From the NCBI GenBank assembly GCA_963706635.1, contig OY970162.1, forward strand, positions 479,696-543,695: a DNA stretch of 64,000 nt, written 5' to 3'. A program made the translations under genes and the position numbers. Below, one piece after another: positions 1 through 64,000 of the stretch. Source of the DNA: an uncultured Thermoleophilaceae bacterium (GTDB taxonomy: Bacteria > Actinomycetota > Thermoleophilia > Solirubrobacterales > Thermoleophilaceae). The notes below the pieces were generated by a model. It ran no database searches. It saw only the letters and a list, made by a program, of their open reading frames with translations, and was not told where the DNA came from. Numbering within the stretch: the first letter of the stretch is position 1; each line of letters begins with the position of its first letter.

Positions 1-301
1 GGTGGAGCGGCTGCCGGCGCGAGCGCAGGAGCGCCGCGGCGAGCCCCGTGGCTGCGAGCATGAACGCCGCGCTCGGTACCGAGTGGGTGCGCAGGAAGGT
101 GACGACCGCCGCCACGAGGGGGGGCGCCACGCCGTAGAGCACGCGGGCATATAGCCGCTGCGCGAACAGGGCGCTGATGACCGGCGTGAAGGCGCGCTCC
201 CGGGTCTTGCGCTCGCGCGTCGCGCGCACGCTGAGCTCGATGCCGGCGATGATCGTGGCCGCCGCCACCACCGCGAGCGCGACGAGCAGGCCGGTCTCCA
301 C
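1..301 (-). CDS. membrane protein, N-terminal fragment (runs off left edge; not in ORF track)
   Basis: Own translation from GTG at 299-301 on the minus strand gives VETGLLVALAVVAAATIIAGIELSVRATRERKTRERAFTPVISALF..., with hydrophobic helices. Divergent from the polysaccharide locus. Function not assignable. Confidence 0.35.
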   Translation of the reverse strand, partial: METGLLVALAVVAAATIIAGIELSVRATRERKTRERAFTPVISALFAQRLYARVLYGVAPPLVAAVVTFLRTHSVPSAAFMLAATGLAAALLRSRRQPLH

Positions 302-497
302 GATCCCACCCCCGAAACTGCTGTCGGCGGCTACGGGGAATGAAGGGTCAAGTGGAAGCATGGGGAATCCGATGAGGGATCATGACTGTGAACCCATTAA
401 CGCTGCAAATCGTCTCGGGTTCTGTATCGGCAGCCAGTGACGCCGGGTTGATCCAGCCCTGCGGTGGAGCCACGGACCCGGCTGTCATAGTAGGCGC
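302..497. promoter_or_regulatory. divergent intergenic/promoter region
   Basis: Visibly AT-enriched patch (gaatgaagggtcaagtggaagcatgggg...cattaacgctgcaaatcg) between divergent starts at 301 and 498. No specific -10/-35 assigned. Confidence 0.3.
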
Positions 498-2156
498 ATG
501 ACCCCGGCGGAAGGTCCTTCGCCTCCGACGCCCGGAGGCGTCGAGTGGCGTCGCCCCCGCCTGGAGACTCCGGGCCTGCAACGCTACGTGCAGGTACTTC
601 GCGAGCGCATCTGGGTCGTGGTCGCCACGCTCGCCGTCACGACCCTGGGCTGCGCGGCCTATCTCGCCACGGCGGACAAGGTCTACAGAGCGGACGCCGA
701 CCTTCTCATCACGCCCGTATCAGGCGACGACCCAATCCTGACCGGGCTGCCCTTGCTGCGCGAGTCGGCCGATCCGACACGCGACGTCGAGACCGCCGCG
801 CGCCTCGTGAGCTCCCGCGACGTGGCCGCAAGGGTCAAGGCCCAGCTCCACCTCGCCGACACGCCCAGCGGCCTGCTCAACAAGGTCAAGTCGGAGCCCG
901 TTGCCGCGAGCAACATCGTGTCGGTCACCTCCAGCGCCAGCTCGCCCCGGCTCGCCCGTGACCTGGCCAACGGCTTTGCCGACGGCGTCGTCGCGGAGCG
1001 GAGCCAGGAGCTCAGGCTCGCGATCGATCAGCGGCTGCCGCGGCTTCGCCAGCGTGTTGCGGGCGGTGAGGCCGGCGCGGCTGCACAGCTCTCCCAGCTC
1101 ACCAGCCTGAGGCAGTCGGGCGATCCGACGCTGCGCGTGGAGACGCGCGCGGCGACGCCGGCCTCGCAAGCGGAGCCCCGACCCGTGCTGACGATGGGCG
1201 CGGGCATCCTGGCGGGCCTCATCCTCGGCATCAGCGGTGCGTTCGCGATGCACGCGCTCGATCCGCGGCTGCGCCGGGAGGACCAGCTGCGAGAGCTCTA
1301 CAGCCTGCCGGTGCTCGCGCGAATTCCGCGGGAGCGGAGGGCACCGACCACCACGCCCGGGCGTCGTCGCTTCGGCATCGGGCCGCGAAGAACCCGGCGC
1401 AGAGCGCTCTCGCCCGGTCAGCTGTCGCCGACCACGATGGAGTCGTTCCGGACGCTGCGGACCATGCTGGCCGCGTCCCGGCGCGGCCGCGGCAAGGGCG
1501 ACGGGCACTCGGTGCTCGTGACGGGTCCGTCTCCCTCCGAGGGCAAGACGACCACCGCCATCAACCTGGCCGCCTCCTTCGCCCTCGCCGGACATCGCGT
1601 GATCCTGATCGAGGCCGACTTCCGCCGCCCGACCGTGGGTGAGGCCCTCGGGGTCCGGCCGCGGGTGGGTATCGGCAAGGTGCTGCTCGGGAACGTCCCG
1701 CTCGAGGACGCCCTCGTTCCCGCCAAGCCGTTCGGCAACAACCTGCGGCTCCTCCTGGTCGACCGTGCCGACGACTGGCTCGCCGAGGTCCTGTCCCTTC
1801 CCGCCGCCGGCGCCCTGCTCGACGAAGCCGAGCGCCTGGCCGACTACGTGGTGATCGACTCGCCGCCGCTCACCGAGGTGATCGACGCCCTGCCGCTCGC
1901 GCAGCAGGTCGACGACGTGGTCCTGGTGGTGCGCCTGGGCTCGAGCAACATCTCCCAGCTGACGCGCCTCGGCGACCTGCTCGAGCAGCACAGGATCACC
2001 CCCAGCGGCTTCGTCGTGGTCGGGGTGGGCAGCTCCGAGGAGAGCACCTATTACGTGTCCTCGCGGCGTGAGCGGGCCGCGGACGACTGGCTTTCGCTCG
2101 CCGAGCAGGACGAGGAGCGCGAGCGGCTCGACCGCGTAGCAACTCCCGAGAGGTAG
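498..2156 (+). CDS. polysaccharide co-polymerase fused to BY-type tyrosine autokinase (Wzz/Wzc-like)
   Basis: 552 aa. Two TM segments (IWVVVATLAVTTLGCAAYLA; VLTMGAGILAGLILGISGAFA) flank a periplasmic region. Walker A GPSPSEGKTTTAINLA, Walker A' VILIEADFRRP, Walker B YVVIDSPPL. Short Tyr pair (STYYVSS) near the C-terminus. Confidence 0.85.
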   Translation: MTPAEGPSPPTPGGVEWRRPRLETPGLQRYVQVLRERIWVVVATLAVTTLGCAAYLATADKVYRADADLLITPVSGDDPILTGLPLLRESADPTRDVETAARLVSSRDVAARVKAQLHLADTPSGLLNKVKSEPVAASNIVSVTSSASSPRLARDLANGFADGVVAERSQELRLAIDQRLPRLRQRVAGGEAGAAAQLSQLTSLRQSGDPTLRVETRAATPASQAEPRPVLTMGAGILAGLILGISGAFAMHALDPRLRREDQLRELYSLPVLARIPRERRAPTTTPGRRRFGIGPRRTRRRALSPGQLSPTTMESFRTLRTMLAASRRGRGKGDGHSVLVTGPSPSEGKTTTAINLAASFALAGHRVILIEADFRRPTVGEALGVRPRVGIGKVLLGNVPLEDALVPAKPFGNNLRLLLVDRADDWLAEVLSLPAAGALLDEAERLADYVVIDSPPLTEVIDALPLAQQVDDVVLVVRLGSSNISQLTRLGDLLEQHRITPSGFVVVGVGSSEESTYYVSSRRERAADDWLSLAEQDEERERLDRVATPER

Positions 2157-2166
2157 CACCGCTTCC

Positions 2167-3552
2167 GTGACCGCTCGGGCCGAGCTCCCGATCAAGGCGC
2201 TCTCCGCGCTTCTGGTTGGCGCCGGGCTGGTGGTGGGCGTCGCCGCCGGCTTCAACCCGGCGCTCGCGGTGGTCCTCGCCGTGGCGCTCGGGTTCACGAT
2301 GCTCGTGATGTCCGACCTCGCGGTCGGGGTCACGCTGTTCGTCGCCATCTCGTTCCTCGACGTCCTTCCCTTCGGGGGCATCGCGGTCTCGGTGGCCAAG
2401 GTCACGGGCGCTCTCCTGGCCCTGTCCTGGCTCGCGCTGGTCGCCACCCGCAGCGCGGGAGGGAACGACTTCTTCGACTCGCATCCCACCCTCTCGTTCC
2501 TGCTGCTCGCCTTCCTCGGCTGGGTCACCCTCAGCGCGTCATGGGCCGAGTACTCGGGCGCGGCCTTCGAGTCGGTCTACCGCTTCGCCCTCAACCTCAT
2601 GCTGTTCCCCATCGTCTTCACGGCGATCCGCTCGCGCCGGCACATCGTCTGGGTCCTGGCCGCCTTTCTCGGCGGGGCGCTGGTCTCGGCGCTGTACGGC
2701 ATACTGGCGGCGCCGTCGAGCGACGCGATCGGCAGCAGCGACTTCAACCGTCTCAGCGGAGCCGGCCTCGACCCCAACGAGCTGGCCGCCCTGCTTGTGG
2801 CCTCGCTCGCGTTCGCGGCGGCTTTCGCCGCCCGCCGGGGGACCACCGTGCTGCGGCTGGTGGCCGTGGCCGCCGTGCCCCTCTGCCTTGCCGGCGTCCT
2901 GCTCAGCCTTTCCCGGGGCGGCCTGGTCGCCCTGACCACGGCGCTGCTCACCGCGATCGTCATCGGCGGCCGCTGGCGGCTGCCGGCGCTGACGCTGCTG
3001 CTGGTCGCGGGCCTCTCGGTGCTCGTCTACTTCGGCTCGATCGCCACCCCCGCCGAGCGCGACCACATCACCGCGAACAACGGCGGCACGGGCCGCACGA
3101 GCACGTGGAAGGTCGGCTGGCGGATGGTGGAGGCGAACGCGATCAAGGGCGTGGGAGGCGACAACTTCCGCACCTCGTCGATCCACTACCTGCTCGAGCC
3201 CGGCACGGTGCCGCGCTCGGACTTCATCGTCGAGCACCCGCACGTGGCGCACAACATGTACCTCGAGGTGCTCGCGGACCTCGGGATCGTCGGACTGACC
3301 CTGTTCCTAGCGATCATCGCCTTCGCCCTCAAGGCCGCGCTCGACGCTGCGCGAACGTTCCAAGGCTCCGGCGACGAGCGCATGGAGCTGCTCGCGCGGG
3401 CGCTGATCGTCGCCGTCGCGGCGCTGCTGGCGGCCGACTTCTTCCTCTCGGAGCAGTACAGCAAGCAGTTATGGCTGCTCCTGGCGCTGGCCCCGGCGAT
3501 GAGGGCCGTGGCGCAGCGCGGCGAAGCGAACCCTCCCGAGCCTGTCCCCTAG
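2167..3552 (+). CDS. O-antigen ligase / Wzy-family polysaccharide polymerase, polytopic membrane protein
   Basis: 461 aa, GTG start. About 10+ hydrophobic helices. Family-typical LSLSRGGLVALTTALL and a periplasmic loop with H-rich VEHPHVAHNMYLEVLADLGIVG. Confidence 0.75.
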   Translation: MTARAELPIKALSALLVGAGLVVGVAAGFNPALAVVLAVALGFTMLVMSDLAVGVTLFVAISFLDVLPFGGIAVSVAKVTGALLALSWLALVATRSAGGNDFFDSHPTLSFLLLAFLGWVTLSASWAEYSGAAFESVYRFALNLMLFPIVFTAIRSRRHIVWVLAAFLGGALVSALYGILAAPSSDAIGSSDFNRLSGAGLDPNELAALLVASLAFAAAFAARRGTTVLRLVAVAAVPLCLAGVLLSLSRGGLVALTTALLTAIVIGGRWRLPALTLLLVAGLSVLVYFGSIATPAERDHITANNGGTGRTSTWKVGWRMVEANAIKGVGGDNFRTSSIHYLLEPGTVPRSDFIVEHPHVAHNMYLEVLADLGIVGLTLFLAIIAFALKAALDAARTFQGSGDERMELLARALIVAVAALLAADFFLSEQYSKQLWLLLALAPAMRAVAQRGEANPPEPVP

Positions 3553-3560
3553 GGCCCGCG

Positions 3561-4685
3561 ATGGCGTCTCGCCCACGGGTCCTGATGCTGCTGGACCGCT
3601 TCACCACGGGTGGCGGCGGTGCCGAGGTGTTCACGGTCGGACTGTCCAAGGCACTGCGCGACCAGGGCTTCGACGTTCGCATCTGCACCACGCGGGGCGC
3701 CGTTGGCTTCCTGGTCGAGGAGGTCGAGGCCAGCGGGATCCCGCACGTGGTGCTTGGCCGCCGCGGCCGCTTCGACATGGCGCCGTTCGTGCGCCTCCGC
3801 AGGTACCTGCGCGCGGAGCGGATCGACGTGCTCCACAGCCACATGTTCGGATCGAACTTGTGGGGGAGCGTGATCGGAAAGGTCGCGCGAGTGCCGGTGC
3901 TCGTGGCCCATGAGCACACCTGGTCCTACGAGGGCCAGCCGATCCGGAAGTTCCTCGACGGCGAGCTGATCGGCCGCCTCACGGACGCCTTCGTGACGGT
4001 CTCGAACGCGAACAGGGAGCGGATGATCGGACTCGAGGGCGTCAACCCGGAGAAGGTCGTGGTGATCCCCACCGCCTACGTGCCGCGCACGTCCGAGCCC
4101 GAGCGCACCACGAGCGTCCGCGAGGAGCTCGGGATCCCCGACGACGCGCCCGTGGTCGGCACGATCGTCACGATGCGGCGGGAGAAGGCGCTGGACGTGC
4201 TCGTCGACGCGGTCGCCGAGCTCCGCGAGCGCGCGCCGAACGTGCACATGATCGTGGTCGGCAGCGGCGTCGGGCGAGAGGAGTGGCAGGCGTACTCCGA
4301 GGAGCGGGGCCTCGGCGACGTCGGTCACTGGGTGGGTTTCCGAACCGACATCGGCGCGCTGATCCACGCCTTCGACGTCGGGGTGCTCAGCTCCGACTGG
4401 GAGGGCTCGCCGCTGTTCGTCCTCGAGTCGATGGCCCACGGCACGGCCGTGGTCTGCACTGGAGTGGGGGGGCTGCCGGACGTGATCGAGGACGGAGTCT
4501 CGGGCCTCCTGGTCCCGCCGCGTGACCCCTCGGCGCTCGCCGATGCTCTGGCGAAGGTCATCGGCGACCCTCGGCTGAGGGCGAGGCTGGCCGCGGCCGC
4601 CACCGAGCGCCTGCCCGAGTTCTCGATGGATCGGATCGCGGCTCGCTTCGGCGGGCTCTACGAGGGTCTGCTCCGGCGCGGCTGA
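3561..4685 (+). CDS. glycosyltransferase family 4 (GT-B, GT1 superfamily)
   Basis: In-frame ATG at 3561 inside ORF 2541..4685 (MASRPRVLMLLDRFTTGGGGAEVF). EX7E region SDWEGSPLFVLESMAHGTAVVCTGVGGLPDVIEDGVSGLLVPP. Confidence 0.9.
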   Translation: MASRPRVLMLLDRFTTGGGGAEVFTVGLSKALRDQGFDVRICTTRGAVGFLVEEVEASGIPHVVLGRRGRFDMAPFVRLRRYLRAERIDVLHSHMFGSNLWGSVIGKVARVPVLVAHEHTWSYEGQPIRKFLDGELIGRLTDAFVTVSNANRERMIGLEGVNPEKVVVIPTAYVPRTSEPERTTSVREELGIPDDAPVVGTIVTMRREKALDVLVDAVAELRERAPNVHMIVVGSGVGREEWQAYSEERGLGDVGHWVGFRTDIGALIHAFDVGVLSSDWEGSPLFVLESMAHGTAVVCTGVGGLPDVIEDGVSGLLVPPRDPSALADALAKVIGDPRLRARLAAAATERLPEFSMDRIAARFGGLYEGLLRRG

Positions 4686-4686
4686 C

Positions 4687-5760
4687 TCAGCGCAGCGGCG
4701 GTGGCCGCTCGGGAGGCCCGGGACGGCTGTTGGCGGCCCCGAGAAAGGCGGCGCAGCGGCTGCGGCCCAGTATCCGGAAGTTCCGCTGCTTGATGTTCGC
4801 GAAGCGAGGCACGCCGAATATGTTCTCGATCGCGCTGAAGCCCTCCTGAGAGGGGAGGATCCCTCCGTGCTCGGCGATCCGCGGGCCGACGCAGTTCCGG
4901 CGCAGGACGTTGCCCGACCCGACCGGGCTGTCGTCCGGCCAATACGACTCGACGTCGAAGCGCCTGAGCGAGCCCTCGATCACGTTCCGCTCCACGACGT
5001 TGCCGTTCGACGCCAGGCCGTGGTCGCCGGCGAAGGTGAGGCCTTCGCCGTTTCCGAAGATCACGTTCCTCGAGACGAGCGTGCCCTGCGCGTTCGGATA
5101 GAGGTGCACGCCGTAGTCGGCGTTGTCGTAGATCCAGTTGGCGCTGACCGTGACCCCGTGGGCTGTGGCGACGTAGACGCCGTGGTCGAGGTTGGTCCGC
5201 GGCAGCCGGCCGCAGCCATGGATGCGGTTCCGGAGCAGCTGGGCGCGATCGGCCAGCCCGTAGTCGCTGTTGCCGAGGATGAAGCAGATCGCGGTGTGCT
5301 CGTTCGTCACGTCGTTCTTGACGAAGCGCACGTCGTGCGCGTTCACCACCGGGCTGGGCTCGGCCCGGCTGCTCCGGCCGTCGAGGTAGAGGCCGCGGAT
5401 CGTGAGGTAGCTCGCGCGCCGGGAGACCCAGATCGGTCCGAGGATCCGGACGCCCTCGCCAGGATAGGAGCGCACGACGATCTGGCGCTTGCGCGTCCCA
5501 TGGCGCCTGAACTTGACGCGGCCCCGGTAGGTCCCCCGGCGGAGGCAGCCCACCTGCCCCGGGCGCAGCCGGTCGGCCAGCCGCTGGACCGTCCTGAACG
5601 GCCGCCGCTTCGACCCCCGGGAGTGGTCCGATCCGCGCGGCGACGCGAAGCGGTCGCAGCCCTTCCCGCTCGCCGGCTCCGGTGAGGCGCCCGCCAGGCA
5701 GCCGCCCAGGCAGACGGCCGCCAGCAGAGGTATGAGGCGTGAGCTCCAGCCCCCGGGCAT
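4687..5760 (-). CDS. secreted/lipoprotein right-handed parallel beta-helix repeat protein (paralogue 1)
   Basis: 357 aa. Signal plus lipobox-like LLAAVCLGGCLAG. Repeats NRIHGCGRLPRTNLDHGVYVATAHGVTVSANWIYDNADYGVHLYPNAQGTLVSRNVIFGNGEGLTFAGD are typical of the pectate-lyase/NosD-like fold. Paralogous to 10963..12336 and the N-terminal part of 5789..8371. Confidence 0.7.
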   Translation of the reverse strand: MPGGWSSRLIPLLAAVCLGGCLAGASPEPASGKGCDRFASPRGSDHSRGSKRRPFRTVQRLADRLRPGQVGCLRRGTYRGRVKFRRHGTRKRQIVVRSYPGEGVRILGPIWVSRRASYLTIRGLYLDGRSSRAEPSPVVNAHDVRFVKNDVTNEHTAICFILGNSDYGLADRAQLLRNRIHGCGRLPRTNLDHGVYVATAHGVTVSANWIYDNADYGVHLYPNAQGTLVSRNVIFGNGEGLTFAGDHGLASNGNVVERNVIEGSLRRFDVESYWPDDSPVGSGNVLRRNCVGPRIAEHGGILPSQEGFSAIENIFGVPRFANIKQRNFRILGRSRCAAFLGAANSRPGPPERPPPLR

Positions 5761-5788
5761 GGGCGCGGACTATAGGAGCCCGGTTCGC

Positions 5789-8371
5789 TCAGCGACGCAG
5801 GCGAACGCGGAGGGCTCGCGAGGGCAGCGCGCCGCGCGCGACCGCCCGGATGCGCAGCCGGCGCTTGCCGCGGAGGCCGCGCACCCGCCAGCGGGCGCGG
5901 CAGCGGCCCGAGGCCGACGCGGCGCGGGCGACCGTGCGCCAGTGACCGCGGACGAAGGTCTGGATTCGGACGCCGCGGACGGATGCCCGGATCCCGGTCG
6001 GCATCGACACAGCGAAGCGGAGGAGCGTACGGCGCCGGGCCGAGACCCGTAGCCGGAGCCGGCCACCGGGCTTGAACGAGGACTGGACGGCGCGGGACGG
6101 CTTGCTGCCGCCCGTGCTCAGGTGGTTCCAGAAGCGGACCGGGACCGAGGCCGATCCCTCCTGACCGTTGGTGTCGTGGGCGACCGCCTTGAGCGTGTGC
6201 TGGCCGTCCCCGTAGCCGCGGGTGTCGATCCGGCAGGACCAGGGGCTGTCGCTGTCGCTGCCTACCGGCCGGCCGTCGACGTAGAAGTCGACTCTGTCGA
6301 CGCTCCCCGCGCTCGAGACCGCGGCGCGGCAGCTGTCGCCCTCCAGCACCCCGGACACCTTCTGGTTGGCGGTGGGAGCGGCGAACGAGACCGTCGGCGG
6401 AGCGGGCGGCGGAGGCTCGGAAGCGGCGTTCTGGAAGTTCACGCCGACCTTGGCGGAGCCGCTCTGACCGGTCCTGTCGTAGGCGACGGCCTTGATGGTG
6501 TGGGCGCCGTCGGAGTAGGAGGTCGTGTCGACCACGCAGGAGTAGGGGGCGCTGCGCTCGGTGTTCACCGGCTGGTCGTCTACGAAGAACTCGACCCGAT
6601 CGATCGTCCCCGAGCTGGACACCGTGGCCGCGCAGTTCCCGGAGGCCTCGTCGAGTTGTCCGGAAACGGTCTGGCCGTCGCTCGGCTTGTCGAAGGAAAC
6701 GGTCGGGGGTGTCGGCGGCGGCGGCGGCGCGGGCGCCGTGACGGTCCAGCTGCGCGACGCGGGGGAGGCGTCGACGTTGCCCGCGGCGTCGGCGGCGCGG
6801 ACGGCGAAGCTGTGACCGCCGACGGCGAGGCCGGAGTAGGCCTTGGGCGAGCTGCAGGCGGCCCAGGCGCCGGAGTCGATCCGGCACTCGAAGCTCGCGC
6901 CGGCCTCGGAGGCGAAGGAGAAGCTGGCCGAGGTGGACTCGGTCGTGCCCGAGGGCCCGGAGGAGATGGTCGAGTCGGGGGCGGTCGTGTCGACTGTCCA
7001 GCCGCGGGAGGCGGGGGTCGCGTCGGCGTTGCCGACGGCGTCCGTGGCGCGGACCTCGAAGCTGTGGCTGCCGTCGGCGAGGCCGGAGTAGGCCTTGGGG
7101 GAGCTGCAGGCGCCCCAGGCGCCGCCGTCGATCCGGCACTCGAAGCTCGAACCCGACTCGCTGGAGCTGAAGCTGAAGCTGGCCGAGCTCGACGCGGTGG
7201 CTCCGGACGGGCCCGAGCCGATCGTGGTCTCCGGCGGGGTCGTGTCGGCGGGCGGCGGCGAGCCCGAGTCGAGCCGCGGACCGGGGACGGCGTCGGCGTA
7301 GGCGCCCATGAGGGTCCGGGCCGGGCTCGAGGACTGGAGGCGGTAGTCGCGGCCCGTCCGGTCGAGGTAGGCGGGGCTGAGGCTGTGGATGAGGTTGGAG
7401 CGAGAGATCGAGGAGCCGCAGTCGTCGTCCCCGCCCGAGGCCTGGTAGAGGAGCGAGTCCCGCATCCAGTCGTTGGTCCCGGGCGTGTAGCAGGCCAGCA
7501 CCGCGAAGCTGGCGGCGCCGTAGGTCGAGAGGATGTTGTTGTGGGCGTTGACGTTGTCGCTCCGGGTCGAGCCCTCGCCGGAGACCGTCACGCCGCGGCC
7601 GTTGCTGCTGCTCGCCGGGCAGTCCGTGCCCTGCGTGCAGGTCGCCCGCATGCCGTTCCCGTCGACCACGTTGTAGGAGAAGTCGACGCCGTCGCAGTCG
7701 GGATAGAACTGGATCCCGAAGGAGGCGTTGGCGTAGATCCAGTTGCCGCGGATGACGCCGTTCGTCATCGCGTTGTGGCAATAGATCCCGTGGTCGAACT
7801 GGCCGTTGCCGCCCACGTGGTGGATCTTGTTGTTCGTGATCTCGAGCCCGGTGGTGTTGGCGTAGTTGAGGATGCCCTGGAAGGACACGTACTGGGGCTG
7901 GCTCGTGATGTCGAGGTGGTCGAGCTTGCAGTTGTTGCAGGCGCCGACCTCGACGATCTTGCTGTTCTGCCCGTTCTGAACGCCGACGATGAAGAGGTCG
8001 TCCAGCACCAGGTCGTTGACCTTGAGCGTCATCGTTCCGCGGAGCGTGACCTGCTGGTAGCCGCCGTTGGCCCCGGCGGCCGGGTGGAGCCTCTGGCCGG
8101 CCTTGAAGTTCGAGAGGTTGCCGCCGAGGTCGTAGCTGCCGGCCGTGAGGCAGCCATCCTCGTAGGAGCCGAGCCGGGTCAGGAAGGCGCTGACCGACTC
8201 GCCGGAGTTGATCGTCTTGGTGCAGGTGACGGCCGCGGCGGCGGGCTGCGATCCGAAGGCCGACACGACCACCGCGGCCACGACGGCGGCGAGGAGAGTG
8301 CGGTGGATTCGGCTGAAGGTCGGGTACCCCACACTTGGGACATCGGGGTCCCACGTAAGGCCGGTGAACAT
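5789..8371 (-). CDS. large secreted multidomain protein: parallel beta-helix, 2 x 85-aa beta-sandwich repeats, 2 Ig-like modules, Arg-rich C-terminal module
   Basis: 860 aa. Signal peptide LLAAVVAAVVVSAFGSQPAAAA. Beta-helix repeats (NNKIHHVGGNGQFDHGIYCHN..NWIYANASFGIQFYPD). Repeats are described under the repeat features. Exact start uncertain. Confidence 0.75.
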   Translation of the reverse strand: MFTGLTWDPDVPSVGYPTFSRIHRTLLAAVVAAVVVSAFGSQPAAAAVTCTKTINSGESVSAFLTRLGSYEDGCLTAGSYDLGGNLSNFKAGQRLHPAAGANGGYQQVTLRGTMTLKVNDLVLDDLFIVGVQNGQNSKIVEVGACNNCKLDHLDITSQPQYVSFQGILNYANTTGLEITNNKIHHVGGNGQFDHGIYCHNAMTNGVIRGNWIYANASFGIQFYPDCDGVDFSYNVVDGNGMRATCTQGTDCPASSSNGRGVTVSGEGSTRSDNVNAHNNILSTYGAASFAVLACYTPGTNDWMRDSLLYQASGGDDDCGSSISRSNLIHSLSPAYLDRTGRDYRLQSSSPARTLMGAYADAVPGPRLDSGSPPPADTTPPETTIGSGPSGATASSSASFSFSSSESGSSFECRIDGGAWGACSSPKAYSGLADGSHSFEVRATDAVGNADATPASRGWTVDTTAPDSTISSGPSGTTESTSASFSFASEAGASFECRIDSGAWAACSSPKAYSGLAVGGHSFAVRAADAAGNVDASPASRSWTVTAPAPPPPPTPPTVSFDKPSDGQTVSGQLDEASGNCAATVSSSGTIDRVEFFVDDQPVNTERSAPYSCVVDTTSYSDGAHTIKAVAYDRTGQSGSAKVGVNFQNAASEPPPPAPPTVSFAAPTANQKVSGVLEGDSCRAAVSSAGSVDRVDFYVDGRPVGSDSDSPWSCRIDTRGYGDGQHTLKAVAHDTNGQEGSASVPVRFWNHLSTGGSKPSRAVQSSFKPGGRLRLRVSARRRTLLRFAVSMPTGIRASVRGVRIQTFVRGHWRTVARAASASGRCRARWRVRGLRGKRRLRIRAVARGALPSRALRVRLRR
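6125..6715 (-). repeat. intragenic pair of diverged ~100-aa Ig-like modules
   Basis: PPTVSFDKPSDGQTVSG..IDRVEFFVDDQPV..YSDGAHTIKAVAYDRTGQSGSAKVGVNFQN versus PPTVSFAAPTANQKVSG..VDRVDFYVDGRPV..YGDGQHTLKAVAHDTNGQEGSASVPVRFWN. Confidence 0.6.
6737..7246 (-). repeat. intragenic tandem repeat, 2 x 255 bp (85-aa modules)
   Basis: DTTPPETTIGSGPSGATASSSASFSFSSSESGSSFECRIDGGAWGACSSPKAYSGLADGSHSFEVRATDAVGNADATPASRGWTV is followed by DTTAPDSTISSGPSGTTESTSASFSFASEAGASFECRIDSGAWAACSSPKAYSGLAVGGHSFAVRAADAAGNVDASPASRSWTV. The shadow ORFs at 6843 and 7095 are also similar to each other, reflecting the repeat on the opposite strand. Confidence 0.8.
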
Positions 8372-8496
8372 CCGGCCCCACTTCCGGACCGGCGTCCACG
8401 CAGGGATCGCGCGCCTATCGAACGAACGTCCAGAGGGATCTCCGCGGGGCCCCGGCCGACGCCCGGTCTACCCTCAAGCGGGTCGCCGGCAAGCCG

Positions 8497-10029
8497 ATGA
8501 ACGAGCCTCCTCCCGAGAGCCTGACCGGTCGCGTGCTGCGCGGCGTGGGGCAGGCCGGATCGGGCTTTCTGCTCACCCAGCTGATCACGCTCGCCACCTA
8601 CCTGGTGCTGGCGCGGCTGGCCACTCCGAAGGACTTCGGCGACTGGGCCGCGGCCACCGTCCTGGTCGCCGTGGGGCTGCTGTTCACGGAGTCGGGGATG
8701 CTCTCCGCGCTCATCCAGCGGCGCACCCGCATCGAGGAGGCGGCGAACACCGCGCTGCTGGCCACGATCTCGGCGGGGATCGGCGTGACGCTCGTCGCGC
8801 TGGCGGCCGCGCCGCTGATCGGCGCCTACTTCCGCAGCGACAGGATCGGCACGGTGGCCGCGGTGGTGTCCGGCGAGCTGCTTCTGCGCTCGATGACTGT
8901 CGTACCCAACGCGATGCTCGAGCGCCGCCTCGCGTTCCTGCGCCGGACGATCGTCGAGCCGCTGTCGGCCGTGGCGTTCGCGGCGGCGGCGATCGTCGCC
9001 TGCGCCCATGGCCTGGGGGTCTGGGGGCTCTTGATCGGGAACTACGTCCAGACCGGGGTGGACGTGGCCGCCACCTGGCTGCTCGCCCGCTGGCGACCGC
9101 GACCGCGGCTCGCGTCGGTGGCCATGTGGCGAGAGCTCGTCAGCTACGGCAGGCACGTGATCGCGGCCGGGATCGTGCAGCGGATCGCGGACCAGGCCGA
9201 CCGCCTGCTGGTGGGCCGGTTCGTCGGCGCCTCGTCCCTGGGCCAGTACCAGTACGCCGTGCGAATCGCCCAGGTGCCTTATGCGGCGACGCTGTCCGTG
9301 GCCTCCCATGTCCTCTTCCCCGCCTTCGCGCGCATCTCCGAGGATCCGGACAGGCTGCGCGCCGCCTACTTCCGATCCCTGCGCTGGGTGATGGTGGCGG
9401 CGCTCCCCGTCTCGCTGATCCTGCTCCCCCTGGGCGAGCCGATCACCGTCCTGCTCTTCGGCGACGTCTGGCGGCCCGCCGGCCATGCCCTTATGGCCAT
9501 GTGCGTGTTCGCAGGGGCCAATTCGCTCCTCTCGGTCAACCTCGAAGGCGCAAAGGCGGTCGGCCGCCCCGACATCCTCGCCAAGGTCCACCTCGCGATG
9601 GCCCTGGCAACCGTGGGCGCGATGGCGGCCCTCATCGCCCCGTTCGGCCTCTACGGCGTCGCGGCCGGCCTGTCCATCGGCGCCGCCGTCGGAGCCGCCC
9701 ACGCCTCCGTCTCGTTCACGCGCGCCGTCTCGGCCCCGCTCGGGCGCATGTGGGCACAGGTCTGGCCGCCGGCGATCGCGGCCGTCGTGATGGCCGCCGC
9801 CCTGTTCCCGGTCGAGCACCTGCTGGTCCACGCGAGCGAGCACGGCACCGTGGTGGGGCTCGTGCTGCTCGCCGCCGAGAGCCTGCTCGGAGCCGTCGTC
9901 TACCTGGCGGCGCTCGCGATCGTCGCGCCCGCCACGGGCCGTGCCCTCGCTCGAGGCGCGGGGGCGGCGTTCAGGCGAATCCGGGCCGGGCGCGGCACGC
10001 CCGTGCCGGGGGCGGGTGGCGGTGTCTGA
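8497..10029 (+). CDS. Wzx-type polysaccharide flippase (MOP/PST family)
   Basis: 510 aa, about 12-14 TM helices. N-terminus GVGQAGSGFLLTQLITLATYLVLARLATPKDFG and LIQRRTRIEEAANTA are typical of PST-family lipopolysaccharide biosynthesis proteins. Confidence 0.85.
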   Translation: MNEPPPESLTGRVLRGVGQAGSGFLLTQLITLATYLVLARLATPKDFGDWAAATVLVAVGLLFTESGMLSALIQRRTRIEEAANTALLATISAGIGVTLVALAAAPLIGAYFRSDRIGTVAAVVSGELLLRSMTVVPNAMLERRLAFLRRTIVEPLSAVAFAAAAIVACAHGLGVWGLLIGNYVQTGVDVAATWLLARWRPRPRLASVAMWRELVSYGRHVIAAGIVQRIADQADRLLVGRFVGASSLGQYQYAVRIAQVPYAATLSVASHVLFPAFARISEDPDRLRAAYFRSLRWVMVAALPVSLILLPLGEPITVLLFGDVWRPAGHALMAMCVFAGANSLLSVNLEGAKAVGRPDILAKVHLAMALATVGAMAALIAPFGLYGVAAGLSIGAAVGAAHASVSFTRAVSAPLGRMWAQVWPPAIAAVVMAAALFPVEHLLVHASEHGTVVGLVLLAAESLLGAVVYLAALAIVAPATGRALARGAGAAFRRIRAGRGTPVPGAGGGV

Positions 10030-10984
10030 GCCGACCCACAGCGTCGTGATCGCCGCCTACAACGCGGCGGGCACCGTCGGGCAGGCGATCCGCTCGGTGC
10101 TGGCCCAGACCGTCGACGACTTCGAGATCGTGGTGGTCGACGACGGTTCCACGGACGCCACGGAGGAGCTCCTCTCGGGTCTCGCCGCAGGGGACGGCCG
10201 CGTCCGCGTCACCCGCCAGGAGAACGCCGGGCCGAGCGCGGCCCGCAACGCGGCGCTGGAGCGCGCACGGGGGGCCTACCTCACCATCCTCGACAGCGAC
10301 GACGTGCTTGCGCCCGGATACCTCGAGGCCGTTGGCCGGACGCTCGAAGCGGACCCCGGCGCCGGCCTCGTCTACACCCGTGCCTGGGTCCTCGACGAGG
10401 CCGAGGGCGGGCGGATCAGGCGCGAGACCTACCCGGCGAGCTGGCAGGTGCGCTACCGCGGCAAGCCGCCCGCCGATCCCGAAGAGACGCTGCTGGCGCT
10501 CGCGGCCGAGAACTTCGTCGGCGCCGTGCAGACCGTGCGCGGAAGCGCCGTAGAGAAGTCCGGCGGCTACGACGAGAGCCTGCACCAGGCGGAGGACTAC
10601 GACCTCTGGCTCCGGATCGCGATCGCGGGCTACCGCTTCGTCGAGACCGATGAAGTGCTCGCGCTCGTCCGCAGCCGCAGCGGCTCGCTGTCCAAGCACA
10701 CGGTCGACCTGAACCGCGGGGCGCGGGTGGTGTGCGAGCGGCTGCTCCTCGAGTACGACGTGCCCGACGCCGTGCGCGCGGTGGCACGGGCGCAGATCGC
10801 CCAGCGCGACCGGACCATCGCCACCATGACCGGGGCGGATCGCCGCCGGGCGGCGGTCCTGCGCGTGAGGCTGGTTCTCGGGAGGGTCTACCGGCGCCTG
10901 TTCGCCTCCCGCTACTGGTACCGGGAGCCGCCGGCCGAGGTGGCCTCGACGTTCGCCGAGGCTCAGCCGCGAACGCGGACGTGA
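10022..10984 (+). CDS. glycosyltransferase family 2
   Basis: GTG at 10022 (or 10016) overlaps the flippase stop at 10027-10029. SVVIAAYNAAGTVGQAIRSVLAQTVDDFEIVVVDDGSTD and ILDSDD (DxD). Confidence 0.9.
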   Translation: MSEPTHSVVIAAYNAAGTVGQAIRSVLAQTVDDFEIVVVDDGSTDATEELLSGLAAGDGRVRVTRQENAGPSAARNAALERARGAYLTILDSDDVLAPGYLEAVGRTLEADPGAGLVYTRAWVLDEAEGGRIRRETYPASWQVRYRGKPPADPEETLLALAAENFVGAVQTVRGSAVEKSGGYDESLHQAEDYDLWLRIAIAGYRFVETDEVLALVRSRSGSLSKHTVDLNRGARVVCERLLLEYDVPDAVRAVARAQIAQRDRTIATMTGADRRRAAVLRVRLVLGRVYRRLFASRYWYREPPAEVASTFAEAQPRTRT

Positions 10985-12336
10985 ACGGCCCGCGACCGGC
11001 CCAGCCGGCGCACTGAGGCGCGGAAGACGGCGCGCCCGTGGCCGCGGACCCGCGGCCTGGCCGCGAAGCGTCCGCTGCGGCTCACGCGCACCCGCGCGAC
11101 GAGGCGCCAGTGGCGCTTGGTGCGCCGGTAGATCCGCGCGCGCTGGCCCGGCTTGACCAGGGACCGGGCCACGTGGCCACGCAGCTTCGCGTGGCCGCCG
11201 CGACGGGCGAAGCGCTTGGCGGCGAGTCGTACGGCGGCGCGGCGCGGAGCGGCGGCGGGGTGGGCCGTGGGACCGCCGTCCGGCCCGGGGATGAAGTCCG
11301 GGTCCCCGGCGAAGGACGAGCGGCAGGCGCTGCCGGCGGCGAGCCTGAGGTCCGCGCCCGAGCGGTTGCGGTAGTGCGGGTCGGCGACCTGGTTGGAGCC
11401 GCTCGAGAAGCCCCCGCTCTCCGTCGTCACGCCGCCGTGGGAGTTGTAGTAGGAGCGGCGGTTGCTGGCATAGAGGCAGTTGGCGCGCGCCGCGTTGCCG
11501 CGGCCAACCGTCGAGCCGAAGTACGACTCCACGTTCCAGCGCTCCCTGGAGTTGGAGATCACGTTCCCGGCCAGCTCGTTGTTCGACGAGGCCTGGCTGC
11601 CCTCGCCCGAGAAGGTCATCCCCATGCCGTTGCCGTCGATCATGTTCCCCCTGACCCTGGTGCGCTGGGCGTCCGGGTAGAGGTGCACGCCGAAGTCCGA
11701 GTTGCCGTAGATCCAGTTGGCCTCGATGCGGGCGCCGGTGGCGGCCTCCACGTAGATGCCGTGGTCGAGGTTGGTGGCGGGCAGGCGGCCGCAGTCGTGA
11801 ATGCGGTTGCGCTCGATCACGGCCCGGTCCGCGCGGCCCCAGTCGCCGTTCGAGTCGCCGAGGATGAAGCAGATGCCGGTGTGGCGGTCGGTCACGTCGT
11901 TGTAGCGGAAGGTCGTGTCGCTCGCGTTGACGATCGGGCTGGTACGCGAGCCCGAGCCGTCGAGCCAGAGGCGCTCGACCACTACGTAGGGAGCCTGCTT
12001 GTGGACCTCGAACTGGCCGATCACGGTCGCCTTCTCGCCCGGGTAGCCGCGGACGGTGAGTGGCGCGCCGGCGCGGCCGCCGCTGCGGATCTCGACGTCC
12101 TCCGTGTAGCGGCCGGCGCGCAGGCAGCCGGTCTGGCCGGCCGAGAGCGACTCCACGAGCCTCTGGGCCGTCCGGTAGGGGCGGGCGAGCGTGCCGGCGC
12201 CGTCGTCCGAGCCGGAGGGCGCGGCGACCCTGTCGCAGCGGTCGCTCGCCTGGGCGCCGCCGGCGGAGAGCAGGAGCAGCGCCACAGCCACGAGGCTGCA
12301 GGCCAGTGCTCGAATGCGTGCCGGGACGCTGGGCAT
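10963..12336 (-). CDS. secreted parallel beta-helix repeat protein (paralogue 2) with Arg-rich C-terminal module
   Basis: 457 aa. Signal peptide LACSLVAVALLLLSAGGAQA. NRIHDCGRLPATNLDHGIYVEAATGARIEANWIYGNSDFGVHLYPDAQRTRVRGNMIDGNGMGMTFSGE. The 3' end overlaps convergent GT2 by 22 nt. Confidence 0.75.
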   Translation of the reverse strand: MPSVPARIRALACSLVAVALLLLSAGGAQASDRCDRVAAPSGSDDGAGTLARPYRTAQRLVESLSAGQTGCLRAGRYTEDVEIRSGGRAGAPLTVRGYPGEKATVIGQFEVHKQAPYVVVERLWLDGSGSRTSPIVNASDTTFRYNDVTDRHTGICFILGDSNGDWGRADRAVIERNRIHDCGRLPATNLDHGIYVEAATGARIEANWIYGNSDFGVHLYPDAQRTRVRGNMIDGNGMGMTFSGEGSQASSNNELAGNVISNSRERWNVESYFGSTVGRGNAARANCLYASNRRSYYNSHGGVTTESGGFSSGSNQVADPHYRNRSGADLRLAAGSACRSSFAGDPDFIPGPDGGPTAHPAAAPRRAAVRLAAKRFARRGGHAKLRGHVARSLVKPGQRARIYRRTKRHWRLVARVRVSRSGRFAARPRVRGHGRAVFRASVRRLGRSRAVHVRVRG

Positions 12337-12459
12337 GCGGCATGGATCGAGCAGGGCCTGTGGCCCTGAAAACCCACACCGGGCCTGCTAGGACGTTCGT
12401 CCAGCGGAGACCTGGGCGCCGCTGGACCGTCGTCCGATGGGGCAGCGTAGATTGGCCCC

Positions 12460-13218
12460 GTGGCCGACCTCCTGGTGCTCTGCTACCACGCTCTGAGCGA
12501 CGCCTGGCCGGCGGACCTCGCGGTCACTCCGGACAGCTTCGAGGCGCAGCTCGAGGAGCTGGTCGGGCGCGGCTACCGGGGGGTCACGTTCACCGAGGCG
12601 GTGCGCGCTGACGATGGGGGCGGCCCCCGCGTGGCGATCACCTTCGACGACGCCTACCGCTCCGTGATCGAGCTGGGCTTGCCGGTTCTGGGCCGGCTGG
12701 GCCTGCCGGCCACGGTCTTCGTCCCCTCCGACTTCCTGGGCAGCCCCGAGCCGATGTCCTGGGCGGGCATCGACCGCTGGCTGGACGGTCCGCACGCCAG
12801 CGAGATGATGTGCATGGACCGCGACCAGCTGCTGGAGCTGGCCGCCGCGGGCTGGGAGCTGGGCTCGCACAGCCGCTCGCACCCCCATCTCCCGGCGATC
12901 CCCGAGGGCCGCCTGGCGGACCAGCTCGCGGGCTCGAAGGCCACGCTCGAGGAGGCCCTCGACCTGCCCTGTCCCTCGCTCGCCTACCCCTATGGCGACG
13001 TGAACCGCGCGGTGGCCCGCGCGGCCGGCAGCGCCGGCTACGAGACCGCCTGCACGCTCAGGGCATTCGAGCTACGCCGTAACCCGCTGGTCTGGCCGCG
13101 CGTGGGCGTCTATCGCGGGGACTCGCTCGAGCGTTTTCGGCTCAAGGTGTCGCCGCTCGCCCGGCGGCTCAAGCTCTCGGCTCTACGCCACCCGATTGCC
13201 GCGCTACGCCGCAGGTAG
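12460..13218 (+). CDS. polysaccharide deacetylase (NodB homology domain, CE4)
   Basis: 252 aa, GTG start. VAITFDDAYRSV (TFDD motif) and GSHSRSHPHL His motif. Confidence 0.85.
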   Translation: MADLLVLCYHALSDAWPADLAVTPDSFEAQLEELVGRGYRGVTFTEAVRADDGGGPRVAITFDDAYRSVIELGLPVLGRLGLPATVFVPSDFLGSPEPMSWAGIDRWLDGPHASEMMCMDRDQLLELAAAGWELGSHSRSHPHLPAIPEGRLADQLAGSKATLEEALDLPCPSLAYPYGDVNRAVARAAGSAGYETACTLRAFELRRNPLVWPRVGVYRGDSLERFRLKVSPLARRLKLSALRHPIAALRRR

Positions 13219-13228
13219 GCGGACAGAC

Positions 13229-13262
13229 GAACGCGAGCGCCGGTATCCCGGCACCCGCGTTC
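13229..13262. terminator. imperfect hairpin between convergent genes
   Basis: gaacgcgagcgccgg-tatc-ccggcacccgcgttc: 15-bp stem with 2 mismatches, followed by tgaatcttt. Confidence 0.4.
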
Positions 13263-13280
13263 TGAATCTTTGACTGCCCG

Positions 13281-13586
13281 CTAAGCGCGCGTCGGACGAT
13301 GAGTCAGACGACGCAGGCCGAAGCCGAGGCCCAGCAACATACCGCCGGCTCCGACGATCACGCTGAGGTCGGAGCCCGTGAACGGAAGGCTTCCGCCGGC
13401 GTTCCCGCTGGTGGTGCCGGAGGCACCGCCGCCGTTGTTACCGCCCGACCCCTGTTCGAGGCCGGCGACCACGTCATTCGATCCCGCATAGCCGCCCTTC
13501 TCGCTTCCGGACGCAGCGAACGCCGCCGATGGCGCGAGTAGTGCCACAGCACTAGCGATCGCAAGGATCTTCTTGATCTTCAGCAT
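13281..13586 (-). CDS. very small Gly/Ser/Asn-rich LPXTG (LPFTG) cell-wall-anchored protein
   Basis: ATG at 13586 with AAGGAG upstream. Signal peptide MLKIKKILAIASAVALLAPSAAFA. C-terminal sorting signal LPFTG, then hydrophobic SDLSVIVGAGGMLLGLGFGL, then RRLTHRPTRA. Confidence 0.7.
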   Translation of the reverse strand: MLKIKKILAIASAVALLAPSAAFAASGSEKGGYAGSNDVVAGLEQGSGGNNGGGASGTTSGNAGGSLPFTGSDLSVIVGAGGMLLGLGFGLRRLTHRPTRA

Positions 13587-13745
13587 GGGACCAGAGCACT
13601 CCTTTGTAGACGCGATGACTCGGCCCATCCATGGCCGATCATTCCCGCTCGTGAAATTGGTAAACGGGGAACCCGCTTCTCCGATGCTTTGATACCACGG
13701 ATTCTTGCCTGCCGCAAATCAAAGCAACCGGTTGGACTATAGCTG

Positions 13746-13765
13746 GGCGAGCGGCGCCGCTCGCC
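13746..13765. terminator. perfect 20-bp palindrome just downstream of the Wzy-TPR gene stop
   Basis: ggcgagcggcgccgctcgcc is self-complementary. No U-tract. Confidence 0.3.
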
Positions 13766-13769
13766 AGTG

Positions 13770-15818
13770 CTATTCCGGCCCGATCCGGTCGTCGATGTCC
13801 CGCCTGACGAGCCTCTCCAGCCGTTCGGGAGTGAACTGTCTTCCGCGCTCAACCGTGTGCAAAGCCACGCCTGTCGGGCCGTCGCGGGGTGCCAGCGAGT
13901 GCGCCTTGCGCAGGAGCCGCAGGGCCTCGGCGCGATGGCCCTCGAGCGAGGCCACCGCCCCCAGCTCCAGGTAGGGGAAGGCCTGGCCGGGATCGCGGCT
14001 GATCGCCTTGCGGAGATGGACCTTGGCCTGGGGCTCCCTCATCGTCCTCAGCTCGATCAGGGCCGCGGTCTCGTAGGCCAGGGTCGACAGGGGGTTGAGC
14101 TTGGACGAGCGGTCCAGGCGGTCCAAGGCGCCAACCGGGTCGCTGGCGGCCCGGTCCTGGGCCGCCTGAAGGTCACGCGCCCCGAGCCAGGGCAGTGCCA
14201 TGGCGGCCCCGATCGCGACGCCCACGAGGCCCAGGGCCACGGCCGCGACCCGGCCGCCAGACAGCCGCCCCGCGGGCTCGGGCCGACCCGAGCCGAGCGC
14301 CGCCGCGATGCCGAGCATGGCGAACGCCGGCGCGCCGAGGCCCGCAAACTCCCAGATCCAGTCGAGCGCGCCGTGGACGAGGAAGTAGGCGAACATGACC
14401 AGCGCCGCGCCCCCCGCTACTCCCGCGAGCCTCGGCCGGCGCAGGGCAGGGAAGGCGGCGGTCAGGGCGGCGGCGAGCGCTCCAAAGAAGAGCAGGCCGC
14501 CGATCACCCCCGTCTGCGACAGCGGCCGGATCTCCGTGCTGTGCGGGTACTTGGGGGTCTGTTTGCTCTTGCCGCGCACGAGGTAGCTGCGCTCGAAGTT
14601 GTCCACACCGACGCCCTTGACCGGGTGGCGGGTGAAGTCCTGCCAGGCGACCCGCCAGTAGTCGTACCTGTAGGTGGAGACCGCGAGGCCGAAGCGGCTG
14701 CCCTTGAACTCCGGCTCGGTGCCGCCCTTCTTGAAGTCGCTCCATTTGTCCGAGGCGGCCGTGACGGGATTGCCCTGGACGACCGCGTAACCGCCCACCG
14801 CGCCGAGGCAGGCGAGCACGAACAGCACCACGAAGGCCGAGCTCAGCCGCCGCGCGGGGGTCTCTCCCAGGCGCACCCGCCGGTCGAGCAGGGCGGCGGC
14901 GAACCCGACCACCACCAGAGCGCCGCTCACGAGCAGGGCCGCTCGGGTGGCGTCCTTCAGCGGCTGCCCCGGCGGGCGCAGCGCGTGCCAATGCTCGTAG
15001 ACGTCGAGGAGGGGCCGGCGGATGATCAGGATGGCGCCCGCAAGGACCGCGATGGACACGATCGTCCGCCCGCGTCCCGGCACGAGCACCACGGCCGCGA
15101 CGATCACTAGCGGGAGCACGAGGAACCAGCCCCTGCTCTCGCCGAGGACCGCCAGCGAGGCGAGCAGCCCCGCGCTGCCGAACAGCAGCGCCCGCAGCGG
15201 CGCGGGCACATCACGCCGGCCGGAGAGGATCAGACAGGGCCAGAACGCCGAGAACCAGAGGGCCACGTTGGCGTTCACGTAGCCGGTCGGCTCGGCCAGC
15301 CGCCCCTCGTGGAAGTACTGGACCGACTGGCTGGCTCCGTTCGCCTGGAGGAGCTCGACGAGGCCGACGCCGGCGACGCCGAGGCCGTAGATCCCCAGGA
15401 GCATCGCGGCCACGTCCCCGCGCAGGGGCCAGAGCGCGAAGAGCGCGAATACGAGCGCGTAGAGGACCGTCCGGTTGGCGCCGTCCCAGGCCGTGGCCTT
15501 GTCGCCGGCCCAGCTGATGGACAGGTAGCTCCAGGCGGCGAAGGCGGCGAGCAGCCCGGCGGCGAGCGAGGATCGATCGCCGCGGCCGGGGCACGGGCAG
15601 CGCGGCCAGGGCCACCGCCAGGAGGCCGAGGAGCAGCAGGCCGCCCAGGAGGAACGTCGTGGGGTTGAAGCCGCCCTCGTCGCCCGCGAACCAGACGAAG
15701 GCTCCCGTCGCCAGCAGGAGGAGCGGAAGCGAGGGGCTCGACCGCAGCAGCTCGTCGAGCCGGCCACGCTGCTTCGGCCGCAGCCCGGGAGCCGCCGCCC
15801 GGGGGCGGAGATGCTCAT
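13770..15818 (-). CDS. O-antigen ligase/Wzy-family membrane protein with C-terminal TPR domain (apparent frameshift(s) in the N-terminal ~90 codons)
   Basis: GVGVDNFERSYL and multiple TM helices. C-terminal TPR-like AYETAALIELRTMREPQAKVHLRKAISRDPGQAFPYLELGAVASLEGHRAEALRLLRKAHSLAP. The first TM (FLLGGLLLLGLLAVALAALPVP) is encoded in another frame at 15570-15760. Confidence 0.7.
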   Translation of the reverse strand: MSISAPGRRLPGCGRSSVAGSTSCCGRAPRFRSSCWRREPSSGSRATRAASTPRRSSWAACCSSASWRWPWPRCPCPGRGDRSSLAAGLLAAFAAWSYLSISWAGDKATAWDGANRTVLYALVFALFALWPLRGDVAAMLLGIYGLGVAGVGLVELLQANGASQSVQYFHEGRLAEPTGYVNANVALWFSAFWPCLILSGRRDVPAPLRALLFGSAGLLASLAVLGESRGWFLVLPLVIVAAVVLVPGRGRTIVSIAVLAGAILIIRRPLLDVYEHWHALRPPGQPLKDATRAALLVSGALVVVGFAAALLDRRVRLGETPARRLSSAFVVLFVLACLGAVGGYAVVQGNPVTAASDKWSDFKKGGTEPEFKGSRFGLAVSTYRYDYWRVAWQDFTRHPVKGVGVDNFERSYLVRGKSKQTPKYPHSTEIRPLSQTGVIGGLLFFGALAAALTAAFPALRRPRLAGVAGGAALVMFAYFLVHGALDWIWEFAGLGAPAFAMLGIAAALGSGRPEPAGRLSGGRVAAVALGLVGVAIGAAMALPWLGARDLQAAQDRAASDPVGALDRLDRSSKLNPLSTLAYETAALIELRTMREPQAKVHLRKAISRDPGQAFPYLELGAVASLEGHRAEALRLLRKAHSLAPRDGPTGVALHTVERGRQFTPERLERLVRRDIDDRIGPE

Positions 15819-16980
15819 CAGGCGCCCGACGGTCGAGGGCGGCGCGCTCCAGCTTCCGCAGGCCCGTCGCGCCAGCGCCGACGACGACGCGGTCCTGGTC
15901 GGCCTCCGCGAGGTCCGGGAAGAGCGGGAGCGTCAGCTCGCGTGCGCGCGACGAGCTCGCTGCGGGGCAGCCGGCGCCGGCGCCCTGCGTAGGCGCTGAA
16001 CTCGTGGACGGCGGGGTAGAGCACGCTCGTCTGGACGCGGCGCTCGCTCGAGCATGAACGCGCGCAGCGGGTCCCGCAGCTCCGCCCGGTCGACCATCAC
16101 CGGCATCACGTAGCAGGAGGACGAGTCCACCTCCTCGTCACGGTAGGGCACGGTCACGCCGGAAACGTCGCGCAGCAGCGCGCGGTAGCGGTGCACCAGG
16201 CGCCGCCGCTTGGCGATGTCGTCCGCGAGACCGTGAAGGCGGGCGCTCAGCAGCGCGGCGCGCGGCTCGTCCATGCGGTAGTTGAAGCCGAGGCCGACCA
16301 CGTCGTAGCCGGCCGAGTGGCCGCGGTGGCGGTCCCAGGTGCCCGAGGTCATGGCGTGCGAGCGCAGGCTGCGGGCGGTCTCGGCCACGGCCGTCGTCGT
16401 CGGTGGCGAGGAGGCCGCCCTCGCCGCAGGAGAGCACCTTGTTGGAGAAGAAGCTGAAGCAGCCGGCGAGACCCATGCGGGGCGAGGCCGGGGTGGTGGG
16501 CGGCTGTCCTCGATCAGCGCCAGCCCGTGCGCCTCGCAGAGCTCGCGCAGCCGCTCGACGTCGGCGGCGTAGCCGCCGTAGTGGACCGCGCAGACCGCCT
16601 TGGTGCGCTCGCGTGATGCGGGCGCTCCACGTCCTCGGGGTCGAGCCCGAGGTCGTGGCTGCCCGTGACGTCGGCCATCACCGGAGTGCCGCCGCAGTAG
16701 CGCACCGCCGCGGCGCTGGCCACGAACGTGATCGCCGGGACGATCACCTCGTCGCCGGGCCCGACGCCCGCGGCGAGGTAGGCGAGGTGCAGGGCGGCGG
16801 TGCAGCTCGAGAGCGCCACCGCGTGCGCCACGCCCAGGTGCTCGGCGAACTCGCGCCTCGAACTCCTTGGTCCGCGGGCCCATGGTCAGCCAGCCCGAGC
16901 GGAGCGTGTCGGCCACGGCGCCGATCTCGCTCCTCGGAGAGCCGCACGTCGAACAGCGGGATCAGCCGGTCGTCGGGCAC
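15818..16980 (-). pseudogene. DegT/DnrJ/EryC1/StrS-family sugar aminotransferase, broken by at least 5 frameshifts
   Basis: Fragments across all three frames: GDEVIVPAITFVASAAAVRYCGGTPVMADV, VHYGGYAADVERLRELCEAHGLALIEDS, FSFFSNKVLSCGEGG (PLP-Lys motif), VVGLGFNYRMDEPRAALL, LTLPLFPDLAEADQDRVV. GTG start at 16980 abuts the upstream stop at 16981. The 3' end is approximate. Confidence 0.75.
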
Positions 16981-18002
16981 CTAGATGTTCGAGTAGCGGC
17001 CGTCGAACGGGTCGCCGAAGCGCTCCTCCTCGAGCGCGCGCGACGATCTCGTCGATGCCGTCGGGTACGCGGTGCATGGGCTCGAAGCCGAGCTGCGGCG
17101 CTGATCTTCTCGAACGAGACCTTGTAGTCGCGCGGGTCCTCGTCCTTGCGGACGTACTCCACGTCGCCCCGGCCGAGCCGCCGGTGATGATCTCCACGAG
17201 GTCGAGCTTGCGGTAGTTCTCGTCCGAGTGCCCGGCGTTGAAGACCTCCCCGGCCACCTTCTCCGCGGTCGGAGCCGAGCACCAGCGCGACGGCCCGCGC
17301 GGCGTCGTGCACGTGGACGTAGGGCCGCCAGAACAGCTCGCCGAAGACGTCGAGCTTGCGCCCGGCCCAGAGGTCGCGAGTGAACTCGTTGACCGTGAGG
17401 TCGAAGCGCATCCGCGGGCCCACGCCGTAGACGGTCGCGAAGCGCAGGCAGGTGACGCAGAGCTCGTCGCCGGCCGCGCCGCCGTGGTCCGGTGTCGCCG
17501 AGCGGCGACGGGCTCCGCTCCTCCCCAATAGCGCCTTCTCGATGCCCACCTTCTGCTCGGCGTAGAGCGAGACCGGGCGCGAGCTCGCCGGTCTCGTCGA
17601 TCGGGACGGTGGGATCGGCCATGCGCCCGTAGTTGGAGCAGGTGGAGGCGAACACGAGCCGCTGGAGCGCCCGAGCTCGCGGGCGTCGGCCACCACGCCC
17701 CGGCTGCCCTCCACGTTCACGGCGTTCGAGAGCTCGGGGTCGCGGCCGCAGGCGGGGTCGCCCACGATCGCGGCCAGGTGGACCACGGCGTCGGCGCCGT
17801 CGAGCGCCGCGCCGGCGGGCGTCCGGCGTCGCGCACGTCTCCGCGGATCAGCTCCACGCCCTTGGCCGTCGAGGCTCGCGGCCACGTCCTCCTGGCCGTG
17901 CAGCAGCACGTCGAGCACCTTGACCTCGTGACCGGCGTCCAGCAGCTCGTCGACGACGAGGCCGCCGATGTAGCCGGCGCCCCCGGTGACCGTGGCCCTC
18001 AC
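16981..18002 (-). pseudogene. NAD-dependent sugar epimerase/dehydratase (SDR), broken by at least 5 frameshifts
   Basis: VTGGAGYIGG Rossmann motif. SLYAEQKV (YxxxK). FASTCSNYG, CLRFATVYGVGPRMRFDLTVNEF, VFNAGHSDENYRKLDLVEII and FEPMHRVPDGIDEIV lie in different frames. Confidence 0.75.
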
Positions 18003-18755
18003 GAATCCGACCGAGCGGGCTGCTTGTCCTCGTTCAGGAACATGTGGCGCAGCTCCTCGAACTCCATCAGCGCCTTCTCGTAGTCCTCGTGGCGCCCGAT
18101 GTCGAGCCAGTATCCCTCGTAGAGGTAGGAGCCGACCGCGCTCGCCCGCCGTCGAGCAGCCGCAGGACGAGGTCGGGCAGGTCGAGGTACTCGTCGTGCT
18201 CGATGAAGTCGAGCGCGCGCGGCTCGAGCACGTAGACGCCCATGCTCACGATGTAGGGGATCGCGGGCTTCTCCTCGAAGCCCGTCACCAGCTGCGTCTC
18301 GCCGGCGTCGCCGTCGGTGTGCAGGACGCCGTACTCGGTGTGGACCGTGCGGCGGTGGGAGGCGATCGTCAGCACGTTGCCGGACTCGCTGTGGATGCTC
18401 GACGAGCTCGCGAGTAGTCCAGCGCGGTGAGCACGTCGCCGTTCATGACGAGGAAGGAGTCGTCGAGGCCGTCGATGGTCGCCAGCGGCCCCACGGTGCC
18501 GAGCGGCTCCTCCTCCTCGTGGTAGTTGATGCTGACCCCGTGGTTGGAGCCGTCGCCCATGACGGCGCGCACGAGGTGGGCCAGGTAGCCGACCGCGAGC
18601 GTGAGGTCGGTGAAGCCGGAGTCGCGGAGCTGGTGGACGACGACGTCGAGGATCGCCCGGTCGCCGACCGGCAGGAGGGGCTTGGGGAGCACCGTCGTGT
18701 AGGGACCCAGCCGGGAGCCCCTGCCGCCGGCGAGGATGACGGCCCTGGTCGACAT
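17999..18755 (-). pseudogene. sugar-phosphate nucleotidyltransferase (NTP_transferase family), at least 2 frameshifts
   Basis: MSTRAVILAGGRGSRLGPYTTVLPKPLLPV (GxGxRL signature). FLVMNGDVLT. EKPAIPYIVSMGVYVLEP. C-terminus YEGYWLDIGRHEDYEKAL is in a third frame. The stop overlaps the next gene's GTG (GTGA at 17999-18002). Confidence 0.75.
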
Positions 18756-18806
18756 GTCATTAGCGCTATTCGGCACCCGGTCTCAAAAGCTTGAACTCCG
18801 GCAAGC

Positions 18807-18989
18807 ATGCCAAGTCACGGAGTCCGGCCGTATCCTTCGCGCTGCTTCGTGCGGGTTCTCGGGAAGATCCTCTACTGGCTGGCCGTCCTCGCCGTGTCGA
18901 TCGCGCTGCTGATCGCGCTGGTGCTGTTCTTCGAGTCGCGCGACGAGTCCCAGGTCGAGAACGGAGCGGTGCCGGTTGCGCGAGTCTGA
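18807..18989 (+). CDS. small single-pass membrane protein (hypothetical)
   Basis: 60 aa. Hydrophobic ILYWLAVLAVSIALLIALVLFF. Immediately upstream of the methyltransferase remnants. Confidence 0.35.
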   Translation: MPSHGVRPYPSRCFVRVLGKILYWLAVLAVSIALLIALVLFFESRDESQVENGAVPVARV

Positions 18990-19653
18990 GCGGCTGCTGG
19001 CGGACTACGCCCGCCGCGACGCCGAGGTGCCGCCCGACCGCTATTCCCCGTCGAATCCGGCGCACCTGTTCATCACGGCACACGGTCGAGCGGGCGCTCG
19101 TGGAGATGCTGCCGCCGCTCGAGCGGCCGCCGGGTGGTGGAGGTGGGCTGCGGGGCGGGACAGCTCCTGGTGGACCTGGAGACGCTCGGAGCGCCTCACG
19201 CGAGCGGCTGGCCGGCGATCGACCTGTCCCGGAGCGGGTGGCGGCGGCCGGGCGCGCCTGCCGGGCGCCGACATCCGCGAGGGCGACGCGGCGTCGCTGC
19301 CCTGGGACGACGGCAGCTTCGACGTGGTGCGTCCAGTCGATGATGCTCTCGTCGGTGCTGGATCCCGCGGTGCGCGCGGCGGCCGCCGGGAGATGGCGCG
19401 GGTGCTCGCCCCGGACGGAGTGGTCGTCTCCTACGACTTCTTCGTCCGCTCGCCGGGCAACCCGGGCACGCGGCCGCTCACGCCGCGCCGAGCTCGCCTC
19501 GCTTTTCCCGGGCTTCTCGCTGGGCTGGCGCCGGACGACCCTGGCGCCGCCGCTCGTGCGGCTGCTCGTGCCGCGGCTCGCCCGCTGGCCTCGGCGCTCC
19601 AGGCCCTGCGCGTGCTGGACACCCACGCGCTGGCGCTGCTGCGGCGCGGCTGA
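18976..19653 (+). pseudogene. class I SAM-dependent methyltransferase, at least 4 frameshifts
   Basis: Motif I VVEVGCGAGQLLVDL (frame of 19134). ASLPWDDGSFDVV and MARVLAPDGVVVSYDFF (frame of 18976). LSSVLDPAVRAAAAG and AELASLFPGFSL (frame of 18791). Confidence 0.6.
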
Positions 19654-19740
19654 CCCGCGGCCGCCCCTGCCCCCGCGGAAGGGAGAGCCGACCTCGTGCG
19701 AACGGCAGCTAGCGAGGAATGGCGCGAAATCGCCTTGACA

Positions 19741-19778
19741 CGTCCGGGAGTGCCGGCTATGGCCGGCACTCCCGGACG
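19741..19778. terminator. perfect 17-bp stem / 4-nt loop hairpin between convergent genes
   Basis: cgtccgggagtgccggc-tatg-gccggcactcccggacg, followed by tt. Lies between the methyltransferase end (19653, +) and the sortase end (19856, -). Confidence 0.55.
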
Positions 19779-19855
19779 TTCGATGGAATTCGGCCGCGTG
19801 TGGTGCGACCGCTAGCAGCGCACTCAAAGGACGCCACGAGTCAGCCGCTCGGCGG

Positions 19856-20468
19856 CTAGCTCGAAACCGTGGCCGGCCCGCGCTTGACGAGCCGCGCGAA
19901 CACCACGATCCTCTGGGCCGCGCTGTAGAGGGGGTGGCAGGCGCTCAGGACGAGGCGGTTGTAGCCAACCGTATGCAGGATCCAGGTGGCGTTGGGGTCG
20001 ACGATGCGCGGTCCGCTCGACCCTGTAGGTGAAGGTGCCCTAGGGCATGGCGAGGACGATCTTGTTGCCGCGCTTGAGGCCGTCGATGTGGCGGAAGGGC
20101 GCCCCGTGGGTGGTCCGGTGGCCGGCGATGGCGACCGTCCCGCGCTTGCCCGGCAGCGGCGTGTCGGGGTAGTGGCCGGGGCCCTTGCGAAGCGAGCCGC
20201 TGTCGGTGCCCTGGACCACGAAGGCGTTCTTGTGGATCGCCGGGAGCTCGATCTCGCCGATCGCGTGGCCCTTCAGGGGCTTGAAGTGGATCAGCCGATG
20301 GGCGCTCGGGGGAAGATCGCTGAGCTGCTTCTTGAGCTTGCCCTGCTGCTGGTCCTGCAGAAATGCGGAGACTGGTTCCTGCCAGGTCAGGGTAAGAGCG
20401 GCGTCGGCGATGAGCATGGCGCCGCTCAGCATCAGAACGGACGCGACGAACCGCAGCACCGCTCGCAT
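19856..20468 (-). pseudogene. sortase (transpeptidase), interrupted by in-frame TAG (20040-20042) and one frameshift (~20005)
   Basis: N-terminal [56 protein letters not shown][14 protein letters not shown], then shifted frame [40 protein letters not shown] (catalytic Cys context). Confidence 0.75.
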
Positions 20469-20543
20469 GGAGGCGAGTGTAGGTGCTGCGGGATACCCTT
20501 TGCGCCCCCTCCGAACCCGACCCAGGAGCTGTTGACACCAGAC

Positions 20544-22358
20544 ATGTCAGAGCAGACGACCGCCGCCGCGCCGACCACCAACGCGAATCTCCTTCGCTGG
20601 GTCGAGGACGTCGCGGAGCTAACCCAGCCCGACGACATCCACTGGTGCGACGGCTCCGCCGAGGAGTACGACCGGCTCTGCGCCGAGCTCGTCGAGGCCG
20701 GGACCTTCGAGCGCCTCTCGGACGCCAAGCGCCCCAATTCCTACCTCGCCCGCTCGGACCCGGGCGACGTCGCGCGCGTGGAGGACCGCACCTTCATCTG
20801 CTCCAGGCGCCAGGAGGACGCAGGCCCGAACAACAACTGGCGCGCCCCCGACGAGATGCGGCAGACCCTCACGGGCCTGTTCCGCGGCTCGATGCGCGGC
20901 CGGACGATGTACGTGGTGCCCTTCTCGATGGGCCCGCTGGGCAGCCCGATCGCGCACGTGGGCGTGCAGCTCACCGACTCGGCGTACGTCGCCGTCTCGA
21001 TGAAGATCATGACCCGGATGGGCCAGGGCGCCCTCGAGGCCCTCGGCGAGGACGGGGAGTTCGTCCCCTGCCTGCACTCCGTGGGCTATCCGCTCGCGGA
21101 CGGCCAGGAGGACGTGCCCTGGCCGGCCGACGCCGACAACAAATGGATCGTCCACTTCCCCGACACGCGGGAGATCTGGTCCTACGGCTCGGGCTACGGC
21201 GGCAACGCGCTGCTCGGCAAGAAGTGCTTCGCGCTGCGGATCGCCTCGGTGATGGCGCGCGACGAGGGCTGGCTCGCCGAGCACATGCTGATCCTCAAGG
21301 TCACCTCGCCCGAGGGTGAGGTCAAGCACATCGCCGGCGCCTTCCCGTCCGCATGCGGCAAGACCAACCTCGCCATGCTGATCCCGACGCTCGAGGGCTG
21401 GAAGATCGAGACCGTCGGCGACGACATCGCCTGGATGAAGTTCGGGCCGGACGGCCGCCTGCACGCGATCAACCCGGAGGCCGGCTTCTTCGGCGTCGCG
21501 CCCGGGACCAGCGACAAGACCAACCCGAACGCCATGAAGACGGTCCGTGAGAGCTCGATCTTCACGAACTGCGCCCTCACCGACGCCGGCGACGTCTGGT
21601 GGGAGGGAATGAGCGATCCGCCGGAGCACCTGATCGATTGGCACGGCGAGGACTGGACGCCCGCCTCGAGCGATCCGGCGGCGCATCCCAACGCCCGCTT
21701 CACGACCCCCGCTGCCCAGTGCCCGTCGATCGCCCCGGAGTGGGAGGACCCCGCCGGCGTGCCCATCGACGCCTTCCTGTTCGGGGGCCGTCGCGCGGGC
21801 GTCGTGCCGCTCGTGCGCCAGGCCTTCGACTGGGAGCACGGCGTCTTCATGGGCTCGATCATGTCCTCGGAGAAGACCGCCGCCGCGGCCGGCAAGGTCG
21901 GCGAGCTCCGCCACGACCCGTTCGCGATGCTGCCCTTCTGCGGCTACCACATGGCCGACTACTTCGGCCACTGGCTCAAGATCGGCGAGCAGGGCGAGGA
22001 GTCCAAGCTGCCGAAGATCTTCTACGTCAACTGGTTCCGGAAGGACGAGGAGGGCAACTTCCTGTGGCCCGGGTTTGGCGAGAACAGCCGGGTGCTGGCG
22101 TGGGTCTTCCGGCGTTGCGACGACCAGGCGGACGCCGAGGACACGTCGATCGGCTACGTCCCGACGCGAGACGCGCTCGACACCGATGGGCTCGACGTCG
22201 ACGAGGGGGACCTCGCGCAGCTCCTGCGCGTCGACGACAACGAGTGGCGGCACGAGCTCCCGGCGATCCACCAGCACTTCGCCCGCTTCGGCGATCGCCT
22301 GCCGGCGCCGCTCCGCAAGCAGCTCGAGGCGCTCGAGGAGCGCCTGGGGAAGAACTGA
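20544..22358 (+). CDS. pckG: phosphoenolpyruvate carboxykinase (GTP)
   Basis: ATG at 20544 ([38 protein letters not shown]). Intact about 604 aa. [13 protein letters not shown] kinase-1a motif and [26 protein letters not shown]. Confidence 0.95.
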
Positions 22359-22387
22359 GAGCGGAGCCGGTCGAAGACCTGGAGGCG

Positions 22388-23374
22388 GTGCGGTCCGACT
22401 GGGCCGCGCTCGCCGAGCAGTCCGGCAACGTCTTCGGGACCTGGGAGTGGATCGACGCCTGGCGGCGCCATTTCGGCGACGGAGTGCGGCCGGCCGTGGC
22501 GCTGGCGCGCGACCACGACGACCGGCCGGTCGCCCTGCTGCCGCTCGGCGTCAGCGGTAGGCGGCCCTTCCGGGTGGCCCGCTTCATGGGCCACGGTCCC
22601 GCGGACGAACAGGGCCCGGTGTGCGCTCCCGAGGCGATCCCCGGGGCCTTCGGCTCGCTGCTCGAGGGGCCGCGGGGCTGGGACGTTCTGCTCGCCGAGC
22701 GGCTGCCGCCGGGCCACGGCCTCCACGGCCGGGAGCTCCGGCGCGAGCCGTCGCCCGTGGTCGACCGGCCCGAGGGCGGCTGGGACGAGTACCTGGCCGG
22801 ACGCAGCAAGAACGTGCGCTCGCAGGTGGGGCGGAAGCAGAGGAAGCTCGAGCGGGAGCACGACCTCCGCTTCCGGCTCTGTGAGGACCCGGAGTGCCTG
22901 GCCGAGGACATGCGGACTCTGGTCCGCCTCCACAACGCGCGCTGGGGCGAGGAGGGCTCCGGCGCGATGAGCGAGTCCCGGGCCGCCTTCCACGAGGACT
23001 TCGCCGCGATTGCGCTCGAGCGCGGCTGGCTGCGGCTCTGGCTGGCGGAGGCCGACGGCGAGCCCGTGGCCGCCTGGTACGGATTCCGCTTCGCCGGCGC
23101 CGAGTCGTACTACCAGTCGGGCCGGGACCCGGAGTGGGAACGCTCGTCGGTCGGGCTCGTGTTGCTCGTGCACACGATCCGCGAGGCGATGCAGGACGGG
23201 ATGCGCGAATATCGGCTGCTGCGCGGCGGCGAGACCTACAAGGACCGCTTCGCCACCCGCGACCCGGGCGTGGAGACCGTGGCGGTCGGCCGCGGCGTCG
23301 GCCGAATGGTCGCGCTCGCCGGAGCCGGGGCGGCCCGGCTGCCCGGACGGCTTCGCCGTTCGCTCTTCAGCTGA
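22388..23374 (+). CDS. GNAT-family acetyltransferase, CelD/BioF2-like (Acetyltransf_6 type)
   Basis: WAALAEQSGNVFGTWEWIDAWRRHF ... YYQSGRDPEWERSSVGLVLLVHTIREAMQDGMREYRLLRGGETYKDRFA. Start (GTG 22388) is uncertain. Confidence 0.6.
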   Translation: MRSDWAALAEQSGNVFGTWEWIDAWRRHFGDGVRPAVALARDHDDRPVALLPLGVSGRRPFRVARFMGHGPADEQGPVCAPEAIPGAFGSLLEGPRGWDVLLAERLPPGHGLHGRELRREPSPVVDRPEGGWDEYLAGRSKNVRSQVGRKQRKLEREHDLRFRLCEDPECLAEDMRTLVRLHNARWGEEGSGAMSESRAAFHEDFAAIALERGWLRLWLAEADGEPVAAWYGFRFAGAESYYQSGRDPEWERSSVGLVLLVHTIREAMQDGMREYRLLRGGETYKDRFATRDPGVETVAVGRGVGRMVALAGAGAARLPGRLRRSLFS

Positions 23375-23390
23375 GGCGTACGCTACGAGC

Positions 23391-24911
23391 ATGGCCACCG
23401 TCGCGGAGACCGGACGGCGCGTGGAGTCGCGCAACCCGGCGCATCTCGACGACCTCATCGCCGAGGTGGAGCTGGCGGACGCGGAGGGCTTCGCGTCCGC
23501 CTGCCGCAGGGCGAACGCGGCGCAGCGCGAGTGGCGGCGGGTGCCGGCGCCCGTGCGCGGAGGCGTGATCAAGAACATGGGCCGGCTCGTGGAGGCGAAC
23601 AAGGAGGCCCTCTCGCGGCTGGTCACGCGCGAGATCGGGAAGCCCTACGCGGAGTCGCTGGGGGAGGTGCAGGAGGTGGTCGACACCTGCGACTTCTTCC
23701 TCTCCGAAGGCCGCCGGCTCTACGGCCAGACGGTGCCGTCGGAGATGCCAGACAAGCAGCTCTTCACCTTCCGGACGCCGGTCGGGACGGTGGCGGTGAT
23801 CACCGCGGGCAACTTCCCGGTGGCGGTGCCGTCCTGGTACCTGGTGCCGGCCCTTCTCTGCGGCAATGCCGTGGTCTGGAAGCCGGCCGACTACGCGCCG
23901 GCGCTGGGAGAGGCCCTTACGAGCCTGTTCCGTGCGGCCGGCGTGCCCTCGGGGGTGCTCGAGCTGGTCCAGGCGGACGGCGAGGCCACCTTCGCGGGGC
24001 TCGAGCTGGCGCTCGGGGAGGGCGTGCTGGACAAGGTCGGCTTCACGGGCTCGTCGGCCGTCGGAGCCGAGATCGGCGCGCTGTGCGGGCGCCACCTGCA
24101 GTCGCCGTGCCTCGAGCTCGGCGGCAAGAACCCGCTCGTGGTGATGCCGGACGCCGAGCTCGACCTGGCCGTCGAGGGCGCGCTCTTCTCCGGCTTCGGC
24201 ACCGCGGGCCAGCGCTGCACATCGCTCGGCACGGTGATCGTGCACGAGTCGGTGTACGACGAGTTTCTAGCCCGCTTCACGAGCGCCGTGGAGGGCGCGC
24301 CGGTGGGCGATCCGATGAAGGACGTGCTCTACGGCCCGATGATCCACGAGCGCTTCCACGACCGCTTCCTCGACTGGCTCGGGCTGATCCGCGAGCACCA
24401 CTCGGTCTCCGGCTCCACCGGGACCGGAACGATCGAGACCGGCAATCCGCGCCAGGGCTTCGTCGGCGATCCGGAAACGGGGCTCTACTGCCACCCCACG
24501 ATCGTCGCGGGCGTCCGCCGCGACGACGATCTCTACTCCACCGAGACCTTCGGCCCGCTCGTGGGCGTGATGAGCTGCGCGAGCTTCGACGAGGCCGTCG
24601 AGCTGGCGAACGGCCACGGGTACGGCCTCTCGTCCTCGATCTACACCACCAGCCCAACGCACGCGTTCCGCTTCCGGGAGCGGGTGAGCAGCGGCATGGT
24701 CTCGGTGAACAACTCGACGTCGGGGGCGGAGGCGCACCTGCCATTCGGCGGCAACGGCAAGTCCGGCAACGGCAGCCGCCAGTCGGGGATCTGGGTGCTC
24801 GACCAGTTCACCCGCTGGCAGGCGCTCAACTGGGACTACTCGGGCAAGCTCCAGAAGGCCCAGATGGACGTGGTCGAGATCGATGCCGACCTGGACTACC
24901 GCCTGAGCTGA
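23391..24911 (+). CDS. NAD(P)-dependent aldehyde dehydrogenase
   Basis: 506 aa. LELGGKNP, catalytic Cys region FGTAGQRCTSLG, ETFGPLVGV. Confidence 0.9.
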   Translation: MATVAETGRRVESRNPAHLDDLIAEVELADAEGFASACRRANAAQREWRRVPAPVRGGVIKNMGRLVEANKEALSRLVTREIGKPYAESLGEVQEVVDTCDFFLSEGRRLYGQTVPSEMPDKQLFTFRTPVGTVAVITAGNFPVAVPSWYLVPALLCGNAVVWKPADYAPALGEALTSLFRAAGVPSGVLELVQADGEATFAGLELALGEGVLDKVGFTGSSAVGAEIGALCGRHLQSPCLELGGKNPLVVMPDAELDLAVEGALFSGFGTAGQRCTSLGTVIVHESVYDEFLARFTSAVEGAPVGDPMKDVLYGPMIHERFHDRFLDWLGLIREHHSVSGSTGTGTIETGNPRQGFVGDPETGLYCHPTIVAGVRRDDDLYSTETFGPLVGVMSCASFDEAVELANGHGYGLSSSIYTTSPTHAFRFRERVSSGMVSVNNSTSGAEAHLPFGGNGKSGNGSRQSGIWVLDQFTRWQALNWDYSGKLQKAQMDVVEIDADLDYRLS

Positions 24912-25750
24912 GCGGCGATCTCCGGGAACCGCGCCGCGAGGAGGTGGCCCTCTCCGGGGAAGGTGGTGAGCTCGGCACCGTCGATCGCGGCAGCCGCGTG
25001 GCGCGAGTGCCGTAGGGGAACCACCTCGTCGCTCTCGCCGTGCCAGATCCGAACCGGGAGCCGGACGTCCTCCAGCCGAAAGCCCCAGGGCCGCGCCTGG
25101 ATCACGATGTCCTGCACCAGGCCGAGCGCACCCGGGCGCAGCGCCTCGCGGGTGGTGGCCAGCACCAGCGAGCGCATCTCGGGGTCGGCCAGCACGGCGC
25201 GGTCCGGCTCGGAGACTTCCTTATCGAACTCCGCGATGAACGACTCCGGGCGCCTGTGGAGCATCGTTCGGGCGAGCCGCCAGTAGGCGAGGGCCAGCGG
25301 GCGGGCGCGGGTGCCGAGCGTCATCGTGAGCCGGTCGGTCCGGGAGAGGCCCTCGCGGAAGCCCGGCGTGTCCGGCGGCCCCACCCCCGCCACGACGGCC
25401 GCCACCTCGACGCGCTCGGGGATGGAGTGCGCGCAGGCCAGGGCGTACTTGCCGCCCGAGGAGTAGCCGGCCACGGCGAAGCTCTCGAGGCCCAGCGAGT
25501 CCGCCAGGGCGGCGACGTCGGCGGGCCAGTCCAGCAGCCGCCGCCCGCGGGCGTAGCTCGAGCCGCCGAAGCCCGGCCGGTCGACGGCGACGACCCGGAT
25601 GCCGAGCTCGCGGTAGGCAGCGTCGAACGGCTCGCCGTCGAGTCGTGAGCCGGGAACGCCGTGGAAGTAGAGGATCGGCGCGCCCTCCCGGTCGCCGTAC
25701 TCCGCGTAGGCCAGCCTTCGCCCGTCCGCGAGGCCGACCGCGCTAGCCAC
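24896..25750 (-). CDS. alpha/beta-fold hydrolase
   Basis: 284 aa. HGVPGS oxyanion region. Nucleophile elbow AGYSSGG. Overlaps the ALDH 3' end by 16 nt (convergent) and the upstream stop by 8 nt (GTGGCTAG). Confidence 0.85.
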   Translation of the reverse strand: MASAVGLADGRRLAYAEYGDREGAPILYFHGVPGSRLDGEPFDAAYRELGIRVVAVDRPGFGGSSYARGRRLLDWPADVAALADSLGLESFAVAGYSSGGKYALACAHSIPERVEVAAVVAGVGPPDTPGFREGLSRTDRLTMTLGTRARPLALAYWRLARTMLHRRPESFIAEFDKEVSEPDRAVLADPEMRSLVLATTREALRPGALGLVQDIVIQARPWGFRLEDVRLPVRIWHGESDEVVPLRHSRHAAAAIDGAELTTFPGEGHLLAARFPEIAAQLRR

Positions 25751-27375
25751 GCCGATACCAGCGCGGCGACACGTTCGGCGGCGGCCCCAGTGACGCCTTC
25801 GCCACCAGCACGCTCGGCTCGCCCGAGGCGATCTGGCGGGCGAGCGCCGCGGCGAAGTTCGCGCCCAGGCCGTCGACCGCGAACGAGCGGACCCCGAAGC
25901 TCGCCGCGAGCGCCGCGAAGTCCGGCGTGTGCAGGTCGACCCCCTCGCGCTCGAGGCCGCGGCGCTCCTGGTCGAAGCGCAGCATGCCGTAGCCGCCGTC
26001 GTCGACGATCACCGCGGTGAGGGGGATTCGCTCCTGGGCGGCGGCAGCCAGCTCGCCGGCGGCATATAGGAAGCCGCCGTCTCCGGACACGCTGACCACG
26101 GGTCCGGCGCCGGCGAGCGCCGCGCCGAGCGCCTGGGGGAAGGCGCAGCCGAGCGTGCCCCAGCCGAGCGGGTAGGTGAGCTGCCGCGGCCCCGGAGGGT
26201 CGTGAAAGGCGCCGAGCCAGTAGCCGGGGATGCACATGTCGCAGACCACCACGGCGTCATCGGGGAGGGCGCCGGCGAAGGAGTCGAGGAACTCGATCGC
26301 CTGCGGATCGGTCTGCTCGAGCTCGCGGCGGATGCCCGCGTTCAGGTCGCGCAGCCGGCGGGTCAGCGCCTCCAGCCCGCCGCGCGGCTCGATCCGGTGG
26401 GCGAGGAGCTCGGTCGCCTCGCGCGCGTCGGCCTCCACCAGGACGTCCGGGAGATAGGCCTTGGCGGCGTCCTCCGCGTCCACGTTGATCGCCACCAGGT
26501 GGGGTGGTTGCGGCATCTTCCAGTTCTGCGTCATCGGGCCGTCGAAGTCGGTCCCGATCGCCACCACCAGGTCGGCGTCGTCCCAGAGCGCGCCCACCTC
26601 GGGAACATGTGGCGGGGCGCCGACCAGGCAGGGATGGTCGGGCGGCAGCAGCCCGCGAGCCGAGTAGGTCGTGATCACCGGGGCGACGAGACGCTCGGCA
26701 AGCTGGGCGATCGCCTCGCCGGCGCCGGCCTGAAGCGCGCCGCCGCCGGCCCAGATCAGCGGCCGCCGCGAGGGCTCGATCCGCTCCGCGGCCGCGACGA
26801 CCCGGTCGCGGGCCGGCGGCTCCGAGGCAGGCGGCTCCGGCACCGGCGCCGGCTCCTCGACCTCGGCCGAGAGCAGGTCGGTGGGCACCTCGAGGTAGAC
26901 GGGCCGGCGGGAGGGCCGCAGTGCCAGCCGCGCCGCCTCGCTCACCGCGGCGGCCAGCGACGCCGCCGAGCGGACGCGCAGCACGCCCTTCGTGACCGGA
27001 TCGAACATGGCGCCCTGGTCGGTGGCCTCGTGCAGCGAGGCGCGCCAGACGCCGGGGCGGCGCACGGAGGTCGGGACGTCGGTGGCGATGACCAGCAGCG
27101 GCTGCCGGGAGGCCCAGGCCTCGCCCACGGCCGCGAGCGTGTTGGCCGCGCCCGGCCCGGTCGTGGTCAGCGCCACCCCAACGCCGGCCGCTCGCGCGCG
27201 CGTAGCCGTCGCCGGCGTAGGCGGCCGTCTGCTCGTGGCGCACGCCGACCAGCCGGATTCCCGACTCCCCGAGGGCGTGCCACAGCGCGAGGTTGTGGAC
27301 GCCCGGCAGCCCGAAGGCGACCTCGACGCCCTCGCCCTCGAGCGCCCGGACGATGAGCTGTGCTCCTGTCACCAT
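25743..27375 (-). CDS. thiamine-diphosphate-dependent enzyme (acetolactate synthase large-subunit-like), one apparent frameshift ~27176-27200
   Basis: N-terminal MVTGAQLIVRALEGEGVEVAFGLPGVHNLALWHAL..HEQTAAYAGDGYARA is in the frame of 26257..27402. The rest (TTTGPGAANTLAAVGEAW...GDGGFLYAAGELAAAAQERIPLTAVIVDDGGYGML) is in the frame of 25743..27176. Confidence 0.8.
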
Positions 27376-27383
27376 TGCGGGGG

Positions 27384-28568
27384 ATGCGGGAACTGGCGCC
27401 ACCGCTCGACGGTCTTCGCGTGCTCGATCTCTCCCGGGTGCTCGCCGGCCCCTACTGCACGATGCTGCTGGCGGACCTCGGCGCCGACGTGGTGAAGGTG
27501 GAGCGGCCGGGCAGCGGCGACGAGACGCGCGGCTGGGGTCCGCCCTTCGCCGGCGGGGAGTCGGCCTACTACCTGTCGGTCAACCGCAGCAAGCGCAGCT
27601 GCGCCATCGACCTCTCGCATCCCGACGGGCGCGCCCTCGCGCTGGATCTCTGCGCCGGGGCCGACGTGGTCGTGGAGAACTTCAGGCTCGGCGGCGCCGA
27701 CCGCCTGGGCGTGGGCTACGACCAGGTCGTGGAGCGCAACCCCGAGGTCGTCTACTGCTCCATATCCGGATTCGGGTCCGAGCGCCGGCCGCACGGACGG
27801 CCGGCGTACGACTTCGTCGCCCAGGCCGAGGCCGGCCTGATGTCGATCACCGGGCCGCCCGAGGGGCCCGCGTACAAGGTAGGCGTCGCGCTTGTGGACG
27901 TGCTCGCCGGCGTCCACGCGGCGGTCGGCGTGCTGGCCGCCGTCCAGGGCGGCGGCCCGCGGCGGATCGAGGTGCCGCTGCTCGACGCCGGACTCGCGGG
28001 GCTCGTGAACGTCGCGCAGAACGCTCTCGTCACTGGACACGATCCTGAGCGGCATGGCAACGCCCACCCCAACATCGTGCCCTACCAGGACTTTGCGACG
28101 GCCTCCGGCCGGATCGCGGTCGCGGCGCCCAACGACGGGCTGTTCGCCGACCTCTGCGCCGCCATAGGCCGACCTGAGCTCGCCGACGACGCGCGCTTCC
28201 GTACCAACGCCGATCGGGTCGAGAGCCGCGCCGAGCTGATCCCCGAGCTCGATGCCGTGTTCGCGACGCGCTCCGCCGACGAGTGGGTCCAGGTGCTGGA
28301 CGCGGCAGGCGTCCCGGTGGGCAAGGTCAGGACGGTGCCCGAGGCTCTCGACGCGGCAGCCGACGCGGGCCGCCCCGCCACCGTCCGCGTGCAGCACCTG
28401 ACCGCCGGCGCGCTCGAGCTGGTGGGCTCGCCGATCTGGGGTGCCGGCGCGCCCGCCACGCCGCCGCCGCTCCTCGGCGAGCACACGGCCGAGGTGCTGC
28501 GCGAGCTCGGCCGGAGCGAGAACGAGATCGTGGAGCTGTCGGTGCTCGGCGCGGTCCAGCTCGCCTAG
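27384..28568 (+). CDS. CoA-transferase family III (CaiB/BaiF-type)
   Basis: MRELAPPLDGLRVLDLSRVLAGPYCTMLLADLGADVVKVERPGSGDETRGWGPP. The stop TAG (28566-28568) is the first three bases of MITE copy 1. Confidence 0.9.
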   Translation: MRELAPPLDGLRVLDLSRVLAGPYCTMLLADLGADVVKVERPGSGDETRGWGPPFAGGESAYYLSVNRSKRSCAIDLSHPDGRALALDLCAGADVVVENFRLGGADRLGVGYDQVVERNPEVVYCSISGFGSERRPHGRPAYDFVAQAEAGLMSITGPPEGPAYKVGVALVDVLAGVHAAVGVLAAVQGGGPRRIEVPLLDAGLAGLVNVAQNALVTGHDPERHGNAHPNIVPYQDFATASGRIAVAAPNDGLFADLCAAIGRPELADDARFRTNADRVESRAELIPELDAVFATRSADEWVQVLDAAGVPVGKVRTVPEALDAAADAGRPATVRVQHLTAGALELVGSPIWGAGAPATPPPLLGEHTAEVLRELGRSENEIVELSVLGAVQLA

Positions 28569-28735
28569 ATGATTGATTCCGCGGTCGTGTGTGCGCGGGG
28601 GCGCACGGGGCCGAGCTGGGCGGGGGAAGCAGGGCGAAGCCGATACACGGGTGTATCGGCGAGCCCGATGACCCCGATCCAGCGACGGTATCCGTGCGTC
28701 ATCCGCGTGCGCGGGGTCGTGGAATCAGTCATCTA
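28566..28735 (+). mobile_element. MITE-like palindromic element, copy 1 (170 bp)
   Basis: TAGATGATTGATTCCGCGG...CGTGGAATCAGTCATCTA imperfect terminal inverted repeats. Internal hairpins GTGCGC-GGGG-GCGCAC and CCGATACAC-GG-GTGTATCGG. Near-identical to copies at 34379, 46841 (rc) and 59580 (rc). Confidence 0.85.
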
Positions 28736-29335
28736 ATGGGGCTCGTCCGAGTCGGACGCGGGCGGCCGGTCCTCCTCGGCGAGTGAGGTGATCGTGAGCG
28801 TCCCGCGGGCCGCGTCCTCGAGCACCTCGGTCGCCTCCTCGCCGCTGCGGGCGTAGAGCTCGACCAGCATGTGGATCACGATCCGGTCTTCCTCGTGCTT
28901 GTGGAAGCGGACGTGCGTGAAGAACTCGCGCGTGCCGTGGTCGCCGAAGGCCGCGAACGCCAGCGAGTCGGCCGCCTCCGGGCCGGAGCAGGTCTCGACC
29001 TGGTCGCCGTCGACCGTGACCGTGCACGAGGCGACGAACGGCGAGCCGGTGACCATCCGCTCCCAGCGGTCCTCGACCGCCTCGATGCGGCTGATGCGAC
29101 GCCCGTTCTCCTCGTAGAACGTGAGGCTCAGGTGCGGCTGGTCGTGCAGGCAGTCGAGGCACTGCACCACCGCCTCCTGGACCTCCTCGACGGGATCCAC
29201 GGCTTCGCCGGTGCTGGCGTCGACCTTGAGGATCCCCTCGTAGTGGAGCTGGACCTCGAGGTTCTGCGACCAGCAGCGGTAGCAGCGGAGCCAGCTCGAT
29301 TGGGTGCCGACGGAGTCCGGCGCTGAGCCTTCCAT
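28733..29335 (-). CDS. hypothetical acidic protein with N-terminal CxxC...CxxC zinc-ribbon-like motif
   Basis: 200 aa. CYRC (18-21) and CLDC (59-62). Acidic C-terminus EEDRPPASDSDEPH. The stop is the terminal CTA of MITE copy 1. Confidence 0.5.
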   Translation of the reverse strand: MEGSAPDSVGTQSSWLRCYRCWSQNLEVQLHYEGILKVDASTGEAVDPVEEVQEAVVQCLDCLHDQPHLSLTFYEENGRRISRIEAVEDRWERMVTGSPFVASCTVTVDGDQVETCSGPEAADSLAFAAFGDHGTREFFTHVRFHKHEEDRIVIHMLVELYARSGEEATEVLEDAARGTLTITSLAEEDRPPASDSDEPH

Positions 29336-29344
29336 GCCCCAATT

Positions 29345-29770
29345 ATGCTCACGCGAGTGACTCGGGCGGGGCTCATGGCATCGGTGGCCCTGATCGCGCT
29401 CTCGGGTTGCTCGCTCGGCGCGGACGACGAGAAGGGCAAGCCCGAGCCCGCCAGAGGGGCTGCCAAGCAGGTGGCGGCCACCGTCGGGGCGCTCGATCGA
29501 GCGGTTCGCGCGGGGCGCTGGCGGACGATCTGCGACCGCCTGTTCACGCCCGCCGCTCGCGAGCGCGCGGGGGGCAAGGACTGCGTCCGGCTCGTCCGCT
29601 CGTCCGCCGGAGACCTCCGCGGCGCCCGGATCGAGCTGGTGGGAATCGAGGTCGGCCAGCGCGGGGCCGAGGCGCGCGTGCGCACACAGGCGCGCGGACA
29701 GGCACCGCTCACGGACACGCTCACCCTGAGGCGGATGAGCGGGCGCTACCGGATCGAGTCGCTCCGCTAG
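29345..29770 (+). CDS. small lipoprotein, hypothetical
   Basis: 141 aa. Lipobox VALIALSGCS. No recognisable catalytic motif. Confidence 0.5.
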   Translation: MLTRVTRAGLMASVALIALSGCSLGADDEKGKPEPARGAAKQVAATVGALDRAVRAGRWRTICDRLFTPAARERAGGKDCVRLVRSSAGDLRGARIELVGIEVGQRGAEARVRTQARGQAPLTDTLTLRRMSGRYRIESLR

Positions 29771-29855
29771 ACCCCGTCCTTCGCCCGTTTCGCGGTCACG
29801 GATCCAACTAGGGCCGCTATAGGCAGCCCCAGATGGATCGGTGGCCCGATCACGG

Positions 29856-30806
29856 CTAGCTCAGCGCGCCTGCCAGCGCTTCCAGCGTCACGTCGAAGTC
29901 GGTCTTGGGCACAGCGCCGATGCACGGCGAGGTCGCGCCGGCGTCGCGGTAGCGGCGCACGGAGGCGGTCGCCTCCTCGGCGTCGCCGATCGCCCCGAGC
30001 ACCCCGAGGAACTCGTCGGAGACCGGCTTGCCTTCGTCCGCGCCGGCCACGTCGTCCGCGAAGCCCGAGCGCTCGAGCATCGCCCGGTAGAAGGGGAGGT
30101 GGAAGTAGGGGACGAGCTCCTGGCGCAGCTTGTCGCGGGCCTCGTCGGGCTCGCTCGTGACTGCCGAGGGCACAGCGGCGACGATGTCGAAGCCGTCGAG
30201 GTCCTTGCCCGCGCGCTCGCGTCCCTCGCTGACCGCTGGAACGACCACGTCGCGGACGTAGTTGGGGTTGCAGAGCCAGAGGACCACTCCGTCCGCGACC
30301 TCGCCTGCCAGCTTCAGCATCCCGGGGGAGAGACCGGCGATGTAGATCGGCAGGTCGCGGCGGGGCGGGTCGAAGCCCATGAAGTGGAAGCCGGAGCGGA
30401 AGCGCTCGCCCTGCGGCGGGTCCTCGCCGTGCATGATCGCGCGCACGATGCCGACGTACTCGCGCATCTCGCGCACGGGCTTCTCGATCTTGTCGTTGAA
30501 CCAGCCTTCGACCACCGGGCGGTGCGAGACCCCCAGCCCGAGCACGAGCCGGCCGCCCGAGAACTCGTCCGCGGTGGCGGCCGACATCGCGGTGGTGACC
30601 GGGTTGCGCGAGTAGATCGGCATCACGCCGGTCCCGAGCCGGACGCGCTCCGTGCGCGAGGCGTACGCCACCAGCGTGGTGAGCGAGTCGCGGCCGGCGA
30701 TGTGCGTTATGAAGACCGACTCGTAGCCCAGCCGCTCGGCGAGCTCGACGCGGTCGAGCGCGGTGTCGAGCGAGCGGCCAACCGAGATGAAGCAGCCGAG
30801 CCCCAA
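29856..30806 (-). CDS. LLM-class (luciferase-like) F420-dependent oxidoreductase
   Basis: 316 aa. LAERLGYESVFITHIAGRDSLTTLVAYASRTERVRLGTGVMPIYSRNPVTTAMSAATADEFSGGRLVLGLGVSH. Confidence 0.8.
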   Translation of the reverse strand: MGLGCFISVGRSLDTALDRVELAERLGYESVFITHIAGRDSLTTLVAYASRTERVRLGTGVMPIYSRNPVTTAMSAATADEFSGGRLVLGLGVSHRPVVEGWFNDKIEKPVREMREYVGIVRAIMHGEDPPQGERFRSGFHFMGFDPPRRDLPIYIAGLSPGMLKLAGEVADGVVLWLCNPNYVRDVVVPAVSEGRERAGKDLDGFDIVAAVPSAVTSEPDEARDKLRQELVPYFHLPFYRAMLERSGFADDVAGADEGKPVSDEFLGVLGAIGDAEEATASVRRYRDAGATSPCIGAVPKTDFDVTLEALAGALS

Positions 30807-30883
30807 GGCGGGGGAGCATACCTCCGCGGGGCTTCCAGCCCCGCGTCCTGAGACCGCCTCTCGGCGTCCGGCCTCGCGTAACC

Positions 30884-30903
30884 GGGTCGGCTTTCGCCGA
30901 CCC
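30884..30903. terminator. short hairpin at the GH5 gene 3' end
   Basis: gggtcggc-tttc-gccgaccc: 8-bp stem overlapping the stop codon. No U-tract. Confidence 0.3.
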
Positions 30904-32723
30904 TACCGCCGCAGCACGCGGACCGTCGTACGCCCGCGGCGGTAGCCGGCCTTGGAGGCGAGGACACGGCGGCTGCCGCGGCGGCCGAGCCGAAGGACCA
31001 GCGCCGCCCGACCGCGGCGGTTCGTCCTCACGCGGCGGCCGCCGAAGCGGATCAGCACGCGGCGCAGCGGGCGCCCGTGGCGCACGCTGGCCCGGAAGCG
31101 GAAGCGCGTCCGCACGCCGGCGACGACCCGCCGCGGCCGCACCCGTATCCGGATCCGGCTCGGGGGCGTGCGCGGCGCGCGGCAGTCGGCGCGCTTGTGG
31201 CCGCTCCCCGGCGTCAGCGTCACCTCGACCCGCCTGCGTCCGGTGCAGGTTCGGATGCGCAGCAGCCGCGCGCCCGCGGCGGAGAGGGCCTCGCCTCCCT
31301 TCACGCGCACGTCGTACCCGCCCGGGTAGCGGCGGGGGGAGGCGAAGATCTGCGTGTCGGCCCGGAAGGCGAACGAGCCGCCGCCCTTGCGGCCGGTCGA
31401 GTAGGCGAGCGTGAAGCGGTTCGAGCCCGGGTCGAAGCTCCAGCTCGACGGGACGCCCGCCACGGCCTGGGGATAGGGGCGGGAAAGGACCGCGAGCTTG
31501 TCGGCCTTGACGTTCGCTCCGGTGGGCGCCTTGCGCGCGTCGTTCACCACCGACTGCGTGCCGCCGCTCCCGGAGGTCGTGGGGTCGGCGCATCCGCAGT
31601 AGTGCCAGTAGAGCCAGCCCACCATGTGGTCGTCGGCCTCGCCCACGATCCGCCCGATCCTGGTGAGGTTGTCGGTGGCGCCGAACTCCGTCAACAGCGA
31701 CGCGTCGCCGGTGCGGTCCGACTGGGCGTTCGCGTTGTCGAAGGCGAGCTCCTCGAACGGCTTGCAGCTCGTCTCCTCACTGCCGCCGCCGGTGTCCGGC
31801 CCGGGTGCGTCGCCGGCCAGGCAGTAGACGTGGAAGCTCATCCCCGAGCGCGGCCCGATGTCGCCGTGATGGGTCTTCGGGCCGTAGTTGAAGAGGACGT
31901 TGGGCTCGTACCAGACGAGGCGCCGCGAGTCGACGCTGCGGATCTGCTTCGAGACGCGCTTCGAGAACGGTGTCAGCTTGCTCTGGTCGAACAGCGGGCA
32001 GCCCTCGGTGTTCGCGCATGTCTGCCAGCCAGTCCCCGGCCAGGGCTCGTTGAAGATGTCGTAGCCCATGTTGTAGGGCTCGGCGCGGAAGCGCTTGGCC
32101 ACGTAGCGCCAGGCCCCCGCGTAGCGGTCCTGGAGGCCCACGCCGCCGGGCCCGGCGTCGTTGTTCCAGAAGTGGTCGAACGCCCGGTTGAGGGCGGGCA
32201 TCCCTATGTAGTTGCCCGGGAAGCCGAGCTGGGGCTGGGCCGGGAGGCCGTCGTCCTGCACGGCCCAGTCGGGGAAGCCCTCGCCCTGGAAGCGCTCGTT
32301 GTAGAGGTCCTGGTGGAAGTCGAGGAGCGAGAAGACGTGCTGCCGCGCCAGCGTCCGCAGCGTCGACCGGATCTGCTCGAGATAGTGGTCGTCGTAGCCG
32401 CCCGGACGCGGCTCGACTCCCTTGTAGATGAGCCCGAGCCGGACCGCGTTCAGTCCTTCGCGTGAGAGGAAGCGCGCGTCGGGTCCGTCGAAGCCGGCCG
32501 CGAGGGGGTGGTAGGGCGGCTTCTTGTAGACCATGTTCACGCCGTGCAGGATCACGACGCGGCCCCTGGCGTCGGTGATCCAGCGCCCCGACTGGCTCAG
32601 CGGCGCGCTGGGCGCAGCGGCAGCCGGCCCCGCCAGAACGGCGGCTGCGGCGAGCGCCGCGACGATCCCGATCGGTCTCCTCAAGGGCTTGCGTAGTCTG
32701 CCGCCCCGTGCGCGCGAGGGCAA
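30903..32723 (-). CDS. secreted glycoside hydrolase family 5 (endoglycoceramidase/cellulase-like) with Arg-rich C-terminal module
   Basis: 606 aa. Signal IGIVAALAAAAVLAGPAAAAPS. VILHGVNMVYKKPPY, DFHQDLYNERFQGEGFPDWAV, catalytic YDIFNEPWPG. Start codon (TTG 32723) is uncertain. Confidence 0.8.
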   Translation of the reverse strand: MPSRARGGRLRKPLRRPIGIVAALAAAAVLAGPAAAAPSAPLSQSGRWITDARGRVVILHGVNMVYKKPPYHPLAAGFDGPDARFLSREGLNAVRLGLIYKGVEPRPGGYDDHYLEQIRSTLRTLARQHVFSLLDFHQDLYNERFQGEGFPDWAVQDDGLPAQPQLGFPGNYIGMPALNRAFDHFWNNDAGPGGVGLQDRYAGAWRYVAKRFRAEPYNMGYDIFNEPWPGTGWQTCANTEGCPLFDQSKLTPFSKRVSKQIRSVDSRRLVWYEPNVLFNYGPKTHHGDIGPRSGMSFHVYCLAGDAPGPDTGGGSEETSCKPFEELAFDNANAQSDRTGDASLLTEFGATDNLTRIGRIVGEADDHMVGWLYWHYCGCADPTTSGSGGTQSVVNDARKAPTGANVKADKLAVLSRPYPQAVAGVPSSWSFDPGSNRFTLAYSTGRKGGGSFAFRADTQIFASPRRYPGGYDVRVKGGEALSAAGARLLRIRTCTGRRRVEVTLTPGSGHKRADCRAPRTPPSRIRIRVRPRRVVAGVRTRFRFRASVRHGRPLRRVLIRFGGRRVRTNRRGRAALVLRLGRRGSRRVLASKAGYRRGRTTVRVLRR

Positions 32724-32727
32724 CGGC

Positions 32728-33288
32728 GTGATCGGGGCGGTCCTGGCCGGGGGCTCCGGCCGCAGGCTGGGCTCCGTCTCGAAGGCCGCCGTCGCGATCG
32801 GCGAGCGCCCGCTCGTGAGCTATCCGATCGCCGCCCTCTGGAGCGTGTGCGAGCGGGTCGCGGTGGTCTGCAAGCCGGACACCGAGCTACCCGAGCTGGG
32901 GGACGCCGAGCGCTGGGACGAGCCGCCCGAGCCCCGCCACCCGCTGACGGGGATCACGCACGCCCTCGAGCGCGCCGGCGGCCCCGTTCTCGTCTGCGCG
33001 GCTGACATGCCGTTCGTGACGGGCGACGCCTGCCGGACGCTGCTCGCGGCCGCCGGGACGGGCGGCCCCGCGGTGGTGGCCGTGTCCGAGGGTGTCCTCC
33101 AGCCGGTCTTCGGCCTCTACTCGCCCGCCGCGCTCGAGGGGCTTCGGGCGGCGCCGGAGGATGCCCCCCTCACCGCGGCCGTCGAGGCGCTCGACCCCGC
33201 CCGGGTCGCGCTGCCGCCCGCGATCGTGCGCAGCGTGAACACTCCGGAGGACCTGGCGGAAGCTAAAAATGCGCTAATTCCGGGGTAA
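32728..33288 (+). CDS. mobA: molybdenum cofactor guanylyltransferase
   Basis: GTG 32728. VIGAVLAGGSGRRLG...VLVCAADMPFVT. Confidence 0.75.
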   Translation: MIGAVLAGGSGRRLGSVSKAAVAIGERPLVSYPIAALWSVCERVAVVCKPDTELPELGDAERWDEPPEPRHPLTGITHALERAGGPVLVCAADMPFVTGDACRTLLAAAGTGGPAVVAVSEGVLQPVFGLYSPAALEGLRAAPEDAPLTAAVEALDPARVALPPAIVRSVNTPEDLAEAKNALIPG

Positions 33289-33292
33289 ATAT

Positions 33293-34381
33293 GTGCGAAG
33301 AGGCGTCAAGTCGGCGCTCGCGCAGGCCGATGCACTCCGTGAAGTGCGACTTGGCCTGAATTCCTCTGTGACCGCCTCCACCCGCCTCGGTGCGGTTGCC
33401 TCCCTGCTCGCCGCCGTAGGCGGGCTTCTCATCTGGACTCTCGACCCCGGAAGCGTGCGCTCGCCGCTCATCGCGGGTGCCGGGATAGCCGGGGCGGCGC
33501 TGGTCGGTGGGGCCTACGTGTTCCTCCCCTGGCAGCGGCTGCCCCGCCGGGCCATCCTCGTCCCCCTGGTCCTCCTGGGCGTGCCCGGCATCGCCATCGC
33601 CGCCTACAACACCGGCGGCATGTCCAGCCCTTACACCTACTACTTCGTCTTCATCCCGTTCACGGCGGCGCTGATCGCGACCCGCTGGGAGTTGACCCTC
33701 TCCGTGGCCGCCTGCACGCTCGGGGCCGCGGCCCCGCTCGCCTATGACGGGGCGCCCACCTCGAACGTCGTCCTGCTCCTCTTCCTCGTCACGATCTCCG
33801 GCGCCACGGGGATCGTCTTCCACCGCTCCCAGGAGCACGTCCGCGCGAGCGATGCCCGCCTGCGCGACATGGCCCTTCGCGACTCCCTCACGAACGTGGC
33901 CAACCGCCGCGCGCTCGAGGTGCTCGCGGCCAACGTGCTGCTCGCGGCGGCGCGCGACGACCGCAGCCTCAGCGTCTGTTACCTGGACGTCGATCACTTC
34001 AAGGAGGTCAACGACACCTTCGGCCACGCCGTGGGCGATCGCGTCCTCAAGGCCCTGGCGCGCAGCACCAAGAAGGTACTTCGAGACGGCGACCTCGTCG
34101 GCCGGCTCGGCGGCGACGAGTTCGCGGTCGTGCTGCCCGGTGCAGGGTCCGACCAGGGCCGCGTCGTCGCCGACCGTCTCGCCTCGGCCTTCGCTGACGA
34201 GGTCGAGGCGGACAGGGGCCTGCCGGCGGTCACCGTCAGCGTGGGCCGGGCCACCTTCCCGCGCGACGGCCGCAACTGGGAGGAGCTCCTCCACGCGGCC
34301 GACGGGCGGCTCCTGAAGCTCAAGCAGACGCGGGAAGCGGACGAGCTGACCGTCGCAGTGCTGGGCCCGAGCGCGGCCTAG
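33293..34381 (+). CDS. membrane-anchored diguanylate cyclase (GGDEF)
   Basis: 362 aa. About 5-6 N-terminal TM helices. RDSLTNVANRRAL...YLDVDHFKEVNDTFGHAVGD...RLGGDEFAVVL. The stop TAG belongs to MITE copy 2. Confidence 0.9.
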   Translation: MRRGVKSALAQADALREVRLGLNSSVTASTRLGAVASLLAAVGGLLIWTLDPGSVRSPLIAGAGIAGAALVGGAYVFLPWQRLPRRAILVPLVLLGVPGIAIAAYNTGGMSSPYTYYFVFIPFTAALIATRWELTLSVAACTLGAAAPLAYDGAPTSNVVLLLFLVTISGATGIVFHRSQEHVRASDARLRDMALRDSLTNVANRRALEVLAANVLLAAARDDRSLSVCYLDVDHFKEVNDTFGHAVGDRVLKALARSTKKVLRDGDLVGRLGGDEFAVVLPGAGSDQGRVVADRLASAFADEVEADRGLPAVTVSVGRATFPRDGRNWEELLHAADGRLLKLKQTREADELTVAVLGPSAA

Positions 34382-34548
34382 ATGATTGATTCCGCGGCCG
34401 CGTGTGCGCGGGGGCGCACGGGACCGAGCTGGGCGGGGGAAGCAGGGCGAAGCCGATACACGGGTGTATCGGCGAGCCCGATGACCCCGATCCAGCGACG
34501 GTAACCGTGCGTCATCCGTGTACCCGGGGTCGTGGAATCAGTCATCTA
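34379..34548 (+). mobile_element. MITE-like palindromic element, copy 2 (170 bp)
   Basis: Same orientation as copy 1. Differs by a handful of substitutions. Confidence 0.85.
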
Positions 34549-34550
34549 GC

Positions 34551-34697
34551 CTAGTAGCGAAGCAGGACCAGCACCAGCGCGACGGCGAAGGCGATCTGGC
34601 CGACGCCGAGCGCGACGCCGAGGTTGGCGGCGCCCGCGAGCTCCGCCACCCCGGTCGCCGCCGCGAACACGGCGAGGAGCGCCGCGGCCTTCTTCAT
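34551..34697 (-). CDS. 48-aa hydrophobic micro-protein (not in ORF track), translationally coupled to meaB
   Basis: Own translation: MKKAAALLAVFAAATGVAELAGAANLGVALGVGQIAFAVALVLVLLRY. Its ATG overlaps the meaB stop (ATGA at 34694-34697). Ends 3 nt from MITE copy 2. Confidence 0.45.
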   Translation of the reverse strand: MKKAAALLAVFAAATGVAELAGAANLGVALGVGQIAFAVALVLVLLRY

Positions 34698-35644
34698 GTC
34701 TGCTCGCGCAGGGCCTCGAGCAGGCGATCTACCGAGGCGTCCTCGTCCTGGCCGGCGAGGAAGGCCTCGGCCTCGCGGCGGCCGCCCAGCGCCCGCAGCG
34801 CGCCCTCGCCGTGCTCAGCGACGAACTCGCGCAGGGCGGCCAGCCTGCGCGCCCTGGTGCGGCGGGCATGCAGATCGAGCCCTTGCCGCTGTGTCTCGAG
34901 CGCGTCGGCGAGCTCCCCGATGCCGCTCGGCGGCGGGACCGAGGAGACGGCGACCACCGGAACGTCGCGCGATCCAACCGCGGCCAGCGCCTGGTCCAGG
35001 TCGCGCCGGGCCCGGACCGCGACGTCGCCGAGGTCGGCCTTGGTCACGACGAGCACGTCCGGGACCTCCATGATCCCGGCCTTGATGAACTGGAGCGTGT
35101 CGCCCGAGCCTGGCTGGACGACCACCGCGACCGTGTCACAGACCTCCTCCACGTCGGTCTCCGACTGGCCCACGCCCACGGTCTCCACGACGACAACGTC
35201 GAACGCCGCCGCCAGCGCATCGGTCGCCTCGCGTGTGGGCGCCGCGAGGCCGCCCAGCCGTCCACCGGCTGCGGTCGAGCGGATCAGCACGCCGTCGTCG
35301 CGCGGGTCGTGATCGATCCGGACGCGGTCGCCGAGGAGCGAGCCGCCGGAGCGCTTGGAGGACGGGTCGACGGCCAGCACGGCAACGGTCCTCTGCCGTC
35401 GTCGCCACTCCTGCACCAGCGCGGAGAGCAACGAGGACTTGCCCGCGCCCGGAGGCCCCGTTACGCCCACCAGATGCGCGTCGAGCTCTTCTCCGACCGC
35501 CGCGGGGGACACCTCGGCGAGCAGCTCGCGGGTCCGCTGCCGCCCCTGGGGCGAGCGGTCCTCGATCAGGTTGAGCGCCGCCGGCGCGGCGGAGCGGTCG
35601 CGCTCACGCAGCCGCCTGCCAAGCTTTGCCGGGTCCACCGCCAT
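34694..35644 (-). CDS. meaB: methylmalonyl-CoA mutase-associated G3E GTPase
   Basis: 316 aa. P-loop VGVTGPPGAGKSSLLSAL. ETVGVGQSE. VVTKADL. Confidence 0.9.
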   Translation of the reverse strand: MAVDPAKLGRRLRERDRSAAPAALNLIEDRSPQGRQRTRELLAEVSPAAVGEELDAHLVGVTGPPGAGKSSLLSALVQEWRRRQRTVAVLAVDPSSKRSGGSLLGDRVRIDHDPRDDGVLIRSTAAGGRLGGLAAPTREATDALAAAFDVVVVETVGVGQSETDVEEVCDTVAVVVQPGSGDTLQFIKAGIMEVPDVLVVTKADLGDVAVRARRDLDQALAAVGSRDVPVVAVSSVPPPSGIGELADALETQRQGLDLHARRTRARRLAALREFVAEHGEGALRALGGRREAEAFLAGQDEDASVDRLLEALREQT

Positions 35645-36529
35645 CGGGCTCGGAACCTACACGGCGGTGGAGCCTCTTCAGGCGTCGCTCGGTCCGTGCA
35701 GCTTGCTGGTGAAGGTGGCGCCACGTGACCCGAAACGGCTCGAAGCCGGCGAGGAGCAGCTGCTGGTCCCGATCCCGGTCCTCATCCAGGCCACGGGTGG
35801 TGTCGTGGAACCTGCGACTGTCGAGCTCGACCGCGATCCGCTCCTGCCTCCAGAGGAAGTCCACGTGGACCGGCCCGTCCTCGAGCATGACCAGCGCCTC
35901 GGGCTCGGGATCTTCGAGGCCCGCCCGCCGCGACAGCGTGAGAAACGCCTCTACGAACGGAGCGCGCTCGGCGGGGCCGTGGTACTCGTCGAGGATCGAG
36001 CGGATCACCTTGGCCCCGCGACGGCCATCTGCTCTCACCCCTCATGCCCTCGGCGGCGTCGAGGGCCAGAACCACCGCGCGTCGGTCTACTACCTCGGCC
36101 AGGTCGATCAGGGTCCGGGCGACCGTCGTGCAGGGGATGCCGTCGATCACGGTGATGTCCGCTTCACGCAGCGACACCGCCGAGTGCGCGTGGATGCCGC
36201 GTCGCTGGTACAGGGAGTTGCTGGGTAGGGAGACGTCGATCCTGGCCCGGTTGTCTGCTCGGATGCCGAGGAGCGCCGCGGCCGCACGGTGGGACAGCGC
36301 TGCGCCGGGCCCACAGGCGAGGACAGCGGCCATCCAGCGGGTCTTGATCGTGACCGGCCCGTGGCCCACGAAATAGACACCGCGGTGGAGCCGCCGCCAA
36401 TGACCCCGCTCCACCCTCGACTGCGCCGTCCGCGCGGCGATGCCGAGCGGCTTGAGCTGCCACAGGGCCACCGCCCCATGCTGCTGCCGTGCCAGGGCCC
36501 CCAGGGGGGTCCAACAGATTGACGCGCAT
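35604..36529 (-). CDS. DUF559 / Vsr-like endonuclease-fold protein (apparent frameshifts ~36030 and ~36495)
   Basis: N-terminal QQHGAVALWQLKPLGIAARTAQSRVERGHWRRLHRGVYFVGHGP...TTVARTLIDLAEV. C-terminal VHVDFLWRQERIAVELDSRRFHDTTRGLDEDRDRDQQLLLAGFEPFRVTW is in another frame. A possible ATG at 36529 needs a shift in a C6/G5 run. Confidence 0.6.
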
Positions 36530-36585
36530 AACGGTGGCTTTTCTGTGGGACCCCATGCACGCGCCGCAGGCTGACGGCTCGGGCG

Positions 36586-38585
36586 TTACGCGTGGGTTAC
36601 GGGTGCTGCAACTCCGTGATGCTCCGCGACCAGGTCGACGATGTCGCCCATGATGCGGCTCACCTTGAAGTCCTTGGGCGTGTAGACGCGGGCGACGCCG
36701 GCGTCCAAGAGGGCGCGCTCGTCGGCAGGGGGGATGATGCCGCCGACCACGACGGGGACGTCGGCGCCGGCGTCGCGGAGCTCCTCGAGCACCAGGGGAA
36801 TCAGCTCGGCATGTGAGCCGGAGAGGATCGAGAGCCCCACCACGTGGACTCCTTCGTCGACCGCCGTGCGGGCGATGCGCGCGGGGGAGAGGCGAATCCC
36901 TTCGTAGACCACATCCATGCCGGCATCCCGGGCGCGGACGGCGATCTGCTCGGCGCCGTTGGAGTGCCCGTCGAGGCCCGGCTTCCCGACCAGGATCTTG
37001 ATCCGCCGGCCCAGGGCCTCCGACACCCGCTCGACCCGGTCGCGGAGCTCGGCGAGGGCGGCGTCGTCGGAGGTGGAGGCGGCCGCCTCGGCCACGCCGG
37101 TGGGCGCCCGGTACTCGCCGAATACCTCTCGGAGGGCGGCTGCCCACTCGCCGGTCGTCGCTCCGGCCTGGGCCGCCGCGAGCGTGGCGGGCATGATGTT
37201 GGTGTCCTCGGAGGCGGCGGCCTCGCTGAGCTCGGCCAGGGCGGCGTCGACGGCAGCCTGGTCGCGAGCGGACCGCCATTCCTCGACCGCTGCCGTAGCG
37301 CTGGCCTCCACGGCGGGGTCGACGGTGAGGATCCCGCCGTCCTCGCCCTCCTGGAGCGGAGACGGCTCGTGCTCGGTGTAGGTGTTCTGGCCGACCACCT
37401 TCAGCTCGCCCGCCTCGATCCGGCGAACGCGCTCGCGGTGCGACTCCACGAGCTGCGTCTTCATGTACGTGACAGCCTCGACGGCGCCGCCGTGCTCCTC
37501 GACCACGGCCATCTCGGCGCGCGCGCCCTCTGCGAGCTCGTCGACCAGGCCCTCCATGACGTGGGATCCCTCGAAGATGTCCGGGTACTCGAGCAGGTCG
37601 GTCTCGAAGGCGAGGATCTGCTGGATCCGCAGCGACCACTGCTGGTCCCACGGCCGCGGCAGCCCCAGCGCCTCGTTCCAGGCCGGCAGCTGGATCGCCC
37701 GGGCGCGCGCGGAGCGGCCGAGCGTGACGCCCAACGCCTCGAGGACGATCCGGATCACGTTGTTCTCCGGCTGCGCCTCGGTCAGCCCGAGGGAGTTGAC
37801 CTGCACGCCGTAGCGGAAGCGCAGGAGCTTCGGATCGTCGACCCCGTAGCGATCACGCCCGATCTCCTCCCACAACCGGCCCATCGCCCGCAACTTCGCG
37901 TGTTCCTCGATGAATCGGATCCCGGCATTGACGAAGAAGGAGATGCGGCCGAAGACCCGCGGGAACACGTCGTCGGAGACCCGCGGCCGCACCCGGTCCA
38001 GCACGGCGATCGCCGTGGAGAGCGAGTAGGCGATCTCCTGCACCGGCGTGGCCCCGGCCTCCTGGAGGTGGTAGGGGCAGATGTTCACGGGGTTCCACTT
38101 CGGCACGCGGTCGACCGTGTAGGCGATCGTGTCCGCGATCAGCCGCATCGACGGCTCGGGCGGGAACGCGTACGTGCCACGGGAGAGGAACTCCTTGATG
38201 ATGTCGTTCTGGGTGGTGCCCTGGATGCCGGCGACGTCGAGCCCGTTCTCCTCGGCGACCGTCATGTAGAGGGCCAGCAGCCAGGCCGCGGTGGCGTTGA
38301 TCGTCATCGACGTGTTCATCTCGTCGAGCGGGATCCTGTCGAAGAGCGTGTGCATGTCGCCCTTGTGGGCGATGGAGACGCCGACCTTGCCGACCTCCCC
38401 CCGCGAGAGGTCGTCGTCGGGGTCGTAGCCCGTCTGCGTGGGCAGGTCGAAGGCCACCGACAGCCCCGTCTGGCCCTTGGCCAGGTTCTTGCGGTAGAGC
38501 TCGTTGGACTCCTGGCCGTCGAGTGGCCGGCGTAGGTGCGCATCACCCACGGCCGGTCGCGCTCCGGAAGCCGATGGTCGCTCAC
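36586..38585 (-). CDS. ecm: B12-dependent acyl-CoA mutase, ethylmalonyl-CoA mutase-like (one apparent frameshift ~38515)
   Basis: DRPWVMRTYAGHSTA(fs)ESNELYRKNLAKGQTGLSVAFDLPTQTGYDPDD..GEVGKVGV matches the Ecm/MeaA-type N-terminus rather than the MCM type (QYAGFSTA...ATHRGYDSD). C-terminal B12 domain has LDGHSNG (DxHxxG). The GTG start overlaps the desaturase stop (GTGA). Confidence 0.75.
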
Positions 38586-39421
38586 GGACTGGATTCTATG
38601 GACGCCAGCCTCTGGCGCTGCCGCTCCGGGCTGATCAGCACCACGTTCCGGGCCAGGCCGAGGCGGCGCATCCCCCGGATCAGCAGGCCCGAGAGGTCGA
38701 GCTCCCACCAGCGCAGGCCGTGCGCCGCCGAGCGCGGGAAGGCGTGATGGTTGTGGTGCCAGGACTCGCCGAGCGAGAACGGCGCGAGCCAGGCCACGTT
38801 GCCCGACCGGTCGTCCACGGCGAACCGGCGGCTGCCGAAGAAGTGGCAGATCGAGTTGATGCTGAAGGTGGCGTGGTGGAACAGGAACACGCGCACGAGT
38901 CCGCCCCACAGGAGGCCCGAGACGCCGCCGATCGCGAACGGGATCGCGAACGACAGGGCCACGAAGCCGAGGAAGGCGCGGTCCACGAAGCGCATCCCGC
39001 GATCCTCGCGGAGGTCGGGCGCGTAGCGTGCGTGCTCGGCGCGCCCCTGGTTCCTGAACAGCCAGCCCGCGTGCGCGTGCCAGAGGCTGCGCAGGGCGCC
39101 GTCGCCCGTGTGCGGGGAGTGCGGGTCGCCGGGGCGGTCCGAGTGGGCGTGGTGCTTGCGGTGGTCGGCGACCCAGTCGATCACCGAGCCCTGGAGGGCC
39201 ATCGACCCCAGGCCCGCCAGGGCGTACGCCACCGGCCGCTGGGTCGCGAACGAACGGTGCGTGAGAAGCCTGTGGAACCCGACCGTGATCCCGAAGCCGG
39301 TCACGAGGTACATCCCCGCGAGCAGCGCGACATCGGAGCCGCCGACGTCGAGGAGCGCCGGCACCAGCGCGGCCGGCGGGGCGAGCAGGCCGAACAGGTG
39401 GGCCAGCCGCTTGCGACTCAC
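38582..39421 (-). CDS. membrane acyl-CoA/fatty-acid desaturase (di-iron, His-box)
   Basis: 279 aa. His boxes HRLLTH, HRKHHAHSD, HHNHHAFP. The GTG start overlaps the DyP stop (GTGA). Confidence 0.85.
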   Translation of the reverse strand: MSRKRLAHLFGLLAPPAALVPALLDVGGSDVALLAGMYLVTGFGITVGFHRLLTHRSFATQRPVAYALAGLGSMALQGSVIDWVADHRKHHAHSDRPGDPHSPHTGDGALRSLWHAHAGWLFRNQGRAEHARYAPDLREDRGMRFVDRAFLGFVALSFAIPFAIGGVSGLLWGGLVRVFLFHHATFSINSICHFFGSRRFAVDDRSGNVAWLAPFSLGESWHHNHHAFPRSAAHGLRWWELDLSGLLIRGMRRLGLARNVVLISPERQRQRLASIESSP

Positions 39422-40799
39422 GACAGCTCGCCGGCCGCCAGAGCCCGCAGCGCCGCGATCCCGGGCGCGAAGAAGTAGTCGCCGCCGCGGATGCGGCAGA
39501 ACGACGGCAGCGGCGCGAGGAACCTGGGCCGCTCGCCCTGGATCGTCATCTTGTAGCTGGGCACGCCGTTCGCCAGCGGATCGCGCTCGGCGCCGAGCCC
39601 GAAGAGGTCGCCGTCGTTCAGCCAGAGCGACTGGATGAACTCGAACTGGCGCGAGATGCTCGCCTGGTAGCAGACGAACATCAGCCCGCGGTCGGCGTCG
39701 CCCCCGTCGAAGGCCGGGCCGTAGGGCATGCCGCGCCGGATGATGCGGTGTCTCTTGGTCAGGAGCCCGTGCCAGCCGAGGGCGTCGCGCGGGTTGGCGC
39801 GGCGGATGTGCGCGCCCAGCGGGCAGCGACGCTCATCCCGGTCGGTGCCGTAGCGGAAGTCGTTCAGCTCGGCCCTGCGCGAGCCGCCCACCGTCAGCTC
39901 GGGATCGTTCCGGTCGGGGGACAGGGAGAGCGGCGCCCCGCTCCGCCAGCGGCCGACCATCTTGGCCGCGAGCAGCTCCTCCGGCATGTCGAGCGCTGCG
40001 GCCTGCGAGCTCAGGTACGACTCGAAGCGGCCCACGTCCTGGTGGATCTTGCGCACCACCATGAAGCTGCCGCTGCGCCGCAGCGGGTCGGGCGGCGCCG
40101 TGGCCACGAGCCCGTCCTCGTCCGGGTAGCCGAGCACGAACTCACCGGGGGCGATGTCGTCCCAGGCGCCGTCGCGGGTGGGCGTGCCGCGGCCCTGGTG
40201 GTCGTGCGGCCCTGCCCGCGGGTCCTCGATCGTCGGCTGCGAGAGCCCGTCGGCGAAGCCGAAGTGCTCGCGCACCACCTCGTCGTCCCTGATGTCGAGC
40301 AGGACGCCTGCGCGCTCCTCGTGGGTGACCGCCAGGCCGGGGCCGAGCCGTTCACGCAGGCGGGCGGCGGCGCGATCGCGCGCCGTCGTCGGTCTGGGCG
40401 GCCACGGTCAGGAGCAGCTGCAGCTCGCCGGGGCGCAGCTGCTCCTCCCAGCGATCGGGCGCGCTGTCGCCGGTGTCGCCCAGCACGTCTGCAGCGTCCC
40501 CCATCCCGGCGCGGAACTCCTCCGGGAAGCTCTCGAGGATCTCCTCGCCGAACGCCGAGCGCGCGTAGCCCGCCGTGGCTGATCGCCAGGTTGAGCGTGT
40601 GCTCGGGCTTGTCGCCCCACGGGACGGCGGTGGTCAGCTCGCCCGCCAGCTCGCCCAGCAGGCGGCGTCCGGCGGCCGCGTCGTCCACGCGCACGAACAC
40701 GTACAGCGCGTGGGCGAACGAGTTCCCGTAGCCGCAGAGGATGTTCCCCTGGAGGTCTGCCTGGTCGACGTCAGGCAAGCCCGGCCTCCCTGAACGCAA
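39418..40799 (-). CDS. DyP-type haem peroxidase (two apparent frameshifts ~40385 and ~40550)
   Basis: DLQGNILCGYG..LNLAISHGGLRALGV (frame 1). FGEEILESFPEEFRAGMGD..DRWEEQL (frame 2). HFGFADGLSQP (GxxDG), RRCPLGAHIRRANPRD, LMFVCYQASISRQFEFIQ (frame 3). Confidence 0.8.
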
Positions 40800-41753
40800 G
40801 CTGAAGCTCCTCCGGAGACATCGACTGGGCGCCCGGCGCGAAGTCGCCGAGCCGTTCGCGCAGCTCGAGTCCGTCGAGGACCTCCGGGAGCGTGGCGTGG
40901 GGATACGCGGAGACGAACAGGTCCGTCCTCACCGAGTGCTTCTCGAGGTAACGCGACGAACTGCTTCCGGTCAGCCGCTCCGGGGTAGCCGGCGCAGTGG
41001 GTCCAGATCGCGTCCGCCTCCCCCGGCATGTGCTCGGCGATCTGCTCCAGGTAGTCTCCTGTCGCGGTCGTGCGTGGCGCTGAACACCAGGCGCGGGCCG
41101 GGAAGCACGCACGCAGCGGCCGAAATGAGTGCCGGGCAGCCTCGCGAAGGGGCTCCGCTCGCCCTCCGGCAGCTCGGCGAGCGCGGCCTCGAGCGCGGCT
41201 TCGTCGTCGACGGGCGTGACGATGGTGAGGGCGCGGGTTTTCGGATCTGCGACTGGAGGTCGGACACGAGCGTTTGGTACTCGGCGGCGAACCCGGCTGC
41301 GTCCATGTCCCGGGTCCGGTCGTTGAACTCCCGCAGGCGTCGCCGGACCTCCAGTCCGGCGAGGATCTCCTTGGTGCTCGCCTGCGGGTAGGCGCAGTAG
41401 TAGTGGGAGGTCGGTACTGCGCCCTCGCCGATCCACTTGCGCAGCGACTCGACCGGCACCGGTCCGGGGAACCCCTCGGAGCTGCCCCAGATGTAGTGCA
41501 ACCCCCTGGGGAACACGTACGAGAAGGCCTCCACGTACGCGTCGGCCGTGCCGTTGAAGTTGCTCTCGAACAGCAGCGACCGGCCCAGGACCGTCCAGCG
41601 GGCATAGTGGATCAGGCGCAGCCGCAGCACGGTCATTCGCGGCAGCGGCAGGATCGTGGCGGCGAAGAAGAGGAAGCGCAGCCAGAGGCGTCCGCGGGAG
41701 CTGATCCCGGTGAGCAGGTTGAGCGCCGAGGCGCGGGTCTCGCCGCTAGCCAC
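40771..41753 (-). CDS. uncharacterised protein(s) with two homologous ~120-aa domains (IHYARW... / THFGRC...); several frame changes, so one fused or two tandem genes
   Basis: Half 1 is intact in the frame of 40971..41753. Half 2 is reassembled from three frames. The GTG start overlaps the cyclase-gene stop by 8 nt. See findings for the alignment. Confidence 0.45.
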
Positions 41754-44700
41754 GGGCGTGCTTCTCGACGATCGCGAGCCCGTGCTGTGCGGCCAGCTCG
41801 CTGGCGTGGCCGACGAGCTCCTCGGCCCGCTCGCGGTCGCCCTCGCCCCCGCGCGCGCGGAGCATCCGGGCGTAGTCGCAGGCGGCGAGCCCGAGCCACG
41901 GCCGGGCGCCGGTCCGGCCGTTCATCTCCAGTGCGGCCTCGAAGTGGGCGGCCGCCTCGTCGAGCCTTCCGAGCGTCGTCGCGAGCTGTCCCAGGTGGCG
42001 GGAGGCGGACCCGATCGTGATGCTCGCGACGCGGCCGAGCACCACGTTGCGACGGCCGAAGGGGCCGAGCAGGTCGTAGAGGATCGCCGCGGCGGCGCGG
42101 TCGCCGAGCCGCGAGCAGGTGTCGGCGGCGCGGGACATCGTGAGCAGCCAGGCGCTGTCACGGGGAAGGTCGGTCCAGCCGCCCGCGCCCACCGTCTCGA
42201 ACTCGGTCCGCGCCTTGGCCGCCTCGCCCAGCTCCGCGTACAGGAGGGCAAGGGTCGAGCGCCACCCGTGCAGGTGCGGGTACTGGTCGACGAACGACCG
42301 CATCGTCGCCTCGAGCTCCTCGAGGCGACCCTGGGCGTAGCGGAGGGTCGTCAGCTGGATGGCGTAGAGGTGACGGGCGATGCGCTCGTCCGCGCGGCGG
42401 CCGAACTCGAGCGCCTCCTCCATCAGCCGCGCGCCGTCCTCGAGCCGCCCTGACATCAATGCCCTCAGCGCCCTCAGGCCGGTCACGTGCCAGAGGTAGC
42501 GCGGCTGGCGCAGGTACTCGGCGCGCTGGCGCGCGGCCTGCAGCTCCGCGTCGGTGCCCTGCATGTCGCCGGCCTCGAGCAGGCAGCTGACGTGGAAGGC
42601 CCGGACGCGCAGCGCGGTCTCCTTGTCCCCGGCGTCCTCGGCGAGCTCCACCACCTCCTCGGACAGCCGCGTCCGCTCCTCGAGGTTGTCCGGCCCCCAG
42701 GTGGCGCCCAGGCGCGCGTCGAGTACCGACGCGAGAGCGCGGTCGTCGCCCATGCGGCGGGTGATCTCGACCGCCTCGGTGCTGAGCTTCTCGGCCCTGC
42801 CGCGTGGCGGGGCGTAGTAGACCTCGGTCGCCAGGCGGGCGAGGAGCGCGGCCCGCAGCAGCGTGTCCTCGTCGCCGAGGGCGGCCAACGCGTCCTCGAG
42901 CAGCTCGATCACGGACTCGTCGACCACGCCGGTCGTCCAGTAGCGGCCGGCGAACCCGAGCGTCGCCTCGGCCTGCTTGTCGGCGTCGCCCAGGCGGCGG
43001 GAGAGGGCGGCCGCGTCGCGGAACGCCTCCTTGGCCGCCACCGGGTCGCCGGCCTTGCGCAGCGCGGCGCCGAGCTCGATCAGCAGGTCCCGCCGGGCGG
43101 CCGGCTCCGGCGGCTCGCGGCGCGCCAGCGTCGCCAGCGACCGCCGGTAGTGGCGGACCGCCTCCTCGAAGGCGAGCTGGGCCATGGCCCGGTCGCCGGC
43201 CCGCGTCGTGTAGTCCATCGCCCGCCCGAGGTCGCCTCCGGGCGCCGCCAGCAGGAAGTGATGAGCCAGCTCCGCGAGGTGCGGCTCCGGATCCTGGGCG
43301 TAGAGCGACTCGAGTCCCCCGGCCACGCTGCGGTGGAGCTCCACCCTGGCGGTGGAGCCCAGGCCGTCGTAGATCACCTCGCGCACCAGCGCGTGGACGA
43401 AGCGGTAGCCGCCGAGCACGGTGACCTCCTCCGCCACCAGCCCGTTCGAGATCACGCGGTCGAGGGTGCGGAGCAGCCGGTCCGGCGGCATCTGCGAGAC
43501 GCGCTCGAGGGCGGCGAACGTGAACTCCTTGCCGAGCACGGCGGCGAGCCGGAGCACATCGCGCGCCTCCTCCGGGAGGGGAGCGAGGTGGCGGTTGATC
43601 GCCTCGCGCACGCTGTCCGGGATCGGCACGTCGCCGGTGAGCAGCTCGTCGGGCCACTCGAGCCGGCCCTCCGCCACCAGCAGGCGCACGAGCTCCTCGA
43701 CGAAGAAGGGGTTGCCCTCGGTCGCCCGGTGGAGAGCCTTGGCCAGGTCTCCCGACTCGAGTCCCGTGCGCTCGCGGACGAATGCCTGCACGTCCTCCTC
43801 GCCGAGCCCCGTGAGCGGCACCACGTTTCCGTCCCGCGTGAGGCGCCCGATCACCTGGGACCCGTCGACCTCGAGCGGGCGGTAGGTGGCAATCGCGAGG
43901 ATCGGGGCGTCGCGCATCTCGTGGGCGAGGAAGTCGAGGAGGAGCAGGGAGGGCTCGTCGGCCGCGTGGAGGTCGTCGAGCACGACGACGAGCGGGGCCC
44001 GGCGGCTTGCCTCGCGGAGAAAGCCGGTCACGGCGTTGAAGAGGACGAAGCGCGCGTCGTCGGACTCGAACTCCGCGTCGCCGTTCGAGGACACCTGTCC
44101 GAGCTCGGGAACGAGCTGCGCCAGTGGCTGCGCCGCCGGGCCCAGCCGTTCGAGCACGGCGTCCGCCTGGCCAGCGCGCGCGTACGAGCGCAGGACCTGC
44201 ACCCAGGGCCAGAACGCCGGCGCGCCGCCGCCCTCCCAGCAGCGCCCCCAGAGCACCTGCCCGCCGCGCGAGAGGGCGTCGGCGGAGACGGCGTCGGCCA
44301 GTGTGGTCTTGCCCACGCCGGGCTCGCCGGAGACCAGGAAGAGGGAGCCGCGTCCGCGCTCGGCCTCGGACAGCGCCCGCGAGAGCTCGCCGAGCTCGCG
44401 CTCCCTCCCGAAGAGGTTCGCGCTCGGTCGCGCTTCAGCCGTCTGCGGCTCCGGCTCGGCGGCGGAGACCTTTGCCGGGTCGGCCGCCACCGGACCGTCG
44501 ACCTCCAGTCCCTCGGCTCGCAGCGCGAACAGCTGCCACTCGCCGGGAATGCCGCGGAGATCGTGCTGCCCGCGGTCGACCAGCTCGAAGTCGGCGCCCG
44601 TCACCAGGTCGCGCACCGTACGCGACACCAGCACCTGTCCCGGTCCCGCCAGCGCGCTCACGCGGGCCGCCACGTGCACGGCCATCCCGACGAGCGAGTC

Positions 44701-45618
44701 GTCGAGCAGCTCGCACTCCCCGGTGTGGAGTCCCACTCGCAGCGTCAGCCCGAGCGGCGCCACCTGCCCGCAGGCGGCCGCCGCCCAGGCAAGCGCTTCC
44801 CGCGGGGACTCGAAGGCCACGAACAGCCCGTCGCCGGCCTTCGCGGCGAGCCGGCCGGCGTGCTCGCGGGTCAGGTTGCGCAGGAGCTCGTCATGCCGCT
44901 GCAGCAGGTCGCGCCAGCCCGAGTCGCCGAGCCGGGCCACGTGGCCGGTGGAGTTGACGATGTCGGTGAAGACGAGCGTCCGCAGGGCCCGTCCGCCCGC
45001 GGGCGGCGCCGGCTCGGGCTCCGGCAGGGCCCGTCCGCCGACCGCGACCTCGAGGCCGCGGACGGGGCGGTAGGCGCAGAACGTCCCCGTGCTGATGGCT
45101 GCGTCGAGCTGCCGGCCGAGGTCGGGGTCGTTCTCCTCGATCCGCTTGAGGGCCGATCGGATCGCGCGCGTGACGTTGACCCGAGCGCGCTCCGAGCCGG
45201 ACCCCGCCTTGCGGTCGCGGCCGCCGAGCCCCACGGCGGACGCCAGCTCGCGCGAGAGGAAGTCGAGCTCCTGGCGGGCGGCGGAGACCCGCTCGGGATC
45301 GCGCCAGGACTCCGCCTCCTCGAGCTCCGCCTCGAGGTCCGAGAGCCGCTCGCGGTAGGCGGCCTTGGCCGCGTCGTCGAGCATCTCGCCGGCGTCCCCG
45401 CCGCCCGAGGAGACGCCGCCCACGAGGTCGGCGGCGGCAAGCTCCACGTCCGGGTTGGCGAAGAGCGTGGCCAGGTAGCCGAGCCCCTTGCTGTCCCGCA
45501 GGCGCAGCGCTCGCTGGCCGTGCTCGACTGTCCAATATTCGCCTTCGCGCCGGAAGGTCGCCCGCCCACTGCGTGCTGCCTGGGGCGCGGCGGCACCTCC
45601 CTCGAGCTTCTGAGCCAA
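41746..45618 (-). CDS. multidomain signalling protein: conserved N-terminal module, class III adenylate/guanylate cyclase, STAND/AAA_16 P-loop NTPase, long TPR array
   Basis: 1290 aa, intact. Cyclase domain RTLVFTDIVNSTGH..GDGLFVAFESP..VGLHTGECE..GMAVHVAARV. P-loop LVSGEPGVGKTTL. Walker B LVVVLDDLHAAD. C-terminal ~600 aa of TPR-like helices. Confidence 0.85.
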   Translation of the reverse strand: MAQKLEGGAAAPQAARSGRATFRREGEYWTVEHGQRALRLRDSKGLGYLATLFANPDVELAAADLVGGVSSGGGDAGEMLDDAAKAAYRERLSDLEAELEEAESWRDPERVSAARQELDFLSRELASAVGLGGRDRKAGSGSERARVNVTRAIRSALKRIEENDPDLGRQLDAAISTGTFCAYRPVRGLEVAVGGRALPEPEPAPPAGGRALRTLVFTDIVNSTGHVARLGDSGWRDLLQRHDELLRNLTREHAGRLAAKAGDGLFVAFESPREALAWAAAACGQVAPLGLTLRVGLHTGECELLDDSLVGMAVHVAARVSALAGPGQVLVSRTVRDLVTGADFELVDRGQHDLRGIPGEWQLFALRAEGLEVDGPVAADPAKVSAAEPEPQTAEARPSANLFGRERELGELSRALSEAERGRGSLFLVSGEPGVGKTTLADAVSADALSRGGQVLWGRCWEGGGAPAFWPWVQVLRSYARAGQADAVLERLGPAAQPLAQLVPELGQVSSNGDAEFESDDARFVLFNAVTGFLREASRRAPLVVVLDDLHAADEPSLLLLDFLAHEMRDAPILAIATYRPLEVDGSQVIGRLTRDGNVVPLTGLGEEDVQAFVRERTGLESGDLAKALHRATEGNPFFVEELVRLLVAEGRLEWPDELLTGDVPIPDSVREAINRHLAPLPEEARDVLRLAAVLGKEFTFAALERVSQMPPDRLLRTLDRVISNGLVAEEVTVLGGYRFVHALVREVIYDGLGSTARVELHRSVAGGLESLYAQDPEPHLAELAHHFLLAAPGGDLGRAMDYTTRAGDRAMAQLAFEEAVRHYRRSLATLARREPPEPAARRDLLIELGAALRKAGDPVAAKEAFRDAAALSRRLGDADKQAEATLGFAGRYWTTGVVDESVIELLEDALAALGDEDTLLRAALLARLATEVYYAPPRGRAEKLSTEAVEITRRMGDDRALASVLDARLGATWGPDNLEERTRLSEEVVELAEDAGDKETALRVRAFHVSCLLEAGDMQGTDAELQAARQRAEYLRQPRYLWHVTGLRALRALMSGRLEDGARLMEEALEFGRRADERIARHLYAIQLTTLRYAQGRLEELEATMRSFVDQYPHLHGWRSTLALLYAELGEAAKARTEFETVGAGGWTDLPRDSAWLLTMSRAADTCSRLGDRAAAAILYDLLGPFGRRNVVLGRVASITIGSASRHLGQLATTLGRLDEAAAHFEAALEMNGRTGARPWLGLAACDYARMLRARGGEGDRERAEELVGHASELAAQHGLAIVEKHARG

Positions 45619-45701
45619 TCGACCTGCCTGCGAATCCGGGGGCTCAAACAGGGTAAACCCGATCCCCGGCAGGTCAAAGGCAGCGTCTCAGTGGGCACAC
45701 T

Positions 45702-46559
45702 ATGGTCCGAATGGGTGTGAATCGACCCATCGACGTAATGCACCTCGGGCGCGACCGGGTGATCTGCGCCTACGACGTGGGCGGCGCGATCGTCGACCCC
45801 GGACCGACCACCACGGTCGACACCCTCCTCGACGCCCTCGAGGGCATGGAGCCGCGGGCGCTGATGCTCACCCACATCCACCTGGACCACGCGGGCGCTG
45901 CCGGCGTGCTCTGCCGGCGGTTCCCCGGGCTCGTGGTCTACGTGCACGAGAGCGGCGCCCCGCATCTGGTCGATCCGAGCAAGCTGCTCGAGAGCGCGGA
46001 GCGGCTCTACGGCGACGACATGGACCGGCTCTGGGGTGAGGTGGCGCCGGTCCCCGAGGAGCGGATCCGGCCGCTGACCGGGGGAGAGGAGGTCGAGGGC
46101 TTCAAGGTGGCCTATACGCCCGGCCACGCCTCCCACCACGTCTCCTACCTGCATGTGGACAGCGGCGACGTCTACGTTGGCGACACGGCCGGCGTCCGCA
46201 TCCCGCCGCACGCGCACACGGTCGCGCCCACGCCGCCGCCCGACATCGACATCGAGGCCTGGCTCGACTCCCTCCAGACGATCGCAAGGTGGAACCCGCT
46301 GGCACTCTGGCTGACCCATTTCGGCCGGGTCACCGACGTGGAGGACCAGCTCCACCGGGTGCGCGTATCCCTTGTGGAGCACGCCGACATGGCCCGCCGC
46401 GGGGGCGAGGAGGACTTCGTCCGCGCCTTCGACAGGGAGGTCCGGGACGCCACGGACGCCGAGGCCGCCGAGCGCTTCGTGCAGGCCGTGCCCCCCGAGC
46501 AGGCCTTCCAGGGCCTCGAGCGCTACTGGCGCAAGCGCTCCGAGGCCGCCGTCGTATGA
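45702..46559 (+). CDS. MBL-fold metallo-hydrolase
   Basis: 285 aa. LTHIHLDHAGAAG (HxHxDH). Its stop overlaps the clpS ATG (ATGA). Confidence 0.8.
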   Translation: MVRMGVNRPIDVMHLGRDRVICAYDVGGAIVDPGPTTTVDTLLDALEGMEPRALMLTHIHLDHAGAAGVLCRRFPGLVVYVHESGAPHLVDPSKLLESAERLYGDDMDRLWGEVAPVPEERIRPLTGGEEVEGFKVAYTPGHASHHVSYLHVDSGDVYVGDTAGVRIPPHAHTVAPTPPPDIDIEAWLDSLQTIARWNPLALWLTHFGRVTDVEDQLHRVRVSLVEHADMARRGGEEDFVRAFDREVRDATDAEAAERFVQAVPPEQAFQGLERYWRKRSEAAVV

Positions 46560-46843
46560 GCTCGACCGTTGAGCTGCCGAAGACGACCGACCCCGGCAGC
46601 GGACTCGGGGGCGAGTGGCGAGTCATCGTGCTCAACGACGACCACAACACGTTCGAGGGCGTTGCCCGCGCCCTCTCGGCGACGCTGCCGGGTGTCAGCT
46701 ACGACCAGGGCATGTCGCTGGCCAACAAGATCCACAACAGCGGCCAGGCGATCGTCTGGACCGGCGCGCGGGAGCCCGCCGAGCTCTACTGGGAGCAGCT
46801 CCGGGGCACCGGCCTGACCATGGCGCCGCTGGAGCGCGGCTAG
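46556..46843 (+). CDS. clpS: ATP-dependent Clp protease adaptor ClpS
   Basis: 95 aa. WRVIVLNDDHNTFEGVARALSATLPGVSYDQGMSLANKIHNSGQAIV. The stop TAG is the first triplet of MITE copy 3. Confidence 0.85.
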   Translation: MSSTVELPKTTDPGSGLGGEWRVIVLNDDHNTFEGVARALSATLPGVSYDQGMSLANKIHNSGQAIVWTGAREPAELYWEQLRGTGLTMAPLERG

Positions 46844-47009
46844 ATGACTGATTCCACGACCCCGCGTACGCGGATGACGCACGGATACCGTCGCTGGATC
46901 GGGGTCATCGGGCTCGCCGATAACCCGTGTATCGGCTTCGCCCTGCTTCCCCCGCCCAGCTCGGTCCCGTGCGCCCCCGCGCACACGCGGCCGCGGAATC
47001 AATCATCTA
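46841..47009 (-). mobile_element. MITE-like palindromic element, copy 3 (169 bp, opposite orientation)
   Basis: TAGATGACTGATTCCACG...CCGCGGAATCAATCATCTA. One-nt deletion in the central hairpin relative to the other copies. Confidence 0.85.
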
Positions 47010-47327
47010 GGGAGCGGCGGGGGCTTCGAGGGTGGCGCCGCTGCCCACGATCTCGTGGAACGTCGGCAGCAGCGGCACCTGGTAGTAGCCGCTGAGCTCC
47101 GTGCGCGCCTCCGCCACCGTCTCGGAGTACCAGTAGCGCTCGAAGTCGGCCTTGGCCGGGAAGACCGCGTGCTGGATGAAGTCGAGCCGTCCCTCGCTCG
47201 CGCGGTAGAAGGCCCACGAGGTGGCGCCGTAGTCGAGCGCCGCCTCCGCGACCGGGAGCCAGCCCTCGGCGAACTTGTCGCCCCGGAACGGGTTGGCCGC
47301 CCAGCGGACCTCCGCCAGGATCGGCAT
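47007..47327 (-). CDS. hypothetical 106-aa protein translationally coupled to ccr
   Basis: MPILAEVRWAANPFRGDKFAEGWLPVAEAALDYGATSWAFYRASEGRLDFIQHAVFPAKADFERYWYSETV... Its ATG overlaps the ccr stop (ATGA at 47325-47329). Its stop is the terminal CTA of MITE copy 3. Confidence 0.6.
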   Translation of the reverse strand: MPILAEVRWAANPFRGDKFAEGWLPVAEAALDYGATSWAFYRASEGRLDFIQHAVFPAKADFERYWYSETVAEARTELSGYYQVPLLPTFHEIVGSGATLEAPAAP

Positions 47328-48583
47328 CAGTCGCCCACCTCGGCGTAGATGGCGCCCGGGCCCTCCTCGTTCTTGCCGAGCCCCTCCTTGTCGGCGCCCA
47401 CGAGGATCGCGATCTTGCCCAGGTGCTGGTTGTCGCGCATCAGCTGGTGCGCCTCGGCGACGCCGTCGAACGGCATCGTCCGCCACAGGACGGGCCGGAT
47501 CTTGGACTGCTCGATCAGCTCGTTGGCCTTCATGCACTCGTAGGCGTTGGCGAAGTGCGAGCCGATGATCTGCTTCTGGCGCATCCACAGGTAGCGGACG
47601 TCGAAGTCCAGGTTGTAGCCCGTGGTGCCGGCGCAGATGACGACCTTCCCGAACGGCTTGACCACGAACACCGAGGTGGGGAAGGTGGCCTGGCCGACGT
47701 GCTCGAAGACGATGTCGGGCTGGTCCCCGAGGATCTCCTTGACCCGCTTCTGGAACGCGCGCGAGACCTTGAAGCGCTCCTTCTCCTCGTCGGGCGACTC
47801 GCCGCCCTTGCGCATCATCCCAGCAAATTCGCCCCGGTCGATGTAGTCGACAGCCCCGAGCTGCTTGACGAGCTCGCCCTTCTCTGCGGAGGAGACGACC
47901 CCGACCGCCTCGGCGCCGGTGATCGCGCAGAGCTGGGTGGCGAACACGCCGAGCCCGCCGGCGGCGCCCCAGATCAGGACCTTGTTCCCCGCCTGCAGGT
48001 CGCACTGGTCGACCAGCATGCGGTACGCGGTGAAGTAGACGAGCCCGTAGGAGGCCGCCTCCTCCCAGGTCAGGTTCTGGGGGCGGGGGATGAGCTGCTG
48101 GGCCTGGACCTTGGTGAACTGCGCGAACGAGCCCCAGGTGGTCTCGTAGCCCCAGATCTTCTGGGACGGAGCCGCGAGCGGATCGAGGCCGTGGACCTCG
48201 GGGTCCTCGTAGGAGGCCTGGTTGCAGTGGATGACCACCTCGTCGCCGGGCTTCCAGCGGGTCACGCCCTCGCCGACCTTCCAGACGACACCGGAGGCAT
48301 CGGAGCCGCCGATGTGGTGGCCGTACTCGGGGTGGTCGCCGTAGCGCCACACGCCCACGGGCTCGCCGAGAGCCGCCCAGACGTTGTTGTAGTTCACGCC
48401 CGCGGCCATCACGCGCACGATCACCTCGAAGGCGCCGGGCTCGGGCACCTCCATCTCCTCGAGCTGGAACGCGTCCCTGGGCTCGCCCTCGCGGTCCTCG
48501 CGGATCACCCAGGCGGCCATCGTGTCCGGCAGCGTGCCGGGCTCGACATCCAGCTCGAAAACCTTGCTCACGTCAACGGCCAT
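47327..48583 (-). CDS. ccr: crotonyl-CoA carboxylase/reductase
   Basis: 418 aa from the ATG at 48583, preceded by GGAGG. MAAGVNYNNVWAALGEPV..HIGGSDASGVVWKVGEGVTRWKPGDEVVIHCN..WGYETTWGSFAQFTKVQAQQL..GAAGGLG. Confidence 0.9.
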   Translation of the reverse strand: MAVDVSKVFELDVEPGTLPDTMAAWVIREDREGEPRDAFQLEEMEVPEPGAFEVIVRVMAAGVNYNNVWAALGEPVGVWRYGDHPEYGHHIGGSDASGVVWKVGEGVTRWKPGDEVVIHCNQASYEDPEVHGLDPLAAPSQKIWGYETTWGSFAQFTKVQAQQLIPRPQNLTWEEAASYGLVYFTAYRMLVDQCDLQAGNKVLIWGAAGGLGVFATQLCAITGAEAVGVVSSAEKGELVKQLGAVDYIDRGEFAGMMRKGGESPDEEKERFKVSRAFQKRVKEILGDQPDIVFEHVGQATFPTSVFVVKPFGKVVICAGTTGYNLDFDVRYLWMRQKQIIGSHFANAYECMKANELIEQSKIRPVLWRTMPFDGVAEAHQLMRDNQHLGKIAILVGADKEGLGKNEEGPGAIYAEVGD

Positions 48584-48623
48584 CCAACCTCCACGTTTTC
48601 TTTGCGCGCGGCATGCTACTTGG

Positions 48624-49583
48624 GTGTCGTTGCTCGAGAGGCTGGGCGTTGAGCTGCCGGTGGTGCAGGCCGGGATGGGCGGGGGGCTCGCCCGCCACGA
48701 GCTGGCGGCGGCCGTCTCGGAGGCCGGCGGCCTCGGCACGATCGGCATCCTCGACCCGCCGCTCCTGCGGCGTGAGCTGAGCGCCGCCCGGGCCGCCACG
48801 AGTAAGCCCGTGGCCGTGAACCTGCTGCTGCCGTTCACCCGCCGCGGACACCTCGAGCTGGCGGCCGAGGCGGACGTCGTGGTCACGTTCTGGGGCGCGC
48901 CCCAGCGGCCGACCGGACGCCCCTGGCTGCACCAGTGCGGCTCGCTGGAGGAGGCGCTCGACGCCCATGCGGCCGGAGCGGACGGAGTGATCGTGCAGGG
49001 GGTCGAGGCCGGAGGCCACGTCCGCGGCGCGGGGCCAGGGCTCGAGCTGCTCGAGCGCGCCCGAGCCGCCCTGCCGGACGGCTACCCGGTGTGGTCGGCC
49101 GGTGGCGTCGCCGATGCGACCGACGCCCGCACGGCGCTGGAGGCGGGCGCGGAGGCGGTCGTGGCGGGAACGCGCTTCCTGCTCAGCGACGAGAGCCGGG
49201 CCCACCCGGAGTACAAGCGCAGGGCGCTGGCGGGTCGCGAGACCCTGTTGACCGAGCTGTTCGGCGCCGGCTGGCCGGCGCTCCATCGCGTGCTCCCCAA
49301 CGCCGCCACCGAGCGCTGGCTCTCCGCGGACGGGGCGATGCCCGGCTGGATCGGGGCGCTCCATCGGGCCGCCTCGCCGCTGCTCGCGCGCACGCCGCAG
49401 AGCATGCACGCGCGGGCGGCGCCCTACGCGCGCCCCTCGCAGCCGCTCCTGAGTCCCCAGGCCGCGAATGACGACGGTCCCGAGTCGCTGGTCGAGGCGG
49501 GACCGCTCTACGCGGGCGAGACGGTGGCCAGAATCGACTCGCTGAGGCCGGCCGGGGCCCTTACGCGCGAGCTCGCCGGCTAG
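48624..49583 (+). CDS. nitronate monooxygenase / NPD-family FMN oxidoreductase (FabK-like)
   Basis: LLERLGVELPVVQAGMGGGLARHELAAAVSEAGGLGTIG ... VIVQGVEAGGH. Start is GTG 48624 or TTG 48630. Confidence 0.8.
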   Translation: MSLLERLGVELPVVQAGMGGGLARHELAAAVSEAGGLGTIGILDPPLLRRELSAARAATSKPVAVNLLLPFTRRGHLELAAEADVVVTFWGAPQRPTGRPWLHQCGSLEEALDAHAAGADGVIVQGVEAGGHVRGAGPGLELLERARAALPDGYPVWSAGGVADATDARTALEAGAEAVVAGTRFLLSDESRAHPEYKRRALAGRETLLTELFGAGWPALHRVLPNAATERWLSADGAMPGWIGALHRAASPLLARTPQSMHARAAPYARPSQPLLSPQAANDDGPESLVEAGPLYAGETVARIDSLRPAGALTRELAG

Positions 49584-51115
49584 GCGACCTCGGGTGTCGG
49601 CGTCGGCGCCCGAGTGGGAGCGATGCGGCCGATGAAGACCGCCGCGACGCCCGCGCCCAGGAGCGCCACGCCGGCCGAGAGCCACATGCCGCTCGAGAGG
49701 GCGTGGACGAACGCCTCCTTGGCGGCGGCCGCGGTCTGAGGATCGACGTTCGACAGCCCGCCCGAGCCGAGGTTGTGGACCAGGTCGTCGCGCTGCGCCG
49801 CGGTCACCCCGCTGCCGGCCAGGAGCTCGGCGAGCTTGCTCGCGGCGAGATGCTGGAACAGCGCCCCGATCGCCGCGACCCCGAAGGTGCCGCCGACCAT
49901 CCGGCTCATCGACAGGATCCCGGAGGCGACGCCCGCCTTGTCCTCGCGCACCGAGTTCATGGCGGCCGTGGACATCGGCGACATGACGAGCGCCATGCCG
50001 AGCCCCATCAGCACGAAGGAGGGCAGCAGCAGCGCGTAGCCCGTGCCGACGTCGATGCGCGTCTGGAGGAAGAGCGCCGTCCCGACCAGGAGCAGCCCGA
50101 CGACCATCGGCGGCCGCGGGCCGACGCGGTCGGCGAGCCTGCCGGCGAGGGGCGCGACCACGACGATCATCAGCGTCGAGGGCAGGAAGCGCACGCCGGC
50201 CTGGATCGGGCTGTAGCCGAGGATGTTCTGCATGTAGAGCGCCATGAAGAAGAACATCGCGAGCATCGCGAACGAGACGATGAAGGCCACGATGTTCGCG
50301 CCCAGGAAGGTGCGCGAGCGGAAGAAGCTGAAGTCGACCATCGGCTCCTCGACGCGCGGCTCGAGTGCGAAGAAGCCGCCGATGCCGACGACGGCGGTCA
50401 CGAGCAGGGCGACGATCTCGGTCGAGCCCCAGCCCCACGAGTTGCCCTCGACGAGCGCCAGCACGAGGGCCGTCAGCCCCGCCGAGAGCGTCGCAATGCC
50501 CGGCCAGTCGACGCGGTGGCGGGTGGACTCGTCGCGGGACTCGCGAGCGGCGTAGAGGGTGACGACGACGGCGCCGGCCGCGACCGGAAGGTTGAGGAAG
50601 AAGATCGAACGCCAGGAGACGTACTCGGTCAGCGCCCCGCCGAGGACCGGGCCGATGGCGAGCGCCAGGGCCGACACCCCCGCCCAGGTCCCGATCGCCT
50701 TGCCCCGCTCCTCGGGCGGGAAGGTGTTGGAGATGATCGAGAGGGTGCCGGGCATCATGAACGCGGCGCCGATGCCCTGGACGGCACGGCCGGCCACGAG
50801 CCAGCCCTGATCGGGCGCCAGGCCTATGGCCGCGCTCGAGAGCGCGAAGACGACGACGCCCGACAGGAACATCCGCCGGCGGCCGAAGATGTCGCCGAGC
50901 CGTCCGCCGGTCACGAGCAGCACGGCGAAGGTCAGCGTGTAGGCGTTCACCGTCCACTCGAGGGCCGACAGCGAGGCGCCCAGGTCGTCCTCGATCGAGG
51001 GCAGCGCCACGTTCACGACGGTGTTGTCGAGCATGATCATGAACAGGGCGAAGCACATGGCGCCGAGGGTCCACCAGCGCCGGTTCTGCTCGTTGAGTCG
51101 GAGGCGATCGGTCAT
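49580..51115 (-). CDS. MFS transporter, DHA2 (EmrB/QacA-like, 14-TMS) family
   Basis: The ATG at 51115 overlaps the MarR stop (ATGA). MLDNTVVNVALPSIEDDLGASLSALEWTVNAYTLTFAVLLVTGGRLGDIFGRRRMF. Confidence 0.9.
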   Translation of the reverse strand: MTDRLRLNEQNRRWWTLGAMCFALFMIMLDNTVVNVALPSIEDDLGASLSALEWTVNAYTLTFAVLLVTGGRLGDIFGRRRMFLSGVVVFALSSAAIGLAPDQGWLVAGRAVQGIGAAFMMPGTLSIISNTFPPEERGKAIGTWAGVSALALAIGPVLGGALTEYVSWRSIFFLNLPVAAGAVVVTLYAARESRDESTRHRVDWPGIATLSAGLTALVLALVEGNSWGWGSTEIVALLVTAVVGIGGFFALEPRVEEPMVDFSFFRSRTFLGANIVAFIVSFAMLAMFFFMALYMQNILGYSPIQAGVRFLPSTLMIVVVAPLAGRLADRVGPRPPMVVGLLLVGTALFLQTRIDVGTGYALLLPSFVLMGLGMALVMSPMSTAAMNSVREDKAGVASGILSMSRMVGGTFGVAAIGALFQHLAASKLAELLAGSGVTAAQRDDLVHNLGSGGLSNVDPQTAAAAKEAFVHALSSGMWLSAGVALLGAGVAAVFIGRIAPTRAPTPTPEVA

Positions 51116-51606
51116 CGAAGTTCGCTCGCAATCGGTCGAAGCGCCTTCAGAAGTGCGTCGCGCTCGGCGGGGTCCAGGCTCTCGGCCCAGTCGCGGATGC
51201 CCGCCACGCGGATCTCGTGCAGCCGCTCGTACAGGCGGCGTCCCCGGGCGGTGATCACGATGCGCTTGCTGCGCCGGTCGGCGGGGTCTTCCGCGCGCGT
51301 GCAGATGCCGCGCTTGACGAGGCCGTCGACGGCTCGGCTCACCGCGGGGAGGGAGAGGCGAAGGTGGTCGCCGATCGCGCCCAGGGAGAGCGGCTCCTTC
51401 GTCTCGGCCAGGAACTGGGCGGCCTTGATCTGGGTGAACGACAGCTGGAGCTCGTCGATCGCCTGAAAGAAGTCCCCGCCGGTGAAGGTCAGGAGGTGCT
51501 TGATCAGGTCGCCGATGTCCTGGGCCAGCTGCTGTTCGGCTGATGCTTGCTTTGCCGCAGTAGATGCTTGCACGCATGCAACTGTATCAAGAAGAGGACA
51601 GAGCAC
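51112..51606 (-). CDS. MarR-family transcriptional regulator
   Basis: Winged-HTH LSLGAIGDHLRLSLPAVSRAVDGLVKRGICTRAEDPADRRSKRIVITARG. Start uncertain (GTG 51606 or GTG 51573). Confidence 0.85.
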   Translation of the reverse strand: MLCPLLDTVACVQASTAAKQASAEQQLAQDIGDLIKHLLTFTGGDFFQAIDELQLSFTQIKAAQFLAETKEPLSLGAIGDHLRLSLPAVSRAVDGLVKRGICTRAEDPADRRSKRIVITARGRRLYERLHEIRVAGIRDWAESLDPAERDALLKALRPIASELR

Positions 51607-51620
51607 AGAGGACAGAGGAC
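51593..51620. repeat. tandem 14-bp direct repeat in the MarR/GST divergent region
   Basis: AGAGGACAGAGCAC AGAGGACAGAGGAC (1 mismatch) in an AT-enriched stretch. Confidence 0.6.
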
Positions 51621-51639
51621 GGAGTTAGGCTCCGAGTTC

Positions 51640-52390
51640 GTGGCCACGCTTTTCATGGTTCCTGGCTCGCATCCGTCGCTGGCCGCGGCGCTGATGCTCG
51701 AGCGGAAGGGGATCGAGTACCGGCGCATCGACTTCGCCCCGGCCGTTCACCGCGTCATGCTGCGGCTGGTCGGCTTCCGTGGTCGTACGGTCCCCGCGCT
51801 TCGCATCGAGGGACGGCGCGTTCAGGGGTCGCGTCAGATCGCTCGCGCGCTCGACCGGATCCAGCCGGAGCCGGCGCTCTTGCCGCGCGATCCAGAGGCG
51901 CTGCGGGCCGTAGAGCGGGCCGAGGAGTGGGGGGACGACGTGCTGCAGCCGCTCGCCCGGCGGCTGGCCTGGGCGGCACTGAAGCGCGACCGCTCCACGA
52001 TCGGCACCTTCCTCGAAGGGGCCAGGCTCGGACTTCCCTACGGCGTGGCCGTGCGGACCGCGCCGCCGCTGATCCACCTCGCCGCCTACCTGAACGAGGC
52101 GACCGAGGACGCCGCCAGGGCCGACCTGGCCGCGCTGCCTGGACACCTGGATCGAGTCGACGCCTGGATCGCCGAGGGCGTCATCGGCGGCCCGGATCCG
52201 AATGCGGCCGACTTCCAGATAGCCACGAGCCTTCGCCTGCTGAGGGCGCTCGAGGACGTGAAGCCCGCGCTCGATGCCCGGCCGGCGGGACAGCTCGCTC
52301 TCGACGTCGTCCCGACCTTCCCCGGCCGCGTGAACGCGGTCTTCCCCGCCGGACTGGCTCGCCTCGCTGCGCGAGCCGGCCGCGGTCTGA
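51640..52390 (+). CDS. glutathione S-transferase-like / thioredoxin-fold protein (apparent frameshift ~52350)
   Basis: VATLFMVPGSHPSLAAALMLERKGIEYRRIDFAP..VPALRIEGRRVQGSRQI. A plausible C-terminus PDWLASLREPAAV-stop (TGA 52388-52390) is only reached after a 1-nt shift. Confidence 0.55.
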
Positions 52391-52443
52391 ACCCGGACGC
52401 CCCGTTCCGTCAGGGGGCGGCCCTACGGTCAGGGGTCCACGCC

Positions 52444-53735
52444 ATGGAAGCAGCGACCCCCCTCAGACAGGCCCACGTAACCACCGCCGGCGACCGGCTC
52501 GACGATCCACGACCTGAGCGTCGAGGACGAGGCCGCCGCGCGGCTCGTCCGCGAGCGGGAGCAGTCCGGCGACGACCCGGTCAAGACCGTCGCCGACGCG
52601 ATCGAGATCGGCGCCCGCGTGCTCGACCGCGAGCAGGCCGCCGCCAACGCGGAGTACGTGCGCACGGAGTTCGAGAAGACCGCGCAGGAGATCGACCGCC
52701 AGTTCTCCGACAAGGCGCGCACGGTCGCCGAGCACTTCGGCAAGAAGGTCGACGAGGTCTTCGGCGAGGAGAGCGGCCAGCTCGCCAAGGAGTTCGAGAA
52801 GCTGTTCTCCGACGGCAGCACGGCGTCGGTGCAGAACCGGGTGCGCGAGCTCGTTGGCGAGGCCATGACCAAGTCGCGCGAGGACCTCGTGCGCCAGTTC
52901 TCGGCCGGCGACGGCCGCAACCCGCTCGCCGATTTCAAGGCCAGCACGGTTCGCGAGCTGCGCATCATGGCCGACCGGCTCCAGCAGATGCAGGAGCAGG
53001 TTGTCGAGCTGCGCGCCGAGAAGGAGAAGCTGGAGGAGCTCGACGCCGAGCGCGAGCGCGGCAGCGCCAAGGGGCGCTCGTTCGAGGAGGAGGTGGCCGA
53101 GGCGGTCGACGCGATCGCGCTGGCGCAGGGCGACGTCGCGGATGCGGTGGGCGATCTCAAGGGCGCCACCGGCAAGACCGGCGACGTCGTCGTCTCCATC
53201 GACGCCTGCAACGGACCCGCGCGCGGCCGCATCGTGTTCGAGGCCAAGAACGCCAAGCTCAGCTCACCCGAGACGCGCAGGGAGCTCGCCCGCGGGATGC
53301 GCGAGCGCGACGCCGACTACGGCGGTGCTCGTCGTGCCCGCCGAGGAGAAGGTGCCGGCCAAGCTCACGCAGCTGCGCGAGTACGAGGGCGACAAGCTCG
53401 TGGTCGTCCACGATCCCGAGGACGGCCGCGCCCTCGCGCTGGAGCTCGGCTACCGACTGGCCCGTGCGCGCGTGCTGATGAAGAGCGCGGGCGCCGAGGG
53501 CGTCGACGCCGGAGCGGTACGCGAGGCCGTCGAGCGGGCCCTCGCCGAGATCGAGGACGTTCGCAAGGTCAAGAGCCAGCTCACCGGGGCCAAGACCGGC
53601 ATCGACAACGCCTACGAGATCGTCGAGGGGATCGCCGAGCGCGTGCGCGCCCGCCTGGCCGAGGTGGAGATGCTCGCTGCGGGCGGCCAGGCCGGCGGAG
53701 CTGGACGTAGACGACGACCCCGCATACGCGGGTGA
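52444..53735 (+). CDS. coiled-coil protein with C-terminal PD-(D/E)xK nuclease-like domain (DUF2130-like); two apparent frameshifts (~52505, ~53320)
   Basis: Long coiled coil (ELRAEKEKLEELDAERERGSAKGRSFEEEVAEAV). GKTGDVVVSID...GRIVFEAKNAK...DADYAVLVVPAEEKVP. The 3' end lies inside degenerate MITE copy 5. Confidence 0.5.
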
Positions 53736-53839
53736 CGCACCGGCTGGATCGGGTCACGGGCTCGCCGATAACCGCGATCGGCTTCGCCGCTCCCCGCCAG
53801 CTCGGTCCCGTGCCCCCGCGCACACGCGGCGCGGATCTA
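53708..53839 (-). mobile_element. MITE-like element, copy 5: short (about 132 bp) diverged variant
   Basis: TAGACGACGACCCCGCATACGCGGGTGACGCACCGG...GCACACGCGGCGCGGATCTA aligns with copies 3 and 4. It lacks about 9-10 nt of the outer TIR at both ends and has internal indels. Confidence 0.65.
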
Positions 53840-53846
53840 CTTCGAG

Positions 53847-54285
53847 CTACGGCAGCAGACCGGTTGTTGGAGTCGCGCCGCGCGTTCGTGATGTTGAGCT
53901 TGGCCGGCGCGATCTCCTTGGGCACCGCGACCGACGAGCCGGCACGCACCTCGTACTGACCGCGCGGCAGCGTCTTCTGGATCGTCGCCGTGTCCTCGGG
54001 CTGGACCGGGCCGATGCGCTCCTTCACGGTGTCGCCCTCGAGCGTCACGGTGTGCGCCTCGTCGGTCTGGTTCGAGATCGTGATCAGCACCGGTCCGGCG
54101 CCTACCTTGTTCGGCGAGACAGTGACCTTCTCCGTCTGTATCACCCCGGTCAGCTCGATCGGCACCGGGGGCCGGGGTTTGTTCTCGAAATCTTCCCCGC
54201 CGCAACCAGACGCCAGAGCCACAAGCGTCCCTGCCGCGAGGAAGGCGATGGCACCCGACCAGCGAGTCTTCCCTGTCGCCTTCAT
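53847..54285 (-). CDS. lipoprotein, possibly cupredoxin-like beta-sandwich (apparent frameshift near the 3' end)
   Basis: MKATGKTRWSGAIAFLAAGTLVALASGCGG lipobox. VTVSPNKVGAGPVLITISNQTDEAHTVTLEG..LPRGQYEV. In the given frame it reads through into the MITE. A 1-nt shift gives ...SNNGLLP-stop at 53847. Confidence 0.5.
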
Positions 54286-54301
54286 CCCTCGGCCGCGAAC
54301 C

Positions 54302-55329
54302 CTAACCGAACCACACGGACCTTCGCGCGGATAGAAGCGTGTCCAGCGACGACTGGATGCGGCCGCGCACGTCCTCGGCGATTGCCTGGACGAGTGCGAG
54401 ATCGTCGGCGTCGTCGGGTCCATAGCTCGACAGATCAACGGGCTCGAGGAAGCGGATCTTGAACTTCGCGGGGAGGTACATGAGCGCGGCGGCCAGGCCG
54501 AAGTGCGGGAAGGCGTGGTTGACCGGGAAGTAGATGAGTCCGGTCAGTCGTTGCAGCAGCGGGACGTGGGCGAAGATCGGCATCGCCTCCTCGGCGCCGA
54601 CGACCGCGATCGGCACGATCGGGACGCCCGCCTTGATCGCGGTGCGCACGAAGCCGCCGCGACCGAAGCGCCGCAGGCGGTAGCGCTGCCAGTAGAGCTT
54701 GCGCGATCCCTTCTGGCCCTCGGGGAAGACGATGGCGAGCCGGCCCTCGTCGCCGAGCAGCCGCTGCGCGTTGGCCGTGTGCGCGGCCACGAGGCCGAGC
54801 TTGTTGGTCAGCATGCCGACGCCCGGATAGCCCTTGAACCAGTGCTCGCCGAGCATGTACAGCGGCCGAGGCTCGGCGTGCTCGTGGCGGATCGCCTGCA
54901 TGATCATCGGCGCGTCCGGAGGGAGCGCGCCGGAGTGGTTCGACACGAGCAGCGCGCCGCCGTCCGAGGGCACGTTCTCGACGCCCTCCTGCTCGACCCG
55001 GAACCAGTAGCGGTAGTAGAAGTCGAGCACCGGCTCCATCAGCTCGAACACCCGCTGCGAGCGGCCCCAGTCGTCGAGCTGGCGTGAGCCGTCGGCCGGC
55101 GGAATCAGCTCGTTCAGGTCGCGCGGGGAGGGCGGCGACGGCTCGTCCGGCCGCGGCAGCCCGAGGTCGTCGTGGCCCGGCTCGAAGGCCTTGCCGGCGC
55201 CCGCGGCGTCTCCGCGCCGGCTCCGACCGAGAGCGAGCCTCCGAGCAGCGGGCTGTCCTCGCTCAGGCCCCGGCGGCTGGTGGGTCGCTTGCGTGCAGGG
55301 TCGCGCGTGCTGTCCCTCCCTCGGGGCAC
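54302..55329 (-). CDS. lysophospholipid (1-acyl-glycerol-3-phosphate) acyltransferase family protein (apparent frameshift ~55195)
   Basis: YYRYWFRVEQEGVENVPSDGGALLVSNHSGALPPD, VFPEGQKG, VPIVPIAVVG. The N-terminal Pro/acidic extension continues upstream without a start codon. The ATG at 55329 is in another frame. Confidence 0.7.
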
Positions 55330-55339
55330 AGGGGCGATG

Positions 55340-56257
55340 CTATTCCCGCCGGCCGAAGGGCAGCTCGACGACCTCGGCGGTTACCCCGTCGTCGCCGACG
55401 TCGATCGTGTCGCCCGGCGACGCCTCGCGGCGCACCAGCGCGAGCGCGATCGGCCCGAGCGTGGGGGACACGCAGGTCGAGCCGAGCCGCCCGAGCTCGC
55501 GCTCGCCGAGGCGGAGCGCCTCGCCGCGCTCGGCGGGCGCCGACAGGCGCAGCCCGCGCAGGTGGCGGTTCGGCTTGCCCTTGTAGTAGAGCCGGGCGAC
55601 GGTCTCCTGGCCGACGTAGCAGCCCTTCTCGAAGTCCACCGCGCGGTCGTTGAGGTCGGCCTCCTGGGGGATCGTGTCGCCGTCCATGTCGAAGCCCAGG
55701 CGCGGCCGTCCCGCCTCGATCCGCAGGCACTCCGCCGTCTCCTCCGAGAGCTCCTCGACGCCGAGCTCCGCGCGCGCCTGGTCCGGGTCCGCGCAGATGA
55801 CGTCCACGCCGAGGTCGGTGCTCACGTAGATGCCGAGCTCGCCCTCGACGTTGGCGTGCTCCTCCTGCGGCGGCGCGACGTCCAGCCGGTCCCGGGCGGC
55901 CGGGCCGACCAGCGACAGGAGCGTGCGCTCGCCGGCGAGGTCGCGGAAGGTCACCTGGCGGCCGAGGCTGTAGGTCTGGAGCATGTGCTCGAGCACGCGA
56001 TGGGCTATCGGCTCGGTGTCGAGCAGGAAGCCGCCGGCGGTCCGAAGGATGCGCAGGTCCGCGCGGATCTTTCCCTTGTGGTTGAGAAGGGTCGCGTAGC
56101 AGCCCTGGCCGGGCGCGAGCCCCTCGACGTCGTTGCTCACCTGTCCCTGGAGGAAGTCGGCGGCCTCGTCACCCGCGACCTCGAACAGGGCGCGATCCGG
56201 CCGCTCGACCAGGCCGACGGACTCAGTCGCCAGCTCGTACTCGCCGATGGCAATCAC
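55340..56257 (-). CDS. ygfZ: YgfZ/GcvT-like folate-binding protein
   Basis: Signature EKGCYVGQETVARL (KGCYxGQE). GcvT-like N-terminal fold. Start is GTG 56257, preferred over 56317, which would overlap the divergent gene. Confidence 0.75.
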   Translation of the reverse strand: MIAIGEYELATESVGLVERPDRALFEVAGDEAADFLQGQVSNDVEGLAPGQGCYATLLNHKGKIRADLRILRTAGGFLLDTEPIAHRVLEHMLQTYSLGRQVTFRDLAGERTLLSLVGPAARDRLDVAPPQEEHANVEGELGIYVSTDLGVDVICADPDQARAELGVEELSEETAECLRIEAGRPRLGFDMDGDTIPQEADLNDRAVDFEKGCYVGQETVARLYYKGKPNRHLRGLRLSAPAERGEALRLGERELGRLGSTCVSPTLGPIALALVRREASPGDTIDVGDDGVTAEVVELPFGRRE

Positions 56258-56308
56258 GGAGTCGATTGTAGGTCGCCCGCGGAAGTGATTTTCAGCCTTG
56301 CCTAAACT
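56258..56308. promoter_or_regulatory. AT-enriched divergent promoter region (ygfZ-like / dtxR-mntH)
   Basis: gagtcgattgtaggtcgcccgcggaagtgattttcagccttgcctaaacta. No convincing DtxR/IdeR-type palindrome found. Confidence 0.3.
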
Positions 56309-57010
56309 ATGGTTCAATCAGTGCCGATGAATAAGTTGGTGGAAGCCAAGCCATCGAGCAACGCGGTCCAGGACTACTCCAAGGCGATCTGGTCCCTGGC
56401 CCAGCGGAGCGACGAGCCGGTGTCGACCTCGGCGCTGGCCGAGCGGCTGCACGTGTCGGCCGCCTCCGCGTCCGCGATGGTCAAGCGGCTCGAGTCGCTC
56501 GGGCTTGCGACTCGCGAGCCCTACCACGGGGTCGAGCTGACGGAGGCCGGCGAGCGGGTCGCCCTCGAGGTGGTCCGCCACCACCGTCTCCTCGAGCTGT
56601 ATCTGGCGCAGGCGCTCGGCATGTCCTGGGACCGCGTGCACGCCGAGGCGGAGGTGCTCGAGCACGCCATCTCGGAGGAGCTCTCGGAGCTGATCGCCGA
56701 CGCCCTCGGCAACCCCACGCACGACCCGCACGGGGATCCGATCCCGACGAGCGACGGTGTCATCGAGGAGCTGCAGACGCAGCCGCTGGCCGACCTGGGG
56801 CCCGGCGACGCGGGCACGTTCGTCCGCGTGTCCGACGCCGACCCGGAGATGCTCCGCTATCTCTCGGACCGCGGGATCTTTCCCGGCGACGACTTCGAGG
56901 TGGTCCGCAAGGAGCCCTTCGACGGGCCGCTGTCGGTCCGCTTCGGCTCCGAGGTGCACGTCCTCGGCGGCGCGCTGACCCAGGCGATGCGGGCGGAGGT
57001 GGGGGCATGA
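56309..57010 (+). CDS. DtxR/MntR-family metal-dependent transcriptional regulator with C-terminal FeoA/SH3-like domain
   Basis: QDYSKAIWSLAQRSDEPVSTSALAERLHVSAASASAMVKRLESLGL...HDPHGDPIP. Alternative ATG at 56327. The stop overlaps the mntH ATG (ATGA). Confidence 0.85.
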   Translation: MVQSVPMNKLVEAKPSSNAVQDYSKAIWSLAQRSDEPVSTSALAERLHVSAASASAMVKRLESLGLATREPYHGVELTEAGERVALEVVRHHRLLELYLAQALGMSWDRVHAEAEVLEHAISEELSELIADALGNPTHDPHGDPIPTSDGVIEELQTQPLADLGPGDAGTFVRVSDADPEMLRYLSDRGIFPGDDFEVVRKEPFDGPLSVRFGSEVHVLGGALTQAMRAEVGA

Positions 57011-58276
57011 GCAACGGCGCCCCCACCACCGCGGTGATCGAGGCCACTCCGCTCCAGCTGATCCGCGAGCGCGGCGGCTGGCGCTCCAGGCTCGCCCTGC
57101 TCGGGCCGGCCTTCGTCGCCGCGGTCGCCTACGTCGACCCGGGGAACTTCGCCACCAACATCGCCGGCGGCTCCAAGTACGGCTACCTGCTGCTGTGGGT
57201 GATCCTCGCGGCCAACCTGATGGCGATGCTGATCCAGTACCTGTCGGCCAAGGTGGGCATCGTCACCGGCAAGAACCTTGCCGAGCTCTGCCGCGAGCAC
57301 TTCCCCCGTCCGGTCTCGATCGGCCTCTGGGTGCAGGCGGAGCTGATCGCGATGGCCACGGATCTCGCGGAGTTCGTCGGCGCTGCCATCGCCCTCAACC
57401 TCCTCTTCCACGTGCCGCTCTTCGCCGCCGGGCTGATGACTGCCGTCGTCGCCTTCGCGATCCTCGGCCTCCAGACCCACGGCTATCGCCGCTTCGAGAC
57501 CACGATCGCCGGTCTGCTCGGCGTGATCCTGCTCGGGTTCGTCTACGAGGTGGTCCACTCGGGCGCCGATCCCGGCGGCGTCGCCGGCGGCTTCGTTCCG
57601 GGTTTCCAGGGGACGGAGAGCGTCCTCCTCGCCACGGGGATCCTGGGCGCGACCGTCATGCCGCACGTGATCTACCTCCACTCGGCGCTGACGCAGCGGC
57701 GGGTGCCGTCCTACGACGAGGAGGAGCGCCGCTCGCTGCTCCGCTTCCAGCGCTTCGACGTGCTCATCGCGATGGGCGTGGCCGGCCTCGTGAACATGGC
57801 GATGCTGATCGTGGCGGCGTCGCTGTTCCACGGCGTCCTCGACGTCGACTCGATCGAGGAGGCCCACTCCGGCTTCCACCAGCTCCTCGGCCCCGGCGCG
57901 GCCGTGGCGTTCGGGATCGCTCTGCTCGCTTCCGGGCTGTCCAGCTCGAGCGTCGGAACCTACGCGGGGCAGGTCGTGATGCAGGGCTTCATCCGCCGCT
58001 CGATCCCGCTCGCGGCTCGCCGGCTCGTCGACGATGACCCCGGCGCTGGTGGTGCTCGCGATCGGACTCGATCCCACCAAGTCGCTCGTCATCAGCCAGG
58101 TGGTGCTCTCCTTCGGCATCCCCTTCGCCCTGGTGCCGCTCGTGATCCTCACGCGCCGCCGCGAGGTGATGGGGACGCTGGCCAACGCGCGCCGCACCAC
58201 GGCCGCCGCGTCCGTCGTCGCGTCGCTGATCATCGCCCTGAACCTGTTCCTGGTGGCGAAGACGTTCCTAGGCTGA
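57007..58276 (+). CDS. mntH: NRAMP-family divalent metal (Mn2+) transporter (apparent frameshift ~58015-58035)
   Basis: AYVDPGNFATNIAGGSKYGYLLLWVIL (DPGN). ATVMPHVIYLHSAL. The last two TM helices (MTPALVVLAIGLDPTKSLVISQVVLSFGIPFALVPLVILT) are in the frame of 58034..58276. Confidence 0.85.
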
Positions 58277-58885
58277 GCAGCAGCTCTCGCCCCGCCAGGC
58301 CTCGCGGCCTTCCTTCAGCGCCAGGGCGGCGACCGCGAGCGCCGCGGCCGGATCGGCCCACCACCAGCCGAGGAGGGCGTTTGCGCCGAGGCCCACCAGC
58401 AGAGCCGCCGACAGATACGCGCAGAGCATGTTCTGGCGGCCCTCGCTCGCGGTGGCGGAGGAGCCGAGGGCATCTCCCACACGAGCCTTGGCCGCGGCCA
58501 GGGGCGGCATCGTCACGAGGGTCACGGCCGCCAGGGCGATTCCCAGGGGACTCGCGTCCGCGTGCTCGCCGAGCGCAAGCGTCCGGATCGCCTCGACCGA
58601 CACGTACGCGGCCAGCAGCAGGAAGCTCGCGCCGATCAGCTTCTGGGCCCGGCGCTCGTGGCCCGAGGAGAAACGCCAGAGGACCACGCCCGCGGCGCCG
58701 GCCTCCACCAGCGAGTCGCCTCCGAACGCGACCAGCGCGATGGAGCCTGCTGCGAGGCCCGCGACGGCGGCCACCACGGCCTCGACCAGGTGCCAGCCGA
58801 GGCTCGCCCAGGCCAGGAGCCGCGCCCGCCGGACGAGCGGCTCGCGCGGGATGCCGAGCGGCAGTTCCAGGACCTCGGGCGCCAC
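58268..58885 (-). CDS. cation-efflux (CDF-like) membrane protein, TM domain only
   Basis: 205 aa. About 5-6 TM helices. GSIALVAFGGDSLVE resembles the CDF TM2 metal-site region. C-terminal ESCCSA. Converges on and overlaps mntH by 9 nt. Confidence 0.55.
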   Translation of the reverse strand: MAPEVLELPLGIPREPLVRRARLLAWASLGWHLVEAVVAAVAGLAAGSIALVAFGGDSLVEAGAAGVVLWRFSSGHERRAQKLIGASFLLLAAYVSVEAIRTLALGEHADASPLGIALAAVTLVTMPPLAAAKARVGDALGSSATASEGRQNMLCAYLSAALLVGLGANALLGWWWADPAAALAVAALALKEGREAWRGESCCSA

Positions 58886-58908
58886 AGGGCAGAGGATAAG
58901 GTTCGGCC

Positions 58909-59270
58909 ATGGGCCTCGCCGAGGAGTTCGACCAGATCGCCGACTCGCTTCCGCCTGACTGGACCGCCCTCGAGCTCGACCTGAGGATCGCCGACGAGGA
59001 CCGCTACATCGACGCCGCCACCCTCCTCACGGTCATCAACGCGATGCCCTACTCGGAGCACGACTGGCACTTCCGGCTGCGCGTGGCCCACACCTTCGGG
59101 CACGCCGCCGCGAGGCCACGGTGCACGGCGCGCTCGCGATGCTGGACGGCCAGGGCATCGAGGGCGAGCTCGTCGCGCGCGAGGTCCGGGTGGGCCGGGT
59201 CGAGGTCATGCAGATGTGGGGCCGGCCCGAGTCGGTGCGCCAGGAGTTCCGCCGCCGCCGCGCCCAGTAG
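58909..59270 (+). CDS. hypothetical protein (apparent frameshift ~59105-59115)
   Basis: MGLAEEFDQIADSLPPDWTALELDLRIADEDRYIDAATLLTVINAMPYSEHDWHFRLRVAHTFGHAAA, then shifted EATVHGALAMLDGQGIEGELVAREVRVGRVEVMQMWGRPESVRQEF..., TAG at 59268-59270. Confidence 0.45.
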
Positions 59271-59273
59271 CGC

Positions 59274-59582
59274 GTGGCGCGCGTCGCGCTGCTCTGTCCC
59301 GACCTGCTGTTCGGCTCGAAGCTCCGTAGCGCGCTCGCCGACGGCGGGCACGAGGTGGTCGCGCCGGGCTCGCCGGCCGACCTGCTGGTGGTGGATCTCA
59401 CCGCCGACGTCGACGAGCGCCTCGCCGAGGCCGGCGCGGCCGGCCTGCCCACGCTCGCCTTCTACTCGCACGTCGAGCAGGACGTGCGCCGCAAGGCGGA
59501 GGAGGCGGGCATCGACCGCGTCGTGCCCCGCTCGCGCATGGCCCGCGAGGCGGCCGCGCTGGTCGACGGCATGCTCGCCTAG
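59274..59582 (+). CDS. hypothetical 102-aa protein (flavodoxin/receiver-like alpha/beta pattern)
   Basis: GTG start 4 nt after the upstream stop. VALLCPDLLFGSKLRSAL..DLLVVDLTADVDERL..PTLAFYSHVEQDV. The stop TAG belongs to MITE copy 4. Confidence 0.45.
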   Translation: MARVALLCPDLLFGSKLRSALADGGHEVVAPGSPADLLVVDLTADVDERLAEAGAAGLPTLAFYSHVEQDVRRKAEEAGIDRVVPRSRMAREAAALVDGMLA

Positions 59583-59749
59583 ATGACTGATTCCACGACC
59601 CCGCATACGCGGATGACGCACGGATACCGTCGCTGGATCGGGGTCATCGGGCTCGCCGATACGCCCGTGTATCGGCGTCGCCCTGCTTCCCCCGCCCAGC
59701 TCGGTCCCGTGCGCCCCCGCGCACACGCGGCCGCGGAATCAATCATCTA
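59580..59749 (-). mobile_element. MITE-like palindromic element, copy 4 (170 bp, same orientation as copy 3)
   Basis: TAGATGACTGATTCCACGACCCCGCATACGCGG...GCGGCCGCGGAATCAATCATCTA. Confidence 0.85.
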
Positions 59750-60697
59750 GCGAGCGACGCTGAAGTCGAAGGCGCGGTCGACGTCCGGCTTGCGCTCGAG
59801 GATCCCGAAGCGCGCGTCCCATGCCGCCCACTCGTCGAGCACGCGACGATGGAGCACCAGCGGCGGGCTGAAGGCGGGGGAGACCGCGGCGAGCTGTGCC
59901 CGGACGAGGCCCTCGTCGGAGTTGCCCGCGCGGGCGATGTCGCGGATCGCCGGATCCGGATGGCGCAGCGACCTCGCGCACGCCGTCGGCCACCGCCGCC
60001 ACCACCGCGTCGATCGCCGCCCGGCGCCGCTTCAGGATCTTGCGCGTCGTGAACAGGACCACCTCCGGATAGCGCGGAGCGCCGTAGTCGTCGACGCGGA
60101 ACTCGCGTGTCTGCACTCCGCGCCGCCGCAGAACGACTCCCTCCGCGTTCCAGAAGGCCGGCACTCCCTGCACGCGCCGGTCGATCAGGCTGGGTACCGC
60201 GCAGAAGCCGATCGTGACCAGGTGGGCGCGCTTCACGTCGCCGCCGTCGTCCTGCATCACGGCCCGGAGCACGGCCGGGTCGGAGGGCAGGCCGGAGACG
60301 CCTACGCGGCGGCCCTCGAGATCGCGCGGGCGGCGTATGTCGTCGCGGGCGATGATCGCGGCCAGCGGGCGTTGCACGAGCGCGCCCACGCCGACGAAGT
60401 CACGCCCGCGCTCGCGCGCCAGGCCGAGGTCGTGGATGTCGAGCACGGCCATGTCGGCGCGCCCGCCGGCAAGCAGCTTGAGCGAGTCGGGCGCGGAGCC
60501 CGGGGGGCGGATCCGCAGTCGGATCCCGTGCCTGCGGTCGTAGCCCTTGCGGACGGCCGCGTAGATGGGGGCGTGCACGGCGTTGGGCTTGAAGTCGAGC
60601 GCGAGCGTGATCCGCTGGTCGCCGCTGCCGCCGCCCCCGCCGCAGCCGCCGCCAGGAGGGCCGCCAGCAGCGGAACAAGGGCAGGGGCGCGCCGCAC
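59747..60697 (-). CDS. NMT1/THI5-like ABC-type substrate-binding lipoprotein (two apparent frameshifts ~59965 and ~60650)
   Basis: GTG 60697. Signal RRAPALVPLLAALLA, then (shift) GCGGGGG lipobox region. ITLALDFKPNAVHAPIYAAVRKGYDRRHGIRLRIRPPG. The C-terminal 70 aa (..AIRDIARAGNSDEGLVRAQL..DFSVAR-stop) lie in another frame and end on the MITE CTA. Confidence 0.65.
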
Positions 60698-60767
60698 GGC
60701 GGCGAAGCCTATGGGCGACCGATGGTTACACTGCCGCGGCTCTCGAACGCTCCCAGGAGGTCGTCTC

Positions 60768-61510
60768 GTGCAGGATCGCGGGCCCGCCGCATATATCGCC
60801 GAGTTCATCGGCACGCTCATGCTCGTCTTCTTCATCTGCCGCGGTGTCGCTCTTCGTGACCCAGGCGACGCCGCAGCAGCCCGCGCCGTTCATCGACTGG
60901 TCGGTGATCGGGCTGGTGCACCTCTTCGTCCTGTTCGTGCTGATCCAGACGCTGGCGGTCGTGTGCGGGGCGCACTTCAACCCCGCGGTCACGGTGGCGA
61001 TGGCCGCGCTGCGGCAGATCAAGCCGCCGGACGCGGTGATCTACATCCTGGCCCAGCTGGCGGGCGCGGTGGCCGGGGCGCTGATCATGAAGACTCCTGC
61101 TGGACGAGGGCAAGGCGGTCAACTACGGCGCCACCTTGGTGGGCCCGCGTCTGGACGGCAAGATCTTGCTCGGCATGCTCGCCGAGGCCATCGGCACCTT
61201 CATCCTGATGTTCGTCATCATGGGCGTGGCCGCCAACCCGCGCGCGGCAAAGGACTGGGCGGCGCTCGCCATCGGCGGCGCGCTGGGTGCCGCCGTGATG
61301 GTGATCGGCCCTCTGACCGGCGCCGGCCTCAACCCGGCCCGCGCCTTCGGACCCGCGCTGGTCGCCCGCGAGTTCGACGGGGTGGGCAAGTTCCTGCTCG
61401 TCTACATGCTGGCGCCGATCCTCGGCGCGCTGGTCGCGGCGCTTCTCTACTTCAACGTGTTCACAGCGCCGGGTGCCACGGGCGAGAAGCCCATGGAGCC
61501 GGTCGGTTAG
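60768..61510 (+). CDS. MIP-family channel (aquaporin/glycerol facilitator) (two apparent frameshifts ~60840 and ~61093)
   Basis: GTG 60768, preceded by AGGAGG. AAYIAEFIGTLMLVFFI. First NPA in GAHFNPAVTVA. Second NPA in GAGLNPARAFGPAL. Confidence 0.8.
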
Positions 61511-61536
61511 CCAATACGGCCGTAGACTCGGGCGAG

Positions 61537-63728
61537 ATGCGCCGGGTCACCTTCTCGCGCAACTTCACGCTGTCGCTGTCGCGCACGTGCCAGTGCTACT
61601 GCAAGTACTGCGCGTTCGCCACGCACCGGGCGCATCTCTACGCGCCCGACGAGGTGGAGCGGCTCCTGGACGACGCCGCCCGCCGCGGCGTCAAGGAGCT
61701 GCTCGTGCTCACCGGGGAGCGGCCCGAGGTGAACCCCGAGGTGGCCGCGCGGCTGGCCGAGTACGGGCACGACAGACTTCATGTCCTACGTGGCCTGGGC
61801 CTGCGAGCGGGCGCTCGAGCGCGGGATGCTGCCGCACACCAACCTGGGTGTGCTCGAGCGCGAGGAGCTCGCGCGCCTGCGCGAGGTCACGGCCTCGCAG
61901 GGGCTGATGCTCGAGTCGGTGAACCCCGACCTCGTGGTGCACCAGGGCTCGCCGACCAAGCACCCGGAGGCGCGCCTCGACACGATCCGCGCGGCCGGCG
62001 AGCTGCGGATCCCGTTCACCAGCGGGATCCTGGTGGGCATCGGCGAGTCGCCGGAGGAGCGCGTCGAGGCGCTCGAGGCGCTGGCGGAGGTGCACGCGGA
62101 GTACGGCCACCTCCAGGAGGTGATCCTCCAGAACTTCGTGCCCCACCCGCGCTACTACGGCGCCGAGCCGGCGGAGATCGCCGACGAGGCGCAGCGCGGC
62201 GACGCGCGCCCGGCGACCGAGCTGCCGCTGCCGGGCTGGGCCACGCCGATCACGCTCGACGACATGCGCGAGCTCGTCCGCGAATGCCGCCGGCTGATGC
62301 CCGACGTGGGCGTGCAGATCCCGCCGAACCTCTCCGACTGGTGGCTGCCGCTCGTGGAGGAGGGGGCCACCGACCTCGGCGGCCTGTCCGCCAACGGCGA
62401 CCACATCTCGCCCGAGCACCCCTTCCCGTCGCCGCACCGGATGCGAAAGCAGCTCCAGCCCCGCGGCTACGCGCTCACCGAGCGGCTCTGCGTCTACCCG
62501 CAGTACATGGACCCGGAGTGGATCGAGCAGGGCGTGCTCGACGTGATCAAGGTGAAGTACTGGAGCTTCATCCCGCGGCGCGGCTCGGGCCGCCGGGAGG
62601 AGCGGCCGATCCGCCGCGACCTGGTTCCCGGAGCCGTGTCCCGCGCCCGCGACGGCGAGTCGCTTTCGGAGGACGAGCTCACGGCGCTGTTCGCCGAGAC
62701 GCGGCCGGAGGCGATCGAGGACATGCGCCAGGCGGCCGACGAGCTGCGCGCCGAGCTGGCCGGCGAGACGGTCACCTTCGTGGTGAACCGCAACATCAAC
62801 GTGTCCAACATCTGCATCGTCGGCTGCGCCTTCTGCGGCTTCGGCCAGGGCAAGCGCTCACCGGACGCCTACGAGCACTCCGAGGAGGAGTTCGAGCGCC
62901 GCGTGCAGGAGGCGGTGGAGTTCGGCGCCACCGAGATCTGCATGCAGTCGGGCATCCATCCGGACTGGACGCTCGAGGACTACGAGCACTGGCTGCGCCT
63001 CGTCAAGGAGGTGGCACCCCAGATCCACCTCCACGCCTACTCGCCGATGGAGGTGCGCACTCATGGCCGGCGAGCGCCCGCTCGACGAGGTGTTCGAGCG
63101 GCTGCGGGAGGCGGGGCTCGGCTCGACGCCCGGGACCGCGGCCGAGGTGCTGCACGACGGCGTCCGCGAGCGCATCTCGCCGAACAAGCTGCCGGCCACG
63201 CGCTGGGTCGAGATCATGGAGGCCTCCGCGGCGGCGGGGCTCTCGACCAGCGTGACCGTGATGTTCGGCCACATCGAGGAGCCCTGGGAGCTGGCCGAGC
63301 ACATGCGAGTGGTACGCGAGCTCCAGGAGCGGACCGCTGCCTTCAACGAGTTCGTGCCGCTCTCGTTCATCCCGTTCCACACGCTGCTCGGGCGCACGCA
63401 CGGCATCGAGGAGATCTCACGGGAGGAGAACCTCAAGCACACGGCGATCTTCCGGCTCGCCCTCGGCAAGACGGTCCGCAGCCTCCAGGCGAGCTGGGTG
63501 AAGATGGGCCTCGACGCCGCCACCGAGGCGCTCGACTGGGGCGTGAACGACCTCGGCGGGACGCTGATGGAGGAGAACATCAGCCGCCTCGCGGGCTCCT
63601 ACCACGGCGTGAAGCTCGATCCCGGCGACCTGATCGGCGCCGCACACCGGGCGGGCCGGCCGGCCGCGGAGCGGAGCACGCTCTACGGGATCCGGCGCGA
63701 GTACCCGCTGGAAGTCGCAGCCGCGTAG
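61537..63728 (+). CDS. fbiC: FO synthase (fused CofG/CofH, F420 biosynthesis) (two apparent frameshifts ~61775 and ~63055)
   Basis: Two radical-SAM CxxxCxxC motifs (CQCYCKYC; CIVGCAFC). GILVGIGESPEERVEAL. LQEVILQNFVPH. TSVTVMFGHIEE. The central 1.3 kb is in a frame absent from the ORF track because that frame has no stop before the window end. Confidence 0.85.
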
Positions 63729-63776
63729 GGAGGAGCGCAGCCGGGGCGTTGGCCCGGCGAGCACCGGACCACGCAG

Positions 63777-64000
63777 TTAGCCCGCGACCCAGCGGACCTT
63801 GGCGCCGCGCAGGCTGGCGCTCGAGCGTCGCGGCTCGGAGTCGGCGGCGGGCTGCTCGATCTCGGCCAGCCGGCGCAGCACGGCGGCGCGCTCGGCGTCG
63901 AGCTCGCGCAGCCGCGCCGACAGGCCGTCGCGGATCTCGCGCAGCTCGTCGGTGGTCGTCAGGCGACCGCCCGTGGCCCGCGCGGCCTGAGACGCCTCGC
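63777..64000 (-). CDS. C-terminal fragment of a coiled-coil protein (runs off right edge; not in ORF track)
   Basis: Own translation: ...TTTDELREIRDGLSARLRELDAERAAVLRRLAEIEQPAADSEPRRSSASLRGAKVRWVAG-stop (TAA 63777-63779). ORF 63799..63990 (+) is its shadow. Confidence 0.4.
   Translation of the reverse strand, partial: EASQAARATGGRLTTTDELREIRDGLSARLRELDAERAAVLRRLAEIEQPAADSEPRRSSASLRGAKVRWVAG

Follow-up and report, generated by a model that had tools for sequence, protein, structure and literature searches.

A family of short, non-autonomous MITE-like elements, an ordinary kind of mobile DNA, is present in the 64,000-nucleotide stretch of DNA that we analysed (hereafter the window; 71.9% G+C), whose proteins have their closest homologues in named Thermoleophilaceae. 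The explanation that we favour, and one in which we have high confidence, is that these are MITEs which carry the ends of an IS982-family clade, duplicate a TA, prefer C-TA-G as their target and are mobilised in trans.

The original prediction had described four near-identical copies of about 170 bp, two in each orientation, together with a shorter variant, and every one of these was found where it had been placed. We performed BLASTN with copy 1 as query, which returned 46841-47009 on the minus strand at 97.1% identity, 34379-34548 on the plus strand at 95.9% and 59580-59749 on the minus strand at 95.9%; over the whole window no further match above noise was seen beyond the four full copies and the diverged one. 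The shorter variant shares 78% identity with copy 1, and 78-83% with the full set of four copies. The elements, and the genes whose stop codons lie at their ends, are given here in order of position.

27360..28568, plus strand: CaiB/BaiF-type CoA-transferase gene (Pfam PF02515); its TAG is the left terminus of copy 1
28566..28735, plus strand: MITE copy 1; TA (28566-67), element (28568-28733), TA (28734-35)
28733..29335, minus strand: gene for a 200-aa protein; its TAG is the right terminus of copy 1
33293..34381, plus strand: GGDEF-domain gene; its TAG is the left terminus of copy 2
34379..34548, plus strand: MITE copy 2; flanks C-TA...TA-G
46562..46843, plus strand: ClpS-like gene; its TAG is the left-hand terminus (in the window) of copy 3
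46841..47009, minus strand: MITE copy 3; flanks C-TA...TA-G; 1-nt deletion in the apical stem
47007..47324, minus strand: small gene with codon-position GC support (GC3 of 0.97 over its last 300 nt); its TAG is the right-hand terminus of copy 3
53708..53839, minus strand: degenerate relative (fifth copy, c5), 132 nt; BLASTN match 53714-53835
59271..59582, plus strand: gene for a 103-aa protein; its TAG is the left-hand terminus of copy 4
59580..59749, minus strand: MITE copy 4; flanks C-TA...TA-G; clean orthologous empty site
59747..60031, minus strand: convergent gene; its TAG is the right-hand terminus of copy 4

The full copies are 169-170 bp long, copy 3 measuring 169 nt because of its single-nucleotide deletion, which is the one indel that had been noticed among the copies. 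The element proper is 166 nt, GATGATTGATTCC...GGAATCAGTCATC, to which the TA duplication is added. Its 18-nt terminus TAGATGAYTGATTCCRCG occurs eight times in the window, at both ends of each full copy, where shuffled sequence gave 0.03 matches on average. Copy 1 has C-TA-A as its target, and its G-rich, strongly folding strand is the plus strand; in copy 3 the strongly folding strand is the minus strand. No ORF is kept in frame among the family members, and tblastn of the window returned neither an IS982-type nor an IS630-type transposase, in line with the earlier view of the elements as non-autonomous. The Rfam look-up that had been proposed as a check on prior description gave no match over the whole window at gathering thresholds, nor on the element at E <= 1 (Rfam 15). 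Annotated plasmids searched for the MITE gave no match either, and in the collection of papers searched there was no earlier description of the family and no paper linking MITEs with Thermoleophilia; one Halobacterium paper that mentions CTAG concerns CTAG methylation and is irrelevant here.

The outermost TA had been offered only conditionally as a target-site duplication, with empty sites as the means of deciding, and such sites were found. In three JGI contigs (L128, L129 and L130) the orthologue of the 103-aa protein gene that lies left of copy 4 overlaps the convergent gene by exactly 4 bases, C-TA-G, and there is one TA at this position where two surround copy 4, so that filled and element-free orthologous sites differ by the element plus one TA. 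The 103-aa orthologues are 92% and 91% identical. The empty site of L130 reads catgctcgcc-TA-gcgcgcga and the window reads catgctcgcc-TA-[GATGAC...ATCATC]-TA-gcgagcga. The proteins flanking copy 4 keep their C-termini, ...GMLA and ...FSVAR directly before the stop; the convergent-gene orthologues at this site end ...FGVAR or ...FGIAR before theirs, and ...GMLA before the stop is found on the 103-aa side in L130 also. The gene pair around copy 1, encoding the CoA-transferase and the 200-aa protein, likewise occurs without an element, with a 1-nt spacer in L120 and a 62-nt spacer in L121 and L122. In these element-free pairs the stop of each gene falls at the codon used by its window counterpart, and orthologues of the 200-aa protein in L120, L122 and L055 have the same final residue.

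Among the matches listed, the TA is invariant at both ends of the elements, and the base outside it (reading inward from the left) is C in 145 of 169 cases, T in 12, G in 8 and A in 4. Because the inner G and C are constant and the outer base is variable, duplications of 3 bp and 4 bp are excluded. An apparent case in L008 of two abutting elements sharing one TA was rejected, as just 8 nt match, and there are no abutting MITE pairs in the data.

A scan for the terminus, with one genome taken per species, yielded at least 119 DNA stretches. Those listed come nearly all from Thermoleophilia MAGs (Solirubrobacterales, Gaiellales, Thermoleophilaceae), and the closest MITE relative among the matches listed, at 89%, is in a Thermoleophilaceae MAG (L085). 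Inverted pairs of the terminus are of two kinds among these matches, small pairs of 42-373 bp and large pairs of about 1 kb. The large pairs are 986-1016 bp long with one 289-aa ORF, apart from two longer variants of 1125 and 1235 bp; one 2505-bp terminus pair carries an insertion. All 17 complete large pairs listed enclose a single ORF of 289-306 aa that encodes an IS982-type transposase, and the 18-nt termini of the MITE are identical to the ends of these 17 complete IS copies (TA-GATGATTGATTCC...) among the matches listed. The autonomous element with the same terminal repeats, for which a search had been suggested, is thus at hand in related Thermoleophilia genomes as 17 complete IS of about 1 kb.

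The enclosed transposase reaches 160.8 and 136.4 bits against NCBIfam model NF033520 ('IS982 family transposase'), for which the curated cutoff is 130 bits, and about 30 bits against the IS5 and IS4 models, for which the cutoffs are 110 or more; it also matches Pfam DDE_Tnp_1. Its nearest annotated relatives, at 46-50% amino acid identity, are designated 'IS982 family transposase' and come from Streptomyces, Kitasatospora and Rhodococcus plasmids. We inspected two such elements, from Streptomyces and Rhodococcus, and found termini of like type, C-TAGATGATCAATTCC... and C-TAGATGGTTGATTCC..., which are also written C-TAGATGATCAATTCCAAGG and C-TAGATGGTTGATTCCTTG, closing ...CATCTA-G. The Rhodococcus IS has a paralogous empty site: R. 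koreensis reads TTGGC-TA-GGTGAG, and R. ruber reads TTGGC-TA-[IS]-TA-GGTGAG. Since these ends are shared by the Streptomyces and Rhodococcus IS, the terminus type belongs to the actinobacterial IS982 clade, and the 18-19-nt terminal repeats of the MITE are, as judged by sequence, those of this clade. The copies in the window would then owe their movement to an IS982-type transposase acting in trans from another part of the genome. The ends, which are GATGATTGATTCC or, with the TA included, TAGATG..., depart from the published IS982 terminus consensus, in which the inverted repeats start 5'-AC(N)6T(N)5TT according to the 2020 review (PMC7335449); the 2-bp TA duplication fits the direct-repeat range of 0-8 bp that entries in its table give for the family (PMC7335449).

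Between the termini, the element family and its IS part company. Over their left ~105 nt the ~170-bp and ~205-bp subfamilies show same-strand homology to one another, with E values as low as 5e-10, and conserved motifs stand at fixed positions, AAGGACGCAGGG at about 58 and CGAGGACGC at about 100. Comparison of the interiors of both families with the IS by nhmmer was non-significant in both directions, and the demonstrable link of these families to the IS consists of the termini only, about 19 nt per end. The idea that the left ~115 nt of the MITE represents the 5' leader and start codon of the IS came from by-eye collinearity of AGCAGGGCGAAG and CGATGGACGCCGA only, and was rejected for the ~170-bp and ~205-bp families because an HMM built from the IS leader had no significant match in the MITE interiors, nor had the MITE HMMs in full IS sequences. 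A 270-bp element at 3364-3633 of L055 is a true deletion derivative of the IS, with its leader matching at E = 4e-25 and its tail at E = 1e-14, demonstrating that such deletion derivatives do arise.

Each of the four full copies is flanked by a pair of convergent genes that are supported by codon-position GC, and seven of the eight window termini form the TAG stop of the gene that reads into the element. The terminus, TAG-A-TGA-T-TGA, presents stops in all three frames, and among the matches listed 48 of 54 inward-reading genes stop at the TAG, with 5 and 1 stopping at the two inner TGAs. This excess of TAG over the TGAs indicates that insertions strike pre-existing stops and are not gene-truncating. 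Each end of the element supplies a G after the duplicated TA, read inward, so that an insertion into a TAG restores this stop codon at both ends, with no change to the flanking proteins. At three of the four window copies, the convergent genes had a single C-TA-G in common, in which their stop codons overlapped. CTAG itself is found at 26 sites in the window against 85.7 expected; real stops account for 15 of the 26, of which the MITEs contribute 7. For the 38 elements with both flanks called among the matches listed, the neighbouring genes are convergent in 19 cases, co-directional in 16 and divergent in 3. At 72% G+C most of the C-TA-G sites at which insertion is tolerated would be stop codons, which could account for copies piling up at gene 3' ends, and the neutrality of an insertion into a stop codon may be a second reason for this accumulation. 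The genes concerned are ordinary ones (CoA-transferase, GGDEF, ClpS), and a MeaB gene is also located nearby.

The fifth copy has lost the core of each terminal repeat, about 8-9 nt per end, and is probably immobile; no close relatives of it were found outside the ~170-bp family. A plus-strand gene enters it for 28 nt, and a minus-strand ORF is open through all 132 nt (44 codons). The plus-strand gene has a frameshift near 53270, and the extension is Arg-rich junk. We considered and rejected an in-frame translated insert at this site, an assembly indel or a pseudogene being as likely given the frameshifted neighbour.

The inverted-repeat ends described from the window are real, but their similarity does not stop at about 44 nt as had been thought: the entire 170 nt forms one hairpin, within which both of the internal hairpins quoted earlier are present. 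Folding of both strands, as had been recommended, gave a strong structure for copy 1 from end to end, with one strand far stronger (dG of -126.3 kcal/mol, z = -11.9) than the other (-85.9 kcal/mol, z = -6.8). The difference arises from wobble pairs: in each of the four full copies the forward strand has 8-13 G.U and the reverse strand has none. The fifth copy keeps both the hairpin and the G.U asymmetry (dG of -78.7 versus -60.5 kcal/mol). Relatives of ~170 bp in other genomes show the same asymmetry, even at an identity of about 70%, and it is mostly absent from the ~205-bp subfamilies.

Covariation was assessed on an alignment of 23 family members with 49 consensus pairs. Changes on both sides were observed in 26 of the 49 pairs, and the observed covariation was reached by 0 of 500 shuffles; pairing is present in 91% of cells, compared with 31-39% when partners are slid. 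On the consensus structure there are 107 G.U against 18 A.C, and in the folds of the individual members 175 against 8; like the other counts for the hairpin, these come from members that share ancestry and are not independent events. The members' own folds contain 48 'other' 1x1 mismatches against the 8 A.C, so A.C is specifically depleted. Among private transitions at Watson-Crick pairs in the window copies, of which there are seven, six lead to G.U and one to A.C. By this comparative evidence, the hairpin is kept across genomes by compensatory changes. A constraint on the duplex or on a cruciform would penalise G.T and A.C equally, which places the constraint on one single strand; it acts on the single-stranded form of that strand, most plausibly as RNA. 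Replication-strand skew was rejected as the cause of the G.U asymmetry, because the window copies occur in both genomic orientations and there is no GC-skew switch in the window.

These features suggest, tentatively, that the hairpin has been selected as a single-strand structure and performs a function in its own right, likely as RNA, in an element that is also mobile and is wedged between convergent genes; we regard this as possible but consider the opposite the better bet. The stems covary while the motifs AAGGACGCAGGG and CGAGGACGC stay conserved on one strand, the G.U preference is repeated in the private substitutions, the asymmetry is independent of replication skew and persists in the copy that lacks its terminal-repeat cores, and half of the elements lie between convergent genes. 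Within the same reading, candidate roles are a portable bidirectional terminator or insulator, a 3'-end protector or stabiliser, or a regulator of the transposase, and these are put forward with the same reserve. Several observations weigh against such a function. The elements have no orientation bias relative to co-directional genes, and identification of the strong strand with the mRNA strand of co-directional neighbours was rejected at 5 same versus 8 opposite. There is no Rfam family and no canonical promoter or terminator, the region around copy 1 having neither a sigma-70-like promoter nor a U-tract terminator; terminators lacking a U-tract do occur in Actinobacteria. The ~205-bp subfamilies mostly lack the asymmetry, template switching can homogenise palindromes without selection, and the shared ancestry of the members means that the supporting counts are not independent. 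Were the hairpin to have such a function, the family would also define a previously undescribed IS982 clade that targets TA within C-TA-G.

Trans-mobilisation by an IS982-type transposase has also to be weighed against the assignment made originally, in which the outermost TA was taken to suggest derivation from IS630/Tc1-mariner elements. Duplication of TA with a C-TA-G target is a classic IS630 signature, both properties are confirmed for this family, and IS630-type transposases (Pfam DDE_3 plus HTH domains) are present in 4 of the related loci. That a transposase of the IS630/Tc1-mariner family gave rise to the MITE and mobilises it is nevertheless very improbable. The MITE-type terminal-repeat pairs of L014 and L066 do not include the IS630-type ORF, and the IS630-type elements begin C-TA-GTGTCCTGATGCG... 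and C-TA-GTGGTCGCTCCGC..., unlike GATGATTGATTCC; their terminal repeats, GTGGTCGCTCCGCTTAATTCG in L014 and GTGTCCTGATGCGTTAATTCGGT in L066, are unrelated to the MITE ends. What the 17 of 17 complete MITE-type pairs among the matches listed enclose is an IS982-type and not an IS630-type (DDE_3) transposase, and the window has no IS630-type tblastn match. The original attribution therefore fell on the termini, which match IS982-type elements, although its premise about the TA was sound. In both L014 and L066 the TA at the end of an IS630-type element is also the one on which an IS982-type element begins, and there is evidently competition between two unrelated IS families for C-TA-G sites, which makes the TA-based deduction of IS630 a reasonable one even though it was wrong. 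The TA/CTAG targeting held in common with IS630 is convergence in target choice and not family membership. A second copy of the L014 IS630-type element, which could have served as a paralogous empty site, was not found among the loci.

Least probable of all is a host repeat that is not itself mobile, whether of REP/BIME type or a terminator or small-RNA gene present in several copies, and that owes its spread to duplication or to an enzyme of the RAYT type: intergenic copies at gene 3' ends with strong hairpins are what it would lead one to expect, but the empty orthologous sites differ by exactly the element and one TA, the termini are identical to the ends of autonomous IS, and nothing in Rfam matches. 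REP/REPIN elements are characterised by 20-40-nt palindromes, no target duplication and an associated Y1 transposase; the units here are 170 nt long, with 18-19-nt terminal inverted repeats, a TA duplication and the termini of a DDE-type IS.

Recognition of the elements as MITEs with IS982-clade ends corrects the family assignment from IS630 to IS982, and supplies a target and a duplication for the actinobacterial IS982 clade. It also describes a harmless route of insertion in a gene-dense, high-G+C genome, with the stop codon restored at either end of the element, including where a single stop tetranucleotide serves two convergent genes. Thermoleophilia are a poorly studied class of soil bacteria known mostly from MAGs, and the family explains a recurrent, unannotated gene-end repeat in their genomes that likely breaks short-read assemblies. 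The strand-specific covarying hairpin is a testable lead on RNA-level selection shaping bacterial MITEs.

Several known systems resemble this family in part. Correia elements of Neisseria and the REP/BIME sequences of enterobacteria are hairpin repeats that occur in large numbers between genes, often at 3' ends, and their transcripts fold. Insertion of Correia elements duplicates TA as well, and REP sequences are moved by RAYT enzymes with no duplication. Both are unrelated in sequence to the window family, and we know of no description of stop-codon-sharing insertion for either. IS630-family elements and their MITEs share the TA duplication, the C-TA-G preference and the existence of small, hairpin-forming, non-autonomous derivatives, but IS630 elements differ from the window family in having an unrelated transposase family and unrelated terminal repeats.

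A close precedent is the Cardinium MITE derived from ISCca4, an IS982-family element; it is about 240 bp and non-coding, and is thought to be maintained by intact parental copies (PMC9769881). As in our family, a short non-coding element has inverted repeats close to those of an IS982-family IS. The two differ in that the Cardinium host is a Bacteroidota endosymbiont, that no targeting of C-TA-G or of stop codons has been reported there, and that the interior of the window family has no detectable homology to its IS. The 2020 review of IS982 gives ISCca4 6-bp direct repeats and not a TA duplication, describes direct repeats in the family as variable in length, with 2 for IS1592 and, from ISfinder, 0 for the actinobacterial ISCef2 and ISCef3, and states that the mode of transposition is unknown (PMC7335449); it makes no mention of MITEs, TA duplication or CTAG (PMC7335449). 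The actinobacterial IS982 elements (ISCef2 and ISCef3, and the Streptomyces and Rhodococcus copies) are autonomous counterparts with the same transposase family. The PGAP-annotated Streptomyces and Rhodococcus IS have the terminus type TAGATGRTYRATTCC and the C...G border, as the window family does; unlike that family, the actinobacterial IS982 elements are about 1 kb long and coding. MITEs are well known and an IS982-derived MITE has already been described; the features of note here are an IS982 clade that targets TA within C-TA-G, entering stop codons with no change to the proteins, and a strand-specific hairpin that covaries.

Within the window, GC3-supported open reading frames (ORFs, backed by codon-position GC) end in TAG at 20 of 40 stops, in TGA at 17 and in TAA at 3. 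With a genome of 72% G+C, TAG at half of the stops is a high share; 7 of the 20 TAG stops are supplied by MITEs. The tetranucleotide CTAG is strongly depleted over the whole window, with 26 sites seen against 85.7 expected. An unoccupied C-TA-G at 49580-49583 forms the stop of GC3-supported ORFs on both strands and resembles the shared convergent stops that are filled by MITE copies 3 (46841-47009, minus strand) and 4 (59580-59749, minus strand). Because it is a shared convergent stop of this same type, 49580-49583 is a potential free target for the element.

The degenerate 132-nt MITE relative (c5; 53708-53839, minus strand) is overlapped by the following features.

52619-53735, plus strand: gene with a mid-gene frame shift near 53240-53280, split into ORFs 52619..53710 and 53001..53735
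53581-54438, minus strand: lipoprotein-like ORF, open across all of c5 (132 nt, 44 codons)

The plus-strand gene is either a pseudogene or the product of an indel error; an indel error, if true, would suggest a long-read assembly with leftover indels. The minus-strand ORF, for which no Pfam match was found, continues for 42 Arg-rich codons in addition to the 44 of c5, and its passage through c5 reflects either read-through after the element lost its stops or a frameshift artefact.

In loci fetched from other genomes, a 270-bp element (L055 3364-3633) is a true internal-deletion derivative of the IS982-type insertion sequence (IS), with leader and tail kept. At 42-86 bp, mini-elements are approximately just the two terminal repeats with a few bases between them.

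L030 2403-2444: mini-element
L012 7766-7817: mini-element
L039 2724-2777: mini-element
L057 5895-5958: mini-element
L008 3937-4022: mini-element

A ~205-bp MITE lies at an orthologous position in two metagenome-assembled genomes (L032 4192-4394 and L060 1551-1756), where the MITEs are 83% identical and the coding flanks only 71-73%; either an old insertion was retained or the same stop codon was struck repeatedly. Members of the ~170-bp and ~205-bp subfamilies (e.g. L034 4368-4534 and L032 4192-4394, respectively) carry two conserved, strand-specific motifs, AAGGACGCAGGG at approximately position 58 and CGAGGACGC at approximately position 100, on either side of the apical hairpin. Many of these members have an ATG 4-5 nt past CGAGGACGC; no in-frame conserved peptide was found among them.

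Among viral contigs in IMG/VR, the 18-nt terminal inverted repeat common to the MITEs and the IS982-type IS was present on only five (L131-L135). An IS982-type copy at L112 552-3056, whose transposase is 95-97% identical in amino acid sequence to that of L014, is split by a stretch of ~1.5 kb that lies between residues ~103 and ~101 of the transposase. In L014 itself, an IS630-type element (2149-3342) is followed by the IS982-type element (3340-4336), the end TA of the first being the start TA of the second. The same arrangement is seen in L066, where one TA ends an IS630-type element (6418-7551) and starts an IS982-type element that runs from 7549 onward. These are two unrelated loci, and the IS982-type and IS630-type families have the C-TA-G/TA target in common.

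Follow-up and report, generated by a model that had tools for sequence, protein, structure and literature searches.

What places a non-coding repeat of about 166 bp so exactly between genes that it occupies the whole space separating them? We raise this question from a window of 64,000 nucleotides of an uncultured Thermoleophilaceae bacterium, in which four copies of about 166 bp and a fifth, decayed one each sit between a pair of convergent genes (Table 1). The original prediction, made for copy 3, treated this arrangement as a property of every copy and offered two explanations for it, namely TA-directed insertion and retention of the element as a bidirectional terminator. Our analysis points to a somewhat different answer. 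The repeat is probably a MITE mobilised by an IS982-like transposase, and a preference for CTAG targets, combined with selection, would have left its copies flush with stop codons.

Anatomy of the repeat and its copies in the window

The element is an imperfect palindrome from end to end. Its terminal inverted repeats (5'-GATGAyTGATTCC(G/A)CG(G/A)...) read GATGATTGATTCC at one end of copies 1-4 and the reverse complement, GATGACTGATTCC, at the other; these four copies are 92-98% alike and are flanked by TA on both sides. The element end TAGATGATTGA contains stops in all three frames, which are arranged as TAG-A-TGA-T-TGA and start, on either side, at +1, +5 and +9 counted from the boundary, and therefore any ORF entering the element ends there. 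In copy 5, each terminal repeat is shorter by 8-9 nt and lacks the TGA stops, so this copy is probably immobile.

Table 1. Copies of the element, adjoining genes with their stop codons, and related sites. Positions are those of the window unless a locus is named; strand A is the better-folding strand of the element.
Feature	Position	Strand	Remarks
Copy 1	TA 28566-28567; body 28568-28733 (166 bp); TA 28734-28735	A on +	reconstructed target CTAA
Left gene, CoA-transferase	28566-28568	+	stop TAG
Right gene, 200 aa	28733-28735	-	stop CTA
Copy 2	TA 34379-34380; body 34381-34546; TA 34547-34548	A on +	reconstructed site GGCCTAGCCTAG, first of two adjacent CTAGs
Left gene, GGDEF	34379-34381	+	stop TAG
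Right ORF, 48 aa	34551-34553	-	CTA, 2 nt past right-hand TA
Copy 3	TA 46841-46842; body 46843-47007; TA 47008-47009	A on -	reconstructed empty site GGCTAGGG, one CTAG common to both stops
Left gene, ClpS	46841-46843	+	stop TAG
Right gene, Ccr-like, ABM-like C-terminal domain	47007-47009	-	stop CTA
Copy 4	TA 59580-59581; body 59582-59747; TA 59748-59749	A on -	
Left ORF, 102 aa	59580-59582	+	stop TAG
Right gene, NMT1-like	59747-59749	-	CTA, given a frame change near 59940-59980
Copy 5 (decayed, 132 nt)	53708-53839	-	
Unoccupied site of the preferred type	49580-49583		one CTAG forming the stops of both convergent genes, 48624-49583 (+) and 49580-51115 (-)
IS982-like transposase ORF, 295 aa	L018:3223-4110		Paraconexibacter antarcticus

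At seven of the eight gene ends that adjoin full copies, the stop codon includes the boundary TA. The ORFs confirm the left-hand TAG stops that had been listed for copies 1-4 and the right-hand CTA stops of copies 1 and 3. For copy 4, the right-hand stop was said to hold only after frame correction, and codon-usage scores agree with such a change; the uninterrupted ORF on this side ends at a TCA (59739-59741) within the terminal repeat. On the left of copy 5, the TAG at 53708 is out of frame and the coding frame of the + strand gene stops within the copy at the TGA at 53733-53735, again as had been read. Two right-hand genes were held to end just beyond the element. This was correct for the end at 34551, which belongs to a 48-aa ORF that lies downstream of a MeaB-like gene and overlaps it, but not for the end at 53847, as the coding frame of the lipoprotein-like ORF crosses the decayed copy and, in the sequence as given, runs on to 53581. 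A protein search with a 447-aa ORF returned many fragmentary matches because a frameshift has joined two frames in this ORF.

Relatives of the repeat and a candidate source of its transposase

The 19-mer TAGATGATTGATTCCGCGG was found in 104 stretches of GTDB genomes, nearly all from Solirubrobacterales or other Thermoleophilia. No GTDB locus matched the window itself above 89%, and exact-protein searches with three window proteins gave no hit. The family falls into size classes of about 50-80 nt, 160-210 nt and about 990-1020 bp, and, in addition to the five copies in these 64 kb, dozens are present in related genomes at unrelated sites, the MAG MFD02840.bin.1.2 being rich in them. The element thus has the terminal inverted repeats and the small, non-coding, dispersed multicopy character of a MITE, and the flanks and orthologs indicate a target-site duplication as well. 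In related Solirubrobacterales genomes, insertion sequences of about 1 kb have the same 17-19-nt ends and TA flanks as the MITE, with identical ends in L018, L063, L092, L094 and others. These partners (990-1020 bp) contain a single ORF of about 295 aa of the DDE type, in agreement with the IS982 family, for which about 1 kb and one ORF of about 290 aa are described (PMC7335449). The 295-aa protein of P. antarcticus found its best match in the NCBIfam IS982 model (NF033520; 122.5 bits, E = 2e-35, positions 1-240 of 243) and also matched Pfam DDE_Tnp_1; we call the partner 'IS982-like' because its score narrowly misses the curated cut-off of 130. The partner transposase matched IS982, IS5 and IS4 models only. 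A transposase of this kind was not found in the window, and none of the sampled genomes held both an intact insertion sequence and a 166-bp MITE with the exact 19-mer. Judging from the sequences, the ~1-kb IS982-like insertion sequence is likely to have supplied, in trans, the DDE transposase that mobilised the MITE.

MITEs of the IS982 family have been described, for example the ISCca4-derived MITE of Cardinium (PMC9769881, PMC7335449), and the present system resembles them in its ~1-kb partner with a ~295-aa DDE transposase and in a short non-coding derivative that has only the terminal repeats in common with the insertion sequence. It differs from the IS982 family in its ends, which are GA...TC (GATGATT...AATCATC in the partner, or TAGATG... 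counting TA) rather than the conserved 5'-AC (PMC7335449), in the HMM score of the partner just under the curated cut-off, and in its 2-bp TA flanks with a CTAG preference, whereas the family review gives direct repeats of 0-8 bp and lists no TA or CTAG preference (PMC7335449). It also differs from the known IS982 MITEs in its Solirubrobacterales host and in being a hairpin over its whole length. An IS982-like lineage with an IS630-like target is not listed in the family review.

This target preference raises the alternative that the element is a MITE of the IS630/Tc1-mariner superfamily. IS630 transposes preferentially to the TA in 5'-CTAG-3', according to Tenzen and Ohtsubo 1991 as cited in PMC2170065, and ISY100 gives rise to a TA duplication. 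The 2-bp TA duplication and the CTAG preference of our element match this behaviour, and an IS630 parent was first assumed from them; this assumption was dropped when the 1-kb relatives proved IS982-like. All coding elements that were found with these repeats encode a DDE_Tnp_1/IS982-like protein of another superfamily, and none encodes an IS630-type protein, which makes the IS630 assignment very unlikely. Because the transposase superfamilies differ, the preference for CTAG and TA that the two have in common may have arisen independently.

The stop-supplying ends also recall the GTAG REPs, which often supply TAG stops to flanking ORFs, are located mainly between ORFs in co-directional or convergent arrangement and have many G·T pairs in their stems (Di Nocera et al. 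2013, PMC3733652). Our element shares these termini, this gene context and the many G·T stem pairs, its terminal TAG is reminiscent of the GTAG tag, and its strand-specific G·U content would suit a single-strand intermediate. However, REPs are only 20-40 bp long as against 166 bp, lack terminal repeats and a duplication, and depend on RAYT tyrosine transposases, whereas the element has true terminal inverted repeats in common with a DDE insertion sequence, TA on both flanks and no 5' GTAG or CGTC tag. It is therefore highly improbable that we are dealing with a REP/REPIN-type repeat moved as single-stranded DNA by a RAYT (Y1) transposase.

As a MITE with an IS982-like partner, the element can also be compared with other short bacterial repeats. 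Correia elements (CREE/NEMIS) of Neisseria are MITEs of about 100-155 bp that have terminal repeats, duplicate TA, are co-transcribed with their neighbours and form long hairpins; no autonomous partner is known for them. The present element resembles them in being a MITE with terminal repeats, TA duplication and a long hairpin, but its host and sequence are different, and Correia elements are noted for promoters and an IHF site rather than for placement at stop codons. The RNA structure of bcr1 is maintained by compensatory changes, and the QMITEs of Coxiella overlap the last 1-50 bp of genes (PMC3184786, PMC5896051). Unlike our element, SPRITE, bcr1 and QMITE have no reported stop-codon targeting or three-frame stops; they are unrelated in sequence and reside in low-GC hosts. 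A 2024 review of prokaryotic MITEs makes no mention of stop codons, IS982 or Actinobacteria, and the element adds a clear example beyond it.

CTAG targets and the stop codons of neighbouring genes

Among 71 copies of the family, 59 have TA on both sides, and the bases beyond the TA vary. The target reconstructed for these 59 copies is CTAG in 43 and GTAG, CTAA, TTAG, TTAT, CTAT or CTAC in the rest, and C occupies the flanking position in 85% of half-sites. A 4-bp duplication of CTAG was considered and rejected: among the 16 cases other than CTAG, the inner G and C never vary, whereas the outer base on one side always differs from that on the other, which fits a 2-bp duplication. As no pair of filled and empty sites with near-identical flanks was found, we infer the TA duplication event from the flanks and the orthologs. 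The original prediction of TA-directed insertion is thus sound in essence, but the target is preferentially CTAG (43/59) rather than TA in general. Its premise that stop codons are the main source of TA fails, because among 7518 TA dinucleotides outside copies in 858 kb of clade DNA only 3.6% fall on stop codons, compared with 74% inside genes. Free CTAG sites are rare (358 in the same 858 kb), and 28% of them lie on predicted stop codons; this share is 42% in the window.

We propose that the element integrates at TA, preferably within the palindrome C|TA|G, which is rare in a genome of 72% G+C and a large share of whose sites are TAG stops. The first base of the element is G and its last base is C. 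Inserted into a TAG or TAA stop, it would therefore rebuild TA+G at its left boundary and C+TA, which reads TAG on the opposite strand, at its right boundary, and both flanking proteins would stay unaltered. Where two convergent genes overlap at one CTAG, insertion would separate them while each retains its stop, so that the element would come to form the entire intergenic space, as in the window. Any other frame entering the element would meet a stop within three codons, in the TGA-T-TGA that the terminal repeat contains.

Orthologous loci allow this proposal to be compared with the state before insertion. Use of element-free loci to recover the ancestral C-termini, as was suggested with the original prediction, showed that the C-terminal residues of ClpS and of the Ccr-like protein correspond to those of their orthologs; truncation or extension of either gene by the insertion is thereby ruled out, and the stop codon holding the TA predates the insertion. 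All of about 55 orthologous ClpS/Ccr-like junctions are without the element, and two orthologous junctions (L125 and L163) have a single CTAG common to both stops. The nearest junctions overlap by 29 nt rather than 4 nt, and therefore the junction in the lineage of the window was already different before the insertion. At copy 1, the 200-aa gene and its L003 ortholog have the same end point, which in L003 is a CTA followed by A. Insertion sites common to different species were not found, save for one left flank in the close relatives L003 and L056. Together with the element-free junctions, this points to a recent arrival of the copies. The element had been described as donating stop codons to its flanks. 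In most cases it restores them instead, because the CTAG target already held a stop that the terminal G or C merely completes; true donation, through a TGA at +5 or +9 or a non-C target, accounts for about 7 of 41 gene ends.

The association with stop codons extends to other genomes, where neighbours were called with a simple codon-usage gene finder and many of the loci belong to long-read MAGs in which frameshifts are apparent. A stop codon is adjoined by 30 of 51 copies (59%) compared with 28% of free CTAG sites (p = 5e-6), no copy out of 55 is intragenic compared with 21% of free CTAG sites (p = 1.5e-5), and shared-stop sites are enriched 6-10-fold; one CTAG is common to both stops in 7 of 119 background convergent pairs, including the unoccupied site in the window. 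Targeting alone, the form in which insertion was originally invoked, does not yield this pile-up on stops, and the differences therefore indicate that harmful insertions have been lost as well. Insertions in genes and promoter regions would be purged by selection, and surviving copies would gather at 3' ends; we infer this role of selection from the copy distribution.

It might be objected that the match with stop codons is produced by the ORF calling itself, since stops at +1, +5 and +9 on both sides would end any frame, and 6 of 41 gene ends inside the terminal repeat in other genomes do use the +5 or +9 stops. However, the remaining 35 end on the +1 TAG, as against an expected one third (p = 9e-12), so the frame is not random. 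The flanking genes are also real, with positive codon-usage scores and complete Pfam domains in the CoA-transferase, GGDEF and ClpS neighbours, and their orthologs stop at the same residue. On frame bias, domains and orthologs, the artefact was rejected for the window copies, and we consider it scarcely credible. For the annotation of high-GC Actinomycetota MAGs, this means that gene ends beside these repeats are real and unaltered.

The general rule is thus that copies abut a stop codon, not that they always lie between convergent genes. The latter was claimed for every copy and is true of the window (5/5), but among the 51 copies in other genomes only 37% are convergent, 53% being co-directional and 10% divergent. 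The excess in the window (p about 0.007 against the family-wide 37%) is unexplained except by small numbers. Among the copies in other genomes, convergent contexts are enriched 2.2-fold over background (19/51 copies vs 119/708 gene pairs, p = 0.001).

These counts bear on the second explanation offered originally, according to which the element is retained between convergent genes as a compact bidirectional terminator or 3'-end module, and function rather than targeting sets its position. The hairpin is very stable on both strands, convergent contexts are enriched, copies at stop codons are convergent more often than expected (16/30 vs 34%, p = 0.03), base pairs covary, and the G·U pairs of one strand persist across subfamilies; an orientation bias of 17 vs 5 in co-directional contexts further suggests that the two orientations differ in their effect on transcripts. 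However, stop-codon targeting by itself accounts for most of the convergent excess, given that 34% of gene 3' ends overall are opposite a convergent partner, and most copies in other genomes lie elsewhere than between convergent genes. Full-length insertion sequences and mini copies of 50-80 nt are likewise associated with stops (5/12 and 9/17 gene ends at +1, respectively). Although the hairpin itself is present, no T-run follows it on either strand and no terminator-like site was found in a scan of 46000-48000, which would leave terminators of a kind that lacks a U-tract. Insertions are conserved neither between species nor at the ~55 orthologous junctions, and in co-directional contexts the better-folding strand is mostly antisense to the flanking genes. 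A terminator role is therefore not required to explain the position, nor does the evidence support it as the cause, and we regard it as unlikely. A position that fills a convergent gap looks 'designed', but a CTAG/TA target, TAG-rebuilding termini and three-frame stops would together provide a mechanism for it, and function should not be read from position alone.

Strand asymmetry of the hairpin

The element folds as a single stem of about 70-80 bp, with about 68-70 pairs in the minimum-energy folds, z-scores of -8 and -13.6, and energies of -95 and -131 kcal/mol for the two strands. One and the same strand is the better-folding one in 41 of 43 copies, with an advantage of about 28 kcal/mol over its complement; these copies come from many species and represent at least 7 subfamilies. 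In the minimum-energy folds this strand has about 10 G·U pairs and its complement about 1, and the base pairs of the stem covary. RNAalifold, applied to a sequence alignment of all subfamilies, recovered the hairpin only in part because the subfamilies align poorly, and the strands were compared on per-copy folds instead. Such a strand-asymmetric G·U content is not expected from a plain DDE cut-and-paste model.

We tentatively raise the possibility, which we consider rather unlikely, that the whole-length hairpin is under strand-specific selection and is more than a by-product of the inverted ends. If this were the case, a particular strand would function while single-stranded. It could do so as an RNA 3'-end module that renders insertions benign by combining a stop in every frame with a hairpin, or as a single-stranded DNA intermediate when the DDE transposase moves elements as short as about 50 bp and possibly 28 bp. 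RNA-level effects of the hairpin are possible, and its asymmetry offers a lead on the movement of very short MITEs or on transcript effects. A promoter scan around copy 3 found no promoter, and Rfam gave no matches in the window at gathering thresholds and only chance-level ones (E > 5) at permissive settings. The purine-rich central module of the element, AGGACGCAGGGCGAAG-hairpin-GAGCGAnnGAGGACGCC, recurs in hairpin repeats with quite different ends (TGA...TCA).

The MITE family and its probable IS982-like partner

Each of the four full copies of the repeat in the window (G+C 71.9%) is about 166 bp long and has the layout C-TA-GATGAyTGATTCC ... GGAATCArTCATC-TA-G, that is, a terminal inverted repeat inside a TA pair; the copies are 92-98% identical to one another, and two lie in each orientation. 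The whole element is predicted to form a single long hairpin; the two strands have folding energies of -94.7 and -130.6 kcal/mol (z-scores -8 and -13.6), and no family in Rfam matched it. A scan of GTDB (one genome per species) with TAGATGATTGATTCCGCGG as the query found it in 104 stretches, nearly all from MAGs of Solirubrobacterales or other Thermoleophilia, together with Paraconexibacter antarcticus; the best identity of these loci to the window was 82-89%. The same ends also bracket forms of about 50-80 nt, 160-210 nt and about 990-1020 bp, and a few of intermediate length. In the 1-kb form, the terminal repeats are perfect over 17-19 nt and TA stands at both flanks. In P. antarcticus this form carries one ORF of 295 aa, whose top match, at 122.5 bits over 240 of 243 positions (cut-off 130), is the NCBIfam IS982 transposase model and which also matches Pfam DDE_Tnp_1. 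Because these ends are shared with an IS982-like form, the window repeat is, as judged from its sequence, a MITE, and its partner is likely an IS982-like insertion sequence. MITEs derived from IS982 elements are on record (PMC9769881). A review of the family gives 5'-AC ends and variable-length direct repeats for IS982 elements (PMC7335449); the partner lineage of the window MITE departs from this in both features.

Element copies and related sites in the window
Feature	Position	Strand	Basis or remark
Copy 1 with flanking TA	28566-28735		repeat search and alignment
Copy 2 with flanking TA	34379-34548		repeat search and alignment
Copy 3 with flanking TA	46841-47009		repeat search and alignment
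Copy 4 with flanking TA	59580-59749		repeat search and alignment
Copy 5, decayed	53708-53839		8-9 nt missing from each end
Unoccupied shared CTAG	genes 48624-49583 and 49580-51115	+ and -	window
Strand-asymmetric hairpin, example copy	46843-47007	- (better-folding)	

Several loci in other genomes or metagenome contigs carry variants of these forms. In the closely related MAGs represented by L003 (3366-3631) and L056 (4376-4538), the left flank is 96% identical over 700 nt and the insertion is common to both, but it measures 266 nt in L003 and 163 nt in L056, and the DNA beyond its other end differs. The first transposase codons (MDADLNLLLT) persist in the L056 copy, which is therefore an IS derivative that arose by internal deletion. 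Ultra-short derivatives in L087 (rc 6619), L084, L053 and L077 consist of little beyond two back-to-back terminal repeats (for example TAGATGATTGATTCCGCGGAATCAGTCATC, about 28 nt). Their length does not allow them to loop as double-stranded DNA, so that their mode of movement, if any, is in question. In two further groups of loci (L008, L076 and L103; L017, L024, L035 and L075), the 19-nt end is followed by one of two other conserved internal sequences, and no second end was found in the next 1.4 kb; they may represent additional, longer elements that share this terminal repeat.

Insertion at CTAG and coincidence with stop codons

TA was found at both sides in 59 of 71 family copies, and the targets reconstructed from these 59 were CTAG (43), GTAG (6), CTAA (4), TTAG (2), TTAT (2), CTAT (1) and CTAC (1), with C adjoining TA in 85% of half-sites. 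The inner G and C are invariant whereas the outer bases vary; therefore, the duplication is the 2-bp TA, and the same pattern rules out a 4-bp duplication. This target behaviour is like that of IS630, for which TA inside 5'-CTAG-3' has been described as the target (Tenzen and Ohtsubo 1991, as cited by PMC2170065), although the transposase superfamily of the likely MITE partner is different. As the element begins with G and finishes with C, insertion at a TAG or TAA stop rebuilds the stop as TA+G, and its mirror as C+TA, leaving the proteins unchanged. In addition, the end TAG-A-TGA-T-TGA offers one stop per frame (boundary offsets +1, +5 and +9).

Our own codon-usage gene finder, trained on this clade, was used to call the genes next to 51 MITE copies from other genomes. 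Among the 65 neighbour genes whose 3' end faces an element, 35 stop exactly at the TA-derived TAG, 4 at +5, 2 at +9 and 2 at other positions within the element; the other 22 end upstream of it. Thus +1 accounts for 35 of the 41 ends on terminal-repeat stops, the expectation being one third (p = 9e-12). Of the 51 copies, 30 adjoin one stop codon or more, and 5 adjoin two. Only part of this reflects the target: the same 858 kb contain 358 free CTAG sites, distributed as 28% on a predicted stop, 1.7% on two stops that overlap, 21% within genes and 51% between them, while TA dinucleotides (n = 7518) lie on stops in 3.6% of cases and within genes in 74%. Compared with free CTAG sites, the copies over-use stop sites 2-fold (p = 5e-6) and shared-stop sites 6-10-fold, and none of 55 copies is intragenic (p = 1.5e-5 against the 21%). 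Therefore, the CTAG preference explains much of the stop-codon pattern but not all of it, and the excess over CTAG availability is the signature of the loss of harmful insertions.

Orthologous loci indicate the state before insertion. A metagenome scan with the Ccr-like protein encoded to the right of copy 3 gave 80 loci (81-88% identity), in about 55 of which ClpS is the convergent neighbour; the element was absent from the junction in all of these. ClpS always ends in ...LE(Q/R)G*, as in the window, and the Ccr-like homologs end at the same position as the window gene. The junction itself is variable, with a 29-nt overlap in the closest relatives and overlaps of 44, 58 or 4 nt or gaps of 0 to >1000 nt elsewhere. 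At two loci, L125 and L163, one CTAG serves both stops, which is the exact empty site reconstructed for copy 3 (GGC-TAG-GG); in the background, 7 of 119 convergent pairs share one CTAG. For copy 1, the L003 ortholog of the right-hand gene has the same end position, with an A after the CTA, in agreement with CTAA as the reconstructed target.

Neighbour orientation and the strand-asymmetric hairpin

The original observation that all copies lie between convergent genes holds for the five in the window but not elsewhere: the 51 copies in other genomes comprise 19 (37%) convergent, 27 (53%) co-directional and 5 (10%) divergent sites (12, 16 and 3 in the high-confidence subset), compared with 17%, 66% and 17% of background gene pairs (Fisher p = 0.001 for the convergent excess). 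Across all genes, 34% of 3' ends have a convergent partner opposite them, so stop-codon targeting accounts for most of this excess; convergent sites make up 16 of the 30 copies that lie on a stop (p = 0.03). The window's five of five is unusual (p about 0.007), and it is no family rule.

As for the proposed role as a bidirectional terminator, nothing shows that the element ends transcription. No T-run follows the hairpin, a terminator scan around copy 3 gave no terminator-like site, and insertion sites are not common to different species. Moreover, gene ends fall at +1 in 5 of 12 cases for the full-length IS and in 9 of 17 for the 50-80-nt mini copies; therefore, the ends and the transposase, rather than the hairpin between the ends, account for the stop-codon association.

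The strand starting with GATGATTGATTCCGCGG folds better than its complement in 41 of 43 copies, by a mean of 28.5 kcal/mol and across subfamilies, and has about 10 G·U pairs where the complement has about 1. In arm-versus-arm alignments of 18 representatives, transition mismatches were G·T on the better-folding strand in 146 cases versus 35 on the other, counts that are not fully independent, as some wobble positions recur. The subfamilies diverge strongly inside the element, and double changes, such as those in the apical stem, keep the pairing intact. In REPs (PMC3733652) and bcr1 (PMC3184786), stems rich in G·T and compensatory changes have been taken to signal a function at the RNA level; in contrast, the better-folding strand of the MITE is usually antisense to neighbouring genes. 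The hairpin may still have an effect on transcripts: in co-directional copies, the weaker-folding strand is in the mRNA sense in 17 of 22 (p = 0.017), a bias compatible with very strong hairpins being selected against within operons. No explanation fits both the G·U asymmetry and this antisense bias.

Each trait of the window MITE has a precedent: REP termini likewise provide TAG stops (PMC3733652), and QMITEs also overlap the final bases of genes. The combination of an IS982-like partner, a CTAG target, TAG-rebuilding termini and three-frame stops in Solirubrobacterales is apparently undescribed; our search found no literature on Solirubrobacterales MITEs, and neither stop codons nor IS982 nor Actinobacteria come up in a 2024 review of prokaryotic MITEs. 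The case would be of more interest only if the strand-specific structure proves functional.

Gene ends in the window and other repeats

The genes flanking the window copies are real, with complete CoA-transferase III, GGDEF, ClpS, MeaB-like and NMT1-like domains. The ORFs confirm the TAG ends of left-hand + strand genes at 28568, 34381, 46843 and 59582 and the CTA ends of right-hand - strand genes at 28733 and 47007; the end at 34551, right of copy 2, is borne out as that of a 48-aa ORF. For copy 4, codon-usage scores show a frame change near 59940-59980 in the NMT1-like gene, whose last ~70 codons finish on CTA 59747-49, so the frame-corrected end claimed for it is reasonable. At copy 5, the left-hand claims stand; the right-hand end at 53847 does not, since the coding frame, read from the given sequence, meets no stop before 53581. 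To the right of copy 3, the gene encodes a Ccr-like dehydrogenase with an additional ~106-aa C-terminal domain and is split by a frame break at 47327. Mid-gene frame changes thus occur in the Ccr-like and NMT1-like genes (47327; 59940-59980), and others are possible in the 608-aa ORF 29767-31593 (region 29767-32555) and near 53850-53870 in the gene right of copy 5. These breaks suggest indel errors of long-read assembly, or pseudogenes, and they bear on every statement about exact gene ends. The MeaB-like gene and the 48-aa ORF overlap as an ATGA stop/start at 34694-34697.

Other hairpin repeats (L139:4800-4905 and the same in L141, L150:1627-1730, L168:4445-4549, L139:2880-3010 (-) and L038:7400-7560) have quite different ends, TGAGACGGGCGTGGACC...GGTCCACGCCCGTCTCA or TGATGTTGGAGGGCC...GGCCATTGGACATCA, and share with some MITE subfamilies a central module of CAAGCnGGGCnAGGACGCAGnGAGCGAAG, a stem-loop and GAGCGAnnGAGGACGnCGCC. 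Three of them lie at the ClpS/Ccr-like junction, where their terminal TCA is the ClpS stop codon; therefore, such stop-capped repeats may be a wider habit of high-GC Actinomycetota. At the same junction in L168 (4307-4450), four different perfect palindromes of about 36-40 nt, each with a 4-nt loop, stand in tandem before the hairpin repeat. In the window, a lower-GC intergenic region (19700-19870) holds three of the rare CTAG sites, with a fourth at 20040, and a perfect 18-bp hairpin unrelated to the MITE (19740-19757/19762-19779) directly follows a TTGACA-like motif. Direct repeats at 4978-5357, 6726-7247 and 11557-11942 (families D1, D3, D4, D8 and D9), diverged to 71-84% identity, may be paralogous or internally repetitive genes.
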